A stretch of 64,000 nt of DNA from an uncultured Verrucomicrobiota bacterium (GCA_964631605.1 CAZVYG010000005.1:39858-103857), one strand, 5' to 3'. Positions 1 to 64,000 are shown, counted from the stretch's first letter. Translations and numbers: made by a program. The notes: generated by a model not told the origin, from the letters alone.

Positions 1-193
1 CGTCAGCGGCAATCAGTTGACGCTGAGCTGGCCGGCGAGCCACACGGGTTGGGACCTCCAGACCAACGCGGTGGATGTGGCCAACCCCGCGTTCTGGTTC
101 ACCTACCCAGGCTCCAGCGCAACCAACCAGGTGACGGTTACCTTGGATCCGTCCCAAACCAATGTCTTCTACCGCCTCCGTTTGACCCCGTGA
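1..193 (+). CDS. 3' end (5'-truncated by window edge) of a secreted PATR-type protein carrying the shared C-terminal LSW...FYRL domain
   Basis: Frame 2 is open from the window edge to TGA at 191-193. It reads VSGNQLTLSWPASHTGWDLQTNAVDVANPAFWFTYPGSSATNQVTVTLDPSQTNVFYRLRLTP*. This aligns closely with the C-terminus of the 37075..40164 protein (VAGNNLTLSWPANYLGWILQSNAV...DPAKANVFYRLVLPTP*). It is absent from the ORF track because it has no start in the window. Confidence 0.8.
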   Translation, partial: VSGNQLTLSWPASHTGWDLQTNAVDVANPAFWFTYPGSSATNQVTVTLDPSQTNVFYRLRLTP

Positions 194-254
194 TGGCTGA
201 GCGCGGAGCGAGCGCCGGCGTGGGGCCGGCGCCCGCCTCCCCGCGTGCCCGAAG

Positions 255-1124
255 ATGAAAACAACCAAACAACTCCAAATCACGCGTGCCGCCTTGACGG
301 GCTTTACGCTGATCGAATTGCTGGTGGTCATCGCCATCATCGCGATACTGGCCGCCATGCTGCTGCCCGTCCTGGCTCGGGCCAAGGAAAGGGCGCAGCG
401 GACCGAATGCGTCAACAACATGCGCCAGTGGGGCATCGGCTGCCTGATGTATGCCGAGGACTATGACAGCAAGTTCCCCACCACGCAGGCCGGTGGCAAC
501 CCAATCAACGTCATCCGCGGGGGCTACTACACGCGGTGGATGTGGTTTAACGGCGCCTACCAGGGCTACAAAGTCCCCCAGAGCTGGACCCAGATTCCCA
601 ATGACCCCAAGAATTACTTCCAGGGCCTGGGCATGCTCTATCCCCAAAACCTCGCCGGCAACGGGCGCATCTTTTACTGCCCGGGCCTGAACGCCAAAAA
701 ATCGCCCATCGGCTCAAGCTATTATGAGCCCCTGCTGACTTCGACCACGGCGCAAAACGACAGCAACAACCCTGGCAGTGTCCGCTGCAGCTACATCTAT
801 AATCCGTGGGTGAGAAACCCCGCCGGCACCGACAACGAGTCCCTCACGCGCCTGTACCAAAAAGCCAGCCAGGTTTCCAAGCGCAAACTTTTCGGCATGG
901 ATTTCATTGACAGCGCCGCCTGGCTGCCCGGGGGCGAAGTGGACATCAACGGGATCAACTTCTCCCACAGCCGCAGCAAAGGCTGGAACGTCCTGTTCAC
1001 CGACGCGAGCGTCGAATTCAGAAAAATCAACGCCAGAACCAAGGCCGTGTATGCACTGGGCGGGTTTAACGGCCAATATGACATCAAGGGCATTTGTGAT
1101 TTGGCCGAGCTCGTCTTTGAATAG
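255..1124 (+). CDS. Prepilin-type N-terminal cleavage/methylation domain protein (pseudopilin-like, H-X9-DG-like C-terminus)
   Basis: Class III signal peptide: LTG|[22 protein letters not shown], with Glu at +5. The following helix, [16 protein letters not shown], is typical of PVC pilin-like paralogs. C-terminal motif is [18 protein letters not shown]. Paralogous to 36184..37020 and 56496..57320. Confidence 0.9.
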
Positions 1125-2298
1125 CCTTTGGCTCTCCGCTTTGCTCGCCGCCGCCACCCTCCCGGCGGCGGAACTGCGCGACGAATGGATTGACTCCGAC
1201 ACCGGGCACCGCGTCACGCGGCTCTCGCGCGTGCCCGGCGAAAGTCTGAGTCTGTACTTTCATCAAAACGGCTTTACCGCTTCCGGCGACAAGCTGGTTT
1301 TTGAAAACACCCCCGCCGACGCGCCCCCGGGCGAACGCGGCCCGCGCACCAGCCGCATCTACGTTTACGACTTCAACCAGAAGCAATCCGAGTTGCTGGT
1401 GGAGAACGGCGGCCGGGTCATCCTGGTGGCGGCCAGGGGGCGGCGGGTGTACCACCAACGGTTCAATGAACTCTTCGCCACCCATCTGGACACGCGCAAG
1501 ACCACCACCCTGGCCGAGCTGCCGCCGCGCTGGCGGGTCAGCGCAATCAACTGCGACGAAACCCTGGGCGCAGGCACGTTCGTCGAAGGCGGCCCCCCGA
1601 TTGATACCAGCGGCCCGAAGTCCTCCTGGTTCGACCGCATTTTTGAAGCGGCGCGGCCGGGGGGCATTTTTCTGGCGGACCTCAAGACCGGCCAGACCCG
1701 CGTGATCCACCGGGGGACGAACTGGTTCAATCATTTGCAGTTCTCGCCGGCCGACCCCACGCTGCTCCAGTACTGTCACGAGGGCCCCTGGCACAAGCTC
1801 GACCGCATCTGGCATATTCGCACCGATGGCAGCGGCGTGCGGCTGATTCATGCCCGCACCCTCCCCATGGAAATCGCGGGCCATGAATTCTGGAGCCCCG
1901 ACGGCAAAACCGTCTGGTTCGACCTGCAGGTTCCGCGCAGCGAAACCTTTTTCCTCGCCGGCGTGGAAATCGAAACCGGCCGCAAAATCCGCTACCCGCT
2001 CGAGCGCGATCAGTGGTCGGTTCACTACAACATCTCCTGGGATGGAAAACTCTTTGCCGGCGATGGCGGCGCGCCCAACATGGTGGCCCGCGCCAGGGAC
2101 GGCAAATGGATTTACCTCTTCACGCCGCAACCGGACGGCACCCTGAAAGCCGAGCGGCTGGTGAACATGGCGAAGCATGATTATGAGCTCGAGCCGAATG
2201 TGCAATTCACGCCCGATGGCAAATGGATTGCGTTCCGCGCCAATTTCGACGGCCCGGCGCAGGTGTACGCCGTTGAAGTCGCGAAAGCCAGGCGGTGA
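1078..2298 (+). CDS. Oligogalacturonate lyase (PL22 family, beta-propeller)
   Basis: Collinear with my recollection of enterobacterial Ogl: [59 protein letters not shown] chose the ATG at 1078 because it gives a signal-peptide-like N-terminus ([17 protein letters not shown]). This start overlaps the upstream CDS by 47 nt and is uncertain. The ORF-track start at 907 lies deep inside the upstream gene. Confidence 0.85.
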
Positions 2299-2305
2299 AG
2301 GCCGT

Positions 2306-3661
2306 ATGCAAATCTCAATCGCCGCGGTTTTTATTTCCTCTCTCCTGGCGTTTTCAGCCTCCCGGGCTGTCGCTACAGATGGCCCCGCCGCAACCGCGCG
2401 GTTCCCGGTCACGGACTTCGGCGCGAAGGGCGATGGCCAGACCCTCAACACGCGGGCGATTCAATCCGCCATAGACCGCTGTGCCGAAGCCGGGGGCGGC
2501 ACGGTGGTGGTGCCGGAGGGCGTGTTTGTCAGCGGCGCGATTTTCCTGAAGGCGGGCGTGAACTTGAGCGTCGAGCAAGGCGGCGTGCTGAAAGGTTCGC
2601 AAAACACCAATGATTATCCCTGGATTCCCACGCGCATTGCCGGTCTGGAAATGAAATGGCCCGCGGCGCTGGTCAACGCCAGCAACCTCGCGAGTCTCGA
2701 ACTGAGCGGCGCGGGCACTCTGGACGGCTCGGGAGAGCGCTGGTGGCGCGAGTACTGGACGGCGCGCGCGAACGAAAAGGAAGGCCTGGACCCCCATTTC
2801 AAAGTCCCCCGCCCGCGACTGGTGCATATCATCGAGTGCCGGAGAGTGGTCGTGCGCGATCTCTGGCTCAAGGACGCCGCCTTCTGGAACCTGCAACTCA
2901 CCTACTGCGACGGCGTCGAGGTGCATAATCTCAAAATCCGCGCCCCGCACGAACCGATCAAAGCCGCCAGCTCCGATGGCATAGACATTGACTCGACCCG
3001 GAACGTCCTCATCACCGGCTGCGACATTGAATGCGACGATGATGCCATCTGTTTGAAAGCCGGCCGCGACGCGGACGGCTTGCGGGTAAACCGACCGACC
3101 GAGAACGTGGTGATTCGCGACTGCCGCGTCGGCCAGGCCGCCGGCCTGGTGGTCTTTGGCAGCGAAACGGCGGGCGGCATTCGCAACGTCCGCGTGTCCA
3201 ACTGCCGGGCGGACAAGGGCTGCGGGGAAATTGTTCGGTTCAAGACCCGCATGGGCCGGGGCGGCGTGGTGGAGGACATTGTTTATGAGAACATCGTGGC
3301 CGAAGGCGCGGCCCGCGTCTTCAGTTTCAACATGAACGCCTTCAGCACCACCTGGCTGCCGGAGGAGTTCCGCACGCCGGTGCCGCCGGAGCGGGGCACG
3401 CCGGTCTTTCGCAACATCACCGTGCGCAATCTCACCGCCCGAAAGTGCGTGTCGGCCGGCTCGCTGGTGGGCTTGTCCGCCAGCCCCCTGCGCGACCTCA
3501 CGCTCGAGGAGGTGGAGATCGAAGCGCGCGATGGCTTCACCATCCGAAATGCGACCGGCTTGCGTTTCAACAAGGTGAAGGTCAACGGCCGGCTGGTTGA
3601 GTCCCCGCCGGACGGCCCGGTTCCGGCCAATGCCAGGCGGCCGCGCACGGCGGCGGATTAG
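2306..3661 (+). CDS. Glycoside hydrolase family 28 (exo-polygalacturonase / rhamnogalacturonase-like), secreted
   Basis: ATG at 2306 gives the signal peptide MQISIAAVFISSLLAFSASRAVA. Pectin-lyase-fold N-terminus: FGAKGDGQTLNTRAIQSAIDRCAEAGGGTVVVPEGVFVSG. GH28-like blocks: SSDGIDIDS, CDDDAICLKAG, RFKTRMGRGG. Confidence 0.85.
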   Translation: MQISIAAVFISSLLAFSASRAVATDGPAATARFPVTDFGAKGDGQTLNTRAIQSAIDRCAEAGGGTVVVPEGVFVSGAIFLKAGVNLSVEQGGVLKGSQNTNDYPWIPTRIAGLEMKWPAALVNASNLASLELSGAGTLDGSGERWWREYWTARANEKEGLDPHFKVPRPRLVHIIECRRVVVRDLWLKDAAFWNLQLTYCDGVEVHNLKIRAPHEPIKAASSDGIDIDSTRNVLITGCDIECDDDAICLKAGRDADGLRVNRPTENVVIRDCRVGQAAGLVVFGSETAGGIRNVRVSNCRADKGCGEIVRFKTRMGRGGVVEDIVYENIVAEGAARVFSFNMNAFSTTWLPEEFRTPVPPERGTPVFRNITVRNLTARKCVSAGSLVGLSASPLRDLTLEEVEIEARDGFTIRNATGLRFNKVKVNGRLVESPPDGPVPANARRPRTAAD

Positions 3662-3672
3662 GCCGGCTGGAT

Positions 3673-6600
3673 ATGCGATGCTTTTCTGCGCGATGGCCGG
3701 GACAGGCCTGTTCCCGGCGGTGGAAGGCCCTCGAGCGGGTCGTGCTCCTGGTGGTCGTTGCGGCGGTGTTCGCCCCCGCCGCGCAGGCGCAGCGCCAGAT
3801 GGAAAAGCTGGGCCGGGGGCTGGTCGTTCTGCGTTCAGCCACCTCGCAGGCTTACCTCAGTTGGCGGCTGCTGGCCACGGACCCCGAGGACATTGCCTTT
3901 AATGTGTACCGTTCCGTCGGCGGGGCCTCGGCGATCAAGATCAATCCGGGCGCGCCGCTGAGTCAAACGGCGGATTTCCTCGACACCACCGCCAACCTCT
4001 CGGTGTCCAATGCCTGGCAGGTCGTTCCCGTCATCGGCGGGGTCGAGCAGGCGCCCAGCCCGCCGTTCGGACTCGCCGCCAATTCGCCGGTGCGCCGATA
4101 CCTCAACCTGCCGCTGCAAACGCCCGTCAACGATGGGCTGAATTATGATGTCAAATTCTGCTGGGTGGGCGATTTCGACGGTGACGGCGAGTACGATTAC
4201 CTGGTGGACCGGACCGCCACGACCGGCAACCAGCGCCAATACCTTCAGGCCTACCTCCGCAACGGCACGCTGCTCTGGCAGGTGGACATGGGACCGCTCA
4301 GCACCAACCGCTCCAACACCTACGAACCCGATGCCGCCGCCATCAGCGTGGGGGACAAGGACAATGTCACCGTTTACGACCTGGACGGCGATAACCGCGC
4401 CGAGGTGGTGGTTCGGGTCGCCAACGGCACAGTCCTGCCCGGCAACCTCATCGTCACCACCAACAACAACGTCTCGCAATTCCTCTCCGTTCTCGACGGC
4501 CTGACCGGCGCCGAGCGGGCGCGCGCGCTGATCCCCAATCCCTATTTCGCGGACGGCCCGCTCAATTGCCATGCGGGAATTGCCTATTTCGATGGCATCC
4601 ACCCCAGCATCCTGTTCAGCGGCGAAAACCGGGTTGGCACCGGCAATTTTCAACGGCTTGCGGTCGCCTGGGATTTTCGCAACGGCAAACTCACCCAGCG
4701 CTGGCTTTACCAAACTCCCCCCGGCCAGAATGACGAGGAGGGCCACCAACTCCGCATCGCGGACGTCAACCACGATGGCAGGGACGACCTCATTCGCATC
4801 GGCAGCGTGGTGACGGACAGCAACGGCGTGCCCGTCACGCTTTACTCGACCGAGCTCGGCCACGGCGACCGTTACCACGTCTCCGACCTGGATCCGGACC
4901 GCCCCGGCCTCGAGATGTTCGCCATCCAGCAGAATAATCCCACGCTCTTGGCCACCGCGTTGCAGGACCTGGGCACCGGCGTGCTCTTCAAAAAGTGGTA
5001 CTCCGGCTCGGTCACGGACGTCGGCCGCGGCCTGACGGTGGACCTCCATCCCCACTACCGCGGCGCGGAGGTTTTCTCGACCCAGCCCGGGATGTTCGAC
5101 GCCCGCGGTGTCCGGATTGGCAACGCCCGGCCCTGGCCGTGGGAGGGCATCTGGTGGGATGCGGACATGAACCGCGAGTTTTTCGCGGCGCGGGATGGCA
5201 GCGGCCTTCGCCCCTGCATCAATCGTTGGGACTACACGACGGAAACGGAAACCTTGCTTTACAACGTTCAAACCGAAGGGGTTCACTCCGCCTACGGCGC
5301 CCGGCCGGCGTTCTTTGGCGACCTCCTCGGGGATTGGCGGGAGGAATTCGTCGTCGTGGCGGATGACTATTCGGCGCTCCGCATCTACTCGACCACCACC
5401 CCGGCGACCAACCGGTTCTATTGCCTGATGCAGAACCCCCAATATCGCGTGCAATGCACCTTCAAAGGGTATTACCAGGCCAGTTACCCCGATTATTTCC
5501 TCGGCAACAACCTGCCGCCCGTTCCGGTTCCTCCCGTTTCGGACGCCCAACGGCTGTGGCGTGGCGGCGGCGCGAACTTGTGGGACGAAGCCGCCACGGC
5601 GAACTGGCTCACGAATAATCTCTGGATCAGCAACACGGTCAAAGTCCCGTTCACCTCCGGGGCCTCGGTTCTGTTCGACGCATCCGGCTCGAACCACGCC
5701 GCCGTGACACTGGTTGGCTCGCTCCATCCAGGCGACGTCCGGGTGTGGTCGCCCAGGGATTATACCTTTGCGGGATCTGGCGAACTGGCGGGCGGCATGG
5801 CCCTGACGAAGGCGGGCGCGGGCAGGCTGATCCTCAACGGCACCAACCGCTACACCGGCAGGACCCTGGTCGGCGAGGGGGCCTTGGTCGTAAACGGCCT
5901 GCTTGCAGCCAGCCCGGTCACGGTGCGGGGCGGCATCTGGCGGGACGGGCGTCTCTGCGGGACGGGCGTCCTCGGTTCCCCCGTGCGAATCGAAGAAGGG
6001 GGCGGGGTTTCGCCCGGCCAGGGGACCAATTCACCCGGCCTCCTCACCCTCAGCAATCACCTCACGCTCGCCGGCCGCACCTTAAACCACTTTGATTTGT
6101 CCGACGACCCCGCCGGCACCCTCAAGACCAACGACCGGCTGGCGGTTGCTGGAAACCTGACCCTGATCGGCACCAACACCCTCGTCATCCACAAACTGGA
6201 CGGTGTCTTGCCGCAGGCAAGCGTCTATCCCTTGATCAGTTACTCCGGCGCGCTGACAGGCAGCCTCGCCAATTTGACCGTCGCCGGATTGACGGGCGTC
6301 CCGTGGGCATTGACCAATCCGCCCGGCCAAATCGCGCTGCTCATCAAGAGTTACCGTTCGCCCGCAACAGTCATCTGGACAGGCGGCAGCGGTGGTAATG
6401 CCTGGGACCTGCTCACCACCAGCAACTGGCTCAATGGCGCGACAAAAGACCAGTTCGCCCCCAACGACACCGTGCGCTTCGACAGCCTCGGCGCCTCGAA
6501 CCTCACCGTGACGTTGTCCGGCGAGCTCAATCCGGCCGGCGTGGTCGTGGACAGCGCAGTCAACTACACCTTCGCCGGCGCCGGGGCCATTATCGGCCCG

Positions 6601-8274
6601 GCGTCGCTGGCCAAGTCCAACACCGGCACTCTCACGATCAGTACCCTCAACAACTCCTACACCGGAAAAACGACTATCGCCGGGGGCACGGTGGTGGTGT
6701 CCGAATTGAACGCCGCCGGCTACCCGAGCCCGCTTGGCGCCGCGAGCTCCAGTCCGGCCAACCTGGTTTTGGCGGGCAGCCCAACCCTGCGCCTCACCGG
6801 CGATTCCTACACCGACCGCGGCCTGACCTTGAGCGCGGGCACCAACACCCTGGACGTTTCCAGCGCCGCCGGCCAGGTGACCCTGGCCGGTCTGCTCACC
6901 GGCTCCGGCGCGCTTCTGAAAACCGGCCCCGGCACGCTCGCTCTCACCCGCAGTAATAACTTTTTCGGCGTCACCATCATCCAGGCCGGCGCGCTCTCGC
7001 TGGGCGGCGACGACGCCAACCAGTATGGGCTCGGCGCCGGCGGAACGGGCACGGTGATTCTCCAGGGGGGCACCCTGACGATGTTCGACAACTCGAGCTC
7101 TTACAACAGTATCTACTGGACGCTGCACGTGCCGGCGGGCTCGACCGGCACGCTCAATGCCGACAGCCGCGTGGATTATCGCGGCGCGCTCACCGGCGCC
7201 GGCACCTTGAACTTCCGCGTGCCGTATGTTCGCACCACGCTTTACGGCAACTGGTCCGCTTTTAGCGGCCAAATCAACGTCACCACCGACAGCGACGGCG
7301 GCGACTTTCGCGTCAGCAACGGCAACGGTTACGCCAACGCGTCCGTTCATCTTTCCGACCTGGTGAGCGCCTACCACACCACGGCGGGCGCCAGTGTTGC
7401 GATCGGCGCCCTGTCCGGCGCCGCCGGCTCCAAGCTTTCCAACACCGCCTGGACCGTCGGCTCGAAAAACACCCACTCCACTTTTGCCGGAAGCATCGCC
7501 GGCAATTCCATCAACAAGGTCGGCACGGGCACGTGGACGCTGACCGGCTCGAATTATTACACCGGCCCAACCACGGTGACCGCGGGCACCCTCATGGTGA
7601 ACGGAGACAACCGCGCGGCGTCGGGCGCCGTGACGGTGGCCGCCGGCGCGGTTCTGGCCGGCACGGGCTTCATCGGCGGGCCGACCATGATTCAGAACGG
7701 CGGCACCCTTTCGCCGGGCAGCAACACCATCGGCACGCTCACCTTCACCGGCAACCTGAACCTTGAACCGGGCTGCACGAACCTTTTTGAAATCAACAAA
7801 ACCGCCGGTGCCGCGGACCGGGCGGACGTGGCCGGGACGCTCAAACTTGGGGGCGCGCTGGTGGTGACCAATCGGTCCGGCGCCCTCGCCGCGGGCGACA
7901 CCTTCCGCCTCTTCAACGCCGGCACTTTTAGCGGCTCTTTCCAGACGGTCGCCTTGCCCCCGCTCCCATCCACGCTGGCGTGGGACACCAACGCGCTCGC
8001 TGCCAGCGGCATCATCTTTGTCACCACAAAGCCCGCTCCGATGCCGCCCCGGATCACTTCCGTGGTTCTGGCGAACGGAGCGCTGGTTTACACCGGCACG
8101 GGCGGGGTGGCTCGCGCCGACTTCCACCTGCTGGGGTCGTCGAATGTGGCGCTGCCACTCGGCTCGTGGGAACGCCTTCTGACCAATCAATTTGATGCAC
8201 AGGGCAACTTCATCTTTACCAATCCGCCAAACCCGGCCTGGCCGCAGGGCTTTTACCTGCTCCAGGTGCCGTAG
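3673..8274 (+). CDS. Rhamnogalacturonan lyase (PL11, YesW-like beta-propeller) fused to about 900 aa of PATR beta-helix repeats and a C-terminal sorting-like domain
   Basis: Signal peptide is VVLLVVVAAVFAPAAQA. The N-terminal ~600 aa are collinear with Bacillus YesW as I recall it: RQMEKLGRGLVV, VGDFDGDGEYDYL, YDLDGDNRAEVV, IADVNHDGRDDLI, LGHGD, GDLLGDWREE, ALRIYSTT, YYQASYPDYFLG. Multiple PATR units follow: LTKAGAGRLILNGTNRYTGRTLVGEGALVVNG, LLKTGPGTLALTRSNNFFG, INKVGTGTWTLTGSNYYTGPTTVTAGTLMVNG. The protein ends in ...PQGFYLLQVP*. Confidence 0.9.
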   Translation: MRCFSARWPGQACSRRWKALERVVLLVVVAAVFAPAAQAQRQMEKLGRGLVVLRSATSQAYLSWRLLATDPEDIAFNVYRSVGGASAIKINPGAPLSQTADFLDTTANLSVSNAWQVVPVIGGVEQAPSPPFGLAANSPVRRYLNLPLQTPVNDGLNYDVKFCWVGDFDGDGEYDYLVDRTATTGNQRQYLQAYLRNGTLLWQVDMGPLSTNRSNTYEPDAAAISVGDKDNVTVYDLDGDNRAEVVVRVANGTVLPGNLIVTTNNNVSQFLSVLDGLTGAERARALIPNPYFADGPLNCHAGIAYFDGIHPSILFSGENRVGTGNFQRLAVAWDFRNGKLTQRWLYQTPPGQNDEEGHQLRIADVNHDGRDDLIRIGSVVTDSNGVPVTLYSTELGHGDRYHVSDLDPDRPGLEMFAIQQNNPTLLATALQDLGTGVLFKKWYSGSVTDVGRGLTVDLHPHYRGAEVFSTQPGMFDARGVRIGNARPWPWEGIWWDADMNREFFAARDGSGLRPCINRWDYTTETETLLYNVQTEGVHSAYGARPAFFGDLLGDWREEFVVVADDYSALRIYSTTTPATNRFYCLMQNPQYRVQCTFKGYYQASYPDYFLGNNLPPVPVPPVSDAQRLWRGGGANLWDEAATANWLTNNLWISNTVKVPFTSGASVLFDASGSNHAAVTLVGSLHPGDVRVWSPRDYTFAGSGELAGGMALTKAGAGRLILNGTNRYTGRTLVGEGALVVNGLLAASPVTVRGGIWRDGRLCGTGVLGSPVRIEEGGGVSPGQGTNSPGLLTLSNHLTLAGRTLNHFDLSDDPAGTLKTNDRLAVAGNLTLIGTNTLVIHKLDGVLPQASVYPLISYSGALTGSLANLTVAGLTGVPWALTNPPGQIALLIKSYRSPATVIWTGGSGGNAWDLLTTSNWLNGATKDQFAPNDTVRFDSLGASNLTVTLSGELNPAGVVVDSAVNYTFAGAGAIIGPASLAKSNTGTLTISTLNNSYTGKTTIAGGTVVVSELNAAGYPSPLGAASSSPANLVLAGSPTLRLTGDSYTDRGLTLSAGTNTLDVSSAAGQVTLAGLLTGSGALLKTGPGTLALTRSNNFFGVTIIQAGALSLGGDDANQYGLGAGGTGTVILQGGTLTMFDNSSSYNSIYWTLHVPAGSTGTLNADSRVDYRGALTGAGTLNFRVPYVRTTLYGNWSAFSGQINVTTDSDGGDFRVSNGNGYANASVHLSDLVSAYHTTAGASVAIGALSGAAGSKLSNTAWTVGSKNTHSTFAGSIAGNSINKVGTGTWTLTGSNYYTGPTTVTAGTLMVNGDNRAASGAVTVAAGAVLAGTGFIGGPTMIQNGGTLSPGSNTIGTLTFTGNLNLEPGCTNLFEINKTAGAADRADVAGTLKLGGALVVTNRSGALAAGDTFRLFNAGTFSGSFQTVALPPLPSTLAWDTNALAASGIIFVTTKPAPMPPRITSVVLANGALVYTGTGGVARADFHLLGSSNVALPLGSWERLLTNQFDAQGNFIFTNPPNPAWPQGFYLLQVP

Positions 8275-8370
8275 GGCTTTCCGCCGGCGGGAAAGATTCC
8301 TCGACAGGCCGGATGTCGCGCCTGAACCTCAACCCATGCCTGGCTGCTGGCAGCATACGAAAGGGTCCGT

Positions 8371-11300
8371 GTGAAGCCCCGGCGGCCGTTGCTCGTTCTG
8401 GTTTTGGCCGCCAGCCTGGCCCCCAGCGCACCGGCGGCGCCGCGGCCGGAATCGGCGTCGTGCTCGCTGGCGGGCGTCTGGCGGTTCGCCCTGGATCGCG
8501 CCGATGTTGGAATCGCGCAGGCATGGTTTGGGCGCAGCCTGCCCGATCGCATCCAACTGCCCGGCGTGCTCCAGGCGCAGGGTTACGGCGATGAAATCAG
8601 CACCAACACCCCCTGGGTCCTGTCCCTGTACGACAAGAATTGGTTTCTGCGCGACGAGTACAAGGCGTACTCGCAGCCGGGAACCGTCAAGGTGCCGTTC
8701 CTGTCCCAACCCCCGCGCCACTATCTCGGCGCGGCCTGGTACCAGCGCGACATCGAAATCCCCACCCATTGGCTCGGCCGCCGGGTCGAGTTGTTCCTCG
8801 AGCGAACACGCTGGGAGACCCGGGCCTGGCTGGATCACCGGCTGCTGGGAACCAACAACTCGCTCTGCGTGCCGCATCTGTTTGAAGCCGGCGTCGTGGG
8901 CGACGGCCCGGACCAGATCAAGCCGGGCAGCCATCGGCTCACCGTGCGCGTGGACAATCGCATGCTGATGAATTACCGGGCCGACGCGCATGCCGTGAGT
9001 GATTCCCTGGGCAGCACTTGGAATGGCATCGTCGGCAGGATTGAACTGCGCAGCACACCCCAGGTGTGGGTCGAGGAGGTGCGCGTCCAGCCGGATGCCG
9101 CCCGCAAGAGCATCGCCGTCAGTGCGATTCTCAAAAAAATCTCGGGACAGCGTTTTGCGGGCAAAATCTCCTACACGATTGAAGCGGGACCCGGCGCCGC
9201 AAAACTGAGCGTGCCGGCGCGCAGCCGCAATTTTAAAACCGACGCGGCCAGCCTCGAGCTCGCGCTGGAACAGGATTGGCCCTTGGGAGAGCAGGCCCAA
9301 TGGTGGGACGAATTCTCCACCCCCCTTTATTTGCTGCGCCTGACTCTGCGCGGAGAGCCGGCCGATTCCTGGCCGGCTTTTGAGCAGGAGTTGACGGTCC
9401 CCTTCGGCCTCCGCGATTTCAAGGCCCTCGGACAGGAGTTCATCGTCAACGGGCGTCCGACCCATTTGCGCGGAACGCATCACGGCGGCGATTTCCCGCT
9501 CACCGGCTATCCGCCGTGCGACGTCGGGTATTGGCTGGAACTCTGGCGGACCTGCAAGGACTGGGGTTTGAATCACGTTCGGTTCCATTCGTTTTGTCCG
9601 CCCGAAGCGGCGTTTGAAGCCGCCGATCAGGCCGGCATCTACCTCCAGATCGAGCCGGGGATGTGGAACGAGATCAGCCCGGGCACGGCCATCGAAAAGA
9701 TGCTCTACGCGGAAACCGAACGCATCCTCAAGGCCTATGGCAACCACCCCTCCTTCGTCCTGATGTCCGCCAGCAACGAAGCCAAGGGCCGGTGGAAAGA
9801 GGCGCTGCCTCGTTGGGTCAATGTTTTCCGCCAGAAGGATCCCCGCCGCCTTTACACCCCGGACACCGGCTGGTCCCTGATTGACGAACCCGGCCCGGTC
9901 GAGGGCGCCGATTTCCTCGCGGTCCATCGCATCGGCCCGAACCTGCTGCGGGGCGCCACGGCCTGGTTCGGTCGGGACTACGCGCGGTCCTTGCGCGGCG
10001 TCAATGTGCCGGTCGTTTCTCATGAGTTGGGGCAGTGGTGCGCTTATCCCGACCACAGCGTGATCTCGAAATTCAGCGGCTATCTGCGGCCGGGCAACTA
10101 CGAAATCTTCCGCGACTCGCTCGCGAACCACGGCCTGCTGGATCAAAACCGGGAGCTGGCCCGCGCGTCGGGCCGTTTTCAATTCCTCTGCTACAAGGAG
10201 GAAATCGAAGCCAACCTGCGCACACCGGGGCTGGCCGGCTTTCAATTGCTCGATTTGCACGATTATCTCGGCCAGGGGACCGCCCTGGTCGGTTTGCTTG
10301 ACCCTTTCTGGGAATCAAAGAACTACGCCTCCGCTCCCGAATTCCGGCGCTTTTGCAGTCCCACCGTTCCCCTGGCGCGCCTGGCTCGCCGCGTCTTCAC
10401 CACCGCCGACCGGTTTGAGGCCCCGGTCGAAATCGCCCACTATGGCCCCGTGCCGCTGACCCATGCCGCCGTCCGTTGGCAAATCGTCAATCCCGCCAAT
10501 GCTGTGGTCCTCAGCGGCCGCTGGCCGGCGCAAACCATCGCTCATGGCAGGACCGCTTTGCCGGGCGCAATCACGGCAGACCTCGCCAACCTCCCCACCC
10601 CCCACGCCTATCGCCTCGTGGTGAGCATCGAGCCGGAGTCTCGCCCGCCTGATGACCCGGGCCGGTCCCTGGTCGCACTGGCCTCCTTCCAGCCATTCGA
10701 GAACGACTGGAAATTCTGGCTCTATCCGTCCCGCCTCGAGGTCCCGACCCCCGCGGAGATTCTCGTGACCACCTCGTGGAGCGAGGCGGCGGCCCGGTTG
10801 GCAGCCGGGGACAAGGTGCTTTTCCTCCCCCAGACTGCCGATCTGGACTGGACCTGCCCACCCTTGGACACCGTTCCGGTGTTCTGGAACCGGCTCATGA
10901 ATCCGGGCTGGAGCCGGATGTTGGGGCTCTGGTGCCAGGCTCGTCATCCCGCCCTCGCCCAATTCCCGACCGACGCCCATTGCGATTGGCAATGGACGGA
11001 ATTGCTGCGGCGCGCCCGGGCAATCAACTTGGACCCTTTGCCCCGCCATCTACAGCCCATGGTTGCGGCCATTGACGACTGGAGCCGCAACCACAAGCTT
11101 GGCCTGCTGTTCGAGTGCAAAGTTGGAGCGGGCCGTTTGCTGGTGTGCTCGCTGGATATTCAGAGCGACGAGGCCTCAAAACCCGTCGCCAGTCAGTTGC
11201 GGCGCTCCCTCCTGGCCTACATGGCCGGCCCGCAGTTTGAGCCGGCGGTCACCCTTTCCCCCGCCGAGGTGCAGGGCTTTTTGTTCGACACTCGCATCAT

Positions 11301-11808
11301 GCGGAAGCTCGGCGCCCGGGCGCAGGGCGGCGGCGCGGATGCCAGCGCGCTGCTCGATGGCGACCCGAACACCTTTTGGAGCGCCGGGGGCGGCAGGCGC
11401 GGCGGCCCGGAACGTGGGCATCCACACGAAATCACCATCCAATTCCCCCAACCGGTCACCCTCGAGGGGGTGGTGCTGCTAAACCGTCAAAACGACCGCG
11501 ACCATCTGGGCGACATCCGCGCTTATCGGCTCGAAGGCGGTGACGACGGCGCGGCCTGGCGCGAAATCGCCGCCGGCGAACTGGCCTCCACCTGGAACCC
11601 GCAACGATTGAAATTCGGGACTTCTGTCACGGTGCGTTTTCTGAAGTTGACGGCCCTCTCCGGCTTTGGCGCCGATACCAGCGCCGCCCTCGCCGAGTTC
11701 GCCGTCCTGTACGCGGGCCCGCCCCTGCCAGAAACGCCCGGCGGCGCGCCCGAATATAAACGTTCCCGCAGCACGTCCACCGATGTGGACGAGGGGACTC
11801 CTCCGTGA
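8371..11808 (+). CDS. Glycoside hydrolase family 2 protein (beta-galactosidase-like) with C-terminal F5/8 type C (discoidin) domain
   Basis: GTG start with signal peptide MKPRRPLLVLVLAASLAPSAPA. GH2-type sugar-binding N-terminus: GAAWYQRDIEIP...RVELFLERT. TIM-barrel block: YGNHPSFVLMSASNEAKG. C-terminal discoidin-like segment: LLDGDPNTFWSAGG...ITIQFPQPVTLEGVVLLNRQ...FLKLTALSGF. Confidence 0.8.
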   Translation: MKPRRPLLVLVLAASLAPSAPAAPRPESASCSLAGVWRFALDRADVGIAQAWFGRSLPDRIQLPGVLQAQGYGDEISTNTPWVLSLYDKNWFLRDEYKAYSQPGTVKVPFLSQPPRHYLGAAWYQRDIEIPTHWLGRRVELFLERTRWETRAWLDHRLLGTNNSLCVPHLFEAGVVGDGPDQIKPGSHRLTVRVDNRMLMNYRADAHAVSDSLGSTWNGIVGRIELRSTPQVWVEEVRVQPDAARKSIAVSAILKKISGQRFAGKISYTIEAGPGAAKLSVPARSRNFKTDAASLELALEQDWPLGEQAQWWDEFSTPLYLLRLTLRGEPADSWPAFEQELTVPFGLRDFKALGQEFIVNGRPTHLRGTHHGGDFPLTGYPPCDVGYWLELWRTCKDWGLNHVRFHSFCPPEAAFEAADQAGIYLQIEPGMWNEISPGTAIEKMLYAETERILKAYGNHPSFVLMSASNEAKGRWKEALPRWVNVFRQKDPRRLYTPDTGWSLIDEPGPVEGADFLAVHRIGPNLLRGATAWFGRDYARSLRGVNVPVVSHELGQWCAYPDHSVISKFSGYLRPGNYEIFRDSLANHGLLDQNRELARASGRFQFLCYKEEIEANLRTPGLAGFQLLDLHDYLGQGTALVGLLDPFWESKNYASAPEFRRFCSPTVPLARLARRVFTTADRFEAPVEIAHYGPVPLTHAAVRWQIVNPANAVVLSGRWPAQTIAHGRTALPGAITADLANLPTPHAYRLVVSIEPESRPPDDPGRSLVALASFQPFENDWKFWLYPSRLEVPTPAEILVTTSWSEAAARLAAGDKVLFLPQTADLDWTCPPLDTVPVFWNRLMNPGWSRMLGLWCQARHPALAQFPTDAHCDWQWTELLRRARAINLDPLPRHLQPMVAAIDDWSRNHKLGLLFECKVGAGRLLVCSLDIQSDEASKPVASQLRRSLLAYMAGPQFEPAVTLSPAEVQGFLFDTRIMRKLGARAQGGGADASALLDGDPNTFWSAGGGRRGGPERGHPHEITIQFPQPVTLEGVVLLNRQNDRDHLGDIRAYRLEGGDDGAAWREIAAGELASTWNPQRLKFGTSVTVRFLKLTALSGFGADTSAALAEFAVLYAGPPLPETPGGAPEYKRSRSTSTDVDEGTPP

Positions 11809-13793
11809 TTATGCAAACCGCCAAATCCAGTCGTGTCATCCTGCTGGTTGCCCTGCTAACCGTCCGCGTCGGTTCCCCTGCCCCCGCAGCGAATGACAGC
11901 GCTCTCTCCCCCGTCGGCGAGCCGGCCCGGCCAACGGTCTTTCTGGTCGGAGACTCCACCGTGCGAAATGGGAGCGGCCGGGGGGAAAACGGCCTTTGGG
12001 GATGGGGCAGTTTTCTGGCCGCGCACTTTAACTTGACCCGGGTGCGCATCGAGAACCGCGCCCTGGGCGGCCGCAGCAGCCGCACCTTCATAACTGAAGG
12101 ACTCTGGGACAAAGTCGTTGCGGAACTGCAGCCGGGGGATTTTGTCCTCATTCAGTTCGGGCACAACGACGGCGGCGAACTGGCCAAAGGCGACCGGCCG
12201 CGCGCTTCGCTCAAGGGCGCCGGCGATGAGTCTCAGGAAGTCACTGTCGAGAAGACCGGTAAAAACGAAACCGTCCACACTTACGGCTGGTATCTGCGAA
12301 AATACATCTCCGACGCCAAAGCCCGGGGCGCCGCGCCCATCGTCTGCTCGCCGGTCCCGCGGAATCTTTGGCGCGAGGGCCGGGTGGTTCGAGCGTCAAA
12401 TGACTACGCCCAATGGGCCGCCGAGGCGGCGCGGGCCGGTGGCGCCTTTTTCATTGATCTGAACGAAATCATCGCCTGCCGCTACGAGCAAATGGGACAG
12501 CCGCGGGTTGCGGCGGAGTTTTTCACCGCGGCCGATCACACTCACACCACCCGGGCTGGGGCGGAGGCAAACGCCGCCGCGGTGGTGGAGGGCATCCAGG
12601 GCCTGGATGCCTGCCCCCTCCACGACCTCCTGCTGCCTGTGCGGAGATTCAGCTTCACCCTCAGTGAGGCGCCGCCGGGCTGCACGCCGGTCTCACCGCA
12701 AACCGCCTATGATCCCAGCCGGGGCTTTGGTTTTCTGAACAAAGAACCCGGCCGGTCGGACCAGCCGCCGGTGTTTGCCGTGAATGTCGAGGAAGGCAAT
12801 TACGAGGTGACGGTTCGCTTGGGCGATCCCGCGCGCGCCACCTGCACAACCCTCAGAGCCGAGTCGCGCCGCTTAATGATCGAGAACGTCCAAACCTCGC
12901 CGGGTCAGTTCGTCACCCGCGCTTTCACCGTCAATGTGCGAAAACCCGCCATCCGCACCGGCGGTACCACAATGCTCAATCAGCGCGAAAAAGGGCCGCC
13001 GCCGGTTCCGGACTGGGACGACTGCCTCACGCTCGAGTTCAACGGTCCCCATCCCGGAGTTGCCACACTCGAAATCAAGCCCGCCAACGATGCCGTCACA
13101 GTCTTCCTGGCCGGGGATTCCACGGTCACCGACCAGCCCAAAGAGCCCTACGCGGCTTGGGGCCAAATGCTGCCGCGGTTCTTCCAGCCGGGGGTGGCGG
13201 TGGCCAATCACGCCGAGTCCGGCCTGGCGCTCTTGTCCTTTGAACATCAGCGGCGCCTCGAAAAAATCCTGAGCACAATGAAGAAAGGGGACTACCTCTT
13301 GATTCAGTTCGGACACAACGATCAAAAGGACAAGCGCCCGGAAGCCGGCCCGTTTACAACCTATAAAGCCAGTCTCAAACGTTTCATCGAGGCGGCGCGC
13401 GCCAAGGGCGGCATCCCGGTGCTGGTTACCCCCATGGAGCGCCGCCGCTGGAAGGACAACCTGCCGCAAACCACCCTCGCCGATTACGCCGAAGCGGCCC
13501 GGCAGGCCGCCGCCGAGGAGCAAGTCCCCCTGATTGATCTTCACGCGATGAGCTTGAAGCTCTACGCCGCGCTCGGCCCCGAAGAATCCGCCAAAGTGTT
13601 TGTTCACTACCCGGCCAACACTTTCCCCGGGCAACCGCAAGCGCTGGAGGACGATACCCATCACAGCGCCTATGGCGCCTACGAATTGGCGCGGTGTGTC
13701 GTCGAAGGCATCAAGGCCCAAATCCCGGAGCTGGCGGCTCGCTTGGTCCATACCACATACCAATCGTCGCCGCCTCGGACCGAGGTTCCATGA
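11805..13793 (+). CDS. Tandem rhamnogalacturonan acetylesterase (two CE12 / SGNH-hydrolase domains separated by a beta-sandwich domain)
   Basis: Domain 1 has VFLVGDSTV, LGGRSSRTF, IQFGHNDGG and ADHTHTT. Domain 2 has VFLAGDSTV, IQFGHNDQKD and DDTHHSAYGA. The start is either GTG 11805 (GTGA overlap with the GH2 stop) or ATG 11811. Confidence 0.85.
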   Translation: MIMQTAKSSRVILLVALLTVRVGSPAPAANDSALSPVGEPARPTVFLVGDSTVRNGSGRGENGLWGWGSFLAAHFNLTRVRIENRALGGRSSRTFITEGLWDKVVAELQPGDFVLIQFGHNDGGELAKGDRPRASLKGAGDESQEVTVEKTGKNETVHTYGWYLRKYISDAKARGAAPIVCSPVPRNLWREGRVVRASNDYAQWAAEAARAGGAFFIDLNEIIACRYEQMGQPRVAAEFFTAADHTHTTRAGAEANAAAVVEGIQGLDACPLHDLLLPVRRFSFTLSEAPPGCTPVSPQTAYDPSRGFGFLNKEPGRSDQPPVFAVNVEEGNYEVTVRLGDPARATCTTLRAESRRLMIENVQTSPGQFVTRAFTVNVRKPAIRTGGTTMLNQREKGPPPVPDWDDCLTLEFNGPHPGVATLEIKPANDAVTVFLAGDSTVTDQPKEPYAAWGQMLPRFFQPGVAVANHAESGLALLSFEHQRRLEKILSTMKKGDYLLIQFGHNDQKDKRPEAGPFTTYKASLKRFIEAARAKGGIPVLVTPMERRRWKDNLPQTTLADYAEAARQAAAEEQVPLIDLHAMSLKLYAALGPEESAKVFVHYPANTFPGQPQALEDDTHHSAYGAYELARCVVEGIKAQIPELAARLVHTTYQSSPPRTEVP

Positions 13794-13956
13794 CACGCGT
13801 AACCGAACAGGATGGCCCGAACCGCGCCATTGGCGCCTTTGACCCGCAACACGGGCACGTCCCAATCCACCGGCCCGTCCGGGTTGTCGCCAAAGACAAC
13901 CTTGTCGCCCCGATAGACCCGCCGGTTCATCGCGAACGTCGCGCGCCCGCGCCCCC

Positions 13957-15312
13957 TCACGCGTCCGCTTTGGCCAGCGCCTCGCTGTGGGCCTGAATCT
14001 TGCCAATCGCTTCCACAATGTGGTCCAGGTCGCCGCGTTCGGCCAGCAACAGGTTCTGGGTGAAGGCAATCGTGGTCTCGCACACCTGCTTGTTGCCCTT
14101 CAATTCCTGGAAACTGTCCCGATAGGCTTTGAGCCGCTGGGCGCTCCATAAACGCTTGAACCCGCGCGAGGCGATCGCTTCATCCAGCAGCCCGTCGTAG
14201 TATTGCTCGCGATAAATGCCCCCGCACGGCACTCCCTCGGCGCCCATCGCCCGCGCGAACTTGTCGCGCGACAAACCGTGGAAATGCGAACGATCATACC
14301 GAACCGGGTAGAGATGCCACACCGCCCGGCTGTTCTCCGGCAGACGAACCGGGGTGATCCCCGGGATTTGCCCCAGCCTGGCGGTGAGATAATCAGCATT
14401 GGCCCGGCGGATGGCCGTTTCCTTCACCAGCTTGTCCAACTGCTGCAGCAGGATCACCGCCTGAAGCTGCGTCATCCGGTAGTTCTCGCCCCGGGTGAAA
14501 CTGCCATTGCCTTTGTTGGTGCCAAACGCCCGGCCGCAGTTGTGGAAGGAATTGCATTTATCAATCAGCTCCTCGCTCATGCCCGTGATCGCTCCGCCTT
14601 CGCCCGAGGGCAGATGCTTGGACTCCTGGAAACTGAAGCAGCCCAGGTCGCCCAGGGTGCCGCACTTGCGACCGTGGTATTCGGCCAGCCAGGCCTGGCA
14701 GGCATCCTCCACCACCGCCAGCCCGCGCTTCCGGGCAATGGCGTTGATCGCGTCCATCTCGCACGGCATCCCAAAAATATGCACGGGCATCAACGCCCGC
14801 GTCCGCTCGGTGATCCGGCTCTCGATGGTCGCCGGATCAAGCGTCAGCGTCGCCGGATCCGTGTCCGCAAACACCGGCAACGCTTTCCGGTTCAGAATCG
14901 CGTTGTAACTCGCAATGAACGTGTACGGCGACACAATCACCTCGTCCCCCGCGTCCACGTCCATCACATGCAGGCTGACAATCAGCGCCGTCGTCCCGCT
15001 GGCCGTCGCCAGGCAGCTCTTCGCGCCCAGTAATTGACCGTAGGCTCGCTCGAACTCCGCGACCCGCTCGGCCGAACCCCGAAACCAGCGGCAGCTTCGC
15101 AACACCTTGAGCACCTCCGGCTCCCAGTCCTCGCGCCACTGCGGCCATCGCGTCCAGCCCCCCTTGTGGACCGGCGTTCCCCCCAGCAAGGCCGGCTTGT
15201 TCGCCTCCGCTCCATACCCCAGCGGCGCCCGGCCCGCCCCCAGCCAGCTCAGGGCGATGGACCCCGCCGCCGCCGTTCGGATGAAACCGCGTCGTGTGAA
15301 AGAGTCTTTCAT
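13957..15312 (-). CDS. DegT/DnrJ/EryC1/StrS-family PLP-dependent enzyme with twin-arginine (Tat) signal peptide
   Basis: N-terminus MKDSFTRRGFIRTAAAGSIALSWLGA matches the Tat consensus (S/T-R-R-x-F-L-K). Body matches the DegT family: ASGTTAL, GDEVIVSPYTFIAS, VFADTD, and the Schiff-base lysine context SFQESKHLPSGEGGA. Confidence 0.85.
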   Translation of the reverse strand: MKDSFTRRGFIRTAAAGSIALSWLGAGRAPLGYGAEANKPALLGGTPVHKGGWTRWPQWREDWEPEVLKVLRSCRWFRGSAERVAEFERAYGQLLGAKSCLATASGTTALIVSLHVMDVDAGDEVIVSPYTFIASYNAILNRKALPVFADTDPATLTLDPATIESRITERTRALMPVHIFGMPCEMDAINAIARKRGLAVVEDACQAWLAEYHGRKCGTLGDLGCFSFQESKHLPSGEGGAITGMSEELIDKCNSFHNCGRAFGTNKGNGSFTRGENYRMTQLQAVILLQQLDKLVKETAIRRANADYLTARLGQIPGITPVRLPENSRAVWHLYPVRYDRSHFHGLSRDKFARAMGAEGVPCGGIYREQYYDGLLDEAIASRGFKRLWSAQRLKAYRDSFQELKGNKQVCETTIAFTQNLLLAERGDLDHIVEAIGKIQAHSEALAKADA

Positions 15313-15504
15313 GGATTGATTTCCTTTTCCTGGTTGTGCTCGTCGTTGAAGCCTCGCTGCGCTGCAAATCGTGTAGGCGTTTCGGCTTTGTCACCTTAGA
15401 ATAACCCCGGCCTCATGCGGCCACAACGGTTAATTTGCCGCCCGGGGGCCCGTCCTTTGGGGGCGCCCTTGTTCCCCGTCTTAACCCGTCTGCCGTGGCC
15501 GATT

Positions 15505-16275
15505 TCAGACCGTTCGCTCCACCCGCCGATTGAACGCCACCGCGTCCGCATATTTCACCCCCGTGCCCCCAAAAATGTCCAGGGCCGAGCCAATGGTGAG
15601 GTCAATCCTGCCACGGCCCAGTTCCTGCACCGTCTCCAGGTCGGCCAGCGAGCGGGCGCCGCCCGCGTAAGTCGTCGGCAAGGGCGACCATTCCGCCAAC
15701 CTGCGAACCAATTCCGTGTCAATGCCCCGGCACAACCCCTCGACATCCACCGCATGCACCAGGAATTCACAGCAATACGCCGCCAAACGTTTAAGTGGTT
15801 CAGGCCCCAGCGCCGTGTCGGTGAACCGCGTCCAGCGGTCGGTGACGACGAAATACTCATCCCCCCGGCGCCGGCAGCTCAGGTCCAGAACCAGCCGGTC
15901 CTTGCCGACTTGCGCCGACAATTGCTCCAGCCGCTCCCAATCCACGCGGCCCTCGCGGAAAACCCATGAGGTCACGATCACCTTGGCCGCCCCGCATTCG
16001 AGCCACGACGGCGCGTTGCCGGGGTTGACCCCCCCGCCCAATTGCAGGCCGCCCGGATAGGCTGCCAGCGCCGCGCGCGCCTCGCTCTCGTTGCCAGGCC
16101 CCAGCAGGATGACATGCCCCCCCCTCAGCCCGTCGCGCCGATACAACTCCGCATACCACGCCGCCGGGCGCTCCGACACAAAGTTGGTCCGCAGCTCGCC
16201 GGCTTCGCCCCCAAGAGTGCCGCCGACAATCTGCTTCACCTTGCCCTCATGCAGATCAATGCACGGACGGAACAT
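15505..16275 (-). CDS. hisA: ProFAR isomerase, eukaryotic His6-type HisA (histidine biosynthesis)
   Basis: Near-collinear with yeast His6 as I recall it: RPCIDLHEGKVKQIVGGTL, TNFVS, VIVTSWVF, GKDRLVLDLSCRR, FLVHAVDVEGLCRGID, YAGGARS, DLTIGSALDIFGG. Confidence 0.9.
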   Translation of the reverse strand: MFRPCIDLHEGKVKQIVGGTLGGEAGELRTNFVSERPAAWYAELYRRDGLRGGHVILLGPGNESEARAALAAYPGGLQLGGGVNPGNAPSWLECGAAKVIVTSWVFREGRVDWERLEQLSAQVGKDRLVLDLSCRRRGDEYFVVTDRWTRFTDTALGPEPLKRLAAYCCEFLVHAVDVEGLCRGIDTELVRRLAEWSPLPTTYAGGARSLADLETVQELGRGRIDLTIGSALDIFGGTGVKYADAVAFNRRVERTV

Positions 16276-16283
16276 GGACGCTC

Positions 16284-17444
16284 CTAGAAACGGTGGACGA
16301 GTTTATCCACCAGGAAGGTGCTCTCGCGCATCGCCTGCTCGCTGAAGGGCCCAAACCATCCCGCCACCTTGTGAAAGCGCTGGATGAAGTCGGCCTTGTC
16401 CCCCTGCTCGACCATCCCGATCAACGTGTTCATGGACTGGATGAATTCCTTGAGCAGCGCGCGGCGCTCCGGCGTGGCGAAAATGATCTCGGCATAAAGA
16501 CCGGGGTCCTGGGCAAAGAGCCGCCCCACCATCGCCAGCTCCAGCCGGTAAATGGGACTCGACAGCTCCAACGTCCGCAAAATCGGCACGCCCCGCGAAT
16601 ACAGGAACTGGCCAAAGGCAAACGTGGCAAAGTGGCGCAACGATTGCACAATTCCCATGATCTGGTCGTGGTCCTCGGCCGAGGTCTCCACCAGCACATT
16701 GCCCCAGAGCACCAACTGGTCCAGCAGCCACTGGCACTGGCCGGGGTGCCGCCCCGGGTTTACCACCACGATCTGCTTGTCCATCGTCGAAGTCGCCGGG
16801 CCAAACAGCGGATGCAGCCCCACAACCGGCCCGGCGTGCGCTCGCAACATCGCCGCCAGCGGCTCGCGCTTCAAACTCGTGATGTCCGCCAGCACGCAGT
16901 TGCCCGGCAAATGCGGTCCAATCTGAACCGCCACTTCCGGCGTGACATCAATCGGCACCGCCAGCAGGCACAGGTCAATCCCCGCCACCAGTGACTGTAC
17001 CTGCGGCCAATCCTCCCGGTCCAGCACCCGAACTTCGTAATCCGACTGCGCGAACCACCGGCCGAAAAACCGCCCCATGCTGCCGCGCCCCCCCACGATC
17101 AAGACTCGCGCCCCGGGACGCGCGCCGCGCCGGCCCAGTGTCTCAAGCTGGCCGACGCGCGAATGCCGCAGAACGGTCCGGAACAAATCTTCGACGTAGT
17201 CGGGATCCAACCCCGCCGCGGCGGCTTGCGCCCGGCGGGTCGAGATCAGGTTTTCCTCGCGCGCCGGGTGGTGGGTGGCCAGGGCGTGCTGTTGCTTGAA
17301 CTGCGCCACCTGCTCAACCACCGCGCGCCGGCGGGCGAGCAACTCGACCAGTTGCTGATCCAGCGCGTCTATGTGGGCCCGTAACTGGTCCAGCGACGCA
17401 TCCGGCGGGTCCCCCGGGGCTGGAGCCTTCAAATTCGAATTCAT
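16284..17444 (-). CDS. tyrA: Bifunctional chorismate mutase / prephenate dehydrogenase (T-protein type)
   Basis: AroQ-type CM helix: [36 protein letters not shown] domain: [49 protein letters not shown] chose the ATG at 17444 (MNSNLKAP...). The upstream 52 codons of the track ORF look like non-coding read-through. Confidence 0.88.
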
Positions 17445-17693
17445 GCTGCGTTGGTTCTGTTGTTCCGTGTCGCCGCATCCTGCCACGAACCCCCGGCCGA
17501 AGCAACCGCGCTCCCGCATCCCCTCCCCATCGGCCGCCCACGCCTTTCCCTCCCGCCTCTCTCGCGCCTGAAGCCCTGCCGGCCCGCGCGAAGGTTTCAC
17601 CCGCGCCGCGTCCGAACACAGAAAAGAATGGTTTTGCGCCCGGCCTTCGGGCTAAGGTGAAGGGAAGCGCTGCGGTGGCGGCGTTTTTTACCC

Positions 17694-19847
17694 ATGATTA
17701 GCGCTGTGGATTGTGAGCCGGCCGGGTCGGGGACCGACCTGGTGCGGCAGGTGGAGCGGATGTTCTCGCCCGAGGGCATTTTGTCGCGGGCGAAGAACTT
17801 CGAGTATCGGCCCCAACAGCAGGCCATGGCGGTGGCGGTCGCGCGGGCGTTGGAAAACAAGGAGCACCTCGCTGTCGAAGCCGGGACCGGCGTGGGCAAA
17901 AGCCTGGCTTACCTCGTGCCGGCGATTCTCTTTGCGGTGGCCCAAAGCAAGAAGGCCGTCATTTCCACCCACACCATCAACCTCCAGGAGCAGTTGATCG
18001 AAAAAGACCTGCCGATGCTCGAACGCATCCTCCAGCCGGTCCAGTTCAAGTTCGCCATGCTCAAAGGCCGCGCCAACTACCTTTGCACCCGCCGCCTCCA
18101 CAAGGCCATGCAGCAGTCCGGCAACCTCTTCACCAGCTCCGAGGGCGAGGAACTTCAGCGCATCTATGAATGGTCCAAAACCACCCGGGACGGCAGCCTT
18201 TCGGATTTCGACGTTGAACCGGACCCCAAAGTGTGGGCCCAGGTCTGCTCCGAGCGCGGTTTGTGCTCCCCCAAGTCCTGCGGGCCCGGCTCGGACTGGG
18301 CCAGGGACCATCCGCTGTGCTTTTTCCAGCGGGCCCGCGGCCGCATCCTGGCCGCGGACGTCCTGGTCCTGAACCACACCCTGCTGTTCACCCTGCTGGG
18401 CGGAATGGAGGAGGAAGCCAACGGCGGCATCCTGTTCCGGAACGACTTTGTCATCTTCGATGAAGCGCACACCGTCGAGCAGGTGGCTTCGCGCCATATC
18501 GGCCTGAGTGTTTCCAACGGCCAGGTGCGCTACGCCCTGCAGCGGTTGTGGAATCCCCGCACCGAGAAGGGACTCCTTGCCACCTTGCGCCGCGGCCGCG
18601 AGGTGAAACTCGTGGCCGAGTTGCTCGAAGCGGCGGACACCTTTTTCCACGAGGTCGAGCAGGCCTGCGAAACCTTGCAGCGCGCCGCCCGCCAGCGCCG
18701 CTTCGGCTCCGGCGAATCCCCCTCCGCCCCGCGGCGCGACTGGACCGAACTGCGCATTCGCCGGCCGGAACTGGTCAACGACAATCTCACCCTCCCCATC
18801 CAGCGGCTGCGCGAGGCCCTCAGTGACCTCATCAAACAGAGCGAGGACAAGGAGATGGGGGAGGAGTTGATGGAATGCAACCGGCGGCTGGACGAATTGC
18901 GCCAGGAGGTCGCCCTGTTCCTCAGCCAGGAGGCCCCCGACCATGTTTACTGGGTCGAACGCACCGGCAAGGCGCACCGGACCGTCTCCCTCAACGCCGC
19001 GCCGGTGGATGTCTCCGATTTCCTCCGCCGCCGGCTCTTCGGCAGCGACACCTCCGTTATTCTAACCAGCGCCACCCTGGCCATCCGCAGCGAAACCAGT
19101 GCCGCACCTCACCCGGCCCAAACCCGCCCGCGCGAGGGCCGCGCGCGCAGCCCGGGCGCGGCCAAAACACCCTCGCCCTTGGATTACTTCGCCCGCCGCG
19201 TGGGCGCCGAAGCCGCCGTCAAGCTGCAAGTCGGCACCCCCTTCGATTACCAGCGGCAGATGAAGCTCTACGTGGTGCGCAAAATGCCCGATCCGCGCGA
19301 GGAAACCTACCGCGACGAGCTCATCCACTGGATCCAACATTTCGTGAAGCTCACGCATGGCAAGGCGTTCGTGCTGTTTACCAACTTCAAGCTGATGCTC
19401 GAAATCGGCGAGCTCATGGAGCCCTTCTTCGAGCGGCTGCGCATCCCCTGCTTTGTTCAAGGCACCGGCACCCCCCGCTCGACCATGCTCGAAAAGTTCA
19501 AACGGGACGTGGATTCGGTCCTCTTCGGCACCGACAGTTTCTGGCAGGGGGTGGACGTGCCCGGCGAGGCCCTCTCCAACGTCATCATCACCCGCCTCCC
19601 CTTCGCCGTGCCGGACCATCCGCTCATCGAAGCCCGCATTGAAGCCATCGAAGCCCGCGGCGGCAACGCCTTTTCCGAGTTCTCCCTCCCGGAGGCCATC
19701 CTGAAATTCCGCCAGGGCGTCGGGCGCCTCATTCGCACCAAAACCGATACCGGCATCGTGGTGGTGCTCGACAACCGCATCCTGCTGAAGCAATACGGCC
19801 AGGCTTTCCTGGACGCCCTGCCCCCGTGCCCGATGGAAGTGGTCTGA
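17694..19847 (+). CDS. dinG: ATP-dependent DNA helicase, DinG/Rad3 family
   Basis: Motifs: YRPQQQAMA, Walker A VEAGTGVGKSLAYLVPA, DEAH box VIFDEAHTVE, and C-terminal helicase motifs VLFTNF, FGTDSFWQGVDVPG, QGVGRLIR. Confidence 0.88.
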   Translation: MISAVDCEPAGSGTDLVRQVERMFSPEGILSRAKNFEYRPQQQAMAVAVARALENKEHLAVEAGTGVGKSLAYLVPAILFAVAQSKKAVISTHTINLQEQLIEKDLPMLERILQPVQFKFAMLKGRANYLCTRRLHKAMQQSGNLFTSSEGEELQRIYEWSKTTRDGSLSDFDVEPDPKVWAQVCSERGLCSPKSCGPGSDWARDHPLCFFQRARGRILAADVLVLNHTLLFTLLGGMEEEANGGILFRNDFVIFDEAHTVEQVASRHIGLSVSNGQVRYALQRLWNPRTEKGLLATLRRGREVKLVAELLEAADTFFHEVEQACETLQRAARQRRFGSGESPSAPRRDWTELRIRRPELVNDNLTLPIQRLREALSDLIKQSEDKEMGEELMECNRRLDELRQEVALFLSQEAPDHVYWVERTGKAHRTVSLNAAPVDVSDFLRRRLFGSDTSVILTSATLAIRSETSAAPHPAQTRPREGRARSPGAAKTPSPLDYFARRVGAEAAVKLQVGTPFDYQRQMKLYVVRKMPDPREETYRDELIHWIQHFVKLTHGKAFVLFTNFKLMLEIGELMEPFFERLRIPCFVQGTGTPRSTMLEKFKRDVDSVLFGTDSFWQGVDVPGEALSNVIITRLPFAVPDHPLIEARIEAIEARGGNAFSEFSLPEAILKFRQGVGRLIRTKTDTGIVVVLDNRILLKQYGQAFLDALPPCPMEVV

Positions 19848-19916
19848 CCACTTGTTTTGTTAAAAGACAAGCCATCCAGCATTGCAGCTTTTGCCTTGAT
19901 CAGCTTGCTTAAAGTG

Positions 19917-22208
19917 ATGCTCAGACAATTGTTCTTGCTCGTTTCCGTCACGGCCCCGCTCGCGCTGGCCCTTGCCCAGCCCGATCCCTCCACGGTCTAT
20001 GCCTGGTACCGGGGCGACGATGGCCTCCAAATCGCCGCCGACAACTATGGAGTGCTGCGCTGGACCAACCACGGGACGCAACCGGTCTCCGGTGTGTCGC
20101 AGGCCGCCCGCGACCTGAGCCGGGTGGTCGGCGCGCCGCAGAAACTTTATTTGCGCCGCAACGATCAGGCGCCGGCGGCGGCGGTGGTGTTCGACGGCAA
20201 TGACGGCTTGTGGGCCGCGCGCGCGGATTTCGGGACGATTGCAACCGATCGAACTCTGATGTTTTACGCGCGCGTGCAGGCCGCCAGCACCCTGGGATTC
20301 CTGTTTGACGCCAGCTCCTTCACCGGCGGCCTGACCCGCGGCCAGGTCAACACCGGCTACTGGCATATCGGCGTCTCCGGCGCCACCAACACCAGCTACG
20401 GCCCCGCGCTCGGCATCCGAACTGCCCCGGTCGTCACCGGCATCTGGCAGACCCACGCCTTCATTGTCCTCACCAACTCCTCCGGCGCGCGGCTCCAGCA
20501 TTTCATTGATGGCAGCCCGGTGGCCGACGTGCCCGCTCCCACCAATGGCGCCCTCGGGGGGTTGATTCTCGGCGTCAACGTCGCCACCCAGTACGGCATC
20601 CAGGCCGAAGTCGCCGAGGCGCTGGTATTCAGCCGGGCGCTGGACGCCGCCGCGCGTTCGAGCGTCGAGACTTACCTCTCCAATAAATGGCAGGGTGTGA
20701 CCGCCGATCCCAACCCGCCTCCCGCGCCGGTAATCACCAAGGTCTTCGAGGGCGGCAAGGACGGCTACGCCTGTTACCGCATCCCGGCCATGGTCACCAC
20801 TCTCAAGGGCACCATCATCGCCGTCGCCGACGGCCGCCTTTCCGGCTGTGGCGACATTCCCAATCCTCTCGACCTGGTCGCCCGGCGCAGCTATGACAAT
20901 GGCCGGAGCTGGACGCCCTTGCAGGTGATCGCCAACTACGGCAGCGACCCGGCGGATACGGACGTCTATCCGCATTACGGCATCACCAACCCCATCCCGC
21001 GAGTCTCGGCGGGCGATGCCGCCCTGTTGCTGGACCGCACCAACGGGCGGGTTTGGGCGCTCTACGACAACGGCGGGAACAGCGGCGGCCGCAAGATCAA
21101 GCTCGAGATGCGTTACAGCGACGACGAGGGCACCAACTGGTCCCCCGCCCTCGACATCGAAGCCCTTAATCCCGGCCTGCGCCCCAGCTCGAGCGGCGAA
21201 TTCCTCGCCGGACCCGGCAACGGTATTCAGCTCAGCGCCGGGCCGCAGGCCGGGCGCCTGATCTTCCCGGTTTACCTCTACGGCAACCCTTCCTCCTCGA
21301 TGATCATTTTCAGCGACGATCACGGTCAAACCTGGCAGCGCGGCGGCGTGGCCGGACTGGGCGGCGGCGAAATTCAGGTGGCGGAAACCGCGGGCGGCGG
21401 TTTGCTGGCCTCGATGCGTGACAACAACTTCCCCACCACCGGCGTGCGCACCTTCAGCCGCAGCTCCGATGGCGGCATCACCTGGGGCGAACCCTACACC
21501 AGTACCCCCAACCAGCCGGCGCTCCCGGACCCCGCCTGCCAGGGCAGCATCCTCCGCCTGACCACCACCAACGACAGCAACGCCAGCCGGCTCATTTTCG
21601 CCAACGCGGCGGATTCCTCCTCCCGGATCAAGATGACCCTGCGAATCAGCTACGACGAGGGCGCCACCTGGCCGGTCAGCCACCTGGTCTATGCCGGCAG
21701 TTCCGCTTACTCGTCGCTCACCCGGCTGGCAAACGACGACGTCGGCTTGCTCTTCGAAGTGGATAACTACACTCGCATTGATTTCGTCCGCCGCTCGGTC
21801 GCAGAGATCAGCGGCGGCAGCGACGCCCTGCCCGCCTACACCGTCTGGGCGGGCCAGCACTTCACCCCCGCCCAGCTCTCCGATCCGGCCATCTCCGGCC
21901 CCGCGGCCGACCCGGACAAGGACTCCCTCGATAACTATGCCGAGTTCATCGCCGGAACCGATCCGCTGAATTCCGCCAGCAAACTGCAGTTGAATTTCTG
22001 GCGGGGAGGCGGCGCCCTGCCGCGCCTCAGTTTCGAGGGACAATCCAATCGCAGCTACACCGTGCAGTACCGGCACGCCGCCGAACCGGGGGAGTGGCGG
22101 CGATACAGCGACCTTGCGGCCCTGGCGTCCAACACCACCGTCGAACTGGAGATCGCGCCCACGAACCCGGCTGGCTTTTTTCGCGTCGCCACCCCACAGT
22201 TGCCCTGA
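19917..22208 (+). CDS. Exo-alpha-sialidase (GH33) with N-terminal LamG/lectin-like domain, TSP3-like linker and C-terminal FFRV domain
   Basis: RIP motif: YACYRIPAM. Five Asp-boxes: SYDNGRSWT, SDDEGTNWS, SDDHGQTWQ, SSDGGITWG, SYDEGATWP. The ATG at 19917 gives the signal peptide MLRQLFLLVSVTAPLALALA; the track start at 19857 is a TTG. C-terminal end reads DPDKDSLDNYAEFIAGTDPLN ... NPAGFFRVATPQLP*. Confidence 0.9.
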   Translation: MLRQLFLLVSVTAPLALALAQPDPSTVYAWYRGDDGLQIAADNYGVLRWTNHGTQPVSGVSQAARDLSRVVGAPQKLYLRRNDQAPAAAVVFDGNDGLWAARADFGTIATDRTLMFYARVQAASTLGFLFDASSFTGGLTRGQVNTGYWHIGVSGATNTSYGPALGIRTAPVVTGIWQTHAFIVLTNSSGARLQHFIDGSPVADVPAPTNGALGGLILGVNVATQYGIQAEVAEALVFSRALDAAARSSVETYLSNKWQGVTADPNPPPAPVITKVFEGGKDGYACYRIPAMVTTLKGTIIAVADGRLSGCGDIPNPLDLVARRSYDNGRSWTPLQVIANYGSDPADTDVYPHYGITNPIPRVSAGDAALLLDRTNGRVWALYDNGGNSGGRKIKLEMRYSDDEGTNWSPALDIEALNPGLRPSSSGEFLAGPGNGIQLSAGPQAGRLIFPVYLYGNPSSSMIIFSDDHGQTWQRGGVAGLGGGEIQVAETAGGGLLASMRDNNFPTTGVRTFSRSSDGGITWGEPYTSTPNQPALPDPACQGSILRLTTTNDSNASRLIFANAADSSSRIKMTLRISYDEGATWPVSHLVYAGSSAYSSLTRLANDDVGLLFEVDNYTRIDFVRRSVAEISGGSDALPAYTVWAGQHFTPAQLSDPAISGPAADPDKDSLDNYAEFIAGTDPLNSASKLQLNFWRGGGALPRLSFEGQSNRSYTVQYRHAAEPGEWRRYSDLAALASNTTVELEIAPTNPAGFFRVATPQLP

Positions 22209-23453
22209 GTGAAACCTCCTTCCACCTCGCTGCTGGACCCGGCGGGCGGCCCCGCGGCCCTGGGGGCCTTCTACCGCGACACCCTGCTCAACGACGTCAT
22301 CCCCTTCTGGCTCCGGCACGGCCTGGACCGCGAGCATGGTGGAATGCTCACCTGCCTCGACCGCGACGGCTCGGTGCTCGACACCGACAAATCGGTCTGG
22401 TTCCAGGGCCGCGCGGGCTGGATGTTCGCCACGCTCTACAACACCCTCGAACAAAGGCCGGAATGGCTCGAAGCCGCGCGCAGTTGCCTCGAATTCTCGC
22501 GTCGCCATTGTTTTGGCCCCGAAGGCAAAATGTACTTCACCGTCACCCGCGAGGGCCGGCCGCTGCGGATGCGCCGCTATGTGTTCAGCGAATCCTTCGC
22601 CGCCATCGCCAATGCGGCTTACGCCCGGGCCACAGGCGACGCCCGGGCGGCGGAAGACGCCGTCCGCACTTTCACCACCTACACCCGCTACTCGTTCACG
22701 CCGGGAGTCATGGCGCCCAAATTCGAACCCACCCGCCCCATGCAGGCCATCGGCAGCCACCTCATCGGCATCGCGACCGCCCAGGAACTGCGGGCCAACC
22801 TGGGCGATCTCCCCGTCGCCGGCCGCACCTGCACCGAATGGATAGACTTCAGCATCGGCGAAATCCAACGCCGGTTTCTCAAGCCGGAACACCAGGTCTT
22901 GCTGGAGGTGGTCGGGGAAAAGGGCGAGATGCTCGATCATTTCGACGGACGGACCCTCAATCCCGGGCACGCAATCGAAGCCGCCTGGTTCATCCTTCAT
23001 GAAGGCCAACTGCGCCGCGACCAGCGCCTCGTCCGCCTCGGCCTCACCATTCTCGACTGGATGTGGCAGCGCGGCTGGGACGAAGAGTTCGGCGGCCTGT
23101 TCTACTTCCGCGATCTGCGCGGACTCCCGGTGCAGGAATACTGGCACGACATGAAATTCTGGTGGCCCCATAACGAGGCCGTTATTGCCACGCTGCTGGC
23201 CTGGAGCCTCACCGGCGACCCCAAATACGCGCGCTGGCATCAACAGGCGCACGACTGGAGTTTCTCCCATTTTCCCGATCCCGAGTTCGGCGAGTGGTTC
23301 GGCTACCTCCATCGCGACGGCTCGCTCTCCGTCCGGCTCAAGGGCAATCTCTGGAAAGGCCCCTTCCACCTGCCGCGAATGTTGTGGTACGCCAGCCGCC
23401 TCTGCGGGGACGTTTCGTCCCACGAAAAGACTCCTCAACCGGCTTGGGGCTGA
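22209..23453 (+). CDS. N-acylglucosamine 2-epimerase (AGE / renin-binding-protein family)
   Basis: (alpha/alpha)6 AGE-family signature: DVIPFWLRHGLDREHGG, DTDKSVWFQGRAGWMF, PGHAIEAAWFIL, GWDEEFGGLFYF, KFWWPHNEA, GEWFGYLHRDG, KGPFHLPR. GTG start immediately after the sialidase stop. Confidence 0.85.
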   Translation: MKPPSTSLLDPAGGPAALGAFYRDTLLNDVIPFWLRHGLDREHGGMLTCLDRDGSVLDTDKSVWFQGRAGWMFATLYNTLEQRPEWLEAARSCLEFSRRHCFGPEGKMYFTVTREGRPLRMRRYVFSESFAAIANAAYARATGDARAAEDAVRTFTTYTRYSFTPGVMAPKFEPTRPMQAIGSHLIGIATAQELRANLGDLPVAGRTCTEWIDFSIGEIQRRFLKPEHQVLLEVVGEKGEMLDHFDGRTLNPGHAIEAAWFILHEGQLRRDQRLVRLGLTILDWMWQRGWDEEFGGLFYFRDLRGLPVQEYWHDMKFWWPHNEAVIATLLAWSLTGDPKYARWHQQAHDWSFSHFPDPEFGEWFGYLHRDGSLSVRLKGNLWKGPFHLPRMLWYASRLCGDVSSHEKTPQPAWG

Positions 23454-23489
23454 CGCGCCCCGCGCGTTTCAATAGCCTCGGGGTTGAGC
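23423..23489 (+). repeat. Left copy of an imperfect ~68-nt direct repeat (last 29 nt of the AGE gene plus 36 nt downstream)
   Basis: cgaaaagactcctcaaccggcttggggctgacgcgccccgcgcgtttcaatagcctcggggttgagc recurs at 27469..27536. My hand alignment gives about 59 of 68 positions identical, same orientation. Confidence 0.8.
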
Positions 23490-23504
23490 TCGAAGGCGCC
23501 CCGT

Positions 23505-25913
23505 TTACCGTCCGGCCGCCGCCGGCTTGGCCAGGGCTTCCTGCAAGGCCAGAATTTGCCGGGCGACCTGCCAGCGGCGGACGTCAAACTCCTCGGGGGC
23601 CCAAAGATTGTCGTATTTGTATTTGGTCTGAACACGAATGGCATTCCAAACCTCCTGCAACTCCTTTTCGGCGAGAGCGGCCGCGTTTTTTGCGGCAGGC
23701 AGCGGGCTTTGACGAGCCTGGGAAATCAACTGCTCCAGGGTATAAACATACCGGTGGTCATCGTAGCCTTCGCGGTAGGCCTCCCAAAGCACCACCGGCA
23801 TCGGCGTGCCGTCCGGCTCGTGGCGATTGAAAAAATCCTGGGCCGAACCATCGAGGTAATTCAGCGGGTCCCCCGAGCTGGACGAGTAAATCCACGGGAT
23901 GAGAGCGCGGAAACCGGAGCGCCAGAAGCCGAAGCCGTAGGTCATGCGCGCGCCGGCAACGGGGGTGTGATCGTTTTCGCCGTTGACGTGGTTGGGGTAG
24001 CACCAGTATTCGACCCCGCGCGCCCTCGAGTCGGCCAGCACGGTCTCCCGGTCGGGTGCAAACGGTTGAGTGCACCAGACGTCCACCCAGGGCCGCAGGG
24101 GCGCGAATTGATCGTGTGTCGGATCGGCGGTCAGATAGGTGCGCACCCCGGCTGCCTTGCAGGCCTTGAGGACCTGCTGCATAAAAGCGACGGAGGCAGC
24201 GTCCGTGCCCGGCTCATCCACCGGGTAATAAAGAAATTCCGGCCAATGGCGCGCCTTCCGCTCCGCTTCGATGGCCCGGACCATGGCGGTGATTTCTTCG
24301 CTAAAGCCCGGAGGCGCCTCCTTGACCCCGCGCAAGTGTGAGCCGTAGCGCTGCTTTTGGTGTTTCTCATACACGCCGTCGGTGTTGATGCTCATCACCA
24401 CCGGACCGCGAAAACCGTGCCTGCTCCACAGCTCCAGCTTGGCCGCCAGCAAGTCCCAGTTGAATCGGAACTCTCCTTGCGCGTCCGCGGGCGGGCTGTA
24501 GCAACTCAGTGTCACGTTGCGAATGCCGTGGGCGACCATGTCCGCGTGCTCCAACTCGGCGCGACGGCGGAAATGTTCCCGCGAGACTTCGTCGTCAGCT
24601 CCGGTCAGCAGGTCGTAAGGATGGCGGTAATAAATGCCGAATATTTTGTCGGGGTCCTCCCGCAGACGAATGGGTGGAATGCGAAGCTGCAACGGAACCA
24701 CCGCCCGGCCGCCGTCGCAACTGAACTCCACCTGACCGCGGTAGAGTCCGGGCGGCGCGTTCTCAGGCACGCGAAGGGTCAGCCAGAAGCGCGCGTTTTC
24801 GTGGGCCGGCAACGCGCCGCCGGTGAATCGTTCGAGAATGTCAGGCACGACCCGGTAGCGATGCTGCACACGGTAATTCGGGCGCGCCAGTTGGTAGCGG
24901 ACTTTCCGCACCTCGATATCCTGCGCGCGCACGGGCCCCACATCGCTCACGCGCACTTTGACGTCGGCCAGGTCCCGTAACGGCCGCACGATCAAATTGG
25001 CCGGCTCGTATTCCCCGGGAGAAGCGAACAAGCGCAGGACGGGATTCAACTCCTGGGGCCTGGGCTGGCTGTCGGGATAAACGCACTCGAGATAATGACG
25101 TGAAAAAATCAGGAAACCGCGTTGGCGGTCGGCGGCGGTGGGCGTCAACGGCGGGCCGGGATCCGGTTCCGGTTCCCGCTGCCACCTGGCCCATTCCGTC
25201 GGCGGCAGATGCGTCAGCCAGTGTTCCAGCGGAGCAATGATTTCCTTTTCCACGCGGCCGCCTTCCCGGGCGGGCCAAATGAGCAGCGCCGCGCAAATCC
25301 ATTTGCTGCGCGGCAGAAACTCGACGGCCACCGGCTGTTGGCTCGCCTCCGTCCGGAACCGCAACCACCGGAATTGATAGCCACCCTCGATTTGCACCCG
25401 TTGCTCAGCCCCGCCAACGCGCACCGTAAAATCGAAGAACTGACTGCGAAAGGCTTCGCTGCCGCCGCAAAGGAGATAAACCTCGACCTCGCCCGGCGGA
25501 ATTGTGACCAGAAATGTGCTGTTGGTCGCGCCGACCAGACAATCCTCAGTGAGCGGATGGGTCCATATCGGAGGCGGCTCGAAGGAACCGCGGCTGCGGT
25601 TCTCGATGGGCTCCCGGTAGGCCCGCGCGTAAGCCCGCAGGTCCGTCTTCGTCTGCCACCCATAACCCACGCCCTCGTTGAACAAGCTGGCGGCAGTGAT
25701 CCGGGTGAAATTCGTCGCGACCGCCGATTGCGGCGTGCCCAGGTCGAACAACCAGGGCGCGGCGGGGGCGGAACCGCCCAGGACCAACGCCGCAACAAGG
25801 CCGAAGCCGCGGGCGATGGCAGCAGGCAGGCCGGGCCGTTGAATCCTTTGTTTTCGCCCCGTTATCCCGGCTGACAAAGCAGAAACCCTAATGACAAGGG
25901 CCTTCGTTTTCAT
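23505..25913 (-). CDS. Secreted hypothetical protein, putative TIM-barrel glycoside-hydrolase-like (DUF4091-like) with N-terminal FDLG...GYGW beta-sandwich domain
   Basis: Long ORF with coding-like composition. The ATG at 25913 forms an ATGA overlap with the stop of the upstream gene. Signal-like segment: GFGLVAALVLGGSAPAAP. The N-terminal domain (FDLGTPQS...GVGYGWQ...FLVTIPPGEVEVYLLCGG) resembles the middle domain of the CE12 protein. The C-terminal half (YYPVDEPG, VWCTQP, YWCYPNH, FGFWRSGFRALIPWIY) looks like a glycosidase barrel. The family call is tentative. Confidence 0.55.
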   Translation of the reverse strand: MKTKALVIRVSALSAGITGRKQRIQRPGLPAAIARGFGLVAALVLGGSAPAAPWLFDLGTPQSAVATNFTRITAASLFNEGVGYGWQTKTDLRAYARAYREPIENRSRGSFEPPPIWTHPLTEDCLVGATNSTFLVTIPPGEVEVYLLCGGSEAFRSQFFDFTVRVGGAEQRVQIEGGYQFRWLRFRTEASQQPVAVEFLPRSKWICAALLIWPAREGGRVEKEIIAPLEHWLTHLPPTEWARWQREPEPDPGPPLTPTAADRQRGFLIFSRHYLECVYPDSQPRPQELNPVLRLFASPGEYEPANLIVRPLRDLADVKVRVSDVGPVRAQDIEVRKVRYQLARPNYRVQHRYRVVPDILERFTGGALPAHENARFWLTLRVPENAPPGLYRGQVEFSCDGGRAVVPLQLRIPPIRLREDPDKIFGIYYRHPYDLLTGADDEVSREHFRRRAELEHADMVAHGIRNVTLSCYSPPADAQGEFRFNWDLLAAKLELWSRHGFRGPVVMSINTDGVYEKHQKQRYGSHLRGVKEAPPGFSEEITAMVRAIEAERKARHWPEFLYYPVDEPGTDAASVAFMQQVLKACKAAGVRTYLTADPTHDQFAPLRPWVDVWCTQPFAPDRETVLADSRARGVEYWCYPNHVNGENDHTPVAGARMTYGFGFWRSGFRALIPWIYSSSSGDPLNYLDGSAQDFFNRHEPDGTPMPVVLWEAYREGYDDHRYVYTLEQLISQARQSPLPAAKNAAALAEKELQEVWNAIRVQTKYKYDNLWAPEEFDVRRWQVARQILALQEALAKPAAAGR

Positions 25914-26929
25914 GGCTGCGTACTCCTTTCCGACCACGGAGATTCCAGCAGTCGCACGCGGCTAGTCTGCGCCGGCATGGCGCCGATGCGGGCGCTCACT
26001 TCGTATTCGCCCGCCGCTGGCGTTCTGTCGCCAAACTCAAACATCAATTTGTGGTGCCCCCGCCCCGCCTTGAGCGTCTTGCGGCCAACAAGCCGGCCGG
26101 CCTGGCGCAACTCGGTGGTCACTTCCGCCGTCTCACCCGGCTTGAGTCCGGTCAACCGAAACCGTACCGGCAGTCCGGGCGCGTCCGCAAACAACGCGGT
26201 TTGTTCCGCCGCAAAGTCCAGCAGCGTCGGGACCGAATAACATGTCAGGGCCAGGCTGGCGATGGTGAACTCGATCTCGTCGCCATGCCGGTAATCGGCG
26301 TCCGATAGCGAGAACATGAGCTGGTTGATCGCCGACAGCTTGGGCAACTCCCACAACGGAAGCAGGAACCTTCCCCATTTGCCCTTTTGCAACTCGGTGA
26401 GCGGCCTGGACCAGCTTGTCTCGCCCTCGGCGCGAATCAGCAGGCTCACAGGGGTCGAAGGCAGATTCTCCCGTGGCGTGTCGGCCCTGATCAGCACCTC
26501 CAAATAATCCCAGTCCGACCAATCGCGCTCACTCTCCTTGAACGACCGCCAAACCCGCGGCCAGCCGATGGGATACTTTGGCTCTCCGCCAAAGTGGTCC
26601 ACGACGATCCGCCAGCGCAGCCAGGGCGTTTCCGCCGGGGCACGGTTGGTTTCAGTGACAATCGAAGATTCGGCGGTGCTCCAGATTCTTTCGATCTTCC
26701 CGTCGAACAAAGGCCGGGCTTCCATTTCCGGGCGCCGGCCAATGTCCAAAGGAAGTGAATTCAGGGGGGTAAACTGCGGCGGCTCGGACGCCACGAGGGA
26801 CACGCTCCAGGCCACCCAGCCAAGCCAGGCGAATATTCGGTTCCTCGGTGTTCCACGTGGCCGGAATGCGAGTGGCTCGTTACCTCGGCTATTGAGTGGT
26901 TCACAGGGCATAAAGCGCGAACTGAACAT
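25910..26929 (-). CDS. Hypothetical exported protein
   Basis: ORF is translationally coupled to 23505..25913. Signal-like segment: RNRIFAWLGWVAWSVSLVAS. I recognise no family. The start is uncertain (ATG 26929 chosen; the track start at 27040 is also possible). Confidence 0.5.
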   Translation of the reverse strand: MFSSRFMPCEPLNSRGNEPLAFRPRGTPRNRIFAWLGWVAWSVSLVASEPPQFTPLNSLPLDIGRRPEMEARPLFDGKIERIWSTAESSIVTETNRAPAETPWLRWRIVVDHFGGEPKYPIGWPRVWRSFKESERDWSDWDYLEVLIRADTPRENLPSTPVSLLIRAEGETSWSRPLTELQKGKWGRFLLPLWELPKLSAINQLMFSLSDADYRHGDEIEFTIASLALTCYSVPTLLDFAAEQTALFADAPGLPVRFRLTGLKPGETAEVTTELRQAGRLVGRKTLKAGRGHHKLMFEFGDRTPAAGEYEVSARIGAMPAQTSRVRLLESPWSERSTQP

Positions 26930-27468
26930 CAGTTGAATGGTTTTGCTGTTTGCCGCCGCTGCCAATCGGTGCTCGACCCTGAGCATTTGAGTTTTGTTCT
27001 TACAAGCACCATCATTCTCTCTCGGGGTCGGCCCTGTCACCTCGTTTTACCGACCACCAACACCGCCGGGCCGCTTCAGCGTGTGCGTCAACAGGCCGCG
27101 CCCGTCTCCGCCGGCGTCCCCGTCGAGACCCTGAACATTGTTCGCCTCGATCATCGCGTGACGATAACCAAGTCCGAGAATCCAGTCCACAGCATTGTCC
27201 GCGCGTGCGCAGGACGGCTTCGTCGGTCAGGCGTTCGTCCTGCCCAAAATCGAACCGGCCCAGGCTGACCGCCCTCCCGAGTTGCTTGGCCTCGCCGGCG
27301 TCCTGGAGGAGGCGCTCGGCCTGGCCGACGAGCGTTGCCAGGTGGCGGGAGCTCCTGCCCCAAACCGGGTTCGAGCCAGCGCAAAGTCCCGCCCCGCCTT
27401 TATTGTGCCGGGCTGAATCTGTCGTGCTTGATGGCAAGGTGCTGTGTCGGTGCGAACGTCTTGTCTAA

Positions 27469-27536
27469 CGAAAAGACATCCTGAACCGGCTTGGGGCTGA
27501 CAGGCGCCGCGGCTTTCAATAGCCTCGGCTTTGAGC
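27469..27536 (+). repeat. Right copy of the imperfect ~68-nt direct repeat, ending 1-4 nt before the nanM-like start codon
   Basis: cgaaaagacatcctgaaccggcttggggctgacaggcgccgcggctttcaatagcctcggctttgagc; see 23423..23489. Confidence 0.8.
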
Positions 27537-27537
27537 A

Positions 27538-28656
27538 GTGATGCATGCAACTCCGCCAACTGCCGCGCCAGCCGCGGCTCGACCTCGGCCCAGCCCGGCT
27601 TGGCGCCGCGCCACCCGCCTTGCTCTGCCCGTTCTAGCCATGACCGCATCCGCGCTACCCTCTCTGTCACCCGCCCTGGACCTCCACTGGCAGCAACTGC
27701 CGCCCCTGCCGGACCCGGTGGGATTTGCTGGCTCCTATGCCGGCGCCAGCGGCAAGGCGCTGCTCGTCGCCGGCGGCGCCAATTTTCCCGACAAGATGCC
27801 CTGGGAAGGCGGCGCCAAAATGTGGCATGACGACGTCTTCGTCCTCGAACGGCCCGAGGGGCCGTGGAAAGCCGGCTTCAAGCTCCCGCTTCCCTCCGCT
27901 TACGGAATCTCCGTCACCGCCGAGGACAGTGTGGTCTGTATCGGCGGCAGCGACGCCAGCCGGCACCTGACCAACGTGTTCCGGCTGCAGTGGCGGCAGG
28001 GGAAGCTCGTCTGCCATAACCTCCCGCCTTTGCCGCTGGCGCTGGCCAATTCCTGCGGCGCGCTCGTGGGCCGCTCGGTTTACGTCGCCGGCGGCACCGA
28101 CGCTCCCGACGCCACCCGCGCGCTCAAGAAATTCCTGCGGCTTGATCTCTCCCGTGCCACCCCGCAGTGGGAGGAACTGACCCCCTGGCCGGGGCCGGCG
28201 CGGATGCTGGCCACCGCGGCGGCGGTGGACGGCTCATTTTTCGTGGTGGGCGGCGCCGACCTGGCGCCCGGTCCGGATGGACAGCCGGTACGTACCTACC
28301 TCAAGGATGCCTACTGTTTCACACCCGGCCGGGGCTGGCGGCGCGTGGCCGACATGCCCAATCCTGTCGTGGCCGCACCCAGCCCCGCCCCGGTGGTCCA
28401 CGGCCGCGGTTTCCTCGTCATCGGGGGCGATGACGGCAGCCTGGCCAACTTCCAGCCGCGCAGCCAGCACCCCGGTTTTCCCAATCGGGTCCTGCACTAC
28501 GATGCCGATCGGGACCAATGGACCATCGCGGGCGAGACCCCCGCCCCCCGGGCCACCCTGCCCACCGCCGCCTGGAACGGACTGCAGGTCATCCCCAGCG
28601 GCGAGGCCCGGCCGGGGGTGCGTTCGCCCGAAGTCTGGGCTCTCCGAGCCCGCTAA
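27538..28656 (+). CDS. nanM: Kelch-repeat N-acetylneuraminate epimerase/mutarotase (NanM/YjhT family)
   Basis: Matches NanM as I recall it: VGFAGSYAGASGKALLVAGGANF (E. coli GGFAGISNDSLIFAGGAGF) and the C-terminal IPSGEARPGVRS (E. coli INGEAKPGLRT). Repeated Kelch-like GG motifs: VCIGGSD, VYVAGGTD, FFVVGGAD, LVIGGDD. Start is GTG 27538 or ATG 27541. Confidence 0.75.
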   Translation: MMHATPPTAAPAAARPRPSPAWRRATRLALPVLAMTASALPSLSPALDLHWQQLPPLPDPVGFAGSYAGASGKALLVAGGANFPDKMPWEGGAKMWHDDVFVLERPEGPWKAGFKLPLPSAYGISVTAEDSVVCIGGSDASRHLTNVFRLQWRQGKLVCHNLPPLPLALANSCGALVGRSVYVAGGTDAPDATRALKKFLRLDLSRATPQWEELTPWPGPARMLATAAAVDGSFFVVGGADLAPGPDGQPVRTYLKDAYCFTPGRGWRRVADMPNPVVAAPSPAPVVHGRGFLVIGGDDGSLANFQPRSQHPGFPNRVLHYDADRDQWTIAGETPAPRATLPTAAWNGLQVIPSGEARPGVRSPEVWALRAR

Positions 28657-28675
28657 CCTCCGCCCGCGCTTCACC

Positions 28676-29929
28676 ATGGATAAATCGGCGCGCAATTCAG
28701 CCTCCGCCTACGCCTGGGCCGTCGTGGGGTTCCTCTGGGTGGTGGCCTGCCTGAACTACCTGGACCGCCTGATGATCACCTCGATGCGCGATGCCGTGAA
28801 GGCCGACATCGCAATGACCGAGGCCCAGTTCGGGTTGCTCACCTCGGTTTTCCTCTGGGTCTATGGCGCCCTCAGCCCCCTGGGCGGGTTCATGGCCGAC
28901 CGTTTCAGCCGCAAATGGGTGATCGTGGCAAGCCTCGGAGTCTGGTCCGCCGTCACTTGGATGACCGGCCATGTCCATAGCTTCGAAGCCATGTTTGTGG
29001 CCCGCGCCCTCATGGGCGTCAGCGAGGCGTGCTATATCCCGGCCGGCCTCGCCTTGATTGCGGATTATCATCGCGGCTCGACCCGCTCGAAGGCAACGGG
29101 CATCCACATGAGCGGCGTCTATGCCGGCGCCGCTCTCGGTGGCCTCGGCGGCTACATCGCCGAACACTTCGGCTGGCGCCAGGGCTTCACCTGGTTCGGG
29201 GTGGCGGGCATTTTTTACGCCGTGGTGCTTTTCTTCCTCCTGAAAGACCGCGAAGGCTCCCCAAACCCCGAGCCGGGAGCGGGCGCGGTTGCCGACGATG
29301 CGAACCAGGTCTCGGTCGGCAGCGCCCTTCGGGCGTTGTTTGGTCAGCCCTCCTTTTATGCCATCCTCGCCTACTTTTGTCTGTTCTCAGCCGCCAACTG
29401 GGGCATTAACGGCTGGCTCCCAACTTACCTCCGCGAACATTTCCATCTTGGACTCGGCAAAGCCGGCCTGTCGGCCACCGGCTACATCCAACTGGCCTCC
29501 TTCCTCGGTGTGCTGATCGGTGGGTTCTGGTCCGACCGCTGGGTGCGACGCAATCCCCGCGGTCGAGTCTATGTCCCCGCCATCGGCTTTTTTGCCGGCG
29601 GCCCGTTCCTCTTTCTGATGGCCAGCACCGAATCCTTTGCCCTGGCCATCCTGGGCATGGTGATTTACGGGCTGGGCCGCGGATTCTCCGACACCAACAC
29701 CATGCCCATCCTCTGCCAGGTCGTGGACAAACGCTATCGCGCCACCGGTTACGGTTTCATGAACATGTTTTCAACGTTTGTCGGCGGGGTCATGATCTAC
29801 GTCGGCGGCGCCCTCCGCGATGCGCAGGTGGACTTGTCCCGCGTCTTCCAGTTCTCCGCCATCGGGCTGGTGGTGGCGGCCCTGGCCCTGCTGCTGATCA
29901 GGCCAAACCGTGCCCGCGAGGAATCCTGA
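28676..29929 (+). CDS. MFS transporter (anion:cation symporter-like; candidate sialate / acidic-sugar importer)
   Basis: ATG at 28676 (MDKSARNS...). ACS-type N-terminus WVVACLNYLDRLMITS, then GGFMADRFSRKWV. About 12 hydrophobic segments. The track ORF start at 28277 overlaps the nanM-like gene out of frame and was rejected. Confidence 0.8.
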   Translation: MDKSARNSASAYAWAVVGFLWVVACLNYLDRLMITSMRDAVKADIAMTEAQFGLLTSVFLWVYGALSPLGGFMADRFSRKWVIVASLGVWSAVTWMTGHVHSFEAMFVARALMGVSEACYIPAGLALIADYHRGSTRSKATGIHMSGVYAGAALGGLGGYIAEHFGWRQGFTWFGVAGIFYAVVLFFLLKDREGSPNPEPGAGAVADDANQVSVGSALRALFGQPSFYAILAYFCLFSAANWGINGWLPTYLREHFHLGLGKAGLSATGYIQLASFLGVLIGGFWSDRWVRRNPRGRVYVPAIGFFAGGPFLFLMASTESFALAILGMVIYGLGRGFSDTNTMPILCQVVDKRYRATGYGFMNMFSTFVGGVMIYVGGALRDAQVDLSRVFQFSAIGLVVAALALLLIRPNRAREES

Positions 29930-30060
29930 TCCGGCCGACCTGAGGGCCTTCGCGGTCGCAAGGCCGGCCCGCAGGTCATTCCTTTCCTCCCATCGGATTG
30001 TCCCAAGCGCGTCCGGCGTCGGACAACTCCCGTCCGGCTGTTGAAGTTCTTTTCAGTGTT

Positions 30061-31323
30061 TCACTCGTAGCGCAAGGATTCGATGGGATCGAGGTTCGCG
30101 GCCTTGTAGGCGGGGTAGGTGCCAAACACAATCCCCACCAGCGAGCAGATGCCCAGGCCGATCAACACCCAGTCGAAGGGAATGGCCGGCGATAATTTGA
30201 GGAGGTAGGCGGTGGCATTGCCGCCGAGGATTCCCAGGACGACCCCCAGCAAGCCCCCCACTTGGCAGAGCACAATGGCTTCGAGGATGAACTGGGTCAT
30301 GATGTTGCGTTTCTTCGCCCCCACGGCCCGGCGAATGCCGATCTCGCGCGTGCGTTCGGTCACCGAAACCAGCATGATGTTCATGATGCCCACCCCCGCA
30401 GCCAGCAGGGCAATCGAACTGACCACCGCAATGCCGATGCGCACCGCCAGGGTGAAGGAGTTGAACTGGGCGATGATCGAGTCGTTGGAGAAAATCTCGA
30501 AATCATCCTCGGCGCCGGGCGGCACCTTGCGGATCACGCGCAGCGCGCCGCGCACCTGCTCGACGGTGTCGTCGTAGGCCTCCTGGCTCGGGGCCTGGAC
30601 CAGGAAACTCAGGCTCCGGCCCCAGCGCCCAAACCGGTTCAAACCGGTGGTGATCGGCACAATGACAAAGTTGTCCTGGTCTCCGCCGAGCGATCCCCCC
30701 TTGGGTTCAAGCACGCCGACGACGTTGTAGTTGATCCCGTTGATTTTGAGCCGCTCGCCAATGGCTGAAGCGTAAGGAAAGACGGTTTTGGCCAGGCCGC
30801 CGCCCAGCACGCACACGTCGCGGGCGTTCTCGATGTCCGCGTCCACCAGCAACCGGCCCTCGCCCAGCACCCAGTTGCGCGCACCGAAGCTGCCGGGGGT
30901 CTCGCCAAAGAGCGTGACGTTGGGCGCCGTGCGTTTGTAGCGGGACTCGATCTGCCCACCCCAGAAGGTCGTCTCCAGCCCCACACTGCTCGCCAGCGTG
31001 GCCCGCTCCTGCAACAGCAGCCCTTGCGCGAGGGTGAGGTCCTTGCGCCGCTGGTATTTCTCGAACCCCTCCGGTCCGCCGAAGTGCACCGCGGGCCATT
31101 TCTGGACCATGAACGTCTGGCTGCCGAGCTGGCTGATTTCGCGCTCGATGTCGCTCTGCATGACCCGCATGGCGGTCATGACGACGATGATCGAAAAAAC
31201 GCCCACCAACACCCCCAGCAGGGTGAGCGCCGACCGCAGCTTGTGCGCCGCCAGCGCGGCCATGGCCATGGCGAAACTCTCGCGCAGCTCGGCCCACAGG
31301 ATGGTTAACGGTTTAAAGGGCAT
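30061..31323 (-). CDS. ABC transporter permease, MacB/FtsX family
   Basis: N-terminal TM (LRSALTLLGVLVGVFSIIVVM), a large periplasmic domain, and a C-terminal FtsX-type 3-TM bundle (REIGIRRAVGAKKRNIMTQFILEA). Confidence 0.85.
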   Translation of the reverse strand: MPFKPLTILWAELRESFAMAMAALAAHKLRSALTLLGVLVGVFSIIVVMTAMRVMQSDIEREISQLGSQTFMVQKWPAVHFGGPEGFEKYQRRKDLTLAQGLLLQERATLASSVGLETTFWGGQIESRYKRTAPNVTLFGETPGSFGARNWVLGEGRLLVDADIENARDVCVLGGGLAKTVFPYASAIGERLKINGINYNVVGVLEPKGGSLGGDQDNFVIVPITTGLNRFGRWGRSLSFLVQAPSQEAYDDTVEQVRGALRVIRKVPPGAEDDFEIFSNDSIIAQFNSFTLAVRIGIAVVSSIALLAAGVGIMNIMLVSVTERTREIGIRRAVGAKKRNIMTQFILEAIVLCQVGGLLGVVLGILGGNATAYLLKLSPAIPFDWVLIGLGICSLVGIVFGTYPAYKAANLDPIESLRYE

Positions 31324-31347
31324 GGGCGATTGGAAAAGCGGCGTCCA

Positions 31348-32577
31348 TCATTCGTTTCTCAGCGCATCCACCGGGTTCATGCGCGCGGCCCGCCACGCCG
31401 GAAAGAAGCCCGCCGCCACGCCCGTCACCAGCGACACCAGCAACGCGATGCCCACAATCGAGAGTGACAGGGCGGCCGGGAGGAACTTCTGCATCACCAG
31501 CGTCAGCGGCCAGGCGATGGCCAGCCCCACCAGCCCGCCCAGCAGACAGATGCCAGCCGATTCGATCAGGAACTGGATGAGAATGGTGCGCCGCTTGGCG
31601 CCAATGGCTTTGCGAATGCCAATCTCGCGGGTCCGCTCGGCGACCGAGACAAACATGATGTTCATGATCCCGATGCCGCCGACAAACAAGGACAACCCGG
31701 TGATGAACAACCCCACCGCGGCGATGGTTCCCGCCACGCGGTAAAACAGGGTGAGAAACTGCTGCTGCTGGTTGATGGCGAAATCATCCGGCTCGGAAGG
31801 GGCCAGGCGCCGGACCTTGCGCATCACGCTGCGGACTTCCTCCTTCGCCTCCTCCAACTGTGCGAGGTCCCTGACCTTGATCTGCAATTCGTAATCGGGA
31901 CGGCTCCGGAAGCCGGCGGCGAATTGCTGGAGGGGAATGATGACCTGGTTGTCGAGGCTGATGGCGCCGAGGAAAGAGCCTTGCTTGTCCAGCACGCCGA
32001 CCACCTCGAAGTTCTGCTGGCCGATGGTAACGCGCCGGCCCAGGGGCGATTCGCGCTGAAACAGGTTCGTGGCCACCTCCGAACCGATCACACACACCGG
32101 CCGGCCGCCGTCCACTTCGCCGGCGGTCATAAACCGGCCCTGGGCGATGCCCATGGCGCTGGTGTGGAGGAACTGGTCGGTGGTCCCGATGAGCATCACC
32201 TGGTTGGCGCGCCGGTTCTTGTAGCGGACCGGCGCCATGGTGCCGGTGGTCGGCGCCAGCGCCCGGGCCATGGTCAATTGCTTTTCAACCGCTTTAATCT
32301 GTGCCAGGGTGATGCCGCGGCGTTTCTGAACCCGCAGCCATTCCTCGTGGGAATTGATGAACCAGCTCGCGCGCTGCACGTACAGCACATCCGCCCCGAT
32401 AAACGAAATGCTCTTGAGAAAGGCGCGGTTCAGGCCCTCGATCGCCGTGCCCATCAGCGTGACTGTCACAATCCCTATCACGATGCCCAGGGTGGTCAGC
32501 ACCGACCGCATCTTGTTGGCGCGGATGGCCGCCCACGAAATGCCCAGCCCTTCCCGCAGCTCAGATAACAGGTTCAT
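31348..32577 (-). CDS. ABC transporter permease, MacB/FtsX family (second paralog)
   Basis: Same architecture as 30061..31323: [17 protein letters not shown]; [24 protein letters not shown]. Confidence 0.85.
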
Positions 32578-33295
32578 GGCTGGCCGGTTCCGGCGGGACG
32601 CGGTCCGCCCCGGGCGGGCGGGCGGGTTCGTCGCTGGCGATCAGGCCGTCGCGAATACGGATGATGCGACGGGCATGGCGGGCGACGTCTTCCTCGTGCG
32701 TCACCACGATGATGGTGTTGCCGCGGCCGGCCAGCTCATCAAACAGCGTGAGAATCTCCGCGCCGGTCTTGCTGTCCAGGTTGCCGGTCGGCTCGTCCGC
32801 CAGCAAAATCGAGGGACGGTTCACCAGCGCGCGGGCCACCGCCACCCGCTGGCGCTGCCCGCCGGACAGTTCGTTGGGCTTGTGATGAATCCGGTCGGCC
32901 AGGCCCACGCTGCTGAGCGCCTCCAACGCTATCTGCCGCCGTTTCTCAGCCGGCACGCCGGCGTAGATGAGCGGCAGCTCGACGTTCCGCAGCGCGTCCG
33001 ACCGCGGCAGCAGGTTGAAGGTTTGGAAGATGAAGCCGATCTCCTTGTTGCGGATTTCGGCCAACTGATTGTCATCCATCTGGCCGACCTGCACGCCGTT
33101 GAGTTCGTAACTGCCGGACGTGGGCGTGTCCAGGCAGCCGATCAGGTTCATCAGCGTGGATTTGCCCGAGCCGGACGGCCCCATGATCGCGACATACTCC
33201 CCCCGCCCAATCGCCAGCGAGACCTCCCGCAAGGCGTGGATGGTCTCCGACCCCATTTGGTATAGGCGCGAGAGTTTTTCCAGACGGATCAACAT
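32561..33295 (-). CDS. ABC transporter ATP-binding protein (MacB/LolD-type)
   Basis: Walker [11 protein letters not shown]-loop, signature [15 protein letters not shown], Walker [13 protein letters not shown]. Overlaps the permease start by 17 nt. Confidence 0.92.
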
Positions 33296-33340
33296 GGCGT
33301 GGTCACAGGCGCCGGGCCGGGCCCGGGCGCGGCTCGCGGT

Positions 33341-34708
33341 TCATTTCCCCTTTTCGTCCGCGCCTTCCTTGCCTTCGGCCTTCTCGCCGACCGGCGGGCC
33401 GATCCGCACCCGCTTCCCATCCTCCAAATCCCGGCTCACGGCCCGGTATCCGCCCGAGATCACTTCCTGGCCTTCCTCGAGCCCTTCGATGATTTCCCAG
33501 TAATCATCGTCGCTGATCCCGATTTTCACGGGCACCATCTTCGCCACGTCGCCCTGCTTGAGAAAGACTACTTCAATCGGTTTGACGGCGTCCTTGGTTT
33601 TCTTATCCGGCCTGGCGGGGCTGTTGGTGGAAGGGGAGTTGGTTTTGGCGTCGGCCGCGCCGGCGTTGGGGGTGGAGGAGGCGTTGGTGGCGGCCGAAGG
33701 ATTGCCTTTGGTTTCCTTCGGCTTGGGCAGGCGGGTGGTCACACTGGCAATGGGCACGCTCAACACATTGGTCCGCGACCGGGTTTCGATCTCCGCCGTG
33801 ACGGACATCCCGGGGCGGAAGGCCTCTTTTTCCTTGATGCGAATTTTGACTTCAAACTTGGTGGCTTCCTGCTGGTTGCTGCTGTAGGGCGAGCTTTTGG
33901 AGGAGTTGGCGATTTCGGTGACCGTGCCGGTGAACTTGCGGTTCTTGAAGGCGTCCACTTCGAGCTGGACGTTCTGGCCGGGGGCGATCAGGACGACGTC
34001 AATCTCGCCAATCTCGACCCGCGCCTCCATTTCGTTGAGGTCGGCAATGGTCATGATTTCCGTGCCGACGTTCTGGACCGTGCCAAGCACGCGCTCGCCC
34101 AGTTGCGAGTTGAGTTTGCTCACGGTGCCGCTGAGCGGCGCGACGATGGTGGTTTTGGCCAGTTGCTCCTCGGCGCTGGCAAGCGAAGCGCGCGCCATCT
34201 CGACCTGGTGGGTGGAATTGGTCAGTTGCGCGCTGGCGACGGCATGCGCCGCTTTCGCCTCGTCGTAAACGGAGGCCGAAACCAGTTTTTGCTGGAACAG
34301 CTCGGTCACCCGCCGGAACTCGGCGTCGGCTTTCTGCAGGTTGGCCTCGGCGGTGGCGCGGCTGGCCAGGGAGGATTTGTACGCCGCCTCGGCCTGGTTC
34401 CGGTTGGCGATGTAGAAATCGGGTTTGATTTTGACGATGAGCTGGCCCTTGGTGACCGCCTGGCCTTCTTTCACCGGCAGTTCGATGATTTCGCCGCTGA
34501 CCTCCGGGCTGATCTTGACCTGCACCACCGGCTGAATCTTGCCGTTGGCCACGACGACCTCGGTGAGATTGCGCCGCGCGACTTTCTCCGTCTGCACGGT
34601 GATCACCACGTCCCGCTTCTTCAGAAACGCCACCGCCGCCAGCGCGCCCACGCCCAGCGCGATGACGGAGAACACCAGAATCTTTCTGCCAGTCTTGGAT
34701 TTCGCCAT
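33341..34708 (-). CDS. Efflux periplasmic adaptor (membrane fusion protein, HlyD/MacA family)
   Basis: N-terminal anchor ILVFSVIALGVGALAAVAF. Lipoyl/barrel motifs: ANGKIQPVVQVKISPEVSGEIIELPVKEGQAVTKGQLIVKI. Coiled-coil hairpin, then IVAPLSGTVS. Confidence 0.88.
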   Translation of the reverse strand: MAKSKTGRKILVFSVIALGVGALAAVAFLKKRDVVITVQTEKVARRNLTEVVVANGKIQPVVQVKISPEVSGEIIELPVKEGQAVTKGQLIVKIKPDFYIANRNQAEAAYKSSLASRATAEANLQKADAEFRRVTELFQQKLVSASVYDEAKAAHAVASAQLTNSTHQVEMARASLASAEEQLAKTTIVAPLSGTVSKLNSQLGERVLGTVQNVGTEIMTIADLNEMEARVEIGEIDVVLIAPGQNVQLEVDAFKNRKFTGTVTEIANSSKSSPYSSNQQEATKFEVKIRIKEKEAFRPGMSVTAEIETRSRTNVLSVPIASVTTRLPKPKETKGNPSAATNASSTPNAGAADAKTNSPSTNSPARPDKKTKDAVKPIEVVFLKQGDVAKMVPVKIGISDDDYWEIIEGLEEGQEVISGGYRAVSRDLEDGKRVRIGPPVGEKAEGKEGADEKGK

Positions 34709-34833
34709 GTCCGCTAAATCAATATGACACGCCTGCGTCTGTTTTGTTTCACGTTTTTCCGGCGCTCCGGAATGCCGCGGCGTCCGCGCCTCGCCGTTTC
34801 CTCTCCCGTTTTGAGTTCTCCCGCGCGGTTTGA

Positions 34834-35625
34834 CTATCGTTTGAAAATGGCCTGCATCGCGAAGCCCAGCCCCACCATCGAGACGCTATAAAGGAGCCAG
34901 ATGCCAAACACCCACGCCGCCGCCCGGGCGAAAGAAACGGCCGCCAGGCGCGCCAGCCCCGCCGCGCGGACCGCCAGCAGCCACCAAACCAGCACGTTGG
35001 TCAGAGGCAGCAACCCGTGAACCGGGTTCTGGGGATCGTAGTTCCGGACCAACAGCACCAGGCTCGGGCTGGCAAACAGGTTGCCGGTCACCAGAATCAA
35101 CAGCGTGCGCACCACGGTCTCCAATACCCCGATCATCGCCGCCAGCCCGACCACTTCGACCGCTTTCATGAACGGAAACTCTCGTTTGAACACGTTCCTG
35201 CCCACCAGCCAAAGGACCAAACCCCAGAGAAAAGGAACGGCAAAGGCCAGCCCGGCGGGCGCCGCGTAAGCGCTGATTTTCGCCCCGAGCAGCCCCCATT
35301 TCTCCGCCACATTCCGAACCTGTTCGGCCTGCGCTTCGGACATCTTCTGCTGTGCGATTTGCTTTTCGATCGCCTGGGACGTGATCTCAGAGAGCTGCTG
35401 CTGGATTGCCGGCTGCGAAAAAATCAGCCAGGTTCCGATCCAGCCCACGACGATCAATACCAACGCCGGCACCAGCCAGTTCGCCACGGTCGGACTGCTG
35501 TGGGCGACATCATCCATCACTTCCCCGGGGGTCGCAAAGATGTTGAAAAGCCGGGACGCCAGCGACATTCGAGCCGGAGCCGCGGCGCCGGCGTCCGGTG
35601 CCTGGACAGGGGGCGGTTGGTTCAT
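34834..35625 (-). CDS. Yip1-domain integral membrane protein
   Basis: N-terminal FNIFATPGEVMDDV followed by about 5 TM helices. First gene of the efflux operon. The family call is from overall pattern only. Confidence 0.6.
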   Translation of the reverse strand: MNQPPPVQAPDAGAAAPARMSLASRLFNIFATPGEVMDDVAHSSPTVANWLVPALVLIVVGWIGTWLIFSQPAIQQQLSEITSQAIEKQIAQQKMSEAQAEQVRNVAEKWGLLGAKISAYAAPAGLAFAVPFLWGLVLWLVGRNVFKREFPFMKAVEVVGLAAMIGVLETVVRTLLILVTGNLFASPSLVLLVRNYDPQNPVHGLLPLTNVLVWWLLAVRAAGLARLAAVSFARAAAWVFGIWLLYSVSMVGLGFAMQAIFKR

Positions 35626-36183
35626 ATATTTCCTGCGGCGCGCTTGCCTGCCTCAAACGAATAAACCACGCCCTTCCGGCTCCAACAGCGTCGGCCCGAG
35701 CGTGGCCTCAATCCTGAAGCAGGCGCCTGGAAAGACCTGTATGGGCTACCTGCGACATAAAGCAAGCCATAACATTTTCGTGCATTGTCCCAGGACGCCT
35801 TTCCTTCCCGTTGGTTTCCAGGAAAGCGCCGTCGCAGCCGGCCGCCGGCTTCACTCCGTCGAGGGAAGCCCGCCGGTTTGCCCGCCGTCGTCAGATTCTC
35901 CAGCCCTTTGATTCCGCGGTTTCAGCCGGCCGCCCCCCCACCCCTGACCCGGCGGGAAGTTGATGATTCTGGGCGGTTTTGACATTGTCTTTATGAGCCA
36001 TTGAGCGATCATGTTAGGGATTAGAAATAGCCCTGTGTCTGCATGCTGATACGTCTGGCGGCCGGCTTGGATGCGGCGCCGTGGACGGGGGCGGGGTGCA
36101 ACGTCGTGAGAATTAACGACGCCGGAAGGGCTGGACAAAAAGCGGGCATGGATGTTAGGTTTAATTAACTAAGCTAACTAAAT

Positions 36184-37020
36184 ATGACCACGAACCTATT
36201 CGTCGCGCGGCGGCGGGCGTTTACCCTGATCGAATTGCTCGTCGTGATAGCCATCATTGCGATCCTGGCGGCCATGTTGCTGCCGGCCCTCAGTTCGGCC
36301 AAGGAACGGGCGATGCGGACCCGGTGCGCCAGCAACCTGCGCCAGGTAGGCATCGGGGCGCATCTCTACGCCAACGACAGCAACGACATCCTGCCGCAAC
36401 GGAGCTGGCCCGTGGGGCAGAATCCCTGGCAGACTTATGAGGCGTGCCGTGTGAATGCGGGTACGAGCACGATCATCCGCGGCCCTTACAACCTCGGGCT
36501 GCTGTTCTTCTCGAAGGCGGTCGAGAATCCCGAGGTGTTCTATTGCCCCAGCGGCAGCAAGGTCTCCAGGAACTGGACCTATGCCTATTACAGCACCAGC
36601 CCCAACCGGTGGCCCTCGACCCCTGCGGACAGCGGGGACGACAACGTCCGGACCGGATACAACTATTACCCGCAGCCGCCAGAGCTCGAGCGCGTGCAGG
36701 GTTATTTTGTGCCCGTGCTGACCTACGGCTCCTACGTTGATAGTGTGGGAAACAAGCTGACCGAGCCTGTGCCTTTGAAGGTCTCCCAAGCCGACCCGAA
36801 ACGGACGATGTCAACGGATTTGCTGCACACGCTGGACAACATTCCGCACAAGACCACCGGAGGAAATGCCGGGGTGAACGCCCTCTTTACGGATGCCCAC
36901 GTCCGGTTTCAGACCGTCCGGGCCAATCCCCAGGCTTTCAGCACAGTTCTGTGGGCCGACCCCGGCCCGGGAGGCTCGCCGCTGAATTTCCGCCGCATCC
37001 TGACCTATTTCCAGCCGTGA
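36184..37020 (+). CDS. Prepilin-type N-terminal cleavage/methylation domain protein (pseudopilin-like, H-X9-DG-like C-terminus)
   Basis: RRRA|[43 protein letters not shown]-terminal motif: [21 protein letters not shown]. An AT-rich stretch (ttaattaactaagctaactaaat) lies directly upstream. Confidence 0.9.
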
Positions 37021-37074
37021 CGCTTTTGCAACAACAAGAACCCTGCTCAGATTAACCATCAACAACCGAATCCA

Positions 37075-40000
37075 ATGAAAACATCCCTAAGACTCCTGGT
37101 TTGCATTGTCCCCGTGCTCCTGGCCGCAGCGCCCGGCCTCCAGGCCACGGTGTTCTTTAATGATACCTTTGGCGCCGGCAGCACGCTTAACAGTCTGACA
37201 CCGGCTGACCCGACGCCCAATTCCACCAGTTACCAGCTTTCTTCCTCGAAGAGCTGGAATCCCACACCCTCGCTGACCGCCAACGATTTGAAATTCGGGA
37301 TTGGTACGACGACCGGCGGCGGCATTGAAGTCCAGGCTCTGTTTACGACCAATCCGGTGTCGCTGAGTCTGCCGGGGGATTACATTCAATTGCGGGTGAC
37401 TTTTACCAACACCGCCGGCCTCCTGACCGCGGCGGGCCTCTGGGGGTTTGGACTTTACAACGGCGCGCAAGTGGCGCCGGTGGCAGGGGGACTCAACGCG
37501 ACGGCGCTCAACAGTTACAGTGATCATGTGACCGACGGAGTGCGGGATTGGCAGGGCTATTGGGGGCAGCGGGGTTACACGGGCGAGAATTCCCGAATCG
37601 TCAGGCGTTTGCCCCAGACCACCGGCCCTGACAACCGGAATCAGAACCTCACCAGCACGGGCAGCGGCACACAAAGCTACGGCAACCCGGCCGGAACGAC
37701 TGTGGGCACGGCCTCCACAGCACCCTCTGGCGGATTGGTTGTCGGGAACACCTATACGGTGGTGTTGAATATTGCGCTGATTGCGGAAGGAACCTTGGCC
37801 ATCACGAACATTTACTACGACGGCCCGGACACAAACGGAACGGTGATCTCCCAATTCGGTTGCGAGGCGTCGGGATCGGACTTTTTCACCAGCACCTTTG
37901 ATGGTTTTGCGATTGGGTGGCGCGCCCGTGCCAACACCACCGGCGGGACCGTCATGGATATCTCTTCGATCACGGTGGAAGGTTCGGCGACCACGATTAC
38001 CACCCCGCCGGACATCCTCACTCAGCCGGTATCGGTGACGGTGCCCAATGGCGGTTCCTGCGCCTTCTCGGTCGTGGCCCAGGGTTTTGGGATGAAATAT
38101 CAATGGAAGCGGTACGGGACCAACCTGGTTGACGGCGGCAACATCTCCGGCGCCACCACCCCCATGCTGGTGATTTCGCCCGCCTCCGCGGCGGATGTGG
38201 CTTCCGGCGTCAACGGTTATTACGTGACAATTACCGGAACGGGCGGCTACAGCACCAACTCGGTGACGTGCTCGTTGTCGCTGGGAACGGCTTCCACGCT
38301 GGTGTGGTCGGGTTCGGGCACGACCTGGGACCTGGGGACCAGCGCTAGTTGGTTGAAGGGCAGCTCGCCGGCGACGTTCAACTACGGGGATGCGGTGATC
38401 TTTAATGATGCCGGATCGGCCAACCTGCTGGTGACTTTAAGCGGCAGTTATCTCAGCGCCTCTTCCGTTACCGTGGATACCAGCATTGGGACCGATTACA
38501 TCTTCAGCGGCACGGGAAGCTTTGCCGGCCCCGGCCAATTGATCTACAAAGGGGCCGGGCTGCTGACGATCAACAACGCAAACACTTACACCGGCGGCAC
38601 GATCATCAGCAACGACTACGCCTACCTGGTGCTCAACAACTACAACGGCCTCGGTTCCGGGCCGGTCAGGCTGGCCAAAGCGGGCGGGTATATGGAGGTG
38701 GTGCCGGCGGGGAGCGCCACTGCGGGATTCAAGGGGGATGTGATTGTCGAAGACGACTTCACCATTCAATTCGACGCCAGCGGAGCCTATGCGGGCGTGT
38801 TCTTGAATGATCTGGCGGGCACGCCCGGCAAGACGCTCACGCTGCGGCCCTTCTCCACCGCCAGTGGCAGCCGTTACCGGGTCTATGGCACCGCCACCAC
38901 CTGCGACGCCAACCTGTATCTGGACGGCGCGGGCACCTCTGAAGCGGCCTATTACGGCACCACGCTGGCCCCGTATCATGGCAGCGGCTTCCAAATCTAC
39001 AATGGCGTCATCTCCGGCCCGGGCGGCATCATTCAGCGCGCGGGGGGCACGACCGTGCTGGCCGGCCAAAACACCTACTCGGGCGGCACAACGCCGACCA
39101 CCGGCACCATCGGCTTTGGCGCGGACACCATCGGCGCTGTGACCTCCGGCCCGATTGGCACGGGGCCGTTGTTCCTCAATCCGGAAGCGCCCAACACCAC
39201 GGGCAGCGGGACGGTGCTGGCGTTTGGCGGGCCCCGCACGATCGCCAACCCGTTGCAGTATTCCAGCGGCACCAACAACCTGACCCTGATCATCGGCGGC
39301 ACCAACAATCTGACCTTCACCGGTCCGTTCACGCTCAATGGCAACGACGGGGCCACCACCTACCTCAATCGCATCCTGCAGGTGAACAACACCGCGCTGA
39401 CCACCTTTGCGGGCCAGATCAGCGGCGCCGGATTCGGCCTCACCAAGACCGGCTCTGGAACCCTGGCGCTGACCGGCAACAACACCTATGACGGACCGAC
39501 CACCAACAGCGCCGGCACGTTGATTGTGAACGGCTCGCTGGCGGGACCGGTGACCGTGGCCTCGGGCGCCACCCTGGCCGGCACCGGAACCATCAACGGT
39601 CCGACCACGGTTCTGGCGGGCGGCGCCATTGCCCCCGGCACTTCGATCGGCACTTTAACCATCAATAACAACCTCGCCCTGGCCGGTAATTTGCGCGTCG
39701 AGGTCAACCGCGCCGGCCTGGCCAGCGACAAAATTGTCGTCAGTGGCACGCTCGCCAATACCGGCACGGGCACCATTACCGTGACAAATCTGGGCGCGCC
39801 GCTGGCGGTGGGTGACACGTTTGCGCTGTTCAACAAACCCGTGACGGGCGGCAGCGCATTGACCATCACCGGTGGCGGGGTCACCGCCTGGAGCAACAAG
39901 CTGGAGATTGACGGGACCATCGCCGTGCAGTCGGTCCTGCCGACCACGCCGACCAACCTGAGTTACAGCGTCGCGGGCAACAACCTTACCCTGAGCTGGC

Positions 40001-40164
40001 CCGCTAATTACCTGGGCTGGATTCTCCAATCCAATGCCGTCGGCATCGCTTCCAGTGGAAGCTGGTTCCCCATCGCGGAAACCGCCAATGCGACGCAATA
40101 CACCATCCCGCTGGACCCGGCCAAAGCCAACGTCTTCTACCGTCTGGTGCTCCCGACGCCTTGA
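37075..40164 (+). CDS. Secreted PATR (autotransporter-associated beta-strand repeat) protein with a novel N-terminal domain, an Ig-like domain and a C-terminal FYRL domain
   Basis: Signal peptide: LLVCIVPVLLAAAPGLQA. The N-terminal ~290 aa are paralogous to the N-terminus of 40388..44848. Ig-like segment contains YQWKRYGTNL. PATR units: LIYKGAGLLTINNANTYTGGT, LTKTGSGTLALTGNNTYDGPTTNSAGTLIVNG. Ends LSWPANYLGWILQSNAV...NVFYRLVLPTP*. Confidence 0.88.
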   Translation: MKTSLRLLVCIVPVLLAAAPGLQATVFFNDTFGAGSTLNSLTPADPTPNSTSYQLSSSKSWNPTPSLTANDLKFGIGTTTGGGIEVQALFTTNPVSLSLPGDYIQLRVTFTNTAGLLTAAGLWGFGLYNGAQVAPVAGGLNATALNSYSDHVTDGVRDWQGYWGQRGYTGENSRIVRRLPQTTGPDNRNQNLTSTGSGTQSYGNPAGTTVGTASTAPSGGLVVGNTYTVVLNIALIAEGTLAITNIYYDGPDTNGTVISQFGCEASGSDFFTSTFDGFAIGWRARANTTGGTVMDISSITVEGSATTITTPPDILTQPVSVTVPNGGSCAFSVVAQGFGMKYQWKRYGTNLVDGGNISGATTPMLVISPASAADVASGVNGYYVTITGTGGYSTNSVTCSLSLGTASTLVWSGSGTTWDLGTSASWLKGSSPATFNYGDAVIFNDAGSANLLVTLSGSYLSASSVTVDTSIGTDYIFSGTGSFAGPGQLIYKGAGLLTINNANTYTGGTIISNDYAYLVLNNYNGLGSGPVRLAKAGGYMEVVPAGSATAGFKGDVIVEDDFTIQFDASGAYAGVFLNDLAGTPGKTLTLRPFSTASGSRYRVYGTATTCDANLYLDGAGTSEAAYYGTTLAPYHGSGFQIYNGVISGPGGIIQRAGGTTVLAGQNTYSGGTTPTTGTIGFGADTIGAVTSGPIGTGPLFLNPEAPNTTGSGTVLAFGGPRTIANPLQYSSGTNNLTLIIGGTNNLTFTGPFTLNGNDGATTYLNRILQVNNTALTTFAGQISGAGFGLTKTGSGTLALTGNNTYDGPTTNSAGTLIVNGSLAGPVTVASGATLAGTGTINGPTTVLAGGAIAPGTSIGTLTINNNLALAGNLRVEVNRAGLASDKIVVSGTLANTGTGTITVTNLGAPLAVGDTFALFNKPVTGGSALTITGGGVTAWSNKLEIDGTIAVQSVLPTTPTNLSYSVAGNNLTLSWPANYLGWILQSNAVGIASSGSWFPIAETANATQYTIPLDPAKANVFYRLVLPTP

Positions 40165-40181
40165 GCAGGATGAAAATTCAA

Positions 40182-40219
40182 ACACCCCCGCCGACCTGCA
40201 TCCGGCGGGGGTGTTTTTT
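40182..40219 (+). terminator. Rho-independent terminator
   Basis: Perfect 12-bp GC-rich stem (acacccccgccg / cggcgggggtgt), 9-nt loop, followed by a T-run (ttttt). Begins 18 nt after the stop of 37075..40164. Confidence 0.75.
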
Positions 40220-40387
40220 CCCGGCCACGTGGGTGAAAAAAATCCTGGTGCGAAGATGACGTACGAACGCAAGGTGTCAGCGCCAGGAATGTCCCGCGGG
40301 ACGGGGCGGGGTGTTCCCGGCCTGGGGGAATGGCGGGCGCGGGCTGGCAGGGACGTGTTTTCAGATCGCCGCAAGCAGTTGTCATTT

Positions 40388-43300
40388 ATGAAGCCTCTCT
40401 CATCCGTCATGCTCCTCGCCGGAGTTGTTCTCCCTGGCCCAAACCTCTGGGGTGCCGCGGTGTTGGTGGACAACTTCTCCTCGAGCACGCTTAACTCGCC
40501 CGCGCCCGCGCCACCCACGGCCAACTCGACCGCGTATCATTTGTTCTCCTCGAAGGCCTGGAACCCCGCGCCATCCCTCAGCGGCAACGACCTGAAATTC
40601 GGCATTGGGCCCACCACCAGCGGCCATATCGAGGCGCAGGCCTTGTTCTCGACCGTGCCGGTGGCACTCACCAACGTTGGCGATTGCCTCGAACTCACCA
40701 TCACGTTCGTCAACACGACCGGTTTGTTCACCCAGAGCGGTCATCTCGGGTTCGGCTTGTATAATTCTGGTGGAGTTCCGCCGCTGGCGGGCGGCATGCA
40801 GGGGACGGCCACCACGTCCACCACCACCAACGGCGGGGCGCAGGGCTGGCAGGGCTTCGTCGCGCGGCTGGCTTATGACGGCGGCACGCACCGGCTGGCC
40901 ACGCGCCCCGTCCAGACCATTACCACGGCCAACAACCAGGACCTCGTCACTGAAGGCAGCGGCAGCATGAGTTATGTCGGCGGCGTGAATCTGGCGAGCA
41001 CGGCGTCCACCTTGTCGCAAGCCGCAGGCTCTCAACTCACGGCGGTCCTGCGGCTGATCCTGAGCGCGACGGACATTCTCCAGCTCGAGAGCCGGCTTTA
41101 TCTGGGACCCGACACCAACGGCGTGCTGCTGGTGAGCCAGTCCGGGGCGGCCAGCGGCGCCAACTTTCTCACCAACAGTTTCGATGCGCTGGGGATCGGC
41201 TGGCGGGCGATGGCCAATACCAGCGCCACGCTCATTGATATTCAGTCCATCTCCGTGCGGAGCGCGCCCTTCGCCACCACGGGGGCGCCCCCGGTTGCCG
41301 TTGCATTTTCTCCACCCTCCGGGGCGAACGGCGTTTGTGTGGACACGCTCTTGAACATTACGTTCGACCAGCCCGTGCGGCTGCGGAAGAACGGCGCCAT
41401 CCGCATTTACGACACGCTCAACCCCGCCGTGCCGGTGGACACCCTTGATCTGAGCGCCAACGTGGACAACGGACCGGCAGGCAGTGTCAGTAACGTTCAG
41501 CCCCGCCTGATCGGGGGCGAATCTTTCACAAACCATCCGGTCATCGTCTCGGGCGCCACCGCAACCCTTTACCCCCATGCGGGCGTCCTGACCACCAACC
41601 GGACCTATTATGTGCTGATGGATCCCGGCGTCTTCGCTGATGCCTTGGACAATGTCTTTCCCGGCATCAGCGACTCCAACCGTTGGAAGTTCACCACGAA
41701 AATCGCCGGACCGGCCAGCCCCACCAACCTCGTGGTGGCTGCCGATGGCAGCGGCGATTTCTGCACCGTCCAGGGTGCGGTGGACTCCATTCCGGCGGGC
41801 AATCTGACTCCTCGCCTGATTAACATCCGCAACGGTTTCTACCGCGAGATTGTCAACATCAACAGCCGGCACCGCCTCACCTTCCGCGGACTGGACCGGG
41901 CGGCAACCGTCCTTGGCTACGACAACAACGCCTACATGAACGGAAGCACCCATACCCGAATGGCGTTCAAGGTGAATGCCGATGACATCGCCCTGGATAC
42001 GCTCACCCTCACCAACACCACGCCCAAGGGCGGCTCCCAGGCCGAGGCGCTGATGGTGGAAAGCGATCGCAAACGCTTTGTCGCCTGGAACGTCAACCTT
42101 TGCAGTTACCAGGATACGATCCTGATGAACACCAGCGGTTCGCAGTGCTATTTCCAGGACAGTTTGATCCAGGGCGACACCGACTTTATCTGGGGCGGGG
42201 GCAACGCGTTTTTCACCAATTGCGAAATCCGATCGCTTTTTGGCGGTTATGTCACCCAGGCGCGCACCAGCGCCGGCAGCAACGGCATGGCATTTGTGAA
42301 CTGTCGTCTGACCCGGACCGGCTCGATCACTGCGTCGCTCGGTCGTTCGCTGAATCATCCCGATGGCAACGTCGCCTTCATCAACTGCCTGATGGATTCG
42401 CATATCACAGGCTGGACGGATGCCAACCCGCGGTATTGGGAATACGGCAACAGCAATCTCGCCGCGACGGCCGCGGTCGCCTTCAACGGCACCCAGCTTG
42501 CCGCCGGCAGTCCCGAGCTGGCCCGGGCCGGTTCCGCCGTCCTGTGGCTCTACGGTTGGACGCCGTCGTTGCTGCCGGCCATCCTGGTTCACCCCACCAA
42601 TCAGACGGTCGCCGCGGGTCAATCCGTGGTGTTTGCGGTGACGGCGCGCGGCATTCCCACACCCACGTATCAGTGGCGCAAGAACGGCGTCACTCTTCCC
42701 GGAGCGACCAACTCCACTTATACCCTCGCGAGTTCGGTTTTGTCGGACTCGGGCACTTATACAGTGGTGGTGACCACACCCGCCGGATCCGTGGTCAGCA
42801 GCAACGCCACGTTGGTGGTCACCGCCCCCCACCCGCCGGCCTTCCCCGGCGCGGAAGGGGCGGGGGCCAATGCCGTGGGCGGTCGCGGCGGCGATGTGTA
42901 TTATGTCACGACCCTGGCCGACAGCGGCGCCGGCTCCCTGCGCGCCGGCATCTCGACCGCCCCCTCGACCGGCCGCACCATCGTCTTCGCAGTGTCGGGA
43001 AACATCGTTTTGAATTCGACGCTGACGGTGAACCGGCCGCGAATCACCATTGCGGGCCAGACCGCCCCGGGCGACGGCATTTGCCTGCAGAATTACGCGT
43101 TCAACATCGGCGCCAGCGAAGTGATCGTGCGCCATGTCCGCACGCGGCTGGGGACCAACGCGATGCAGGAAGCCGACTGCATGTGGATCAACTCCGGCAC
43201 AAACATTGTCGTGGATCACGTCTCGGCGTCGTGGTCGGTGGACGAGGTCCTGTCCGCTTCGGGGAATGTGGGCAACTTGTCCGTGCAGTGGTGTTACATT

Positions 43301-44848
43301 GCCGAATCGCTCAACAACTCGATTCATGCCAAAGGCCCGCACGGGTACGGTTCGCTGATCACCCCGTCGCTGAACGGCACCCTTTCGTGGCACCACAACT
43401 TGTACGCGCATAACAACAGCCGGAATCCACGCCCCGGAACCGACAACGCGGCGACCGTGATTTTTGATTTCCGCAACAATCTCATCTACAACTACGGCAG
43501 CCGGGCGGGCTACGGCAGCGATTGGGACCCCGATCCCGAGAACCTGCGGATGAACTACGTGGGCAATTACGTTGTCGCCGGCCCCAGTTCGAGCTACAGC
43601 TATGCCTACCAGGGCGGCGGCACCAACACGATTATTTACCAGGAAAACAACCTCATTGACCTCGACAAGGATGCCGCGTTCGATGGCATCAACAACAACT
43701 GGGGCATGTTCAGCGGCACCTATGTCCAAACCAACACCCCCTTCCCGGCGCCCCCGCTCCTCACGGACCCGCCCGCCGTCGCGTTGCAACGGGTGCTGGC
43801 CCTCGGCGGCGCCATGCCGTGGCGCCGCGACGCCGCCGACCAGCGAATCGTAGGGACCGCCCGGGCCCACACCGGCCAGATCATTGACGCGGTCGCCCAG
43901 GTCGGCACCTGGCCGGCGCTGGCCTCGCTTCCGCCCCCGGCCGACGCCGACAGCGACGGCATGCCGGATTACTGGGAGATGGCCCTGGGGCTCAATCCCT
44001 CGAACGCGGCGGACCGCAACCTGACCAACGCGCTGACCGGCTACACGCGGCTGGAGGATTACTTGAACTGGCTGGCGGACCCGCACGCCCTTTGCCCCCG
44101 CAACGGCCAGGTGGAGGTGAGCCTGCGCTCGTTGACCGGCGGCGCAACCAATCTCGCTTACGTCGTGTCCGCGGGAACCAACGGGTCGGTGGCGTTGCTG
44201 CCGGATGGATTCACCGCCCGCTTCACTGCCGTGCCAAACTACAACGGCCTGGCCGGTTTTGCGTTCACCGCCCGGGACTCCGCCAATGGTGTCACCTTCG
44301 GCCCGGTGACGGTGGGGGTTCTGATTTCCACCACCAACGCCAACCAGCCGCCGGTGCTTTCGCCAGTCACGAACCGGACGTGCGTTGCGGGCCAGACGGT
44401 GTCATTCCTCTGCAGCGCGACCGACCCTGACATTCCGGCCCAGACCCTCACCTACACGCTCTGGAACGCCCCGGCCGGGGCGGCGTTGGATGCCGGCTCG
44501 GGCCTGTTTCATTGGCGGCCAACCATTGCCCAAAGCGACGCCACTTATGATCTGGCGGTCGTGGCCACCGATAATGGCTCGCCCAGCTTGAGCTCGACGC
44601 AGCAGTTCAGCATCACCGTGCTCCGGCCCGCCCGCCCATCGCTCCAGGCAGGCGCCTTCACCGACGACCGGTTCGCCTTCGGCGTCACGGGCGATGCCGG
44701 ACCGGACTACCTCATCCTCGCCTCGAGCAACCTCACGGATTGGACGACCGTGTTCGCAACCAACTCGCCGCCGCTGCCGTTCTGGTGGACAGACCCGGAC
44801 TCCGGCGCGGTGAACCGGCGTTTTTATCGGGTGTTGCTCGGGCCATGA
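40388..44848 (+). CDS. Multidomain pectinolytic enzyme: novel N-terminal domain, pectin methylesterase (CE8), Ig-like, pectate lyase (PL1), TSP3-like linker, cadherin-like domain, C-terminal FYRV domain
   Basis: ATG at 40388 gives the signal peptide MKPLSSVMLLAGVVLPGPNLWGAA. CE8 region (approx nt 41720-42560): VAADGSGDFCTVQGAVDSIP, GSQAEALMV, YQDTIL, GDTDFIWGGG. Ig-like: YQWRKNGVTLPGATNSTY...DSGTYTVVV. PL1 region (approx nt 42838-43800): AFPGAEGAGANAVGGRGGDVYYVTTLADSGAGSLR, VDHVSASWSVDE, HHNLYAHNNSRNPRPG, FRNNLIYNYG. Also DADSDGMPDYWE, and the protein ends RRFYRVLLGP*. Confidence 0.9.
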   Translation: MKPLSSVMLLAGVVLPGPNLWGAAVLVDNFSSSTLNSPAPAPPTANSTAYHLFSSKAWNPAPSLSGNDLKFGIGPTTSGHIEAQALFSTVPVALTNVGDCLELTITFVNTTGLFTQSGHLGFGLYNSGGVPPLAGGMQGTATTSTTTNGGAQGWQGFVARLAYDGGTHRLATRPVQTITTANNQDLVTEGSGSMSYVGGVNLASTASTLSQAAGSQLTAVLRLILSATDILQLESRLYLGPDTNGVLLVSQSGAASGANFLTNSFDALGIGWRAMANTSATLIDIQSISVRSAPFATTGAPPVAVAFSPPSGANGVCVDTLLNITFDQPVRLRKNGAIRIYDTLNPAVPVDTLDLSANVDNGPAGSVSNVQPRLIGGESFTNHPVIVSGATATLYPHAGVLTTNRTYYVLMDPGVFADALDNVFPGISDSNRWKFTTKIAGPASPTNLVVAADGSGDFCTVQGAVDSIPAGNLTPRLINIRNGFYREIVNINSRHRLTFRGLDRAATVLGYDNNAYMNGSTHTRMAFKVNADDIALDTLTLTNTTPKGGSQAEALMVESDRKRFVAWNVNLCSYQDTILMNTSGSQCYFQDSLIQGDTDFIWGGGNAFFTNCEIRSLFGGYVTQARTSAGSNGMAFVNCRLTRTGSITASLGRSLNHPDGNVAFINCLMDSHITGWTDANPRYWEYGNSNLAATAAVAFNGTQLAAGSPELARAGSAVLWLYGWTPSLLPAILVHPTNQTVAAGQSVVFAVTARGIPTPTYQWRKNGVTLPGATNSTYTLASSVLSDSGTYTVVVTTPAGSVVSSNATLVVTAPHPPAFPGAEGAGANAVGGRGGDVYYVTTLADSGAGSLRAGISTAPSTGRTIVFAVSGNIVLNSTLTVNRPRITIAGQTAPGDGICLQNYAFNIGASEVIVRHVRTRLGTNAMQEADCMWINSGTNIVVDHVSASWSVDEVLSASGNVGNLSVQWCYIAESLNNSIHAKGPHGYGSLITPSLNGTLSWHHNLYAHNNSRNPRPGTDNAATVIFDFRNNLIYNYGSRAGYGSDWDPDPENLRMNYVGNYVVAGPSSSYSYAYQGGGTNTIIYQENNLIDLDKDAAFDGINNNWGMFSGTYVQTNTPFPAPPLLTDPPAVALQRVLALGGAMPWRRDAADQRIVGTARAHTGQIIDAVAQVGTWPALASLPPPADADSDGMPDYWEMALGLNPSNAADRNLTNALTGYTRLEDYLNWLADPHALCPRNGQVEVSLRSLTGGATNLAYVVSAGTNGSVALLPDGFTARFTAVPNYNGLAGFAFTARDSANGVTFGPVTVGVLISTTNANQPPVLSPVTNRTCVAGQTVSFLCSATDPDIPAQTLTYTLWNAPAGAALDAGSGLFHWRPTIAQSDATYDLAVVATDNGSPSLSSTQQFSITVLRPARPSLQAGAFTDDRFAFGVTGDAGPDYLILASSNLTDWTTVFATNSPPLPFWWTDPDSGAVNRRFYRVLLGP

Positions 44849-44910
44849 TGCGGAACGCATCGGATGGGCCGGCCTGATTCAAAACAAAACTCTGACCTTG
44901 GAGAAGTGCC

Positions 44911-46293
44911 ATGAAAAACTCAGTTCAGGCGAGTAATCGGGCCGGTCGGCATCAGGCCGGCGGCCCCAGCGTCGAGACGAAGCCGTACCCGGGGCGTGCG
45001 CCGCGCTTGGTCCTCCTCGCCGCAGCCCTCTGCCTCGGACTCAGCGGGGCGCGGGGTGCCGAAACCCGGCCCTATGACGTTCGGGCGTTCGGCGCCAAAG
45101 GGGACGGCAAGACCCTGGACACCGAGGCGGTGCAGAAGGCGTTGACTGCCTGCGCCAAGGCCGGCGGCGGAACGGTGCGGCTGCCCCCAGGGACTTATCT
45201 CTGCCAGCCGCTGACGCTCGGGACCAGGACCACGCTGGTGCTCGAGGAGGGCGCGGTCTTGCTCGCCAGCCCGGACCCCAAACACTTTATGAAGGAGCCC
45301 GGCGATTGGCTCCAGGCCAAGAGCGGCAGCGACTTCATCCCCCTGCTGAGCGGCAAGGACCTCACCGAGCTGACCGTCACGGGCAAGGGGACCATAGACG
45401 GCAACGGCGGGGTTTGGTGGGAAGAGGCGGAGAAGGCGCGGCAGAAGGTCAGCGGTTACACGCTGCCCCGGCCGAACTTGTTTACGTTGCAGCGTTGCCG
45501 CAACGTGAAGCTCAGCGGCATTACACTCCGAAACTCGCCCAAGTTCCATTTCGTGCCGACCGAGTGCGAGGAGGTGGTGGTCGAGGGGGTAACCATCCTC
45601 GCGCCGCCGGGCTCGGCTAACACCGACGGCATTGACCCGAGCAATTGCCGCAACGTGACCATTACCCGCTGCCTGATTGACGTGGGGGACGACAACATCG
45701 CGATCAAGTCCGGCAAAAAGGTGGCCGGCCGGGAATTTGGGTGCGAAAATATCCAAGTCACCGACTGCACCTTCAAGCACGGTCACGGCATGAGCATCGG
45801 CAGCGAAACCATCGGCGGGGTGCGAAATGTCCGGGTCCAAAACTGCTCGTTCGAGGACACCGACAACGGGTTGCGGATCAAGTCGCGCCGCGGCCGCGGG
45901 GGGGTGGTGCAGGACATTGCCTACAGCGATTGCACGCTCAAGAATTGTCATCCCGCCATTTCGATCCTGTGCTACTACCAGGACTCGACCCACGGGAGCT
46001 TTCCCAAGGACGATCCCGCACAGCCCATGACGGAGACGACGCCGGTGTTTCGCAACATCACCATCCGGAACGTCACGGCCAGTTCGACCCGCGAAGCCGG
46101 CGCGATTGCCGGCCTGCCGGAGAGCCCGGTGGAAAATGTTTTGCTCGAGAATGTCACCCTGGCCGGAACCGAGGGGCTGCTCATCGCCAATGCCCGGGGA
46201 GTGACGCTGAAGAATGTGAAGGTGACCGTGCAGAAGGGCGAACCGGTGATTCTGCACCGGGCGCAGGTCACCGGACAACCCGGCAAACCCTGA
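44911..46293 (+). CDS. Glycoside hydrolase family 28 polygalacturonase, secreted
   Basis: FGAKGDGKTLDTEAVQKALTACAKAGGGTVRLPPGTY. Canonical GH28 blocks: NTDGIDPS, DVGDDNIAIKSG, GHGMSIGSE, RIKSRRGRGG. Confidence 0.9.
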   Translation: MKNSVQASNRAGRHQAGGPSVETKPYPGRAPRLVLLAAALCLGLSGARGAETRPYDVRAFGAKGDGKTLDTEAVQKALTACAKAGGGTVRLPPGTYLCQPLTLGTRTTLVLEEGAVLLASPDPKHFMKEPGDWLQAKSGSDFIPLLSGKDLTELTVTGKGTIDGNGGVWWEEAEKARQKVSGYTLPRPNLFTLQRCRNVKLSGITLRNSPKFHFVPTECEEVVVEGVTILAPPGSANTDGIDPSNCRNVTITRCLIDVGDDNIAIKSGKKVAGREFGCENIQVTDCTFKHGHGMSIGSETIGGVRNVRVQNCSFEDTDNGLRIKSRRGRGGVVQDIAYSDCTLKNCHPAISILCYYQDSTHGSFPKDDPAQPMTETTPVFRNITIRNVTASSTREAGAIAGLPESPVENVLLENVTLAGTEGLLIANARGVTLKNVKVTVQKGEPVILHRAQVTGQPGKP

Positions 46294-46329
46294 GCCCGGC
46301 CCGCCGCGCTCCAGCCCGGGCAAATGAAT

Positions 46330-47442
46330 TTAGCGAGCACCGCGCAGGTCCCGCGACGTGGCCAGGGCGATGACCCGCCCTTCGCTCCCCACCGCGCAGT
46401 AGAAATGATAAACCACCCCCTCGTGTTTTAACACCCACGGCTTGTGGGCGTAGGTTTCATCCCACGGCTCCGACGGTTCCACCAAATGCGGGCCCTCCCA
46501 TCGGGTCCAGTGCACCAGATCGCGCGACACGGCGAACGTGTCAAACGCTTTGGGCTTCCAGCCGGCGCCGAAGTAGAACATGACCCAAAGGTCGTTCATC
46601 CGCACAATCTGGGGGTCGCCGCTGATCCCGTTCTGCCTGTCTTCGCCGTTGGCCAGGACACAGTTGGGGCCGAACCGCGACCAGTGCACCATGTCTTTGG
46701 ACAACGCCATGCCGATGCGCTCGTAGCCGTTCTTGACTTTGGCGTTGTAGAACATGACAAAAGGCGCGCCCAGCGACCGCGCGTCGTCGCGGATGATCGT
46801 GCTTTTATAGAGCGTCAGGCGCTCGAACTCGCGCACGTCCGGGTCACAGGGGGTCAGCACGGGGTTTTCTTTGGCGCGGCTCCACTCAACGGCTTGCGTC
46901 GGGTCTCGGGTCCAGGCGATCCCGATCGAGAGCGGGTCCGGTTCGTATCCCTGCCGGGCGCCGCCGAGGTAGGACATCCAGTATTTGCCTTTGTAGCGGC
47001 CCATGCCGGCGCTGCCTCCCCAGCGCGTGTCCACCAGCGCCGCGCCGCCATCCGCCTGCCAGGCGTCCCACCCCTTGCCGGCGAACGACAGAACCTTGCC
47101 CAATGTCCGCCAGTTCACCAAATCCTCACTGCGGGCCAGGAACGTTTCGTAGCCGATCTTGTCGGCAATGGCCACATACAGCATGTACCACGAGCCGTTG
47201 TGGCAAAACAGGCTGGGGCAGTCCACCATTTGGTTGGACGCGCCGCGAAGAACGATGCCGTATTTGTACGGCGTTCTGACTTCCCGATAAACGCGTTCCA
47301 TGGTGGCCGCGTCAATCGCCTCAGCGCCCGGGGCCTCCGCCGGCCGGAAGGCGGCCGCCAACACCAGCAGGAGGATGCGAACCAGACCCTGCGAAAAACA
47401 AATCCGCCGGCCTCGCGGCGAAATCGGCGTCGAGCTTTTCAT
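46330..47442 (-). CDS. Secreted five-bladed beta-propeller glycosidase-like protein (GH43/GH130-clan-like; exact family not resolved)
   Basis: ATG at 47442 gives a signal peptide (LVRILLLVLAAAFRPAEA). Repeated propeller-blade pattern: NGSWYMLYV...SEDLVNW; KYWMSYLG; FVMFYNA...SKDMVHW; LWVMFYFG...SRDLVHW; VVYHFYCAV. The family assignment is tentative. Confidence 0.5.
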   Translation of the reverse strand: MKSSTPISPRGRRICFSQGLVRILLLVLAAAFRPAEAPGAEAIDAATMERVYREVRTPYKYGIVLRGASNQMVDCPSLFCHNGSWYMLYVAIADKIGYETFLARSEDLVNWRTLGKVLSFAGKGWDAWQADGGAALVDTRWGGSAGMGRYKGKYWMSYLGGARQGYEPDPLSIGIAWTRDPTQAVEWSRAKENPVLTPCDPDVREFERLTLYKSTIIRDDARSLGAPFVMFYNAKVKNGYERIGMALSKDMVHWSRFGPNCVLANGEDRQNGISGDPQIVRMNDLWVMFYFGAGWKPKAFDTFAVSRDLVHWTRWEGPHLVEPSEPWDETYAHKPWVLKHEGVVYHFYCAVGSEGRVIALATSRDLRGAR

Positions 47443-47572
47443 GGCGGAAAGACAGCGCTCTGATTTTTCGCGGGAAGGTAGATTCCGCAGTGGGCGGCGG
47501 CAATCGCAAAAGCGGCGGCAAAAGCGGCGGGGGCAAGTCACGGCAGGTTTGACCTGGCGGACCAAACGGGCC

Positions 47573-48439
47573 ATGCTTGGGGTAATTCAAGAACGCATGG
47601 CCAATTCGAAGTCACGGCTGCATCTGCTGGAGCCCTCGCGGCGGGCCCGGCGCCTGTTTTGGCACATGCTCTCGATCGGGTCGGTGACGCTGGACGAGCC
47701 GGACACGCATCTGGGCATGGACAAACCGGGCGCGCATTTGTTCTGGGTGCAGTCCGGGGAGGGAACGCTGCAAGTGCCCGAGAAAGTGTTCGAGTTGCGC
47801 CCGGGCTCTCGCTGCTGGCTGGTGGACATGCGCAAGCCCCGGACCTACGCCCCGCTGCCCGGAAGGCGGCTGGTGAACACGGGGTTTCGTTTTCGCGGTC
47901 CCGAGCTGGAGGCGTGGTGCGAGGAGCTGGGGGACTCGCCCGAGTTTGTCCTGAGCGCGAGCGACTTCGAGGGCTTGCGCAAGACCTTCCGGCAGATGTT
48001 GGCGCTCGCCCGCCGCCGCGCGGAGGATTTTGAATGGCGGATTCATGTGCTGATCACGCAGGTGCTCGGGCGCCTTTTCAAAGCCCGCCATTTGCTGAGC
48101 GCGCCGCCGGTGGACATGCCCAAACCCCTCGCCCGGGCCATTGCCCTGGTCATGGCCGACCCCGCCCGCGACTGGCGGGTGCCGGAACTGGCCGATGCCG
48201 CCGGTTCGAGCCGGTCCGGCCTGCAACGGCTGTTCCGCGAGTTTCAAAAGGAGAGCATTCACGAGTTTCTCCAGCGCACGCGGCTGGACCAGGCCCGGCA
48301 ATTGCTTTGCGACGAGCGGCGTTCGATCAAGGAAGTCTCCGCCAAACTCAACTTCTCGAGCGAGTTCTATTTCAGCCGATTTTTCCGCAAACGGACCGGC
48401 ATGAGCCCCCGCCAGTTCCGCGAAAGCATCCAGGATTAG
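47573..48439 (+). CDS. AraC/XylS-family transcriptional regulator
   Basis: C-terminal double HTH: WRVPELADAAGSSRSGLQRLFREF ... IKEVSAKLNFSSEFYFSRFFRKRTGMSPRQFR. Start is ATG 47573 or 47597. The track ORF start at 47300 overlaps the divergent gene and was rejected. Confidence 0.85.
   Translation: MLGVIQERMANSKSRLHLLEPSRRARRLFWHMLSIGSVTLDEPDTHLGMDKPGAHLFWVQSGEGTLQVPEKVFELRPGSRCWLVDMRKPRTYAPLPGRRLVNTGFRFRGPELEAWCEELGDSPEFVLSASDFEGLRKTFRQMLALARRRAEDFEWRIHVLITQVLGRLFKARHLLSAPPVDMPKPLARAIALVMADPARDWRVPELADAAGSSRSGLQRLFREFQKESIHEFLQRTRLDQARQLLCDERRSIKEVSAKLNFSSEFYFSRFFRKRTGMSPRQFRESIQD
48386..48439 (+). repeat. Left copy of a 54-bp direct repeat (50 bp perfect), equal to the last 54 nt of the AraC gene including its stop
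   Basis: cgcaaacggaccggcatgagcccccgccagttccgcgaaagcatccagga(t)tag is repeated at 50680..50733 with a single t/c difference. Confidence 0.95.
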
Positions 48440-48445
48440 ATGCTC

Positions 48446-48505
48446 CACGGGCGGGACGCCCGTGCCACGGCTTGATGGTTTTGTGGCATGGGCATCCTGC
48501 CCATG
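48446..48505 (+). repeat. Pair of related perfect hairpins (REP-like palindromic units) at the island's left edge
   Basis: cacgggcg-gga-cgcccgtg (48446..48464) and catgggca-tcc-tgcccatg (48487..48505). Each has an 8-bp perfect stem and a 3-nt loop, and the two stems differ at 2 of 8 positions. Confidence 0.7.
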
Positions 48506-48567
48506 GGTTCCAATGGGCGGTGCGCCACTCCCGACATACAGGCAAAAGGCGCGTCGCGGCTGGCCAA

Positions 48568-49170
48568 TCAGCCATGAGGGCGACCCTGTTCATCAACCCC
48601 AAGGCCAACACCACCGTCAGCCTCGATGAGGGCTTTCCCACCCTGGCGAACTTGATCGCGCAGGGCCTCCAGCTCGCCGCCTGCGCTGACATGGATGAAG
48701 CACACCTTGTCGGCGATGGCGGCAACGACCTCGTTCCGACGTTTGGCCAGTTCGGCGGTGACGCGGCGGTGCTTGGCGCCGAACGGGGACAGCAGCAGCA
48801 GCCGTCCGCTTTCCAGGGGGCGCTTCCAGTCCCCAGGCACGCGCAGGTTGGTCAGGCTCCGGGCTGGGCAGATGATGATCGGCTGCTGGCCGCGCAACAG
48901 GATTCTCAGGCACTCCTTCTCAACCGGGGAGTGGAAGCCGCTGATGACCGTCACGCCCTCATCCCGTAGCTTCTTGGCCAGGTCGTATGCCTTGAGAATC
49001 AGGTCGCCGGGGCATCGGGCGGAGCAAAACAGGGCGAGCTTGTCGCCGCGCAGGAGCGCCGGATTGCCCAGCACCGACAGGCGCAAGGGAGTGTCGGGCA
49101 GCAGCGGTGTCCCGCCTGGCTTGACAAGGCCGAGTTCCGCCGCCGAAACCGTCGTCAACTCACTATACAT
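48568..49170 (-). CDS. Stand-alone DprA/Smf-like (SLOG-superfamily Rossmann) protein
   Basis: Collinear with the DprA Rossmann core: LALFCSARCPGDLILKAYDLAKKLRDEGVTVISGFHSPVEKECLRILLRGQQPIIICPARSL ... GRLLLLSPF ... RRNEVVAAIADKVCFIHVSAGG. It lacks the DprA N-terminal SAM and C-terminal wHTH extensions. Confidence 0.65.
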   Translation of the reverse strand: MYSELTTVSAAELGLVKPGGTPLLPDTPLRLSVLGNPALLRGDKLALFCSARCPGDLILKAYDLAKKLRDEGVTVISGFHSPVEKECLRILLRGQQPIIICPARSLTNLRVPGDWKRPLESGRLLLLSPFGAKHRRVTAELAKRRNEVVAAIADKVCFIHVSAGGELEALRDQVRQGGKALIEADGGVGLGVDEQGRPHG

Positions 49171-49396
49171 GGCTGTCCACTCTGCGGCTGAGGGTTCAGA
49201 CCAAAACGACTAAACTCCGGGACGTTCTCTGTGTCAATCAACCGGGCGTTCAGTTCCTTCACCGCATCCGACGACTGGACGACCCCCCTGTTGCGAGGCG
49301 GTTCTGAACCGACATTCGCGTCGTGGATCCCTTCTGCCGGAAGGTTGTTCAACCTCAAGGGTGGAGTGCCGATGGATGATTCCGAGCAGGCGAAAT

Positions 49397-49663
49397 CTAT
49401 GCGGGCGCCACATCCACGCGGGCGGAGAACCCAAGTTGACGCAGCAATTCCTCACAGTCTTCCCACGAAAGGCCAAAGGCACGCACGTCCGCAACCCCAA
49501 GCCGGGAGACCACCCTGGAGAGCGCCGGAGCATCCCCTTCCGAAAATTCTCCGTCCATCATCACGGTTTCGGCCCAATCCACCAACTGCGCCAGCGTCAT
49601 CTCATGGTGAAGATACGCGGCGATCTGGCTGGCCACGGTTTGTTTCGTGATCGTCATAGTCAT
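49397..49663 (-). CDS. Small hypothetical protein (88 aa), downstream member of a tightly spaced two-gene pair
   Basis: ATG-initiated ORF 3 nt after the stop of 49667..49903. Non-repetitive, acidic, helical-looking sequence: TLAQLVDWAETVMMDGEFSEGD...FGLSWEDCEELLRQLGF. No family recognised with confidence. Confidence 0.5.
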   Translation of the reverse strand: MTMTITKQTVASQIAAYLHHEMTLAQLVDWAETVMMDGEFSEGDAPALSRVVSRLGVADVRAFGLSWEDCEELLRQLGFSARVDVAPA

Positions 49664-49666
49664 AGC

Positions 49667-49903
49667 CTACACTTTCTGGTGCCCTTTATCCACCGGATAC
49701 TTTTCATGCACTTCGACCAGCCTGCCCTGTCCATCGTAGATTTCCTGCCAGAATCGAACGGTGGTTTCGTTTGCATCCACTTCCTTGAAATAACAGGCCA
49801 GCCACCCTTGCCGACCCCGAACGTCTTGCCGATAAAGCCGTCCACCGGCGGGCAATTGATCCCACCTCTCAAACTTCCTCTCGTTTTGCGCTCGCGTGCT
49901 CAT
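49667..49903 (-). CDS. Small hypothetical protein (78 aa), upstream member of the pair
   Basis: ATG-initiated ORF with a basic, beta-rich-looking sequence: [55 protein letters not shown]. The pairing resembles a toxin-antitoxin layout, but no family was recognised. Confidence 0.45.
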
Positions 49904-50378
49904 TCCTCCTCATCTCGATTGGCATCGCTGTTTGTGCCATACTTGATGCCAGGCGTCCTGAAATCCACTCTTTTTTCCGCAACCAGCGCGAGCAGCCACC
50001 CTCGTGCCGCTTCGCTAACGCCAGGCGGCGCAATGCGGCCTCGTCGTCGTTGGTGGGAACGCCAAACGTGAGCTGGGCGCGAAATTCCTCGGCCAAGCGT
50101 TTCTTCAACCGGATCGCAGTCTGGTTGTCGAGGTTGCCATCCTGCTTGACCAGGCTGAAGAAGTCGCGCAACTCCTCCTGGGGCAATCGTTGCATCCCGA
50201 CCAGGAGCCGACACTGGTGCCCCGGCCCGCCGGGCCACGGCTCGATGAATGAATCCAGCGCCTTCCAGCCGCGCAGATTGAAGTAGCCGACGCAGAAGTC
50301 AGACCGCTCCGACAGTTGCAGCGTCTGCTCCAAGGCTGGCAGCAGGCTGGCTTCAATGTTATCGAAAATCCTCGGCAT
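49869..50378 (-). pseudogene. Truncated N-terminal fragment of a PLD-nuclease-domain / SNF2-type helicase (restriction/defence-associated family)
   Basis: The first ~118 aa ([48 protein letters not shown]...[19 protein letters not shown]...[33 protein letters not shown]) match the conserved N-terminus of >1000-aa PLD-helicase proteins as I recall them. The ORF then degenerates and stops before the HxK PLD motif, and it overlaps the next small gene. Confidence 0.6.
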
Positions 50379-50679
50379 GGGGTGTTACGGGTTCGGCGCC
50401 AGCGCCTGGCGGCGGAGGCGGATGATAACCTCTTTTGATGACTTTTTGGTCGCCATAAATCACTGGCACGCGAAGCACTTGTGCCGAGGATTTGTAGGGA
50501 CAATGGTGACCCGGGTCAATCCTGGACTCCTGGATTTCCCGCGCGGCTTTCGATTTGCGGGAGGCCGCCGGGTGGTGCTTGGCGAACCGCCTGCCGGTTT
50601 TCAAGGAAGGCCGGGCCGCGCGCGGCGCATGACCGGATCAAGCCTCTGATTCGAAAACGATTCAGGCTGGGAACTCAGA

Positions 50680-50733
50680 CGCAAACGGACCGGCATGAGC
50701 CCCCGCCAGTTCCGCGAAAGCATCCAGGACTAG
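50680..50733 (+). repeat. Right copy of the 54-bp direct repeat (orphan duplicate of the AraC 3' end)
   Basis: See 48386..48439. Upstream of this copy the AraC reading frame hits a stop at 50647-50649 and similarity to the AraC gene is lost immediately 5' of the repeat, so it is a fragment and not a second gene. Confidence 0.95.
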
Positions 50734-50913
50734 CCCCCGCCGCCGCAGACCGTTTTCACAAAACATTGGGCCGGTTTGTCCATGTCCCTTTGGCCCGGTT
50801 CGGGAGAAGTTGAGTGCGTGTCCAGAAGCCGAAAGCCACCGGCCGGCCTGATGCCGGGTCGAAGGTGAAGGGCGGCCGCGGGAATGAACGGCTCGCCGGA
50901 TTCTGGATGGTGA

Positions 50914-52185
50914 ATGAACACGGGTCTGCACCTGCCAGTTGATCAAGGCGTGGGTTTGCCGAATCGTGCCGCTCCGGCTGAAGTTCCGGCCTGGAGTGAG
51001 CCCGGCCGGCATGTCCAGGGCGCAGCCGTCTGCCCGGAAATCAAGCCGATCACCCTTCGGCACCCCGGGCGAATCGCTTTCGGCAGAGGCTCGAGTCTCG
51101 AGCTGGCCGCCAGCCTCGCCGAGCGCGGGGTACGGAGACCTTTCGTTGTGCTTGACCCCGAAGCGCGCGAGGCTGCCCGCCCGGCGCTGGAGCAGCTCCA
51201 AGCCGCCGGGATGGAGCTCTCCATTTGCGACGGCATTGACCGGGAGCCCACCGTCGCGATGTTCGAGGCCTGCCTTGCGCGCGCGCGCGGGGCGGCTCCG
51301 GATGGGGTCGTGGGGATCGGGGGCGGCAGCGCGATGGATGTGGCCAAGCTGGCGGCCGCGCTGCTCGACAGCGGGCAATCCGTCGCCGAGGTTTTCGGCC
51401 TCAACACCCTGCGCCGGCGCAAGACGTTTCTGGCCTGTGTTCCCACCACCGCCGGCACGGGCAGCGAAGTTTCCCCCAACGCCATTCTGCTGGAGCCATC
51501 CAGCCATTTGAAAAAAGGCGTGATCAGCCCGCACCTGGTGCCAGACGTGGCGTGTGTGGACCCGCTGTTGACGTTGTCGGTGCCACCCTCGACAACGGCG
51601 GCCACGGGACTGGACGCGTTGACTCACTGCATCGAAGCGTATGCGAACCGGTTTGCGCACCCGATCGTGGACCTCTACGCGATCCAAGGCATCACCCTGA
51701 TTTCCGCAAGCCTGGCGGCCGCTGTGGAGAACGGAAAGGACGTGGGGGCCAGGACGCGCCTGGCGCTGGGCAGCCTCTACGGTGGGCTTTGTCTCGGGCC
51801 GGTCAACACGGCCGCGGTGCATGCGCTGGCCTATCCCTTGGGCAGCCGGTTCGGGGTGCCACATGGATTGTCCAACGCCCTGCTGCTGCCTCATGTCTTG
51901 CGGTTCAACCTGCCGTCGGCCGTCGAGCGCTACGCTCAAGTGGCGCTGGCGCTGGGAGCTTCGCCCGCCGACACCCCGTCAGCCACGGCTGAACGGGGCC
52001 TCGACCGCCTCGACCGGCTCCTGGCGCATTGCCCCATCCCCCGCCGGTTGTCCGCGCTGGGAGTTCCCCGCGAGGCCCTGCCCGAGCTGGCGGCGGCGGC
52101 AATGACCGTTACCCGGCTCCTCAAGAACAACCCCCGTCCGGTTTCCGAGCCGGACGCACTGGAGATTTACCATGCCGCGTGGTGA
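50914..52185 (+). CDS. Iron-containing (group III) alcohol dehydrogenase family oxidoreductase
   Basis: GIGGGSAMDVAKLAA, VPTTAGTGSEVS, GLDALTHCIEAY, AVHALAYPLG..FGVPHGLSNALLLPHV. The start is uncertain: ATG 50914, or internal GTG 50950 / TTG 50956. Confidence 0.85.
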   Translation: MNTGLHLPVDQGVGLPNRAAPAEVPAWSEPGRHVQGAAVCPEIKPITLRHPGRIAFGRGSSLELAASLAERGVRRPFVVLDPEAREAARPALEQLQAAGMELSICDGIDREPTVAMFEACLARARGAAPDGVVGIGGGSAMDVAKLAAALLDSGQSVAEVFGLNTLRRRKTFLACVPTTAGTGSEVSPNAILLEPSSHLKKGVISPHLVPDVACVDPLLTLSVPPSTTAATGLDALTHCIEAYANRFAHPIVDLYAIQGITLISASLAAAVENGKDVGARTRLALGSLYGGLCLGPVNTAAVHALAYPLGSRFGVPHGLSNALLLPHVLRFNLPSAVERYAQVALALGASPADTPSATAERGLDRLDRLLAHCPIPRRLSALGVPREALPELAAAAMTVTRLLKNNPRPVSEPDALEIYHAAW

Positions 52186-53206
52186 CCCGGGAGCTTCCAA
52201 TCCCCGCGAGCACCGGGGCGTAATCGTTCCCATGGTGACCCCGGTCACGGCGGAGGGCATGCTGGATGAAGCGGCCGCCGGGCGGATTTTGGATTATCTC
52301 GCCGCAGGGGGCGTGCATGGTGTGTTCCTCTTTGGCACGACCGGGGAAGGCCCCAACATTCCCAAGGCGGTCCGCGACCGCCTGGTGCGGCTGGCCCTCG
52401 AGCGGGTTGACGGGCGGCTCCTGGTTTACGCGGGCATCAGCTCGGACAGCCTGCCGGAGTCGGTCGCGGCGGGAAACGATTACCTGCGGCTGGGCGTGGA
52501 CGCCGTGGTTGCGCATGTGCCCGGGCATTTCGAGAAGAATCCCCAGGCGGCCCTCAGTTTCTATGCGGACCTCGCGCACCAATTGGAGGGGGGATTGATC
52601 CTGTACAACATGCCGCTGACGACCAATGTGTCGCTGCCGATCGAGTTGTGCAAAACCACCGCCTGCCGGCCGCGGGTGATCGGAATCAAAGACTCCGAAA
52701 ACGACCTCGAACGGATGGTCGAGCTGCTGCGGGAACTGGGCGGCAAGCAGGATTTTTCAGTCTTTATCGGCACCGGGCCGTTGATGGCCAAGGGCCTGCT
52801 GCTGGGCGCCGAAGGGATTGTCCCCAGTGTGGGCAACCTGGCGCCGGCCTTGTGCCGGAAAATGTATGATTCCGCCGTTGGCGGCAACGCGGTCGAGGCC
52901 GAAAAGCTGCACTTGGAAATCATGGGCATCGCGGCGATTTACCAAGAGGGCCGCAAGCTCGAGGAATCGCTGGCGGCCTTAAAAGCGGCGATGTCGTGGC
53001 TCGGCCTTTGCCGCGCCTACACGCTGCCTCCCCTCCAGCCGTTGTCGCAATTCGAGTCGCTGCTGCTGCGTGACAAATTGGCCGCAATGGGTTTTCCTGT
53101 CCGGGACAGGCCTCCGGATGAGATGCAAGAAACCAACTGGCAGGGTCCCGGCCGGCGCGGCTGGAGTCGGGCCGCCGCGGCGCCCTCAAGCCCCCAGCAA
53201 GCCTGA
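52172..53206 (+). CDS. DapA/N-acetylneuraminate-lyase-family class I aldolase (substrate unknown)
   Basis: GVIVPMVTP, FLFGTTGEG (GTTGE motif), YNMP, and the Schiff-base lysine context VIGIKDS. 14-nt overlap with the Fe-ADH gene. Confidence 0.8.
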   Translation: MPRGDPGASNPREHRGVIVPMVTPVTAEGMLDEAAAGRILDYLAAGGVHGVFLFGTTGEGPNIPKAVRDRLVRLALERVDGRLLVYAGISSDSLPESVAAGNDYLRLGVDAVVAHVPGHFEKNPQAALSFYADLAHQLEGGLILYNMPLTTNVSLPIELCKTTACRPRVIGIKDSENDLERMVELLRELGGKQDFSVFIGTGPLMAKGLLLGAEGIVPSVGNLAPALCRKMYDSAVGGNAVEAEKLHLEIMGIAAIYQEGRKLEESLAALKAAMSWLGLCRAYTLPPLQPLSQFESLLLRDKLAAMGFPVRDRPPDEMQETNWQGPGRRGWSRAAAAPSSPQQA

Positions 53207-53290
53207 CCTTTTCAGTTTCAGCCCAAGCCAACCTTGGGCCCCGCGCATGTTGCCAGCGGCAAGCTGCGCCGCTTTTGCAGGCGCCCCCCT

Positions 53291-54439
53291 ATGATTGCTG
53301 TGATTGCCGACGATTTGAGCGGAGCCACCGAACTGGCGGGGGTCGGCTGGCGTTTTGGCCTCACGACGGAGATTCTGGCCTGGCCCGAGCCGGTTTCCAC
53401 CGCCGAGCTGGTGGTTTACGACACTGACTCACGGCTCAGGCGACCCATTCAAGCAGCCCGATGCGCCGGCCGAGTGGCGCTCAAGCTCCGCCGAGCAAAG
53501 GCGGAATGGGTTTACAAGAAGGTGGATTCGGTCTTGCGGGGGAACGTCCTGGCTGAAATCCAGGCCATCTGCTTTCGTTTGAAGCTGCAGGGTTGTTTGT
53601 TGGCGCCCGCCAACCCGCAAGCCGGACGCATCATTCGGCAAGGCAGGTACTTCATCAACGGCGTCCCCCTTAACCACACCGACTTTCGTCGCGACCCGGT
53701 TCATCCGCGTCGCTCGTGCCGGGTGAAGCAACTCCTGGATCCCACCGGCCGGCGCGCGATCCGGCTCCTGAACCCGGGGACCAGGGAACTGCCTCCAGGC
53801 CTCGCGGTCGGCCAGGCGGCCACTGCCGCTGACCTTCGTCATTGGGCCGGCTTGGTCACTCCCGCAACACTCCCGGCGGGGGGAGCCGAATTCTTTCGGG
53901 CGCTGCTGACCGCCCGAGGATTGGTCCCGCGCCACCTTCCCGCGGAACCGGCTCCCCAGGCGCGCCGCACCCTGTTTGTCTGCGGCAGCATTTCCGCCCG
54001 GTCCCTGGAATTCATCGAGGCTTCTCGCAAAAGGAACTGGCCGGTTGTGCTGATGCCGCCGGAGGTCATTGCGGGTAAGGCCGCCCCAGCGGCCCAGCGG
54101 GCCTGGACCTGCGGCATTTGTGCCGCCCTGCCACAGCATCGCCACGTGTTGCTGGGGATTGGCCCGCCGGTTAACCCCGGGAGGCGGGCGGGCGCCCGTC
54201 TGGGCAATCTTTTGGTTGACGCCGCCCGGGAAGTGCTGATGCGGTGCGCCCCGGACCGGGTGTGCATCGAGGGCGGAGCCACGGCGGTTTTGCTTCTCCG
54301 GCGCCTGGGGGTCACGCGCTTGCGGGTCGAGCACGACTTCGCCATGGGCGTCACGGCCGTTCGGGCTGCGAACGGCGCCGGACCCCAAATCGTGGTCAAG
54401 CCGGGGAGTTATCCGTGGCCGGCGTCTCTGCTGGCTTAG
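53291..54439 (+). CDS. Four-carbon acid-sugar kinase family protein (DUF1537; OtnK/DtnK/OiaK-like)
   Basis: The ATG at 53291 gives the family-typical N-terminus MIAVIADDLSGATELAG. Further motifs: YKKVDSVLRGN, APANPQAGR. The C-terminal nucleotide-binding half contains CIEGGATA. Confidence 0.8.
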   Translation: MIAVIADDLSGATELAGVGWRFGLTTEILAWPEPVSTAELVVYDTDSRLRRPIQAARCAGRVALKLRRAKAEWVYKKVDSVLRGNVLAEIQAICFRLKLQGCLLAPANPQAGRIIRQGRYFINGVPLNHTDFRRDPVHPRRSCRVKQLLDPTGRRAIRLLNPGTRELPPGLAVGQAATAADLRHWAGLVTPATLPAGGAEFFRALLTARGLVPRHLPAEPAPQARRTLFVCGSISARSLEFIEASRKRNWPVVLMPPEVIAGKAAPAAQRAWTCGICAALPQHRHVLLGIGPPVNPGRRAGARLGNLLVDAAREVLMRCAPDRVCIEGGATAVLLLRRLGVTRLRVEHDFAMGVTAVRAANGAGPQIVVKPGSYPWPASLLA

Positions 54440-55934
54440 GGTGGGCGCCCGGCCGGCGTGCAAACCATAGGCTGGCCAGATAGCCCACGATCAATAGGAT
54501 GAGGTGATTCAGAATCCCGATTAGGAACGGGTGCCAGCGGTAGTTGAATGGCCCCAGATCGAGCAGCACGGTATTGAGGGCCGGCAACTGCACGGAGGTC
54601 AGCGTGGCCCAGGCCGTGAACAGGATGCACGCGACAATCCCGACAACCGCGCCCCGCCCGTTGGCGCGGCGGGTGAGGGCGCCCAGGGCGAACAGCCCAA
54701 GCATGCCCGCGGTGGCAATCGAGAACAACTGAACCCCCAATTCAAGAGCCGTACCGATTCCAATCCAGAGCTGGGAGAACAGGATGGCCAGGACGCCGAG
54801 AACGCCCACAACGATGCGTCCCGTCCACAGCCGCTGCCCGTCCGTGGCCTCGGGCCGCAGCCGCCCAAAGTAATCCTCCACGATCACCGTGGCCATGCTG
54901 TTGAGGTCGGAATCCAGGCTGGACATGGCGGCGGCGACCAGGGCGGCCACCACCAGACCGATCAGCCCCACCGGGAGCTGGGTCTTGATGAAATACGGAA
55001 CAATGTTGTCCTTGACCCGCACCACTTCCGGCGGCAGTGCCTGGCCCGTCACTTGAAAGAAGCCCCACAGGCAGGCGCCCAGCAGAAAGAACAGCAGCCA
55101 GATCGGCAAACAGGAGACCGCCCCGACGAAGGCGCTCATCCGCGCCTCGCGGTCAGTCGCGGCGACCAGGTATTTTTGGACGATGTGCTGATCCAGCGCA
55201 TATCGTTGCACCGCCCAGATGGCGCCGCCCACAACCAGGAACCAGCCGTTCATCTCGACCAGGCTGAAGGACCACTGGCCCAGCCCGAACTTCCCCCCCT
55301 CCCAAGCCGCCGTGAGCACGCCCCCAACTCCGGACGGCGGACGGAACAGGGCGATGCCCAGGCAGACCAGCGCGCCGGCGACCAGCAACAGACCCTGTAG
55401 CACATCCGCATAGACCACGGCCGCAATGCCGCCAGCCACGGTCATCGCCACCGTCACCAACCCCACGATGAGAATGACCCACCACACGTCATAACCGCTG
55501 AGATACGACACCGGCACTGCCAGAAAGTAAAGTGTGGCGCTCATGTCCACCACCCGGCTGACGATAAAGGCCGCGGCCCCGTAGGCCCGGGCGCCGTAGT
55601 TGAACCGCCGCTCGAGGTAATCGTAAATGCTCATCCGCACCGTGCGGCGGTAAAAGACCACGATGTGCCGCGCCACGAAGAGCATGACCACCGGCAACAT
55701 GAGAAAGGACGGCAGATTCCACATGTCGCGGGCAAACACGTTCCCCGGGTGGCCGACGAAGCTGGTGCTGCTGATCATCGTCCCCACGATCGCAAAGATC
55801 ACCACCCAGCCCGGCACCTTCCGACCCGCCAGAAAATAGTCCTCGGTGGTTTTCTGGTGGCGCGAGAAATAGATCCCAATCCCAAAAACGGCGGCGAGGT
55901 AAACCAAAACAATGATGGAATCCAGCAGGGTCAT
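54396..55934 (-). CDS. Sodium:solute symporter (SSS family)
   Basis: YFLAGRKVPGWVVIFAIVGTMISSTSFVG and about 13 TM segments. Convergent with the kinase gene, with a 44-nt 3' overlap. Confidence 0.88.
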   Translation of the reverse strand: MTLLDSIIVLVYLAAVFGIGIYFSRHQKTTEDYFLAGRKVPGWVVIFAIVGTMISSTSFVGHPGNVFARDMWNLPSFLMLPVVMLFVARHIVVFYRRTVRMSIYDYLERRFNYGARAYGAAAFIVSRVVDMSATLYFLAVPVSYLSGYDVWWVILIVGLVTVAMTVAGGIAAVVYADVLQGLLLVAGALVCLGIALFRPPSGVGGVLTAAWEGGKFGLGQWSFSLVEMNGWFLVVGGAIWAVQRYALDQHIVQKYLVAATDREARMSAFVGAVSCLPIWLLFFLLGACLWGFFQVTGQALPPEVVRVKDNIVPYFIKTQLPVGLIGLVVAALVAAAMSSLDSDLNSMATVIVEDYFGRLRPEATDGQRLWTGRIVVGVLGVLAILFSQLWIGIGTALELGVQLFSIATAGMLGLFALGALTRRANGRGAVVGIVACILFTAWATLTSVQLPALNTVLLDLGPFNYRWHPFLIGILNHLILLIVGYLASLWFARRPGAHPKPAETPATDNSPA

Positions 55935-56495
55935 CGGTCCTCAACACCGGGAGGGCCGGCGTGGCGCAACCGGCGAGCTGACGCGGGCCCAGGGAGTTGC
56001 ATCGTCATGCCGGCATGGTGCGGTGCGCAGGGGCGCCGCGCAAATCGAAAAGGCCCGGTGAGCCAAAAGTGCATCTTCCGGGCGTGCTTCGGGAATGGCG
56101 GGAAAGGGTTTGGGGGAGCCCGGGCCGACCGTCTCGCCGTCCTGGAACCCTCTCGCAGCCTTTGTTTACAAGGCTTTTTCGAGGCTCAAGGGGCGCCGGG
56201 GCGTTTCCATTGAGACGAGGGGTCCCGGAACGCGAGCGGTTCGGCCAAACGCCAAAAAGGGCATGTCATTTTTCCCAAAAAGGCATGTATCCCGGCCCGA
56301 AATTGTGGCAGGTTAAAGTGGAATTACACACAAGTCACATGCGCGCGGAAAACCGTAACGGGTGCTGTGGAAACGTGTCGGGCGCGGCGAGCCGGCCGCC
56401 CGGCGGGGGCCGCACTGCGGATGGCATCCGGCGCCTGCGGCGAGGCGCTTTTCCCTCCGTGTCCACCTCACACTTGAATTTTTAACGTCGGAACC

Positions 56496-57320
56496 ATGAG
56501 CCACACCATCACCATCTGCAAAACCAGTCCCGCCCGGGACCGGAAGACTGCCTTCACGCTGATTGAATTACTGGTGGTCATTGCGATCATCGCCATCCTC
56601 GCTTCGATGCTGCTGCCGGCGCTGGCGCGGGCCAAAGGCCGCGCCCTGGCCGTCGCCTGCATGAACAATACCCGGCAAATCATGCTCGGGTGGCAATTGT
56701 ATGTGAGCGACCATGAGGACAGGCTAATCCCCAACGCCAAGCCGGTCGAGGGCGGCATGGATTGGACGGCCAACCCGGATAACACGAACACCGCCAAGCT
56801 GCTGGACCCGGCGCAATCGGTGATGGCGGGTTATGTCAAGTCGGTGGCGGTGTGGAAATGCCCGGCGGACAAGTACCAGTCGGGGGCCAATCCCGGACCG
56901 CGCGTGCGCAGCCTGGCGATGAACGCCGCCTTGGGCGGCGCCCCCCGCATTGACAACAAGATTCCCGATCGCGAATACTTCGCCGCCCGCAAAATGTCCG
57001 ACCTGGTCCGGCCCGGCCCGGCGCTGATTTGGGTCACCCTGGACGAACACCCCGACAGCATCAACGATTCGGTCTTTCACTTGATTGAAGGTTTGCTGCC
57101 CACCATGGCGGCCTATCGCGACCTGCCCGCCAGCTATCATTACGGGGGCGGCGCCAATTTCTCCTTCGGGGACGGCCACTCCGAGATCAGGAAATGGAAG
57201 GACGATCGGACGAAGCTCCCGGTCAAGATGCAGTTCAAGTGGTGGGCGCCCTCGGGGGATTACGCGGTTCGCAGCAGCGTGGATTACATCTGGATGAACG
57301 ACGGCTGCCCTTACCGGTAG
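56496..57320 (+). CDS. Prepilin-type N-terminal cleavage/methylation domain protein (pseudopilin-like, H-X9-DG-type C-terminus)
   Basis: KTA|[43 protein letters not shown]-terminal motif: [17 protein letters not shown] (one residue longer than a strict H-X9-DG spacing). Confidence 0.9.
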
Positions 57321-57356
57321 CCGTCCCCTTCCTCGCGCGCGGACCCGGGCGTGTGT

Positions 57357-57380
57357 CCCGCAGCCGTTGGCGGCTGCGGG
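57357..57380 (+). terminator. Strong intercistronic hairpin (possible attenuator or partial terminator) between the pilin-like gene and the giant gene
   Basis: cccgcagccg-ttgg-cggctgcggg: a perfect 10-bp stem with a 4-nt loop, 37 nt after the pilin-like stop. It is followed by caaaacaatttt, so there is no immediate U-run and the terminator function is uncertain. Confidence 0.4.
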
Positions 57381-57430
57381 CAAAACAATTTTACAGAATG
57401 CAGTAACAACCACGAAAACGTCTCAAACCT

Positions 57431-60400
57431 ATGAAAAGTGCATCCACTCCCGAGCCGCGCGGCTCGATGTTCCACCCGGCAAACCTCGGCGCCGCCCAGC
57501 CGGCTCCGCGCGCCGGAGTTTTCACGCGAATGCTTCCCGCGGTTGCCTGGCTCCTCCTGCTGGGGCTGGCCGCACCCCTCGCCAGCGGCCAAACGGTCAA
57601 CTTCCGCGCACCACGCGTGCGGGTGACCGTGCCGGTCAACTCGACCAACACGGCCGTCATCACCAACTGGGTGGATGTGGCGGACCTCGGCGGCGTACCG
57701 GTGGATTTTAGCGTGACAGGCCTGCCCGCCGGCGCCGCCTACACGCTGACCGACACCAACGGCGCGCCGTTGCTCTCGACGCTCGAGGACACCAACCTTT
57801 GCCTCACACTCTTCACGACCAACATCGCCGAGGGTGAATACACCTTCAGCCTGAATGGCACGGGCGGCGCCACCAACAGCGTGCTGCTGGTCCTCCAGGC
57901 CGCTCACCTCTGGAACGGGCCGCTGGCGGCCGCCGGCCAGTGGTCTTCACCCGACAACTGGCTGACCGGCGTGCCGGAACCACTCAGCGACGTGGTCTTC
58001 GGCGATTTGGGCGCCCAGACCAACAATTTCACCAACTGCATTGTGGACGCCGACACGACCATCGCCTCCCTGCGCTTCGCGCAGACGGCCCGGACCAATG
58101 AACTGGCGCCCGACGAAGCGCTGCGCCCCAATACTCACACCCTGCAAATCGCCACCGGCAAGACCCTGGCTGTCACCGGCCCGAAAGGCTTCCGCCTCCT
58201 CCGGGATTTTCTGTCGGACAATTCACCCAACACGGACTTCCCGACGCTTTATCCCATGTACGTCAACATTGTGGGCACCAACGCCACGCTGCTGGTCAGC
58301 AACGACGCCGCCAACGTGGCCCTGACCATCGAGGCGCAGTCGGCCCATACACTGAATCTCAGCGGCCTGTCGCGTTTTGTCGCGCGCGTGGATCGCGTCG
58401 GGCTGGGCGATTACTCGCTCTACCCGAATTTCTGGAACTATAACGACAATGGCTACAACGGTGTGCCGCGCCGGTTTATCCCCAGTGTCAACTTCGCCCG
58501 AACCAACATCATCACCGCCCTCTACGCCGACCCGAACAATTACACCAACTCGGATGCCCGGCTTTATTCCCTGTCGTTTGTGAACAGCGTTTACAGCGGC
58601 ACGACCACGATCCCGGTCTGGAACCTCGGCATCACCAACGCGTTTTTCGCCGACAGCGTCTGTCTGGTGGGCGCCAACCAGCAGGGGCGGGTGCAGTTCA
58701 ATCCCGCCTTCGCGACCAACACGGCGTGCTTTGCCTACTTCCGCAACACCAATGGCGGGCGGATGTCCATGTTCGCCGTCTCCGACGAGGCCGGCACCAA
58801 TTACGGCAGCAGCAACATCAAGTCCTTCATTGATTTCGGCGGCAACGGCGGGTCCGTGGACATTCTCACCGACCGCTTCTACATGACCCGGGACCGGAAA
58901 CTGCTGAACGGCGACCCGAATTTCCAGGGGCAGCTTTACATGGGCAAAGGGATCATTGACGCCAATACGGCCATCCTGGGCTACCAGGAGTTCACCGGCC
59001 GCAGCACCAATACCACGACCTACCGCGGCTACTGTCAGGCTTCGATCACGGTCAGCAACACCGCCGTTTTCAAGGTGAACGACACCCTCGAGCTCGGCTA
59101 TGCCACCGAAACCGATCCCCTCGCCGAGCCGTTTGAAAATCGCGGCGTCATCAACATTGGCCCCGGCGGCACGGTCCGCGCCAGGACAATTCTCTACGGC
59201 GGCCCGGCCAAAGTCTCGGCGGGCAGCGCGATCAACATGACCGCCGGCGCGACGCTGATCGTGTCCAACACCGTGGCCGGTCCGGACGCCTATTTGCCTT
59301 CCCTGAACATGAGCGACTCGATCCTGGTGCTGCATCTGGACGGGAGCCGAACCGAGCCGTACGTGTATGTGACCAACCTGGTCTGCAGCGGCCTGAGCAA
59401 CCAGATCAACCTGGCGACCATCACCGGCGTCAGCTCCTACCCGGCCCAGTTCCCGCTAATCAAGTATGAGAACGGCACGGCCAATTTCTCGGCCAAGATT
59501 CCGGCCGGGCAGTTCGGGTTTGTGCTCAACAACAGCGCGAACCAGACGATTGACGTGTATTTGTTCACCAATGCCCCCCGAACCCTCGAGTGGCGGGGCA
59601 ATCTGAGCGCCAATTGGGATACCACCACCAAGAACTGGGTGGAAGTTGGCGGGTCCACGCCGACCAACTTTAACCAGGGCGACGTGGTGATCTTCGACGA
59701 CGCCGCCACCAGCACCTCGATCAACATCGTGGACGGCGTGTTCCCGGGTCAGATCACCATGAACAACTCGACCAAGAATTACGAATTCTCCGGCGGCGCC
59801 ATTTCGGGCACCGGCAAGATCATCAAGCTGGGCAGCGGCAAGCTCACGCTGTCGGGGTTGTGCGAAAATTCGCTGGCGCTGACCAATGGGATGGTGGAAG
59901 TGACTGCCTCGGGCAGCGTGGGGTCGGTCGTGGCGGTGGCGGGCACCGTTTTCAAGAATTCCGGCACGGCTTTCGGTTTGACTTCGCTGGGCACCTCCTC
60001 GAGCGACGGCACCATTTCCGGTCCGGTGAGCATTAACGGCGGAACCTTCCTGAACAGCGGCACGATTTACACGCGTCCGGGAGGGTTGCTGATCACCAAC
60101 GCCATCGCCACCAACACCGCCTCGGGCAGGATTGACGTTGGCGTTGGCAACTGGACCATCGAGCGGGGCGGCACCCTGGTAAATAACGGCCTGATCAACA
60201 ACCTGGCCGGGCGGGTTAACATCAACCTCGGCGGCGTGCTTACCGGCACCGGCAGCGTGATTGACCCCAACAGCGCTTACACGGGCAACCCCGATGGCCG
60301 CGTCGCTGTGAACACTGGCGCGCTGCTGTCCCCCGGCGACACCACTTACAATTCGATCGGCACCTTCTATGCCGGCGGCCGGCTGGACCTCAACAGCGCC

Positions 60401-62581
60401 AACGGTTTGGCGGGCGTGTTGCGCATCGAATTCGATTTCAACAACCCGCAGGTGCACGACGTGGTCGGCGCGGATGAATTGGCCAACTCGGTTGGCATGA
60501 TTCAGATCACCAACATCAACCCGGGCGCCGGCTCGTTTGCCAGCGGCCAATCCTTCCTCGTCATCAGCAACAACAACGGGCCGACGATCCCCTTCACGCT
60601 GGGCGACCGGCCGGAGCAGATGCCGGTGATTTGGCCCCCGGCCCCCGGCCCCGGACTGGCCTGGTACCTGCGCGACCTGCGCACCAACGGCATCATCGGC
60701 ATCACCAATCCCCTGGTCTGGCGCGGCAGCGTCAACGCGAACTGGGACCGCGTGACCGCCAACTGGCTGGGCGGGGCGGTTTACAGCGACGAACGGGGCG
60801 TCCTGTTCGACGACACCGTGGGTAGCGGGCCGACCGACGTTTATTTGTCGGAGGTGGTGGCCCCGGGCAGTCCGGCGGATTATCACACCAACATGAGCGT
60901 CTTCCCCGGCATCATCGTCAGCAACGCCGCCAAGGCTTACACGTTCAAGGGTGACCTGGGCGGGCGCATCAGCGGCAAGAGCGGCCTGTACAAGACCGGT
61001 CCGGGCACCTTGACGATTGAAATCACGACCAACGATTACACCGGCCCGACGTTTGTGGACGGCGGCACCCTGGCCATCACCCTGCTGACCAACTGGAACG
61101 TGGTCAGCTCGCTGGGCCAGCCCAGCCGCTCGGCCCAGTCCGAGGGCAATACGGCTCCCATCTCCATCAACCAGGCCACGCTGAAGTATCTCGGCTCTTC
61201 CTCCGCTTCCGGCCGCTGGTTCCTCCTCGGTGAGGGCGGCGCGACCTTCGACATCCCGAACAGCGCGACCGCCCTGACCTTGAGCAAGCGCATCGTGGGG
61301 CCGGGATCCCTGACCAAGACCGGACCGGGCCTCCTCCAGCTCAACGAAGCGGGCAATATCTACGCCGGCGGCACCCTCGTGCAGGAGGGCACTTTGCGGC
61401 TTAACGCCGCGGCAGCCGGCTACGGCGGGATCACTCTGGCCGGCGGCACAACGCTCGAATTCCTCAGCACCTTCACCTTCACCAACCCGGTCAGCATCCC
61501 CGCGCCGGGAACGCTGGTCGTCGTCAATACCACGAACGTCTCGAGCGGTTCCTGGAGCGGCAACGGCAGTGTGACCATCAGCAACCGCGGGCTGTTCACC
61601 TTCAACGGGAACATCGCCGGGTTTGGCGGCACGATCTCGCTGGGCAGCAGCTCGGGCGCGCTGCGGTTCAACAACGGCAGCGCCAATGATTGCCTGGGCA
61701 GCGCCGCCGCCACGTTCGACCTCGGCACCGGCAGCGGCAGCCTCTACAACCTCAACGGCGGAGGCCTGACTTATGACCTCGGCGCTTTGGCGGGCGGCGC
61801 AAATACCATTCTCGCCGGCCGCAGCAGCACCAGCGGCACCCCGGGCACCACCTACCGCATCGGCGCCAATGGCAGCAACACCGTTTTCTATGGCAAGATC
61901 ACCAACGGCACCGACGTTGTTTCCGTCATCAAGGTTGGCTCGGGCAAGTTGACGCTCAACGGCAACAACGGCTACACCGGCTCAACCACCGTGAGCGCGG
62001 GCACGCTGGCGGGCTCCGGCACCTTCCTGGGCCCGGTGACCGTCGAGGCGGGCGGCACGCTCTCGCCCGGCGCTTCCATCGGCACGATGGGCATCACCAA
62101 CTCGTTGACCCTCGCCGGCACCTTGGTCATGGAAGTCAGCCGCGACGGCGCGACCCTCAGCAGTGACCAGATTGTTGGCCTGACGTCCGTCACTTTTGGC
62201 GGCACGCTCATCATCAGCAACGTCGGTCCGAGCGCCTTGCAGGCAGGCGACAGCTTCCAATTGTTCAATATTGGCAGCTCGCAGGACTTTGCCAGCATCA
62301 TCCTCCCGGCGTTGCCTTCGTCCACGCTGGCGTGGAGTTTCGACAAGGCCACCGGCGTGTTGTCGGTCGTGGATAACCGGCCGAAGCTTAATGTGGTTGT
62401 GGGCGCCGGCACCCTCGAGTTCTCCTGGAGCGAGGCGGGTTACCGGCTCCAGGCCCAAACGAACAGCCTGAGCTCGGGGCTCAGCAACAATTGGTACGAT
62501 TATCCGGGCGGCGCCACCAGCCCCGTCACCGTCCCGATCAACCCGGCCAATCCGACGGTGTTCTTCCGGTTGAGCAATTGA
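57431..62581 (+). CDS. Giant secreted PATR (autotransporter-associated beta-strand repeat) beta-helix protein with C-terminal FFRL domain
   Basis: Signal peptide: MLPAVAWLLLLGLAAPLASG. PATR units: IIKLGSGKLTLSG, LYKTGPGTLTIEITTNDYTGPTFVDGGTLAI, LTKTGPGLLQLNEAGNIYAGGTLVQEGTLRLN, VIKVGSGKLTLNGNNGYTGSTTVSAGTLAGSG. The conserved pre-C-terminal module (GGTLSPGASIGTM...AGDSFQLFN...LPSSTLAW) is also present in 3673..8274 and 37075..40164. Ends LEFSWSEAGYRLQAQTNSL...PTVFFRLSN*. Confidence 0.9.
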   Translation: MKSASTPEPRGSMFHPANLGAAQPAPRAGVFTRMLPAVAWLLLLGLAAPLASGQTVNFRAPRVRVTVPVNSTNTAVITNWVDVADLGGVPVDFSVTGLPAGAAYTLTDTNGAPLLSTLEDTNLCLTLFTTNIAEGEYTFSLNGTGGATNSVLLVLQAAHLWNGPLAAAGQWSSPDNWLTGVPEPLSDVVFGDLGAQTNNFTNCIVDADTTIASLRFAQTARTNELAPDEALRPNTHTLQIATGKTLAVTGPKGFRLLRDFLSDNSPNTDFPTLYPMYVNIVGTNATLLVSNDAANVALTIEAQSAHTLNLSGLSRFVARVDRVGLGDYSLYPNFWNYNDNGYNGVPRRFIPSVNFARTNIITALYADPNNYTNSDARLYSLSFVNSVYSGTTTIPVWNLGITNAFFADSVCLVGANQQGRVQFNPAFATNTACFAYFRNTNGGRMSMFAVSDEAGTNYGSSNIKSFIDFGGNGGSVDILTDRFYMTRDRKLLNGDPNFQGQLYMGKGIIDANTAILGYQEFTGRSTNTTTYRGYCQASITVSNTAVFKVNDTLELGYATETDPLAEPFENRGVINIGPGGTVRARTILYGGPAKVSAGSAINMTAGATLIVSNTVAGPDAYLPSLNMSDSILVLHLDGSRTEPYVYVTNLVCSGLSNQINLATITGVSSYPAQFPLIKYENGTANFSAKIPAGQFGFVLNNSANQTIDVYLFTNAPRTLEWRGNLSANWDTTTKNWVEVGGSTPTNFNQGDVVIFDDAATSTSINIVDGVFPGQITMNNSTKNYEFSGGAISGTGKIIKLGSGKLTLSGLCENSLALTNGMVEVTASGSVGSVVAVAGTVFKNSGTAFGLTSLGTSSSDGTISGPVSINGGTFLNSGTIYTRPGGLLITNAIATNTASGRIDVGVGNWTIERGGTLVNNGLINNLAGRVNINLGGVLTGTGSVIDPNSAYTGNPDGRVAVNTGALLSPGDTTYNSIGTFYAGGRLDLNSANGLAGVLRIEFDFNNPQVHDVVGADELANSVGMIQITNINPGAGSFASGQSFLVISNNNGPTIPFTLGDRPEQMPVIWPPAPGPGLAWYLRDLRTNGIIGITNPLVWRGSVNANWDRVTANWLGGAVYSDERGVLFDDTVGSGPTDVYLSEVVAPGSPADYHTNMSVFPGIIVSNAAKAYTFKGDLGGRISGKSGLYKTGPGTLTIEITTNDYTGPTFVDGGTLAITLLTNWNVVSSLGQPSRSAQSEGNTAPISINQATLKYLGSSSASGRWFLLGEGGATFDIPNSATALTLSKRIVGPGSLTKTGPGLLQLNEAGNIYAGGTLVQEGTLRLNAAAAGYGGITLAGGTTLEFLSTFTFTNPVSIPAPGTLVVVNTTNVSSGSWSGNGSVTISNRGLFTFNGNIAGFGGTISLGSSSGALRFNNGSANDCLGSAAATFDLGTGSGSLYNLNGGGLTYDLGALAGGANTILAGRSSTSGTPGTTYRIGANGSNTVFYGKITNGTDVVSVIKVGSGKLTLNGNNGYTGSTTVSAGTLAGSGTFLGPVTVEAGGTLSPGASIGTMGITNSLTLAGTLVMEVSRDGATLSSDQIVGLTSVTFGGTLIISNVGPSALQAGDSFQLFNIGSSQDFASIILPALPSSTLAWSFDKATGVLSVVDNRPKLNVVVGAGTLEFSWSEAGYRLQAQTNSLSSGLSNNWYDYPGGATSPVTVPINPANPTVFFRLSN

Positions 62582-62615
62582 ACGAACCCGTTCTGAATTG
62601 AATTGAAGCGCGTTG

Positions 62616-62651
62616 ACGCCGGGGCACGTTTGGAACCTGCCCCGGCGTTTT
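62616..62651 (+). terminator. Putative rho-independent terminator
   Basis: acgccggggca / tgccccggcgt: an 11-bp perfect stem with an 11-nt loop, followed by ttt. Begins 35 nt after the stop of the giant gene. Confidence 0.55.
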
Positions 62652-62673
62652 CGCAAACCGCCGCCTCTCCCCC

Positions 62674-64000
62674 ATGCCTCTCTTGAACCGCCCCGCGACG
62701 CTCCTGGCCGGCCTCATCCTCTGCGGCGCGCCCGCACCCGGGCGCGCCGAGGCGGAGCAACCCCCCCGTTTGCGGGCGTTTCCGACCGCGGAGGGCTACG
62801 GTCAATACGCCCAAGGGGGACGGGGCGGCCGGGTGATTGCCGTCACCAACTTGAACGACAGCGGGCCTGGAAGCTTTCGAGCGGCGGTCGAGGCGGAGGG
62901 GCCGCGCACGGTCGTCTTTCACGTTTCCGGCCTGATCACGCTCGAGTCGAAACTGGTGGTCCGCAATCCCTTCCTCACGGTGGCGGGTCAGACCGCGCCC
63001 GGCAAAGGCATCTGCCTGCGAAAGTATAATTTCGGCGTCTATGGCACTCACGATGTCATCATTCGCTACCTGCGCGTGCGGCCGGGGAACCTCTCGGGCC
63101 AGACGCTGGACGGCATGGGCCTGGCCTACAGCGACCACTCGATCGTGGATCATTGCTCGATCAGTTGGACGCTGGATGAAGCGTTCAGCTCCCGCGGCGC
63201 CACCAACATCACCCTCCAGCGCACCCTGATTTCCGAGGCGCTGAACGAGGCCGGCCACAAAAAGTATCCGCCCGGCACCCAGCATGGATACGCCGCGAGC
63301 ATCGGGGGCATGATCGGCAGTTTTCACCACAACCTGCTGGCGCATTGCGCGGGGCGGAACTGGAGCCTGGCCGGCGGGCTGGACAAGCAGAAGCGGCACA
63401 CCGGCTGGCTGGATGTGCGTAACAACCTCGTTTACAATTGGAAGAACCGGACGACCGATGGCGGCGCCGCCAAGGTCCAGTTCGTCAACAACTACTACAA
63501 GCCCGGCCCGGCAACCACCTTCTTCTTTGTGCTCAATCCGCAGCGGGAATGGGTGCACCTTTACGGACCGCAGGATTTCCATGCCGCGGGCAACATTCTC
63601 GAGGGACGGGTCAGTGCCGACCAGAAACTGGGAGGAGTGAAACTGCCCGCCACCCATGATTTCATGTTTGACGAGCCGTTTTTCGAGCCGCGGGTCAAAA
63701 CCCAATCCGCCGCCGAGTGTTACGAAGACATCCTGTCGAACGTCGGCTGTAACTCTCCAGTGCTGGACGAGCACGACCGCCGGGTGCTGGCCGAGGTGCG
63801 GCAGGGCACCGCCAAATACCGGGGCAGCCGCACTGGCCTGCCGGGCCTGCCCGATTCGCAGGAGGACGTCGGCGGCTGGGAGGACTACCCCGAAGTCCAC
63901 CGCCCGCCGGGTTGGGATAAAGACCTTGACGGGATGCCGGATGACTGGGAAAAAGCCCATGGCTTGGACCCGAACGATCCGGCCGACGGTAACCGCGACC
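62674..64000 (+). CDS. Pectate lyase (PL1), secreted; 3'-truncated by the window edge
   Basis: Not in the ORF track because it has no stop in the window. My frame-1 translation from ATG 62674 gives MPLLNRPATLLAGLILCGAPAPGRAEA, then AFPTAEGYGQYAQGGRGGRVIAVTNLNDSGPGSFR, VDHCSISWTLDE, FHHNLLAHCAGRNW, VRNNLVYNW, and finally DKDLDGMPDDWEKAHGLDPNDP at the edge. It is paralogous to the PL1 module of 40388..44848. Confidence 0.88.
   Translation, partial: MPLLNRPATLLAGLILCGAPAPGRAEAEQPPRLRAFPTAEGYGQYAQGGRGGRVIAVTNLNDSGPGSFRAAVEAEGPRTVVFHVSGLITLESKLVVRNPFLTVAGQTAPGKGICLRKYNFGVYGTHDVIIRYLRVRPGNLSGQTLDGMGLAYSDHSIVDHCSISWTLDEAFSSRGATNITLQRTLISEALNEAGHKKYPPGTQHGYAASIGGMIGSFHHNLLAHCAGRNWSLAGGLDKQKRHTGWLDVRNNLVYNWKNRTTDGGAAKVQFVNNYYKPGPATTFFFVLNPQREWVHLYGPQDFHAAGNILEGRVSADQKLGGVKLPATHDFMFDEPFFEPRVKTQSAAECYEDILSNVGCNSPVLDEHDRRVLAEVRQGTAKYRGSRTGLPGLPDSQEDVGGWEDYPEVHRPPGWDKDLDGMPDDWEKAHGLDPNDPADGNRD

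Follow-up and report, generated by a model that had tools for sequence, protein, structure and literature searches.

The window analysed here is a 64-kb stretch of DNA from an uncultured Verrucomicrobiota bacterium, in which a gene for an AraC-family regulator and a gene cluster starting with an Fe-dependent alcohol dehydrogenase (Fe-ADH) are separated by an island bounded by two copies of the regulator's 3' end. The features of the locus, numbered from the first nucleotide of the window, are the following:

47597-48439, plus strand: AraC-family regulator, 280 aa, intact (Pfam HTH_18 6e-21, HTH_AraC 1e-14, weak AraC_binding)
48386-48439, plus strand: left direct repeat (DR-L), attL-like; comprises the final 17 codons of AraC with TAG and ends in GAT TAG
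48445-48506, no strand: 62-nt palindrome of two REP-like units, between the convergent AraC and DprA-like genes
48568-49170, minus strand: DprA-like (PsyrA-like) protein, 200 aa, apparently intact; last gene of the parent defence operon described below
49397-49663, minus strand: 88-aa ORF without family match, second of a tightly coupled gene pair
49667-49903, minus strand: 78-aa ORF, first of the pair, with the lowest GC of the island (0.54)
49904-50019, no strand: 116-nt segment joining the gene pair to the deletion breakpoint, without a match in any locus
50020-50378, minus strand: remnant of an HKD/PLD-SNF2 helicase-nuclease gene, codons 1-120, truncated ahead of the catalytic HxK motif
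50379-50679, no strand: right arm, 301 nt, non-coding, with flat codon-position GC in six frames
50680-50733, plus strand: right direct repeat (DR-R), attR-like; the AraC 3' end in a second copy that is displaced and non-coding and ends in GAC TAG
50734-50787, plus strand: native intergenic sequence by alignment with relatives; a 19-nt spacer and an operator/promoter-like motif, TTTTCACAA-N13-GGTTTGTCCATGTCC (50753-50787)
50914-52185, plus strand: Fe-ADH, first gene of the cluster (Pfam, synteny)
52172-53206, downstream of Fe-ADH: DHDPS-family aldolase (Pfam)
53234-54439, after the aldolase: four-carbon acid sugar kinase-like gene (Pfam)
54396-55934, minus strand: SSF transporter (Pfam)

The AraC gene is also called at 280 aa in the JGI assemblies, and its product is 96% identical over the full length to that of the closest relative, L008. 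An earlier sequence-only reading had pointed out that the final 54 nt of this gene recur with one mismatch, and the two segments are indeed a direct repeat with 53 of 54 positions identical and 50 bp perfect. The perfect 50-nt core occurs twice in the whole window, where the repeat is present nowhere else, and it was matched in none of 100 dinucleotide-preserving shuffles; the 54-bp repeat is confirmed as real and non-random. The sole mismatch, at repeat position 51, is synonymous (GAT on the left, GAC on the right). Identity starts abruptly at 48386/50680 and ends exactly with the final base of the stop codon, and no dyad symmetry of 5 nt or more was found within the 54 bp. The in-frame stop reported upstream of the second copy is present in the frame +1 translation, although not at the nine codons first given: it occupies 50647-50649 and is the 11th codon upstream, separated from the copy by 10 sense codons, with no usable start codon.

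The arrangement was reproduced in other assemblies. Three of them (JGI 3300037501, 3300043177 and 3300037465) run across both repeats with the same order and the same single mismatch, the left junction was also found in a fourth (JGI 3300043267), and identity to the window is 99.97% or more in all four. An assembly artefact, that is, a chimeric join or duplicated reads, could draw on the Logan contig L003, which starts exactly at the repeat boundary (48440) and so indicates that the repeat breaks the k=31 graph, but the three independent assemblies bridge both repeats with an identical mismatch, and 54 bp is shorter than the read length. For a transposon whose target-site duplication would be unusually long, the difficulty is that no transposase was found and that 54 bp compares with the short duplications expected (2-15 bp). 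The island ends, inverted, are no more alike than shuffled sequence, and this lack of terminal inverted repeats, together with a duplication far longer than known transposon target duplications, argues against transposition. Artefact and transposon are extremely improbable explanations and can be taken as effectively refuted.

The AraC gene usually adjoins the Fe-ADH/DHDPS/kinase cluster (about 45 loci), which bears out the proposal that the island separates the two. The suggested search of relatives for an empty site was successful in four related lineages (L074, L009, L174 and L175), where the order is AraC stop, a spacer of 17-23 nt, the conserved operator-like motif and Fe-ADH. Because these lineages have an uninterrupted site, the 2,240 bp between the copies are an insertion. 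DR-R and the right flank are native AraC-end and intergenic sequence, the 19-20 nt from DR-R to the conserved motif being native spacing (17-23 nt at the empty sites). DR-R ends in GAC TAG like L008, and this shared state fits DR-R as the displaced original. The 7 nt following DR-L (ATGCTCC) were considered as ancestral sequence that would move the insertion point, and were rejected since the spacing from DR-R to the motif already equals that of the empty sites. With the operator-like motif and the Fe-ADH cluster intact downstream, regulation of the cluster in trans by AraC should be unaffected by the island.

DR-L and DR-R are 98% alike, whereas AraC orthologues over the same stretch reach 93% in the closest relative. 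Both copies carry all four differences that separate the window strain from L008, so that an element-borne copy must stem from the same lineage. This higher copy-to-copy likeness would fit a lineage-resident element or an in-situ duplication equally well. According to the latter, which we consider unlikely, foreign DNA was captured illegitimately at a fragile position directly behind the AraC stop and the 54 bp became duplicated in the process, double-strand-break repair or replication template switching having re-copied the 54 nt with neither att site nor integrase. It agrees with copies that are each other's nearest relatives, one base apart, but under it the repeat would end exactly with the stop codon's final base by coincidence, and we know of no bacterial mechanism that yields regular 54-bp target duplications.

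Two further lineages (L008/L172 and L176/L177) carry unrelated inserts, without repeats, at the same post-stop point. Three lineages thereby have unrelated inserts starting at the same base: the 54-bp-flanked defence wreck of the window, a toxin-antitoxin-like pair, and a 105-nt palindromic element. A relationship between the window island and the L008 insert was rejected, as no similarity beyond chance was found. In-situ duplication gains from the independent strikes at this point in the two other lineages, and also from the long palindromes, which are known fragile sites, that both the window and L176 have directly behind the stop codon; against it, neither of the other two inserts produced a duplication. 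Since their positions coincide exactly with that of the island, the point is a recurrent landing site. A stronger form of this, in which cassettes without an integrase would specifically and repeatedly use the junction after the AraC stop through an unrecognised targeting mechanism, is highly doubtful. Targeting might then depend on hairpin-directed insertion or on a recombinase, chromosomal or acting in trans, with specificity for the conserved HTH coding motif of the AraC family (FRKRTGMSPRQFR); either way, the defence cassette would be cis-mobilizable, with the 54-bp repeats as its working att sites. In any case, this small intergenic spot, variously filled by lineage, merits a study of its own.

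Between the repeat copies, the 2,240 nt (48440-50679) contain ORFs on the minus strand only, the ORF map agreeing with the earlier description. The island has a GC content of 0.611 against 0.639 for the window, a comparison that had been proposed beforehand, and falls in the lowest 6% of equal-sized windows. Both cargo ends are 88% identical in nucleotides to the ends of an operon at an unrelated locus (L093), and since these are its nearest relatives, the cargo is foreign to the flanks, as had been claimed. Judged by these matches, it is the foreign, mosaic remains of a three-gene restriction-modification-like operon. The parent operon, defined in full in L093 and also found in L104, L139, L141, L157 and others, codes for an HKD/PLD-SNF2 helicase-nuclease (1,147 aa at full length in L093; PADLOC 'HKD+Snf2' 8e-47, DrmD 2e-33), an Eco57I/type-IIG-like N6-adenine methyltransferase (type-IIG/PglX-like, PADLOC 2e-169), a DprA-like protein and a small guest gene pair, with NCBIfam scores all far under the curated cut-offs. 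About 8 kb of it has been lost from the island, including the helicase-nuclease body after codon 120 and the whole methyltransferase gene; the DprA-like gene, helicase codons 1-120 and the embedded toxin-antitoxin-like pair are still present. The view of a decayed element with a truncated cargo gene is upheld by these losses, and neither a full-length HKD/SNF2 helicase-nuclease nor a methyltransferase was found in the window island.

'Type-2 BREX-related' systems have an HKD-nuclease and Swi2/Snf2 helicase effector with an N6-adenine methyltransferase (PMC12839542). The L093 operon resembles these and class 1 DISARM DrmD/DrmMI in its HKD/PLD-SNF2 helicase and methyltransferase, while its third core gene is DprA-like in place of DUF499/DUF3780, DrmA/B or PglZ. 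This three-gene operon is widespread and apparently unnamed, and would also merit separate study. The full L093-type operons elsewhere have no flanking repeats, and most have no nearby recombinase. In L141, a large serine recombinase, a type that leaves no long repeats, lies 1.2 kb downstream. A 52-nt 'repeat' around the full operon of L104 turned out to be sequence of an RHS/YD-repeat gene.

The DprA-like gene is 88% identical in nucleotides to L093 10034-10427 and has at least 362 metagenome relatives. Its product matches Pfam DNA_processg_A at 9e-7, under the curated cut-off, and PADLOC PsyrA at 1.9e-16, the latter over model positions 115-265 of 398, which correspond to the Rossmann-like core only. 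In PsyrTA/RqlHI, a RecQ-like helicase is restrained by a DprA-like partner (PMC4670107). The 200-aa protein recalls this system through its match to PsyrA and through a parent-operon partner that is a potentially genotoxic helicase-nuclease; unlike in PsyrTA, the partner is an SNF2 and not a RecQ helicase and is deleted in the window, and no RecQ-like gene was found beside the DprA-like gene. The adjacent 88-aa/78-aa pair is conserved in L109 upstream of a DprA-like gene (70% aa identity) and sits where L093 has MNT/HepT. Neither protein matched Pfam, PADLOC or NCBIfam, nor plasmids by tblastn; we infer the pair to be a putative toxin-antitoxin-like guest module.

For the segment 49904-50019, no blastn or tblastx match was obtained in any locus. 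Nucleotide homology to L093, L088, L171, L104 and others breaks off at 50019/50020, and the ORF 49869-50378 runs from the helicase remnant on into 49 unrelated codons. Every alignment of the remnant to its 1,917 homologues is limited to residues 1 to about 120. As many homologues are 119-145 aa long and diverge at that point, codon ~120 of the PLD-helicase gene was considered as a possible recombination hotspot; this was rejected because the list of the top 120 favours the shortest proteins covering the alignable 120 aa, many of them on short contigs. The first 23 nt of the right arm match the upstream region of the L093 helicase gene, whereas no relatives were found for the remainder (50402-50679), and coding signature, Pfam and tblastx gave no integrase remnant or other gene in 50379-50679. 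Rfam gave no match over 47000-52000, right arm included, no tRNA genes were found in the window, and sigma-70-like promoters and intrinsic terminators over 48300-51000 were not above chance. Such a patchwork of fragments, joined by segments without known relatives (49904-50019, 50402-50679), is again in line with in-situ capture.

No recombinase domain was found in the island ORFs or arms, no integrase or recombinase elsewhere in the 64-kb window, and no integrase in the JGI Pfam calls over 37.6-62.2 kb, as the sequence-only reading had stated for this element. The longer, integrase-carrying version that it had anticipated did not appear: neither an integrase-bearing element nor a second, repeat-forming AraC-end copy was found at any of 75 AraC loci, and the att-like sequence occurred in no viral contigs, the search for an autonomous element being confined to a single metagenome scan and to one genome for each species. 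Contigs with identical AraC or Fe-ADH proteins all carry the island. Thus, of the original proposal, insertion stands on the empty site of four lineages, while a site-specific integrase as its agent was not borne out by these searches. The missing integrase-bearing relative also favours in-situ duplication, and it agrees with RecA-mediated homologous Campbell integration of a circle containing host-derived AraC sequence, which would give site-specific topology with no integrase. The circle would have carried either exactly 54 bp after imprecise excision of a post-stop insert, for which L008-type inserts starting exactly after the stop codon could be the seed, or a longer stretch of AraC, cut back to 54 bp by a later deletion that also removed part of the island; deletions have clearly reshaped the island, and the copies are near-identical, synonymous sites included. 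Nevertheless, this route is rather improbable. Imprecise excision, transfer to a sibling with an empty site and recombination on only 54 bp would all be required, each of them a rare event, and no empty-site sibling or longer AraC duplicate was found among the contigs with identical AraC/Fe-ADH proteins.

The explanation that we favour, by a little better than an even chance, is that the island is a non-autonomous remnant of an integrated element, a circular element with a 54-bp AraC-end copy having recombined into the chromosome. We infer, rather than observe, recombination across this copy. The element would have carried the last 17 AraC codons and the stop as its attachment site and recombined with the chromosomal AraC 3' end in a Campbell-type integration. 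A site-specific tyrosine recombinase would be the most likely enzyme; it would have come either from a gene of the element that has since been lost by deletion, or in trans. Integration would have made AraC whole again, with a chromosomal 5' part and a 3' part brought by the element (left copy, GAT TAG), displacing the original 3' end (right copy, GAC TAG) to the far side. The end of the repeat at the stop codon is accounted for, since the element-borne copy would be kept only to rebuild the ORF. After excision, the predicted empty-site junction is ...GCATCCAGGAYTAG joined to CCCCCGCCGCCGCAGACC, and in the predicted circle ...GGCTGGGAACTCAGA is followed by the 54 bp and then ATGCTCCACGGGCGG.

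Prophage e14 and phage 21 in icd of E. coli, as well as tRNA-gene genomic islands, insert in the 3' end of a gene and rebuild it. The island shares with them repeats that copy the target 3' end, a whole ORF (AraC), a displaced partial copy at the far end, an empty site in relatives with a single copy, and foreign cargo. In contrast, no integrase was found inside the island, by either repeat or nearby, its size is only 2.2 kb, its repeat is near-identical even synonymously, and no sister element using the site was found. CIMEs are att-flanked ICE/IME remnants without recombination genes that rely on the integrase of a related element. ICEberg 2.0 (PMC6323972) lists such elements, and PMC5704250 gives a review of them. 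Like them, the island is small and decayed, has att-like repeats at a gene 3' end and contains no integrase, excisionase or transfer genes. It differs in that no cognate integrase element is known for its site, none that is autonomous having been found at the same att site within the search scope, so that mobilisation in cis or in trans is hypothetical, and in that the host is an uncultured Verrucomicrobiota and not one of the Firmicutes. Today the island cannot move by its own means, and its repeats could support excision via a trans-acting integrase or RecA.

The island is a real and fairly ordinary scar of gene insertion and decay. It illustrates the entry of a defence island beside a regulator gene without breaking the regulator, and decay in which restriction and modification were lost together. 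It is also a dated, well-bounded example in Verrucomicrobiota, for which, to our knowledge, there are almost no characterised mobile elements.

The 62-nt palindrome next to DR-L has a minimum free energy of -48.4 kcal/mol, with z-scores of -4.5 on the plus strand and -5.4 on the minus strand. Its REP-like unit, CAYGGGC-N5-GCCCRTGCCAC, is found at 48446-48464 and 48487-48505, the only two copies in the window, and the palindrome is probably a bidirectional terminator without T-tract or a miniature repeat element. A perfect 24-nt match of 48446-48469 to the helicase ORF of L088-L090 was rejected as a helicase remnant because it is a palindromic REP-like unit, paired in both places in differing arrangements. 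The same REP-like units are present in L088-L090 and also in L026.

The final 17 codons and stop of the AraC-family gene (48386-48439, CGCAAACGGACCGGCATGAGCCCCCGCCAGTTCCGCGAAAGCATCCAGGATTAG) recur at 50680-50733 with a single synonymous difference, GAT to GAC, as the sequence-only reading had proposed; the sequence comparison and shuffled controls support this. The 50-nt perfect core is present twice in the 64 kb and in none of 100 dinucleotide-preserving shuffles. Identity between the copies starts abruptly at 48386/50680 and breaks off at the final nucleotide of the stop. No AraC homology was found 5' of the second copy, again as proposed, while the in-frame stop upstream of it lies at the 11th codon (50647-50649) and not at the ninth, a trivial correction. 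The repeated stretch encodes the final part of the second helix-turn-helix and is hence required for AraC function.

Features of the insertion region (window coordinates)
47597-48439, plus strand, AraC-family gene, 280 aa (Pfam HTH_18 6e-21, HTH_AraC 1e-14)
48445-48506, 62-nt palindrome directly 3' of the left repeat, two REP-like units (-48 kcal/mol, z about -5)
48568-49170, minus strand, DprA-like protein, 200 aa (Pfam DNA_processg_A 9e-7, below cut-off; PADLOC PsyrA 1.9e-16)
49397-49663, minus strand, 88-aa ORF, tightly coupled with the 78-aa ORF, no family match
49667-49903, minus strand, 78-aa ORF, no family match
49869-50378, minus strand, 169-aa ORF, helicase fragment (1,917 homologous database proteins, alignable over the first 120 residues alone)

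Exact-protein look-ups recovered an identical arrangement, with both repeats spanned, in three JGI metagenomes assembled independently of one another (3300037501, with the source contig Ga0394875_0000423; 3300043177; and 3300037465). A fourth (3300043267) has the left junction, and a Logan assembly covers the interior of the island. Every one of these matches the window at 99.97% identity or more, with the same mismatch between copies, and the 54-bp repeat is shorter than one read, so the concern that the repeat was an assembly artefact was not borne out. The island has no terminal inverted repeats. An artefact or a transposon is hardly credible as an explanation.

The AraC protein scan, with one genome per species, gave 80 loci, nearly all from Verrucomicrobiota (Limisphaerales, Pedosphaera, 'subdivision 3'). 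AraC adjoins a cluster of Fe-ADH, DHDPS-family aldolase, four-carbon acid sugar kinase-like and SSF transporter genes in about 45 of them, and the order AraC then Fe-ADH is common to the window and its closest relatives, in agreement with the earlier view that the island parts the regulator from this cluster. The predicted empty site was found in four lineages (L074, L009, L174 and L175, with 79%, 75%, 83% and 79% aa identity), where the AraC stop is followed by a GC-rich spacer of 17-23 nt, the conserved motif TTTTCACAA-N13-GGTTTGTCCATGTCC and then Fe-ADH. In the window, spacer and motif come after the second repeat copy at native spacing (50734-50787), therefore giving the structure X-D-[2,240 bp]-D-Y. 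Judged from these alignments, the 2,240 bp between the copies (48440-50679) are an insertion. Across 75 AraC loci, no AraC gene has its 3' end duplicated.

Every island ORF is on the minus strand, as first read. Residues 1-120 of the 169-aa ORF correspond to the N-terminus of HKD/PLD-SNF2 helicases and divergence starts just before the HxK motif; the DNA alignment to every relative ends at 50019/50020. The nearest relative of the cargo, L093, is 88% nt identical to both island ends and carries a full operon (L093:1224-10465) with an HKD/PLD-SNF2 helicase (1,147 aa), a YhcG-type PD-(D/E)XK nuclease, an Eco57I/type-IIG-like methyltransferase (813 aa; PADLOC REase_MTase_IIG 2e-169), a 196-aa protein, MNT and HepT, and the DprA-like protein. 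The island is thus the two ends of a restriction-modification-like operon from which about 8 kb is gone, including the helicase body and methyltransferase, and the suspected truncated, decayed cargo was confirmed. Joint loss of these two is the non-lethal route for losing such a system. The 78/88-aa pair also lies 5' of a DprA-like gene in L109 (69-70% aa) and occupies the slot held by MNT/HepT in L093, from which a putative toxin-antitoxin-like guest module is inferred. Between the 88-aa and DprA-like genes, a 67-aa ORF (49155-49358, minus strand) has coding-like GC by codon position (0.59/0.47/0.68) and may be a remnant of the gene 5' of DprA-like in the parent operon; nucleotide homology to L091/L092 continues for 47 nt on the 5' side of the DprA-like start.

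Scanning metagenomes with the DprA-like protein gave at least 362 relatives, of which the best 80 were taken as loci, and brought the parent system to light. The helicase/methyltransferase/DprA-like core, with 7-9 kb spacing, is also found in L099, L104, L110, L115, L139, L141 and L157-L159, and the methyltransferase/DprA-like pair in about 30 shorter contigs. Decayed copies are seen elsewhere, with 181 helicase codons (L142) or a methyltransferase C-terminal stub (L091/L092) followed by the DprA-like gene. No named defence system matched this core above curated cut-offs, and the widespread trio may be an undescribed restriction-modification-like defence system. Guest genes between methyltransferase and DprA-like gene vary (MNT/HepT, YhcG nuclease, 78/88-aa pair). 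In L104, the full operon lies between RHS/YD-repeat toxin gene segments (L104:1-1200, 10515-13860); a Hint-domain C-terminal tip and a putative immunity gene lie downstream. No repeats bound full-length operon copies elsewhere, and most have no recombinase nearby; the sole one seen is a 515-aa large serine recombinase (Resolvase and Recombinase domains; L141:10255-11802), encoded 1.2 kb downstream of where a full operon ends with its DprA-like gene.

The island deviates only mildly in composition: the difference from the flanks that was looked for is present, with a GC of 0.611, where the window as a whole has 0.639 (lowest 6% among segments of equal size), and a tetranucleotide distance in the top 7%. 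As the sequence-only reading had noted for integrases, no recombinase domain was detected in the island, its arms or any gene-like ORF of the window, including JGI Pfam calls. The window has no tRNA gene, and the rest of it is an unremarkable stretch of pectin/CAZyme and housekeeping genes; no Rfam family was found over 47000-52000. The right arm (50379-50679, 301 nt) does not code for protein, and only its first 23 nt have relatives.

On balance, the island is probably the remnant of a site-specific element. The topology is that left when a circle integrates by a single crossover within a shared sequence of 54 bp, here the AraC 3' end; this would have happened through a site-specific recombinase, the element-borne copy being kept only as far as the ORF is rebuilt. 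The right copy (GAC) would be the displaced original, and the left (GAT) would now end the working AraC gene. A site-specific recombinase is favoured because identity ends exactly at the stop codon and the AraC gene is intact; a third route, RecA-mediated Campbell integration through a segment of host origin, or the trimming of a duplication that was once larger, is distinctly unlikely. The mismatch fits the element model, since the GAC of L008, the closest relative lineage, stands in the displaced copy and the odd state in the working gene. Against the element model, both copies share all four differences that part this strain from L008 in this stretch, so the 'element' copy must stem from this very lineage, which is possible for a resident element cycling in and out. 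An in-situ 54-bp duplication during illegitimate capture at a fragile site, which we consider somewhat unlikely, accounts equally well for these shared differences. Some other explanation takes the remaining probability. The proposed integration with reconstitution of the gene end stands as regards the insertion, the intact AraC and the repeat end at the stop, but neither an integrase nor a sister element was found in its support.

Insertions exactly after the AraC stop were seen in three of seven sampled lineages. In the closest (L008/L172/L173; AraC identity 96% aa, 88% nt), another insert, 1.03 kb long (L008:3493-4526), starts at the same base. Its two ORFs, 183 and 66 aa, are both on the minus strand, and PADLOC gives the 183-aa one a weak PD-T4-9_A match. 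This insert is a toxin-antitoxin-like pair, with no flanking repeat and no similarity to the island; in L172 a frameshift cuts its 183-aa ORF to 113 aa. An MNT/HEPN toxin-antitoxin pair also lies directly upstream of AraC (L172:549-1280, and the corresponding region of L008), and the AraC of this lineage therefore has small toxin-antitoxin-type inserts on both sides. L176/L177 (80% aa) carry a GGTTGAA/TTCAACC palindromic element of about 105 nt at the same point (L176:5427-5535), with the native spacer kept to its right and no flanking repeats.

The island works like a 3'-end-targeting integrative element and its present state resembles a CIME. Neither a defining integrase nor a cognate one elsewhere was found when tested for, and the island is thus classed as a remnant and not as a member. 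The more interesting leads are peripheral, namely the unnamed helicase/methyltransferase/DprA-like operon and the spot behind the AraC stop where inserts have landed repeatedly. The parent system has lost its defence function in the window. The DprA-like gene and the 78/88-aa pair seem undamaged, and their expression may continue. Trans regulation of the Fe-ADH cluster should survive, because AraC is undamaged and the cluster keeps its operator-like motif; the sole loss would be read-through from AraC.

The motif (50753-50787) precedes Fe-ADH in each of the seven lineages sampled, probably as the AraC operator or promoter. The 3' half of the motif is reverse-complementary at 16 of 17 positions to 47713-47729, inside the AraC coding region (LGMDKPG), which may be chance or regulatory pairing. 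The REP-like unit, CAYGGGC-N5-GCCCRTGCCAC, is paired after AraC, forming the 62-nt palindrome, and has no other copies in the window. The same units are also found in-frame within a helicase ORF of L088-L090 (L088:7866-7950) in the opposite relative arrangement, and their presence in both contexts suggests a small mobile palindromic repeat family. In addition, a PdxA-family dehydrogenase gene, which lies between the DHDPS-family aldolase and kinase genes in most relatives (L074, L174:4993-5967, L175:6445-7434), is missing from the window (53206-53234) and the L008 lineage, a clade in which the pathway cluster has been remodelled.
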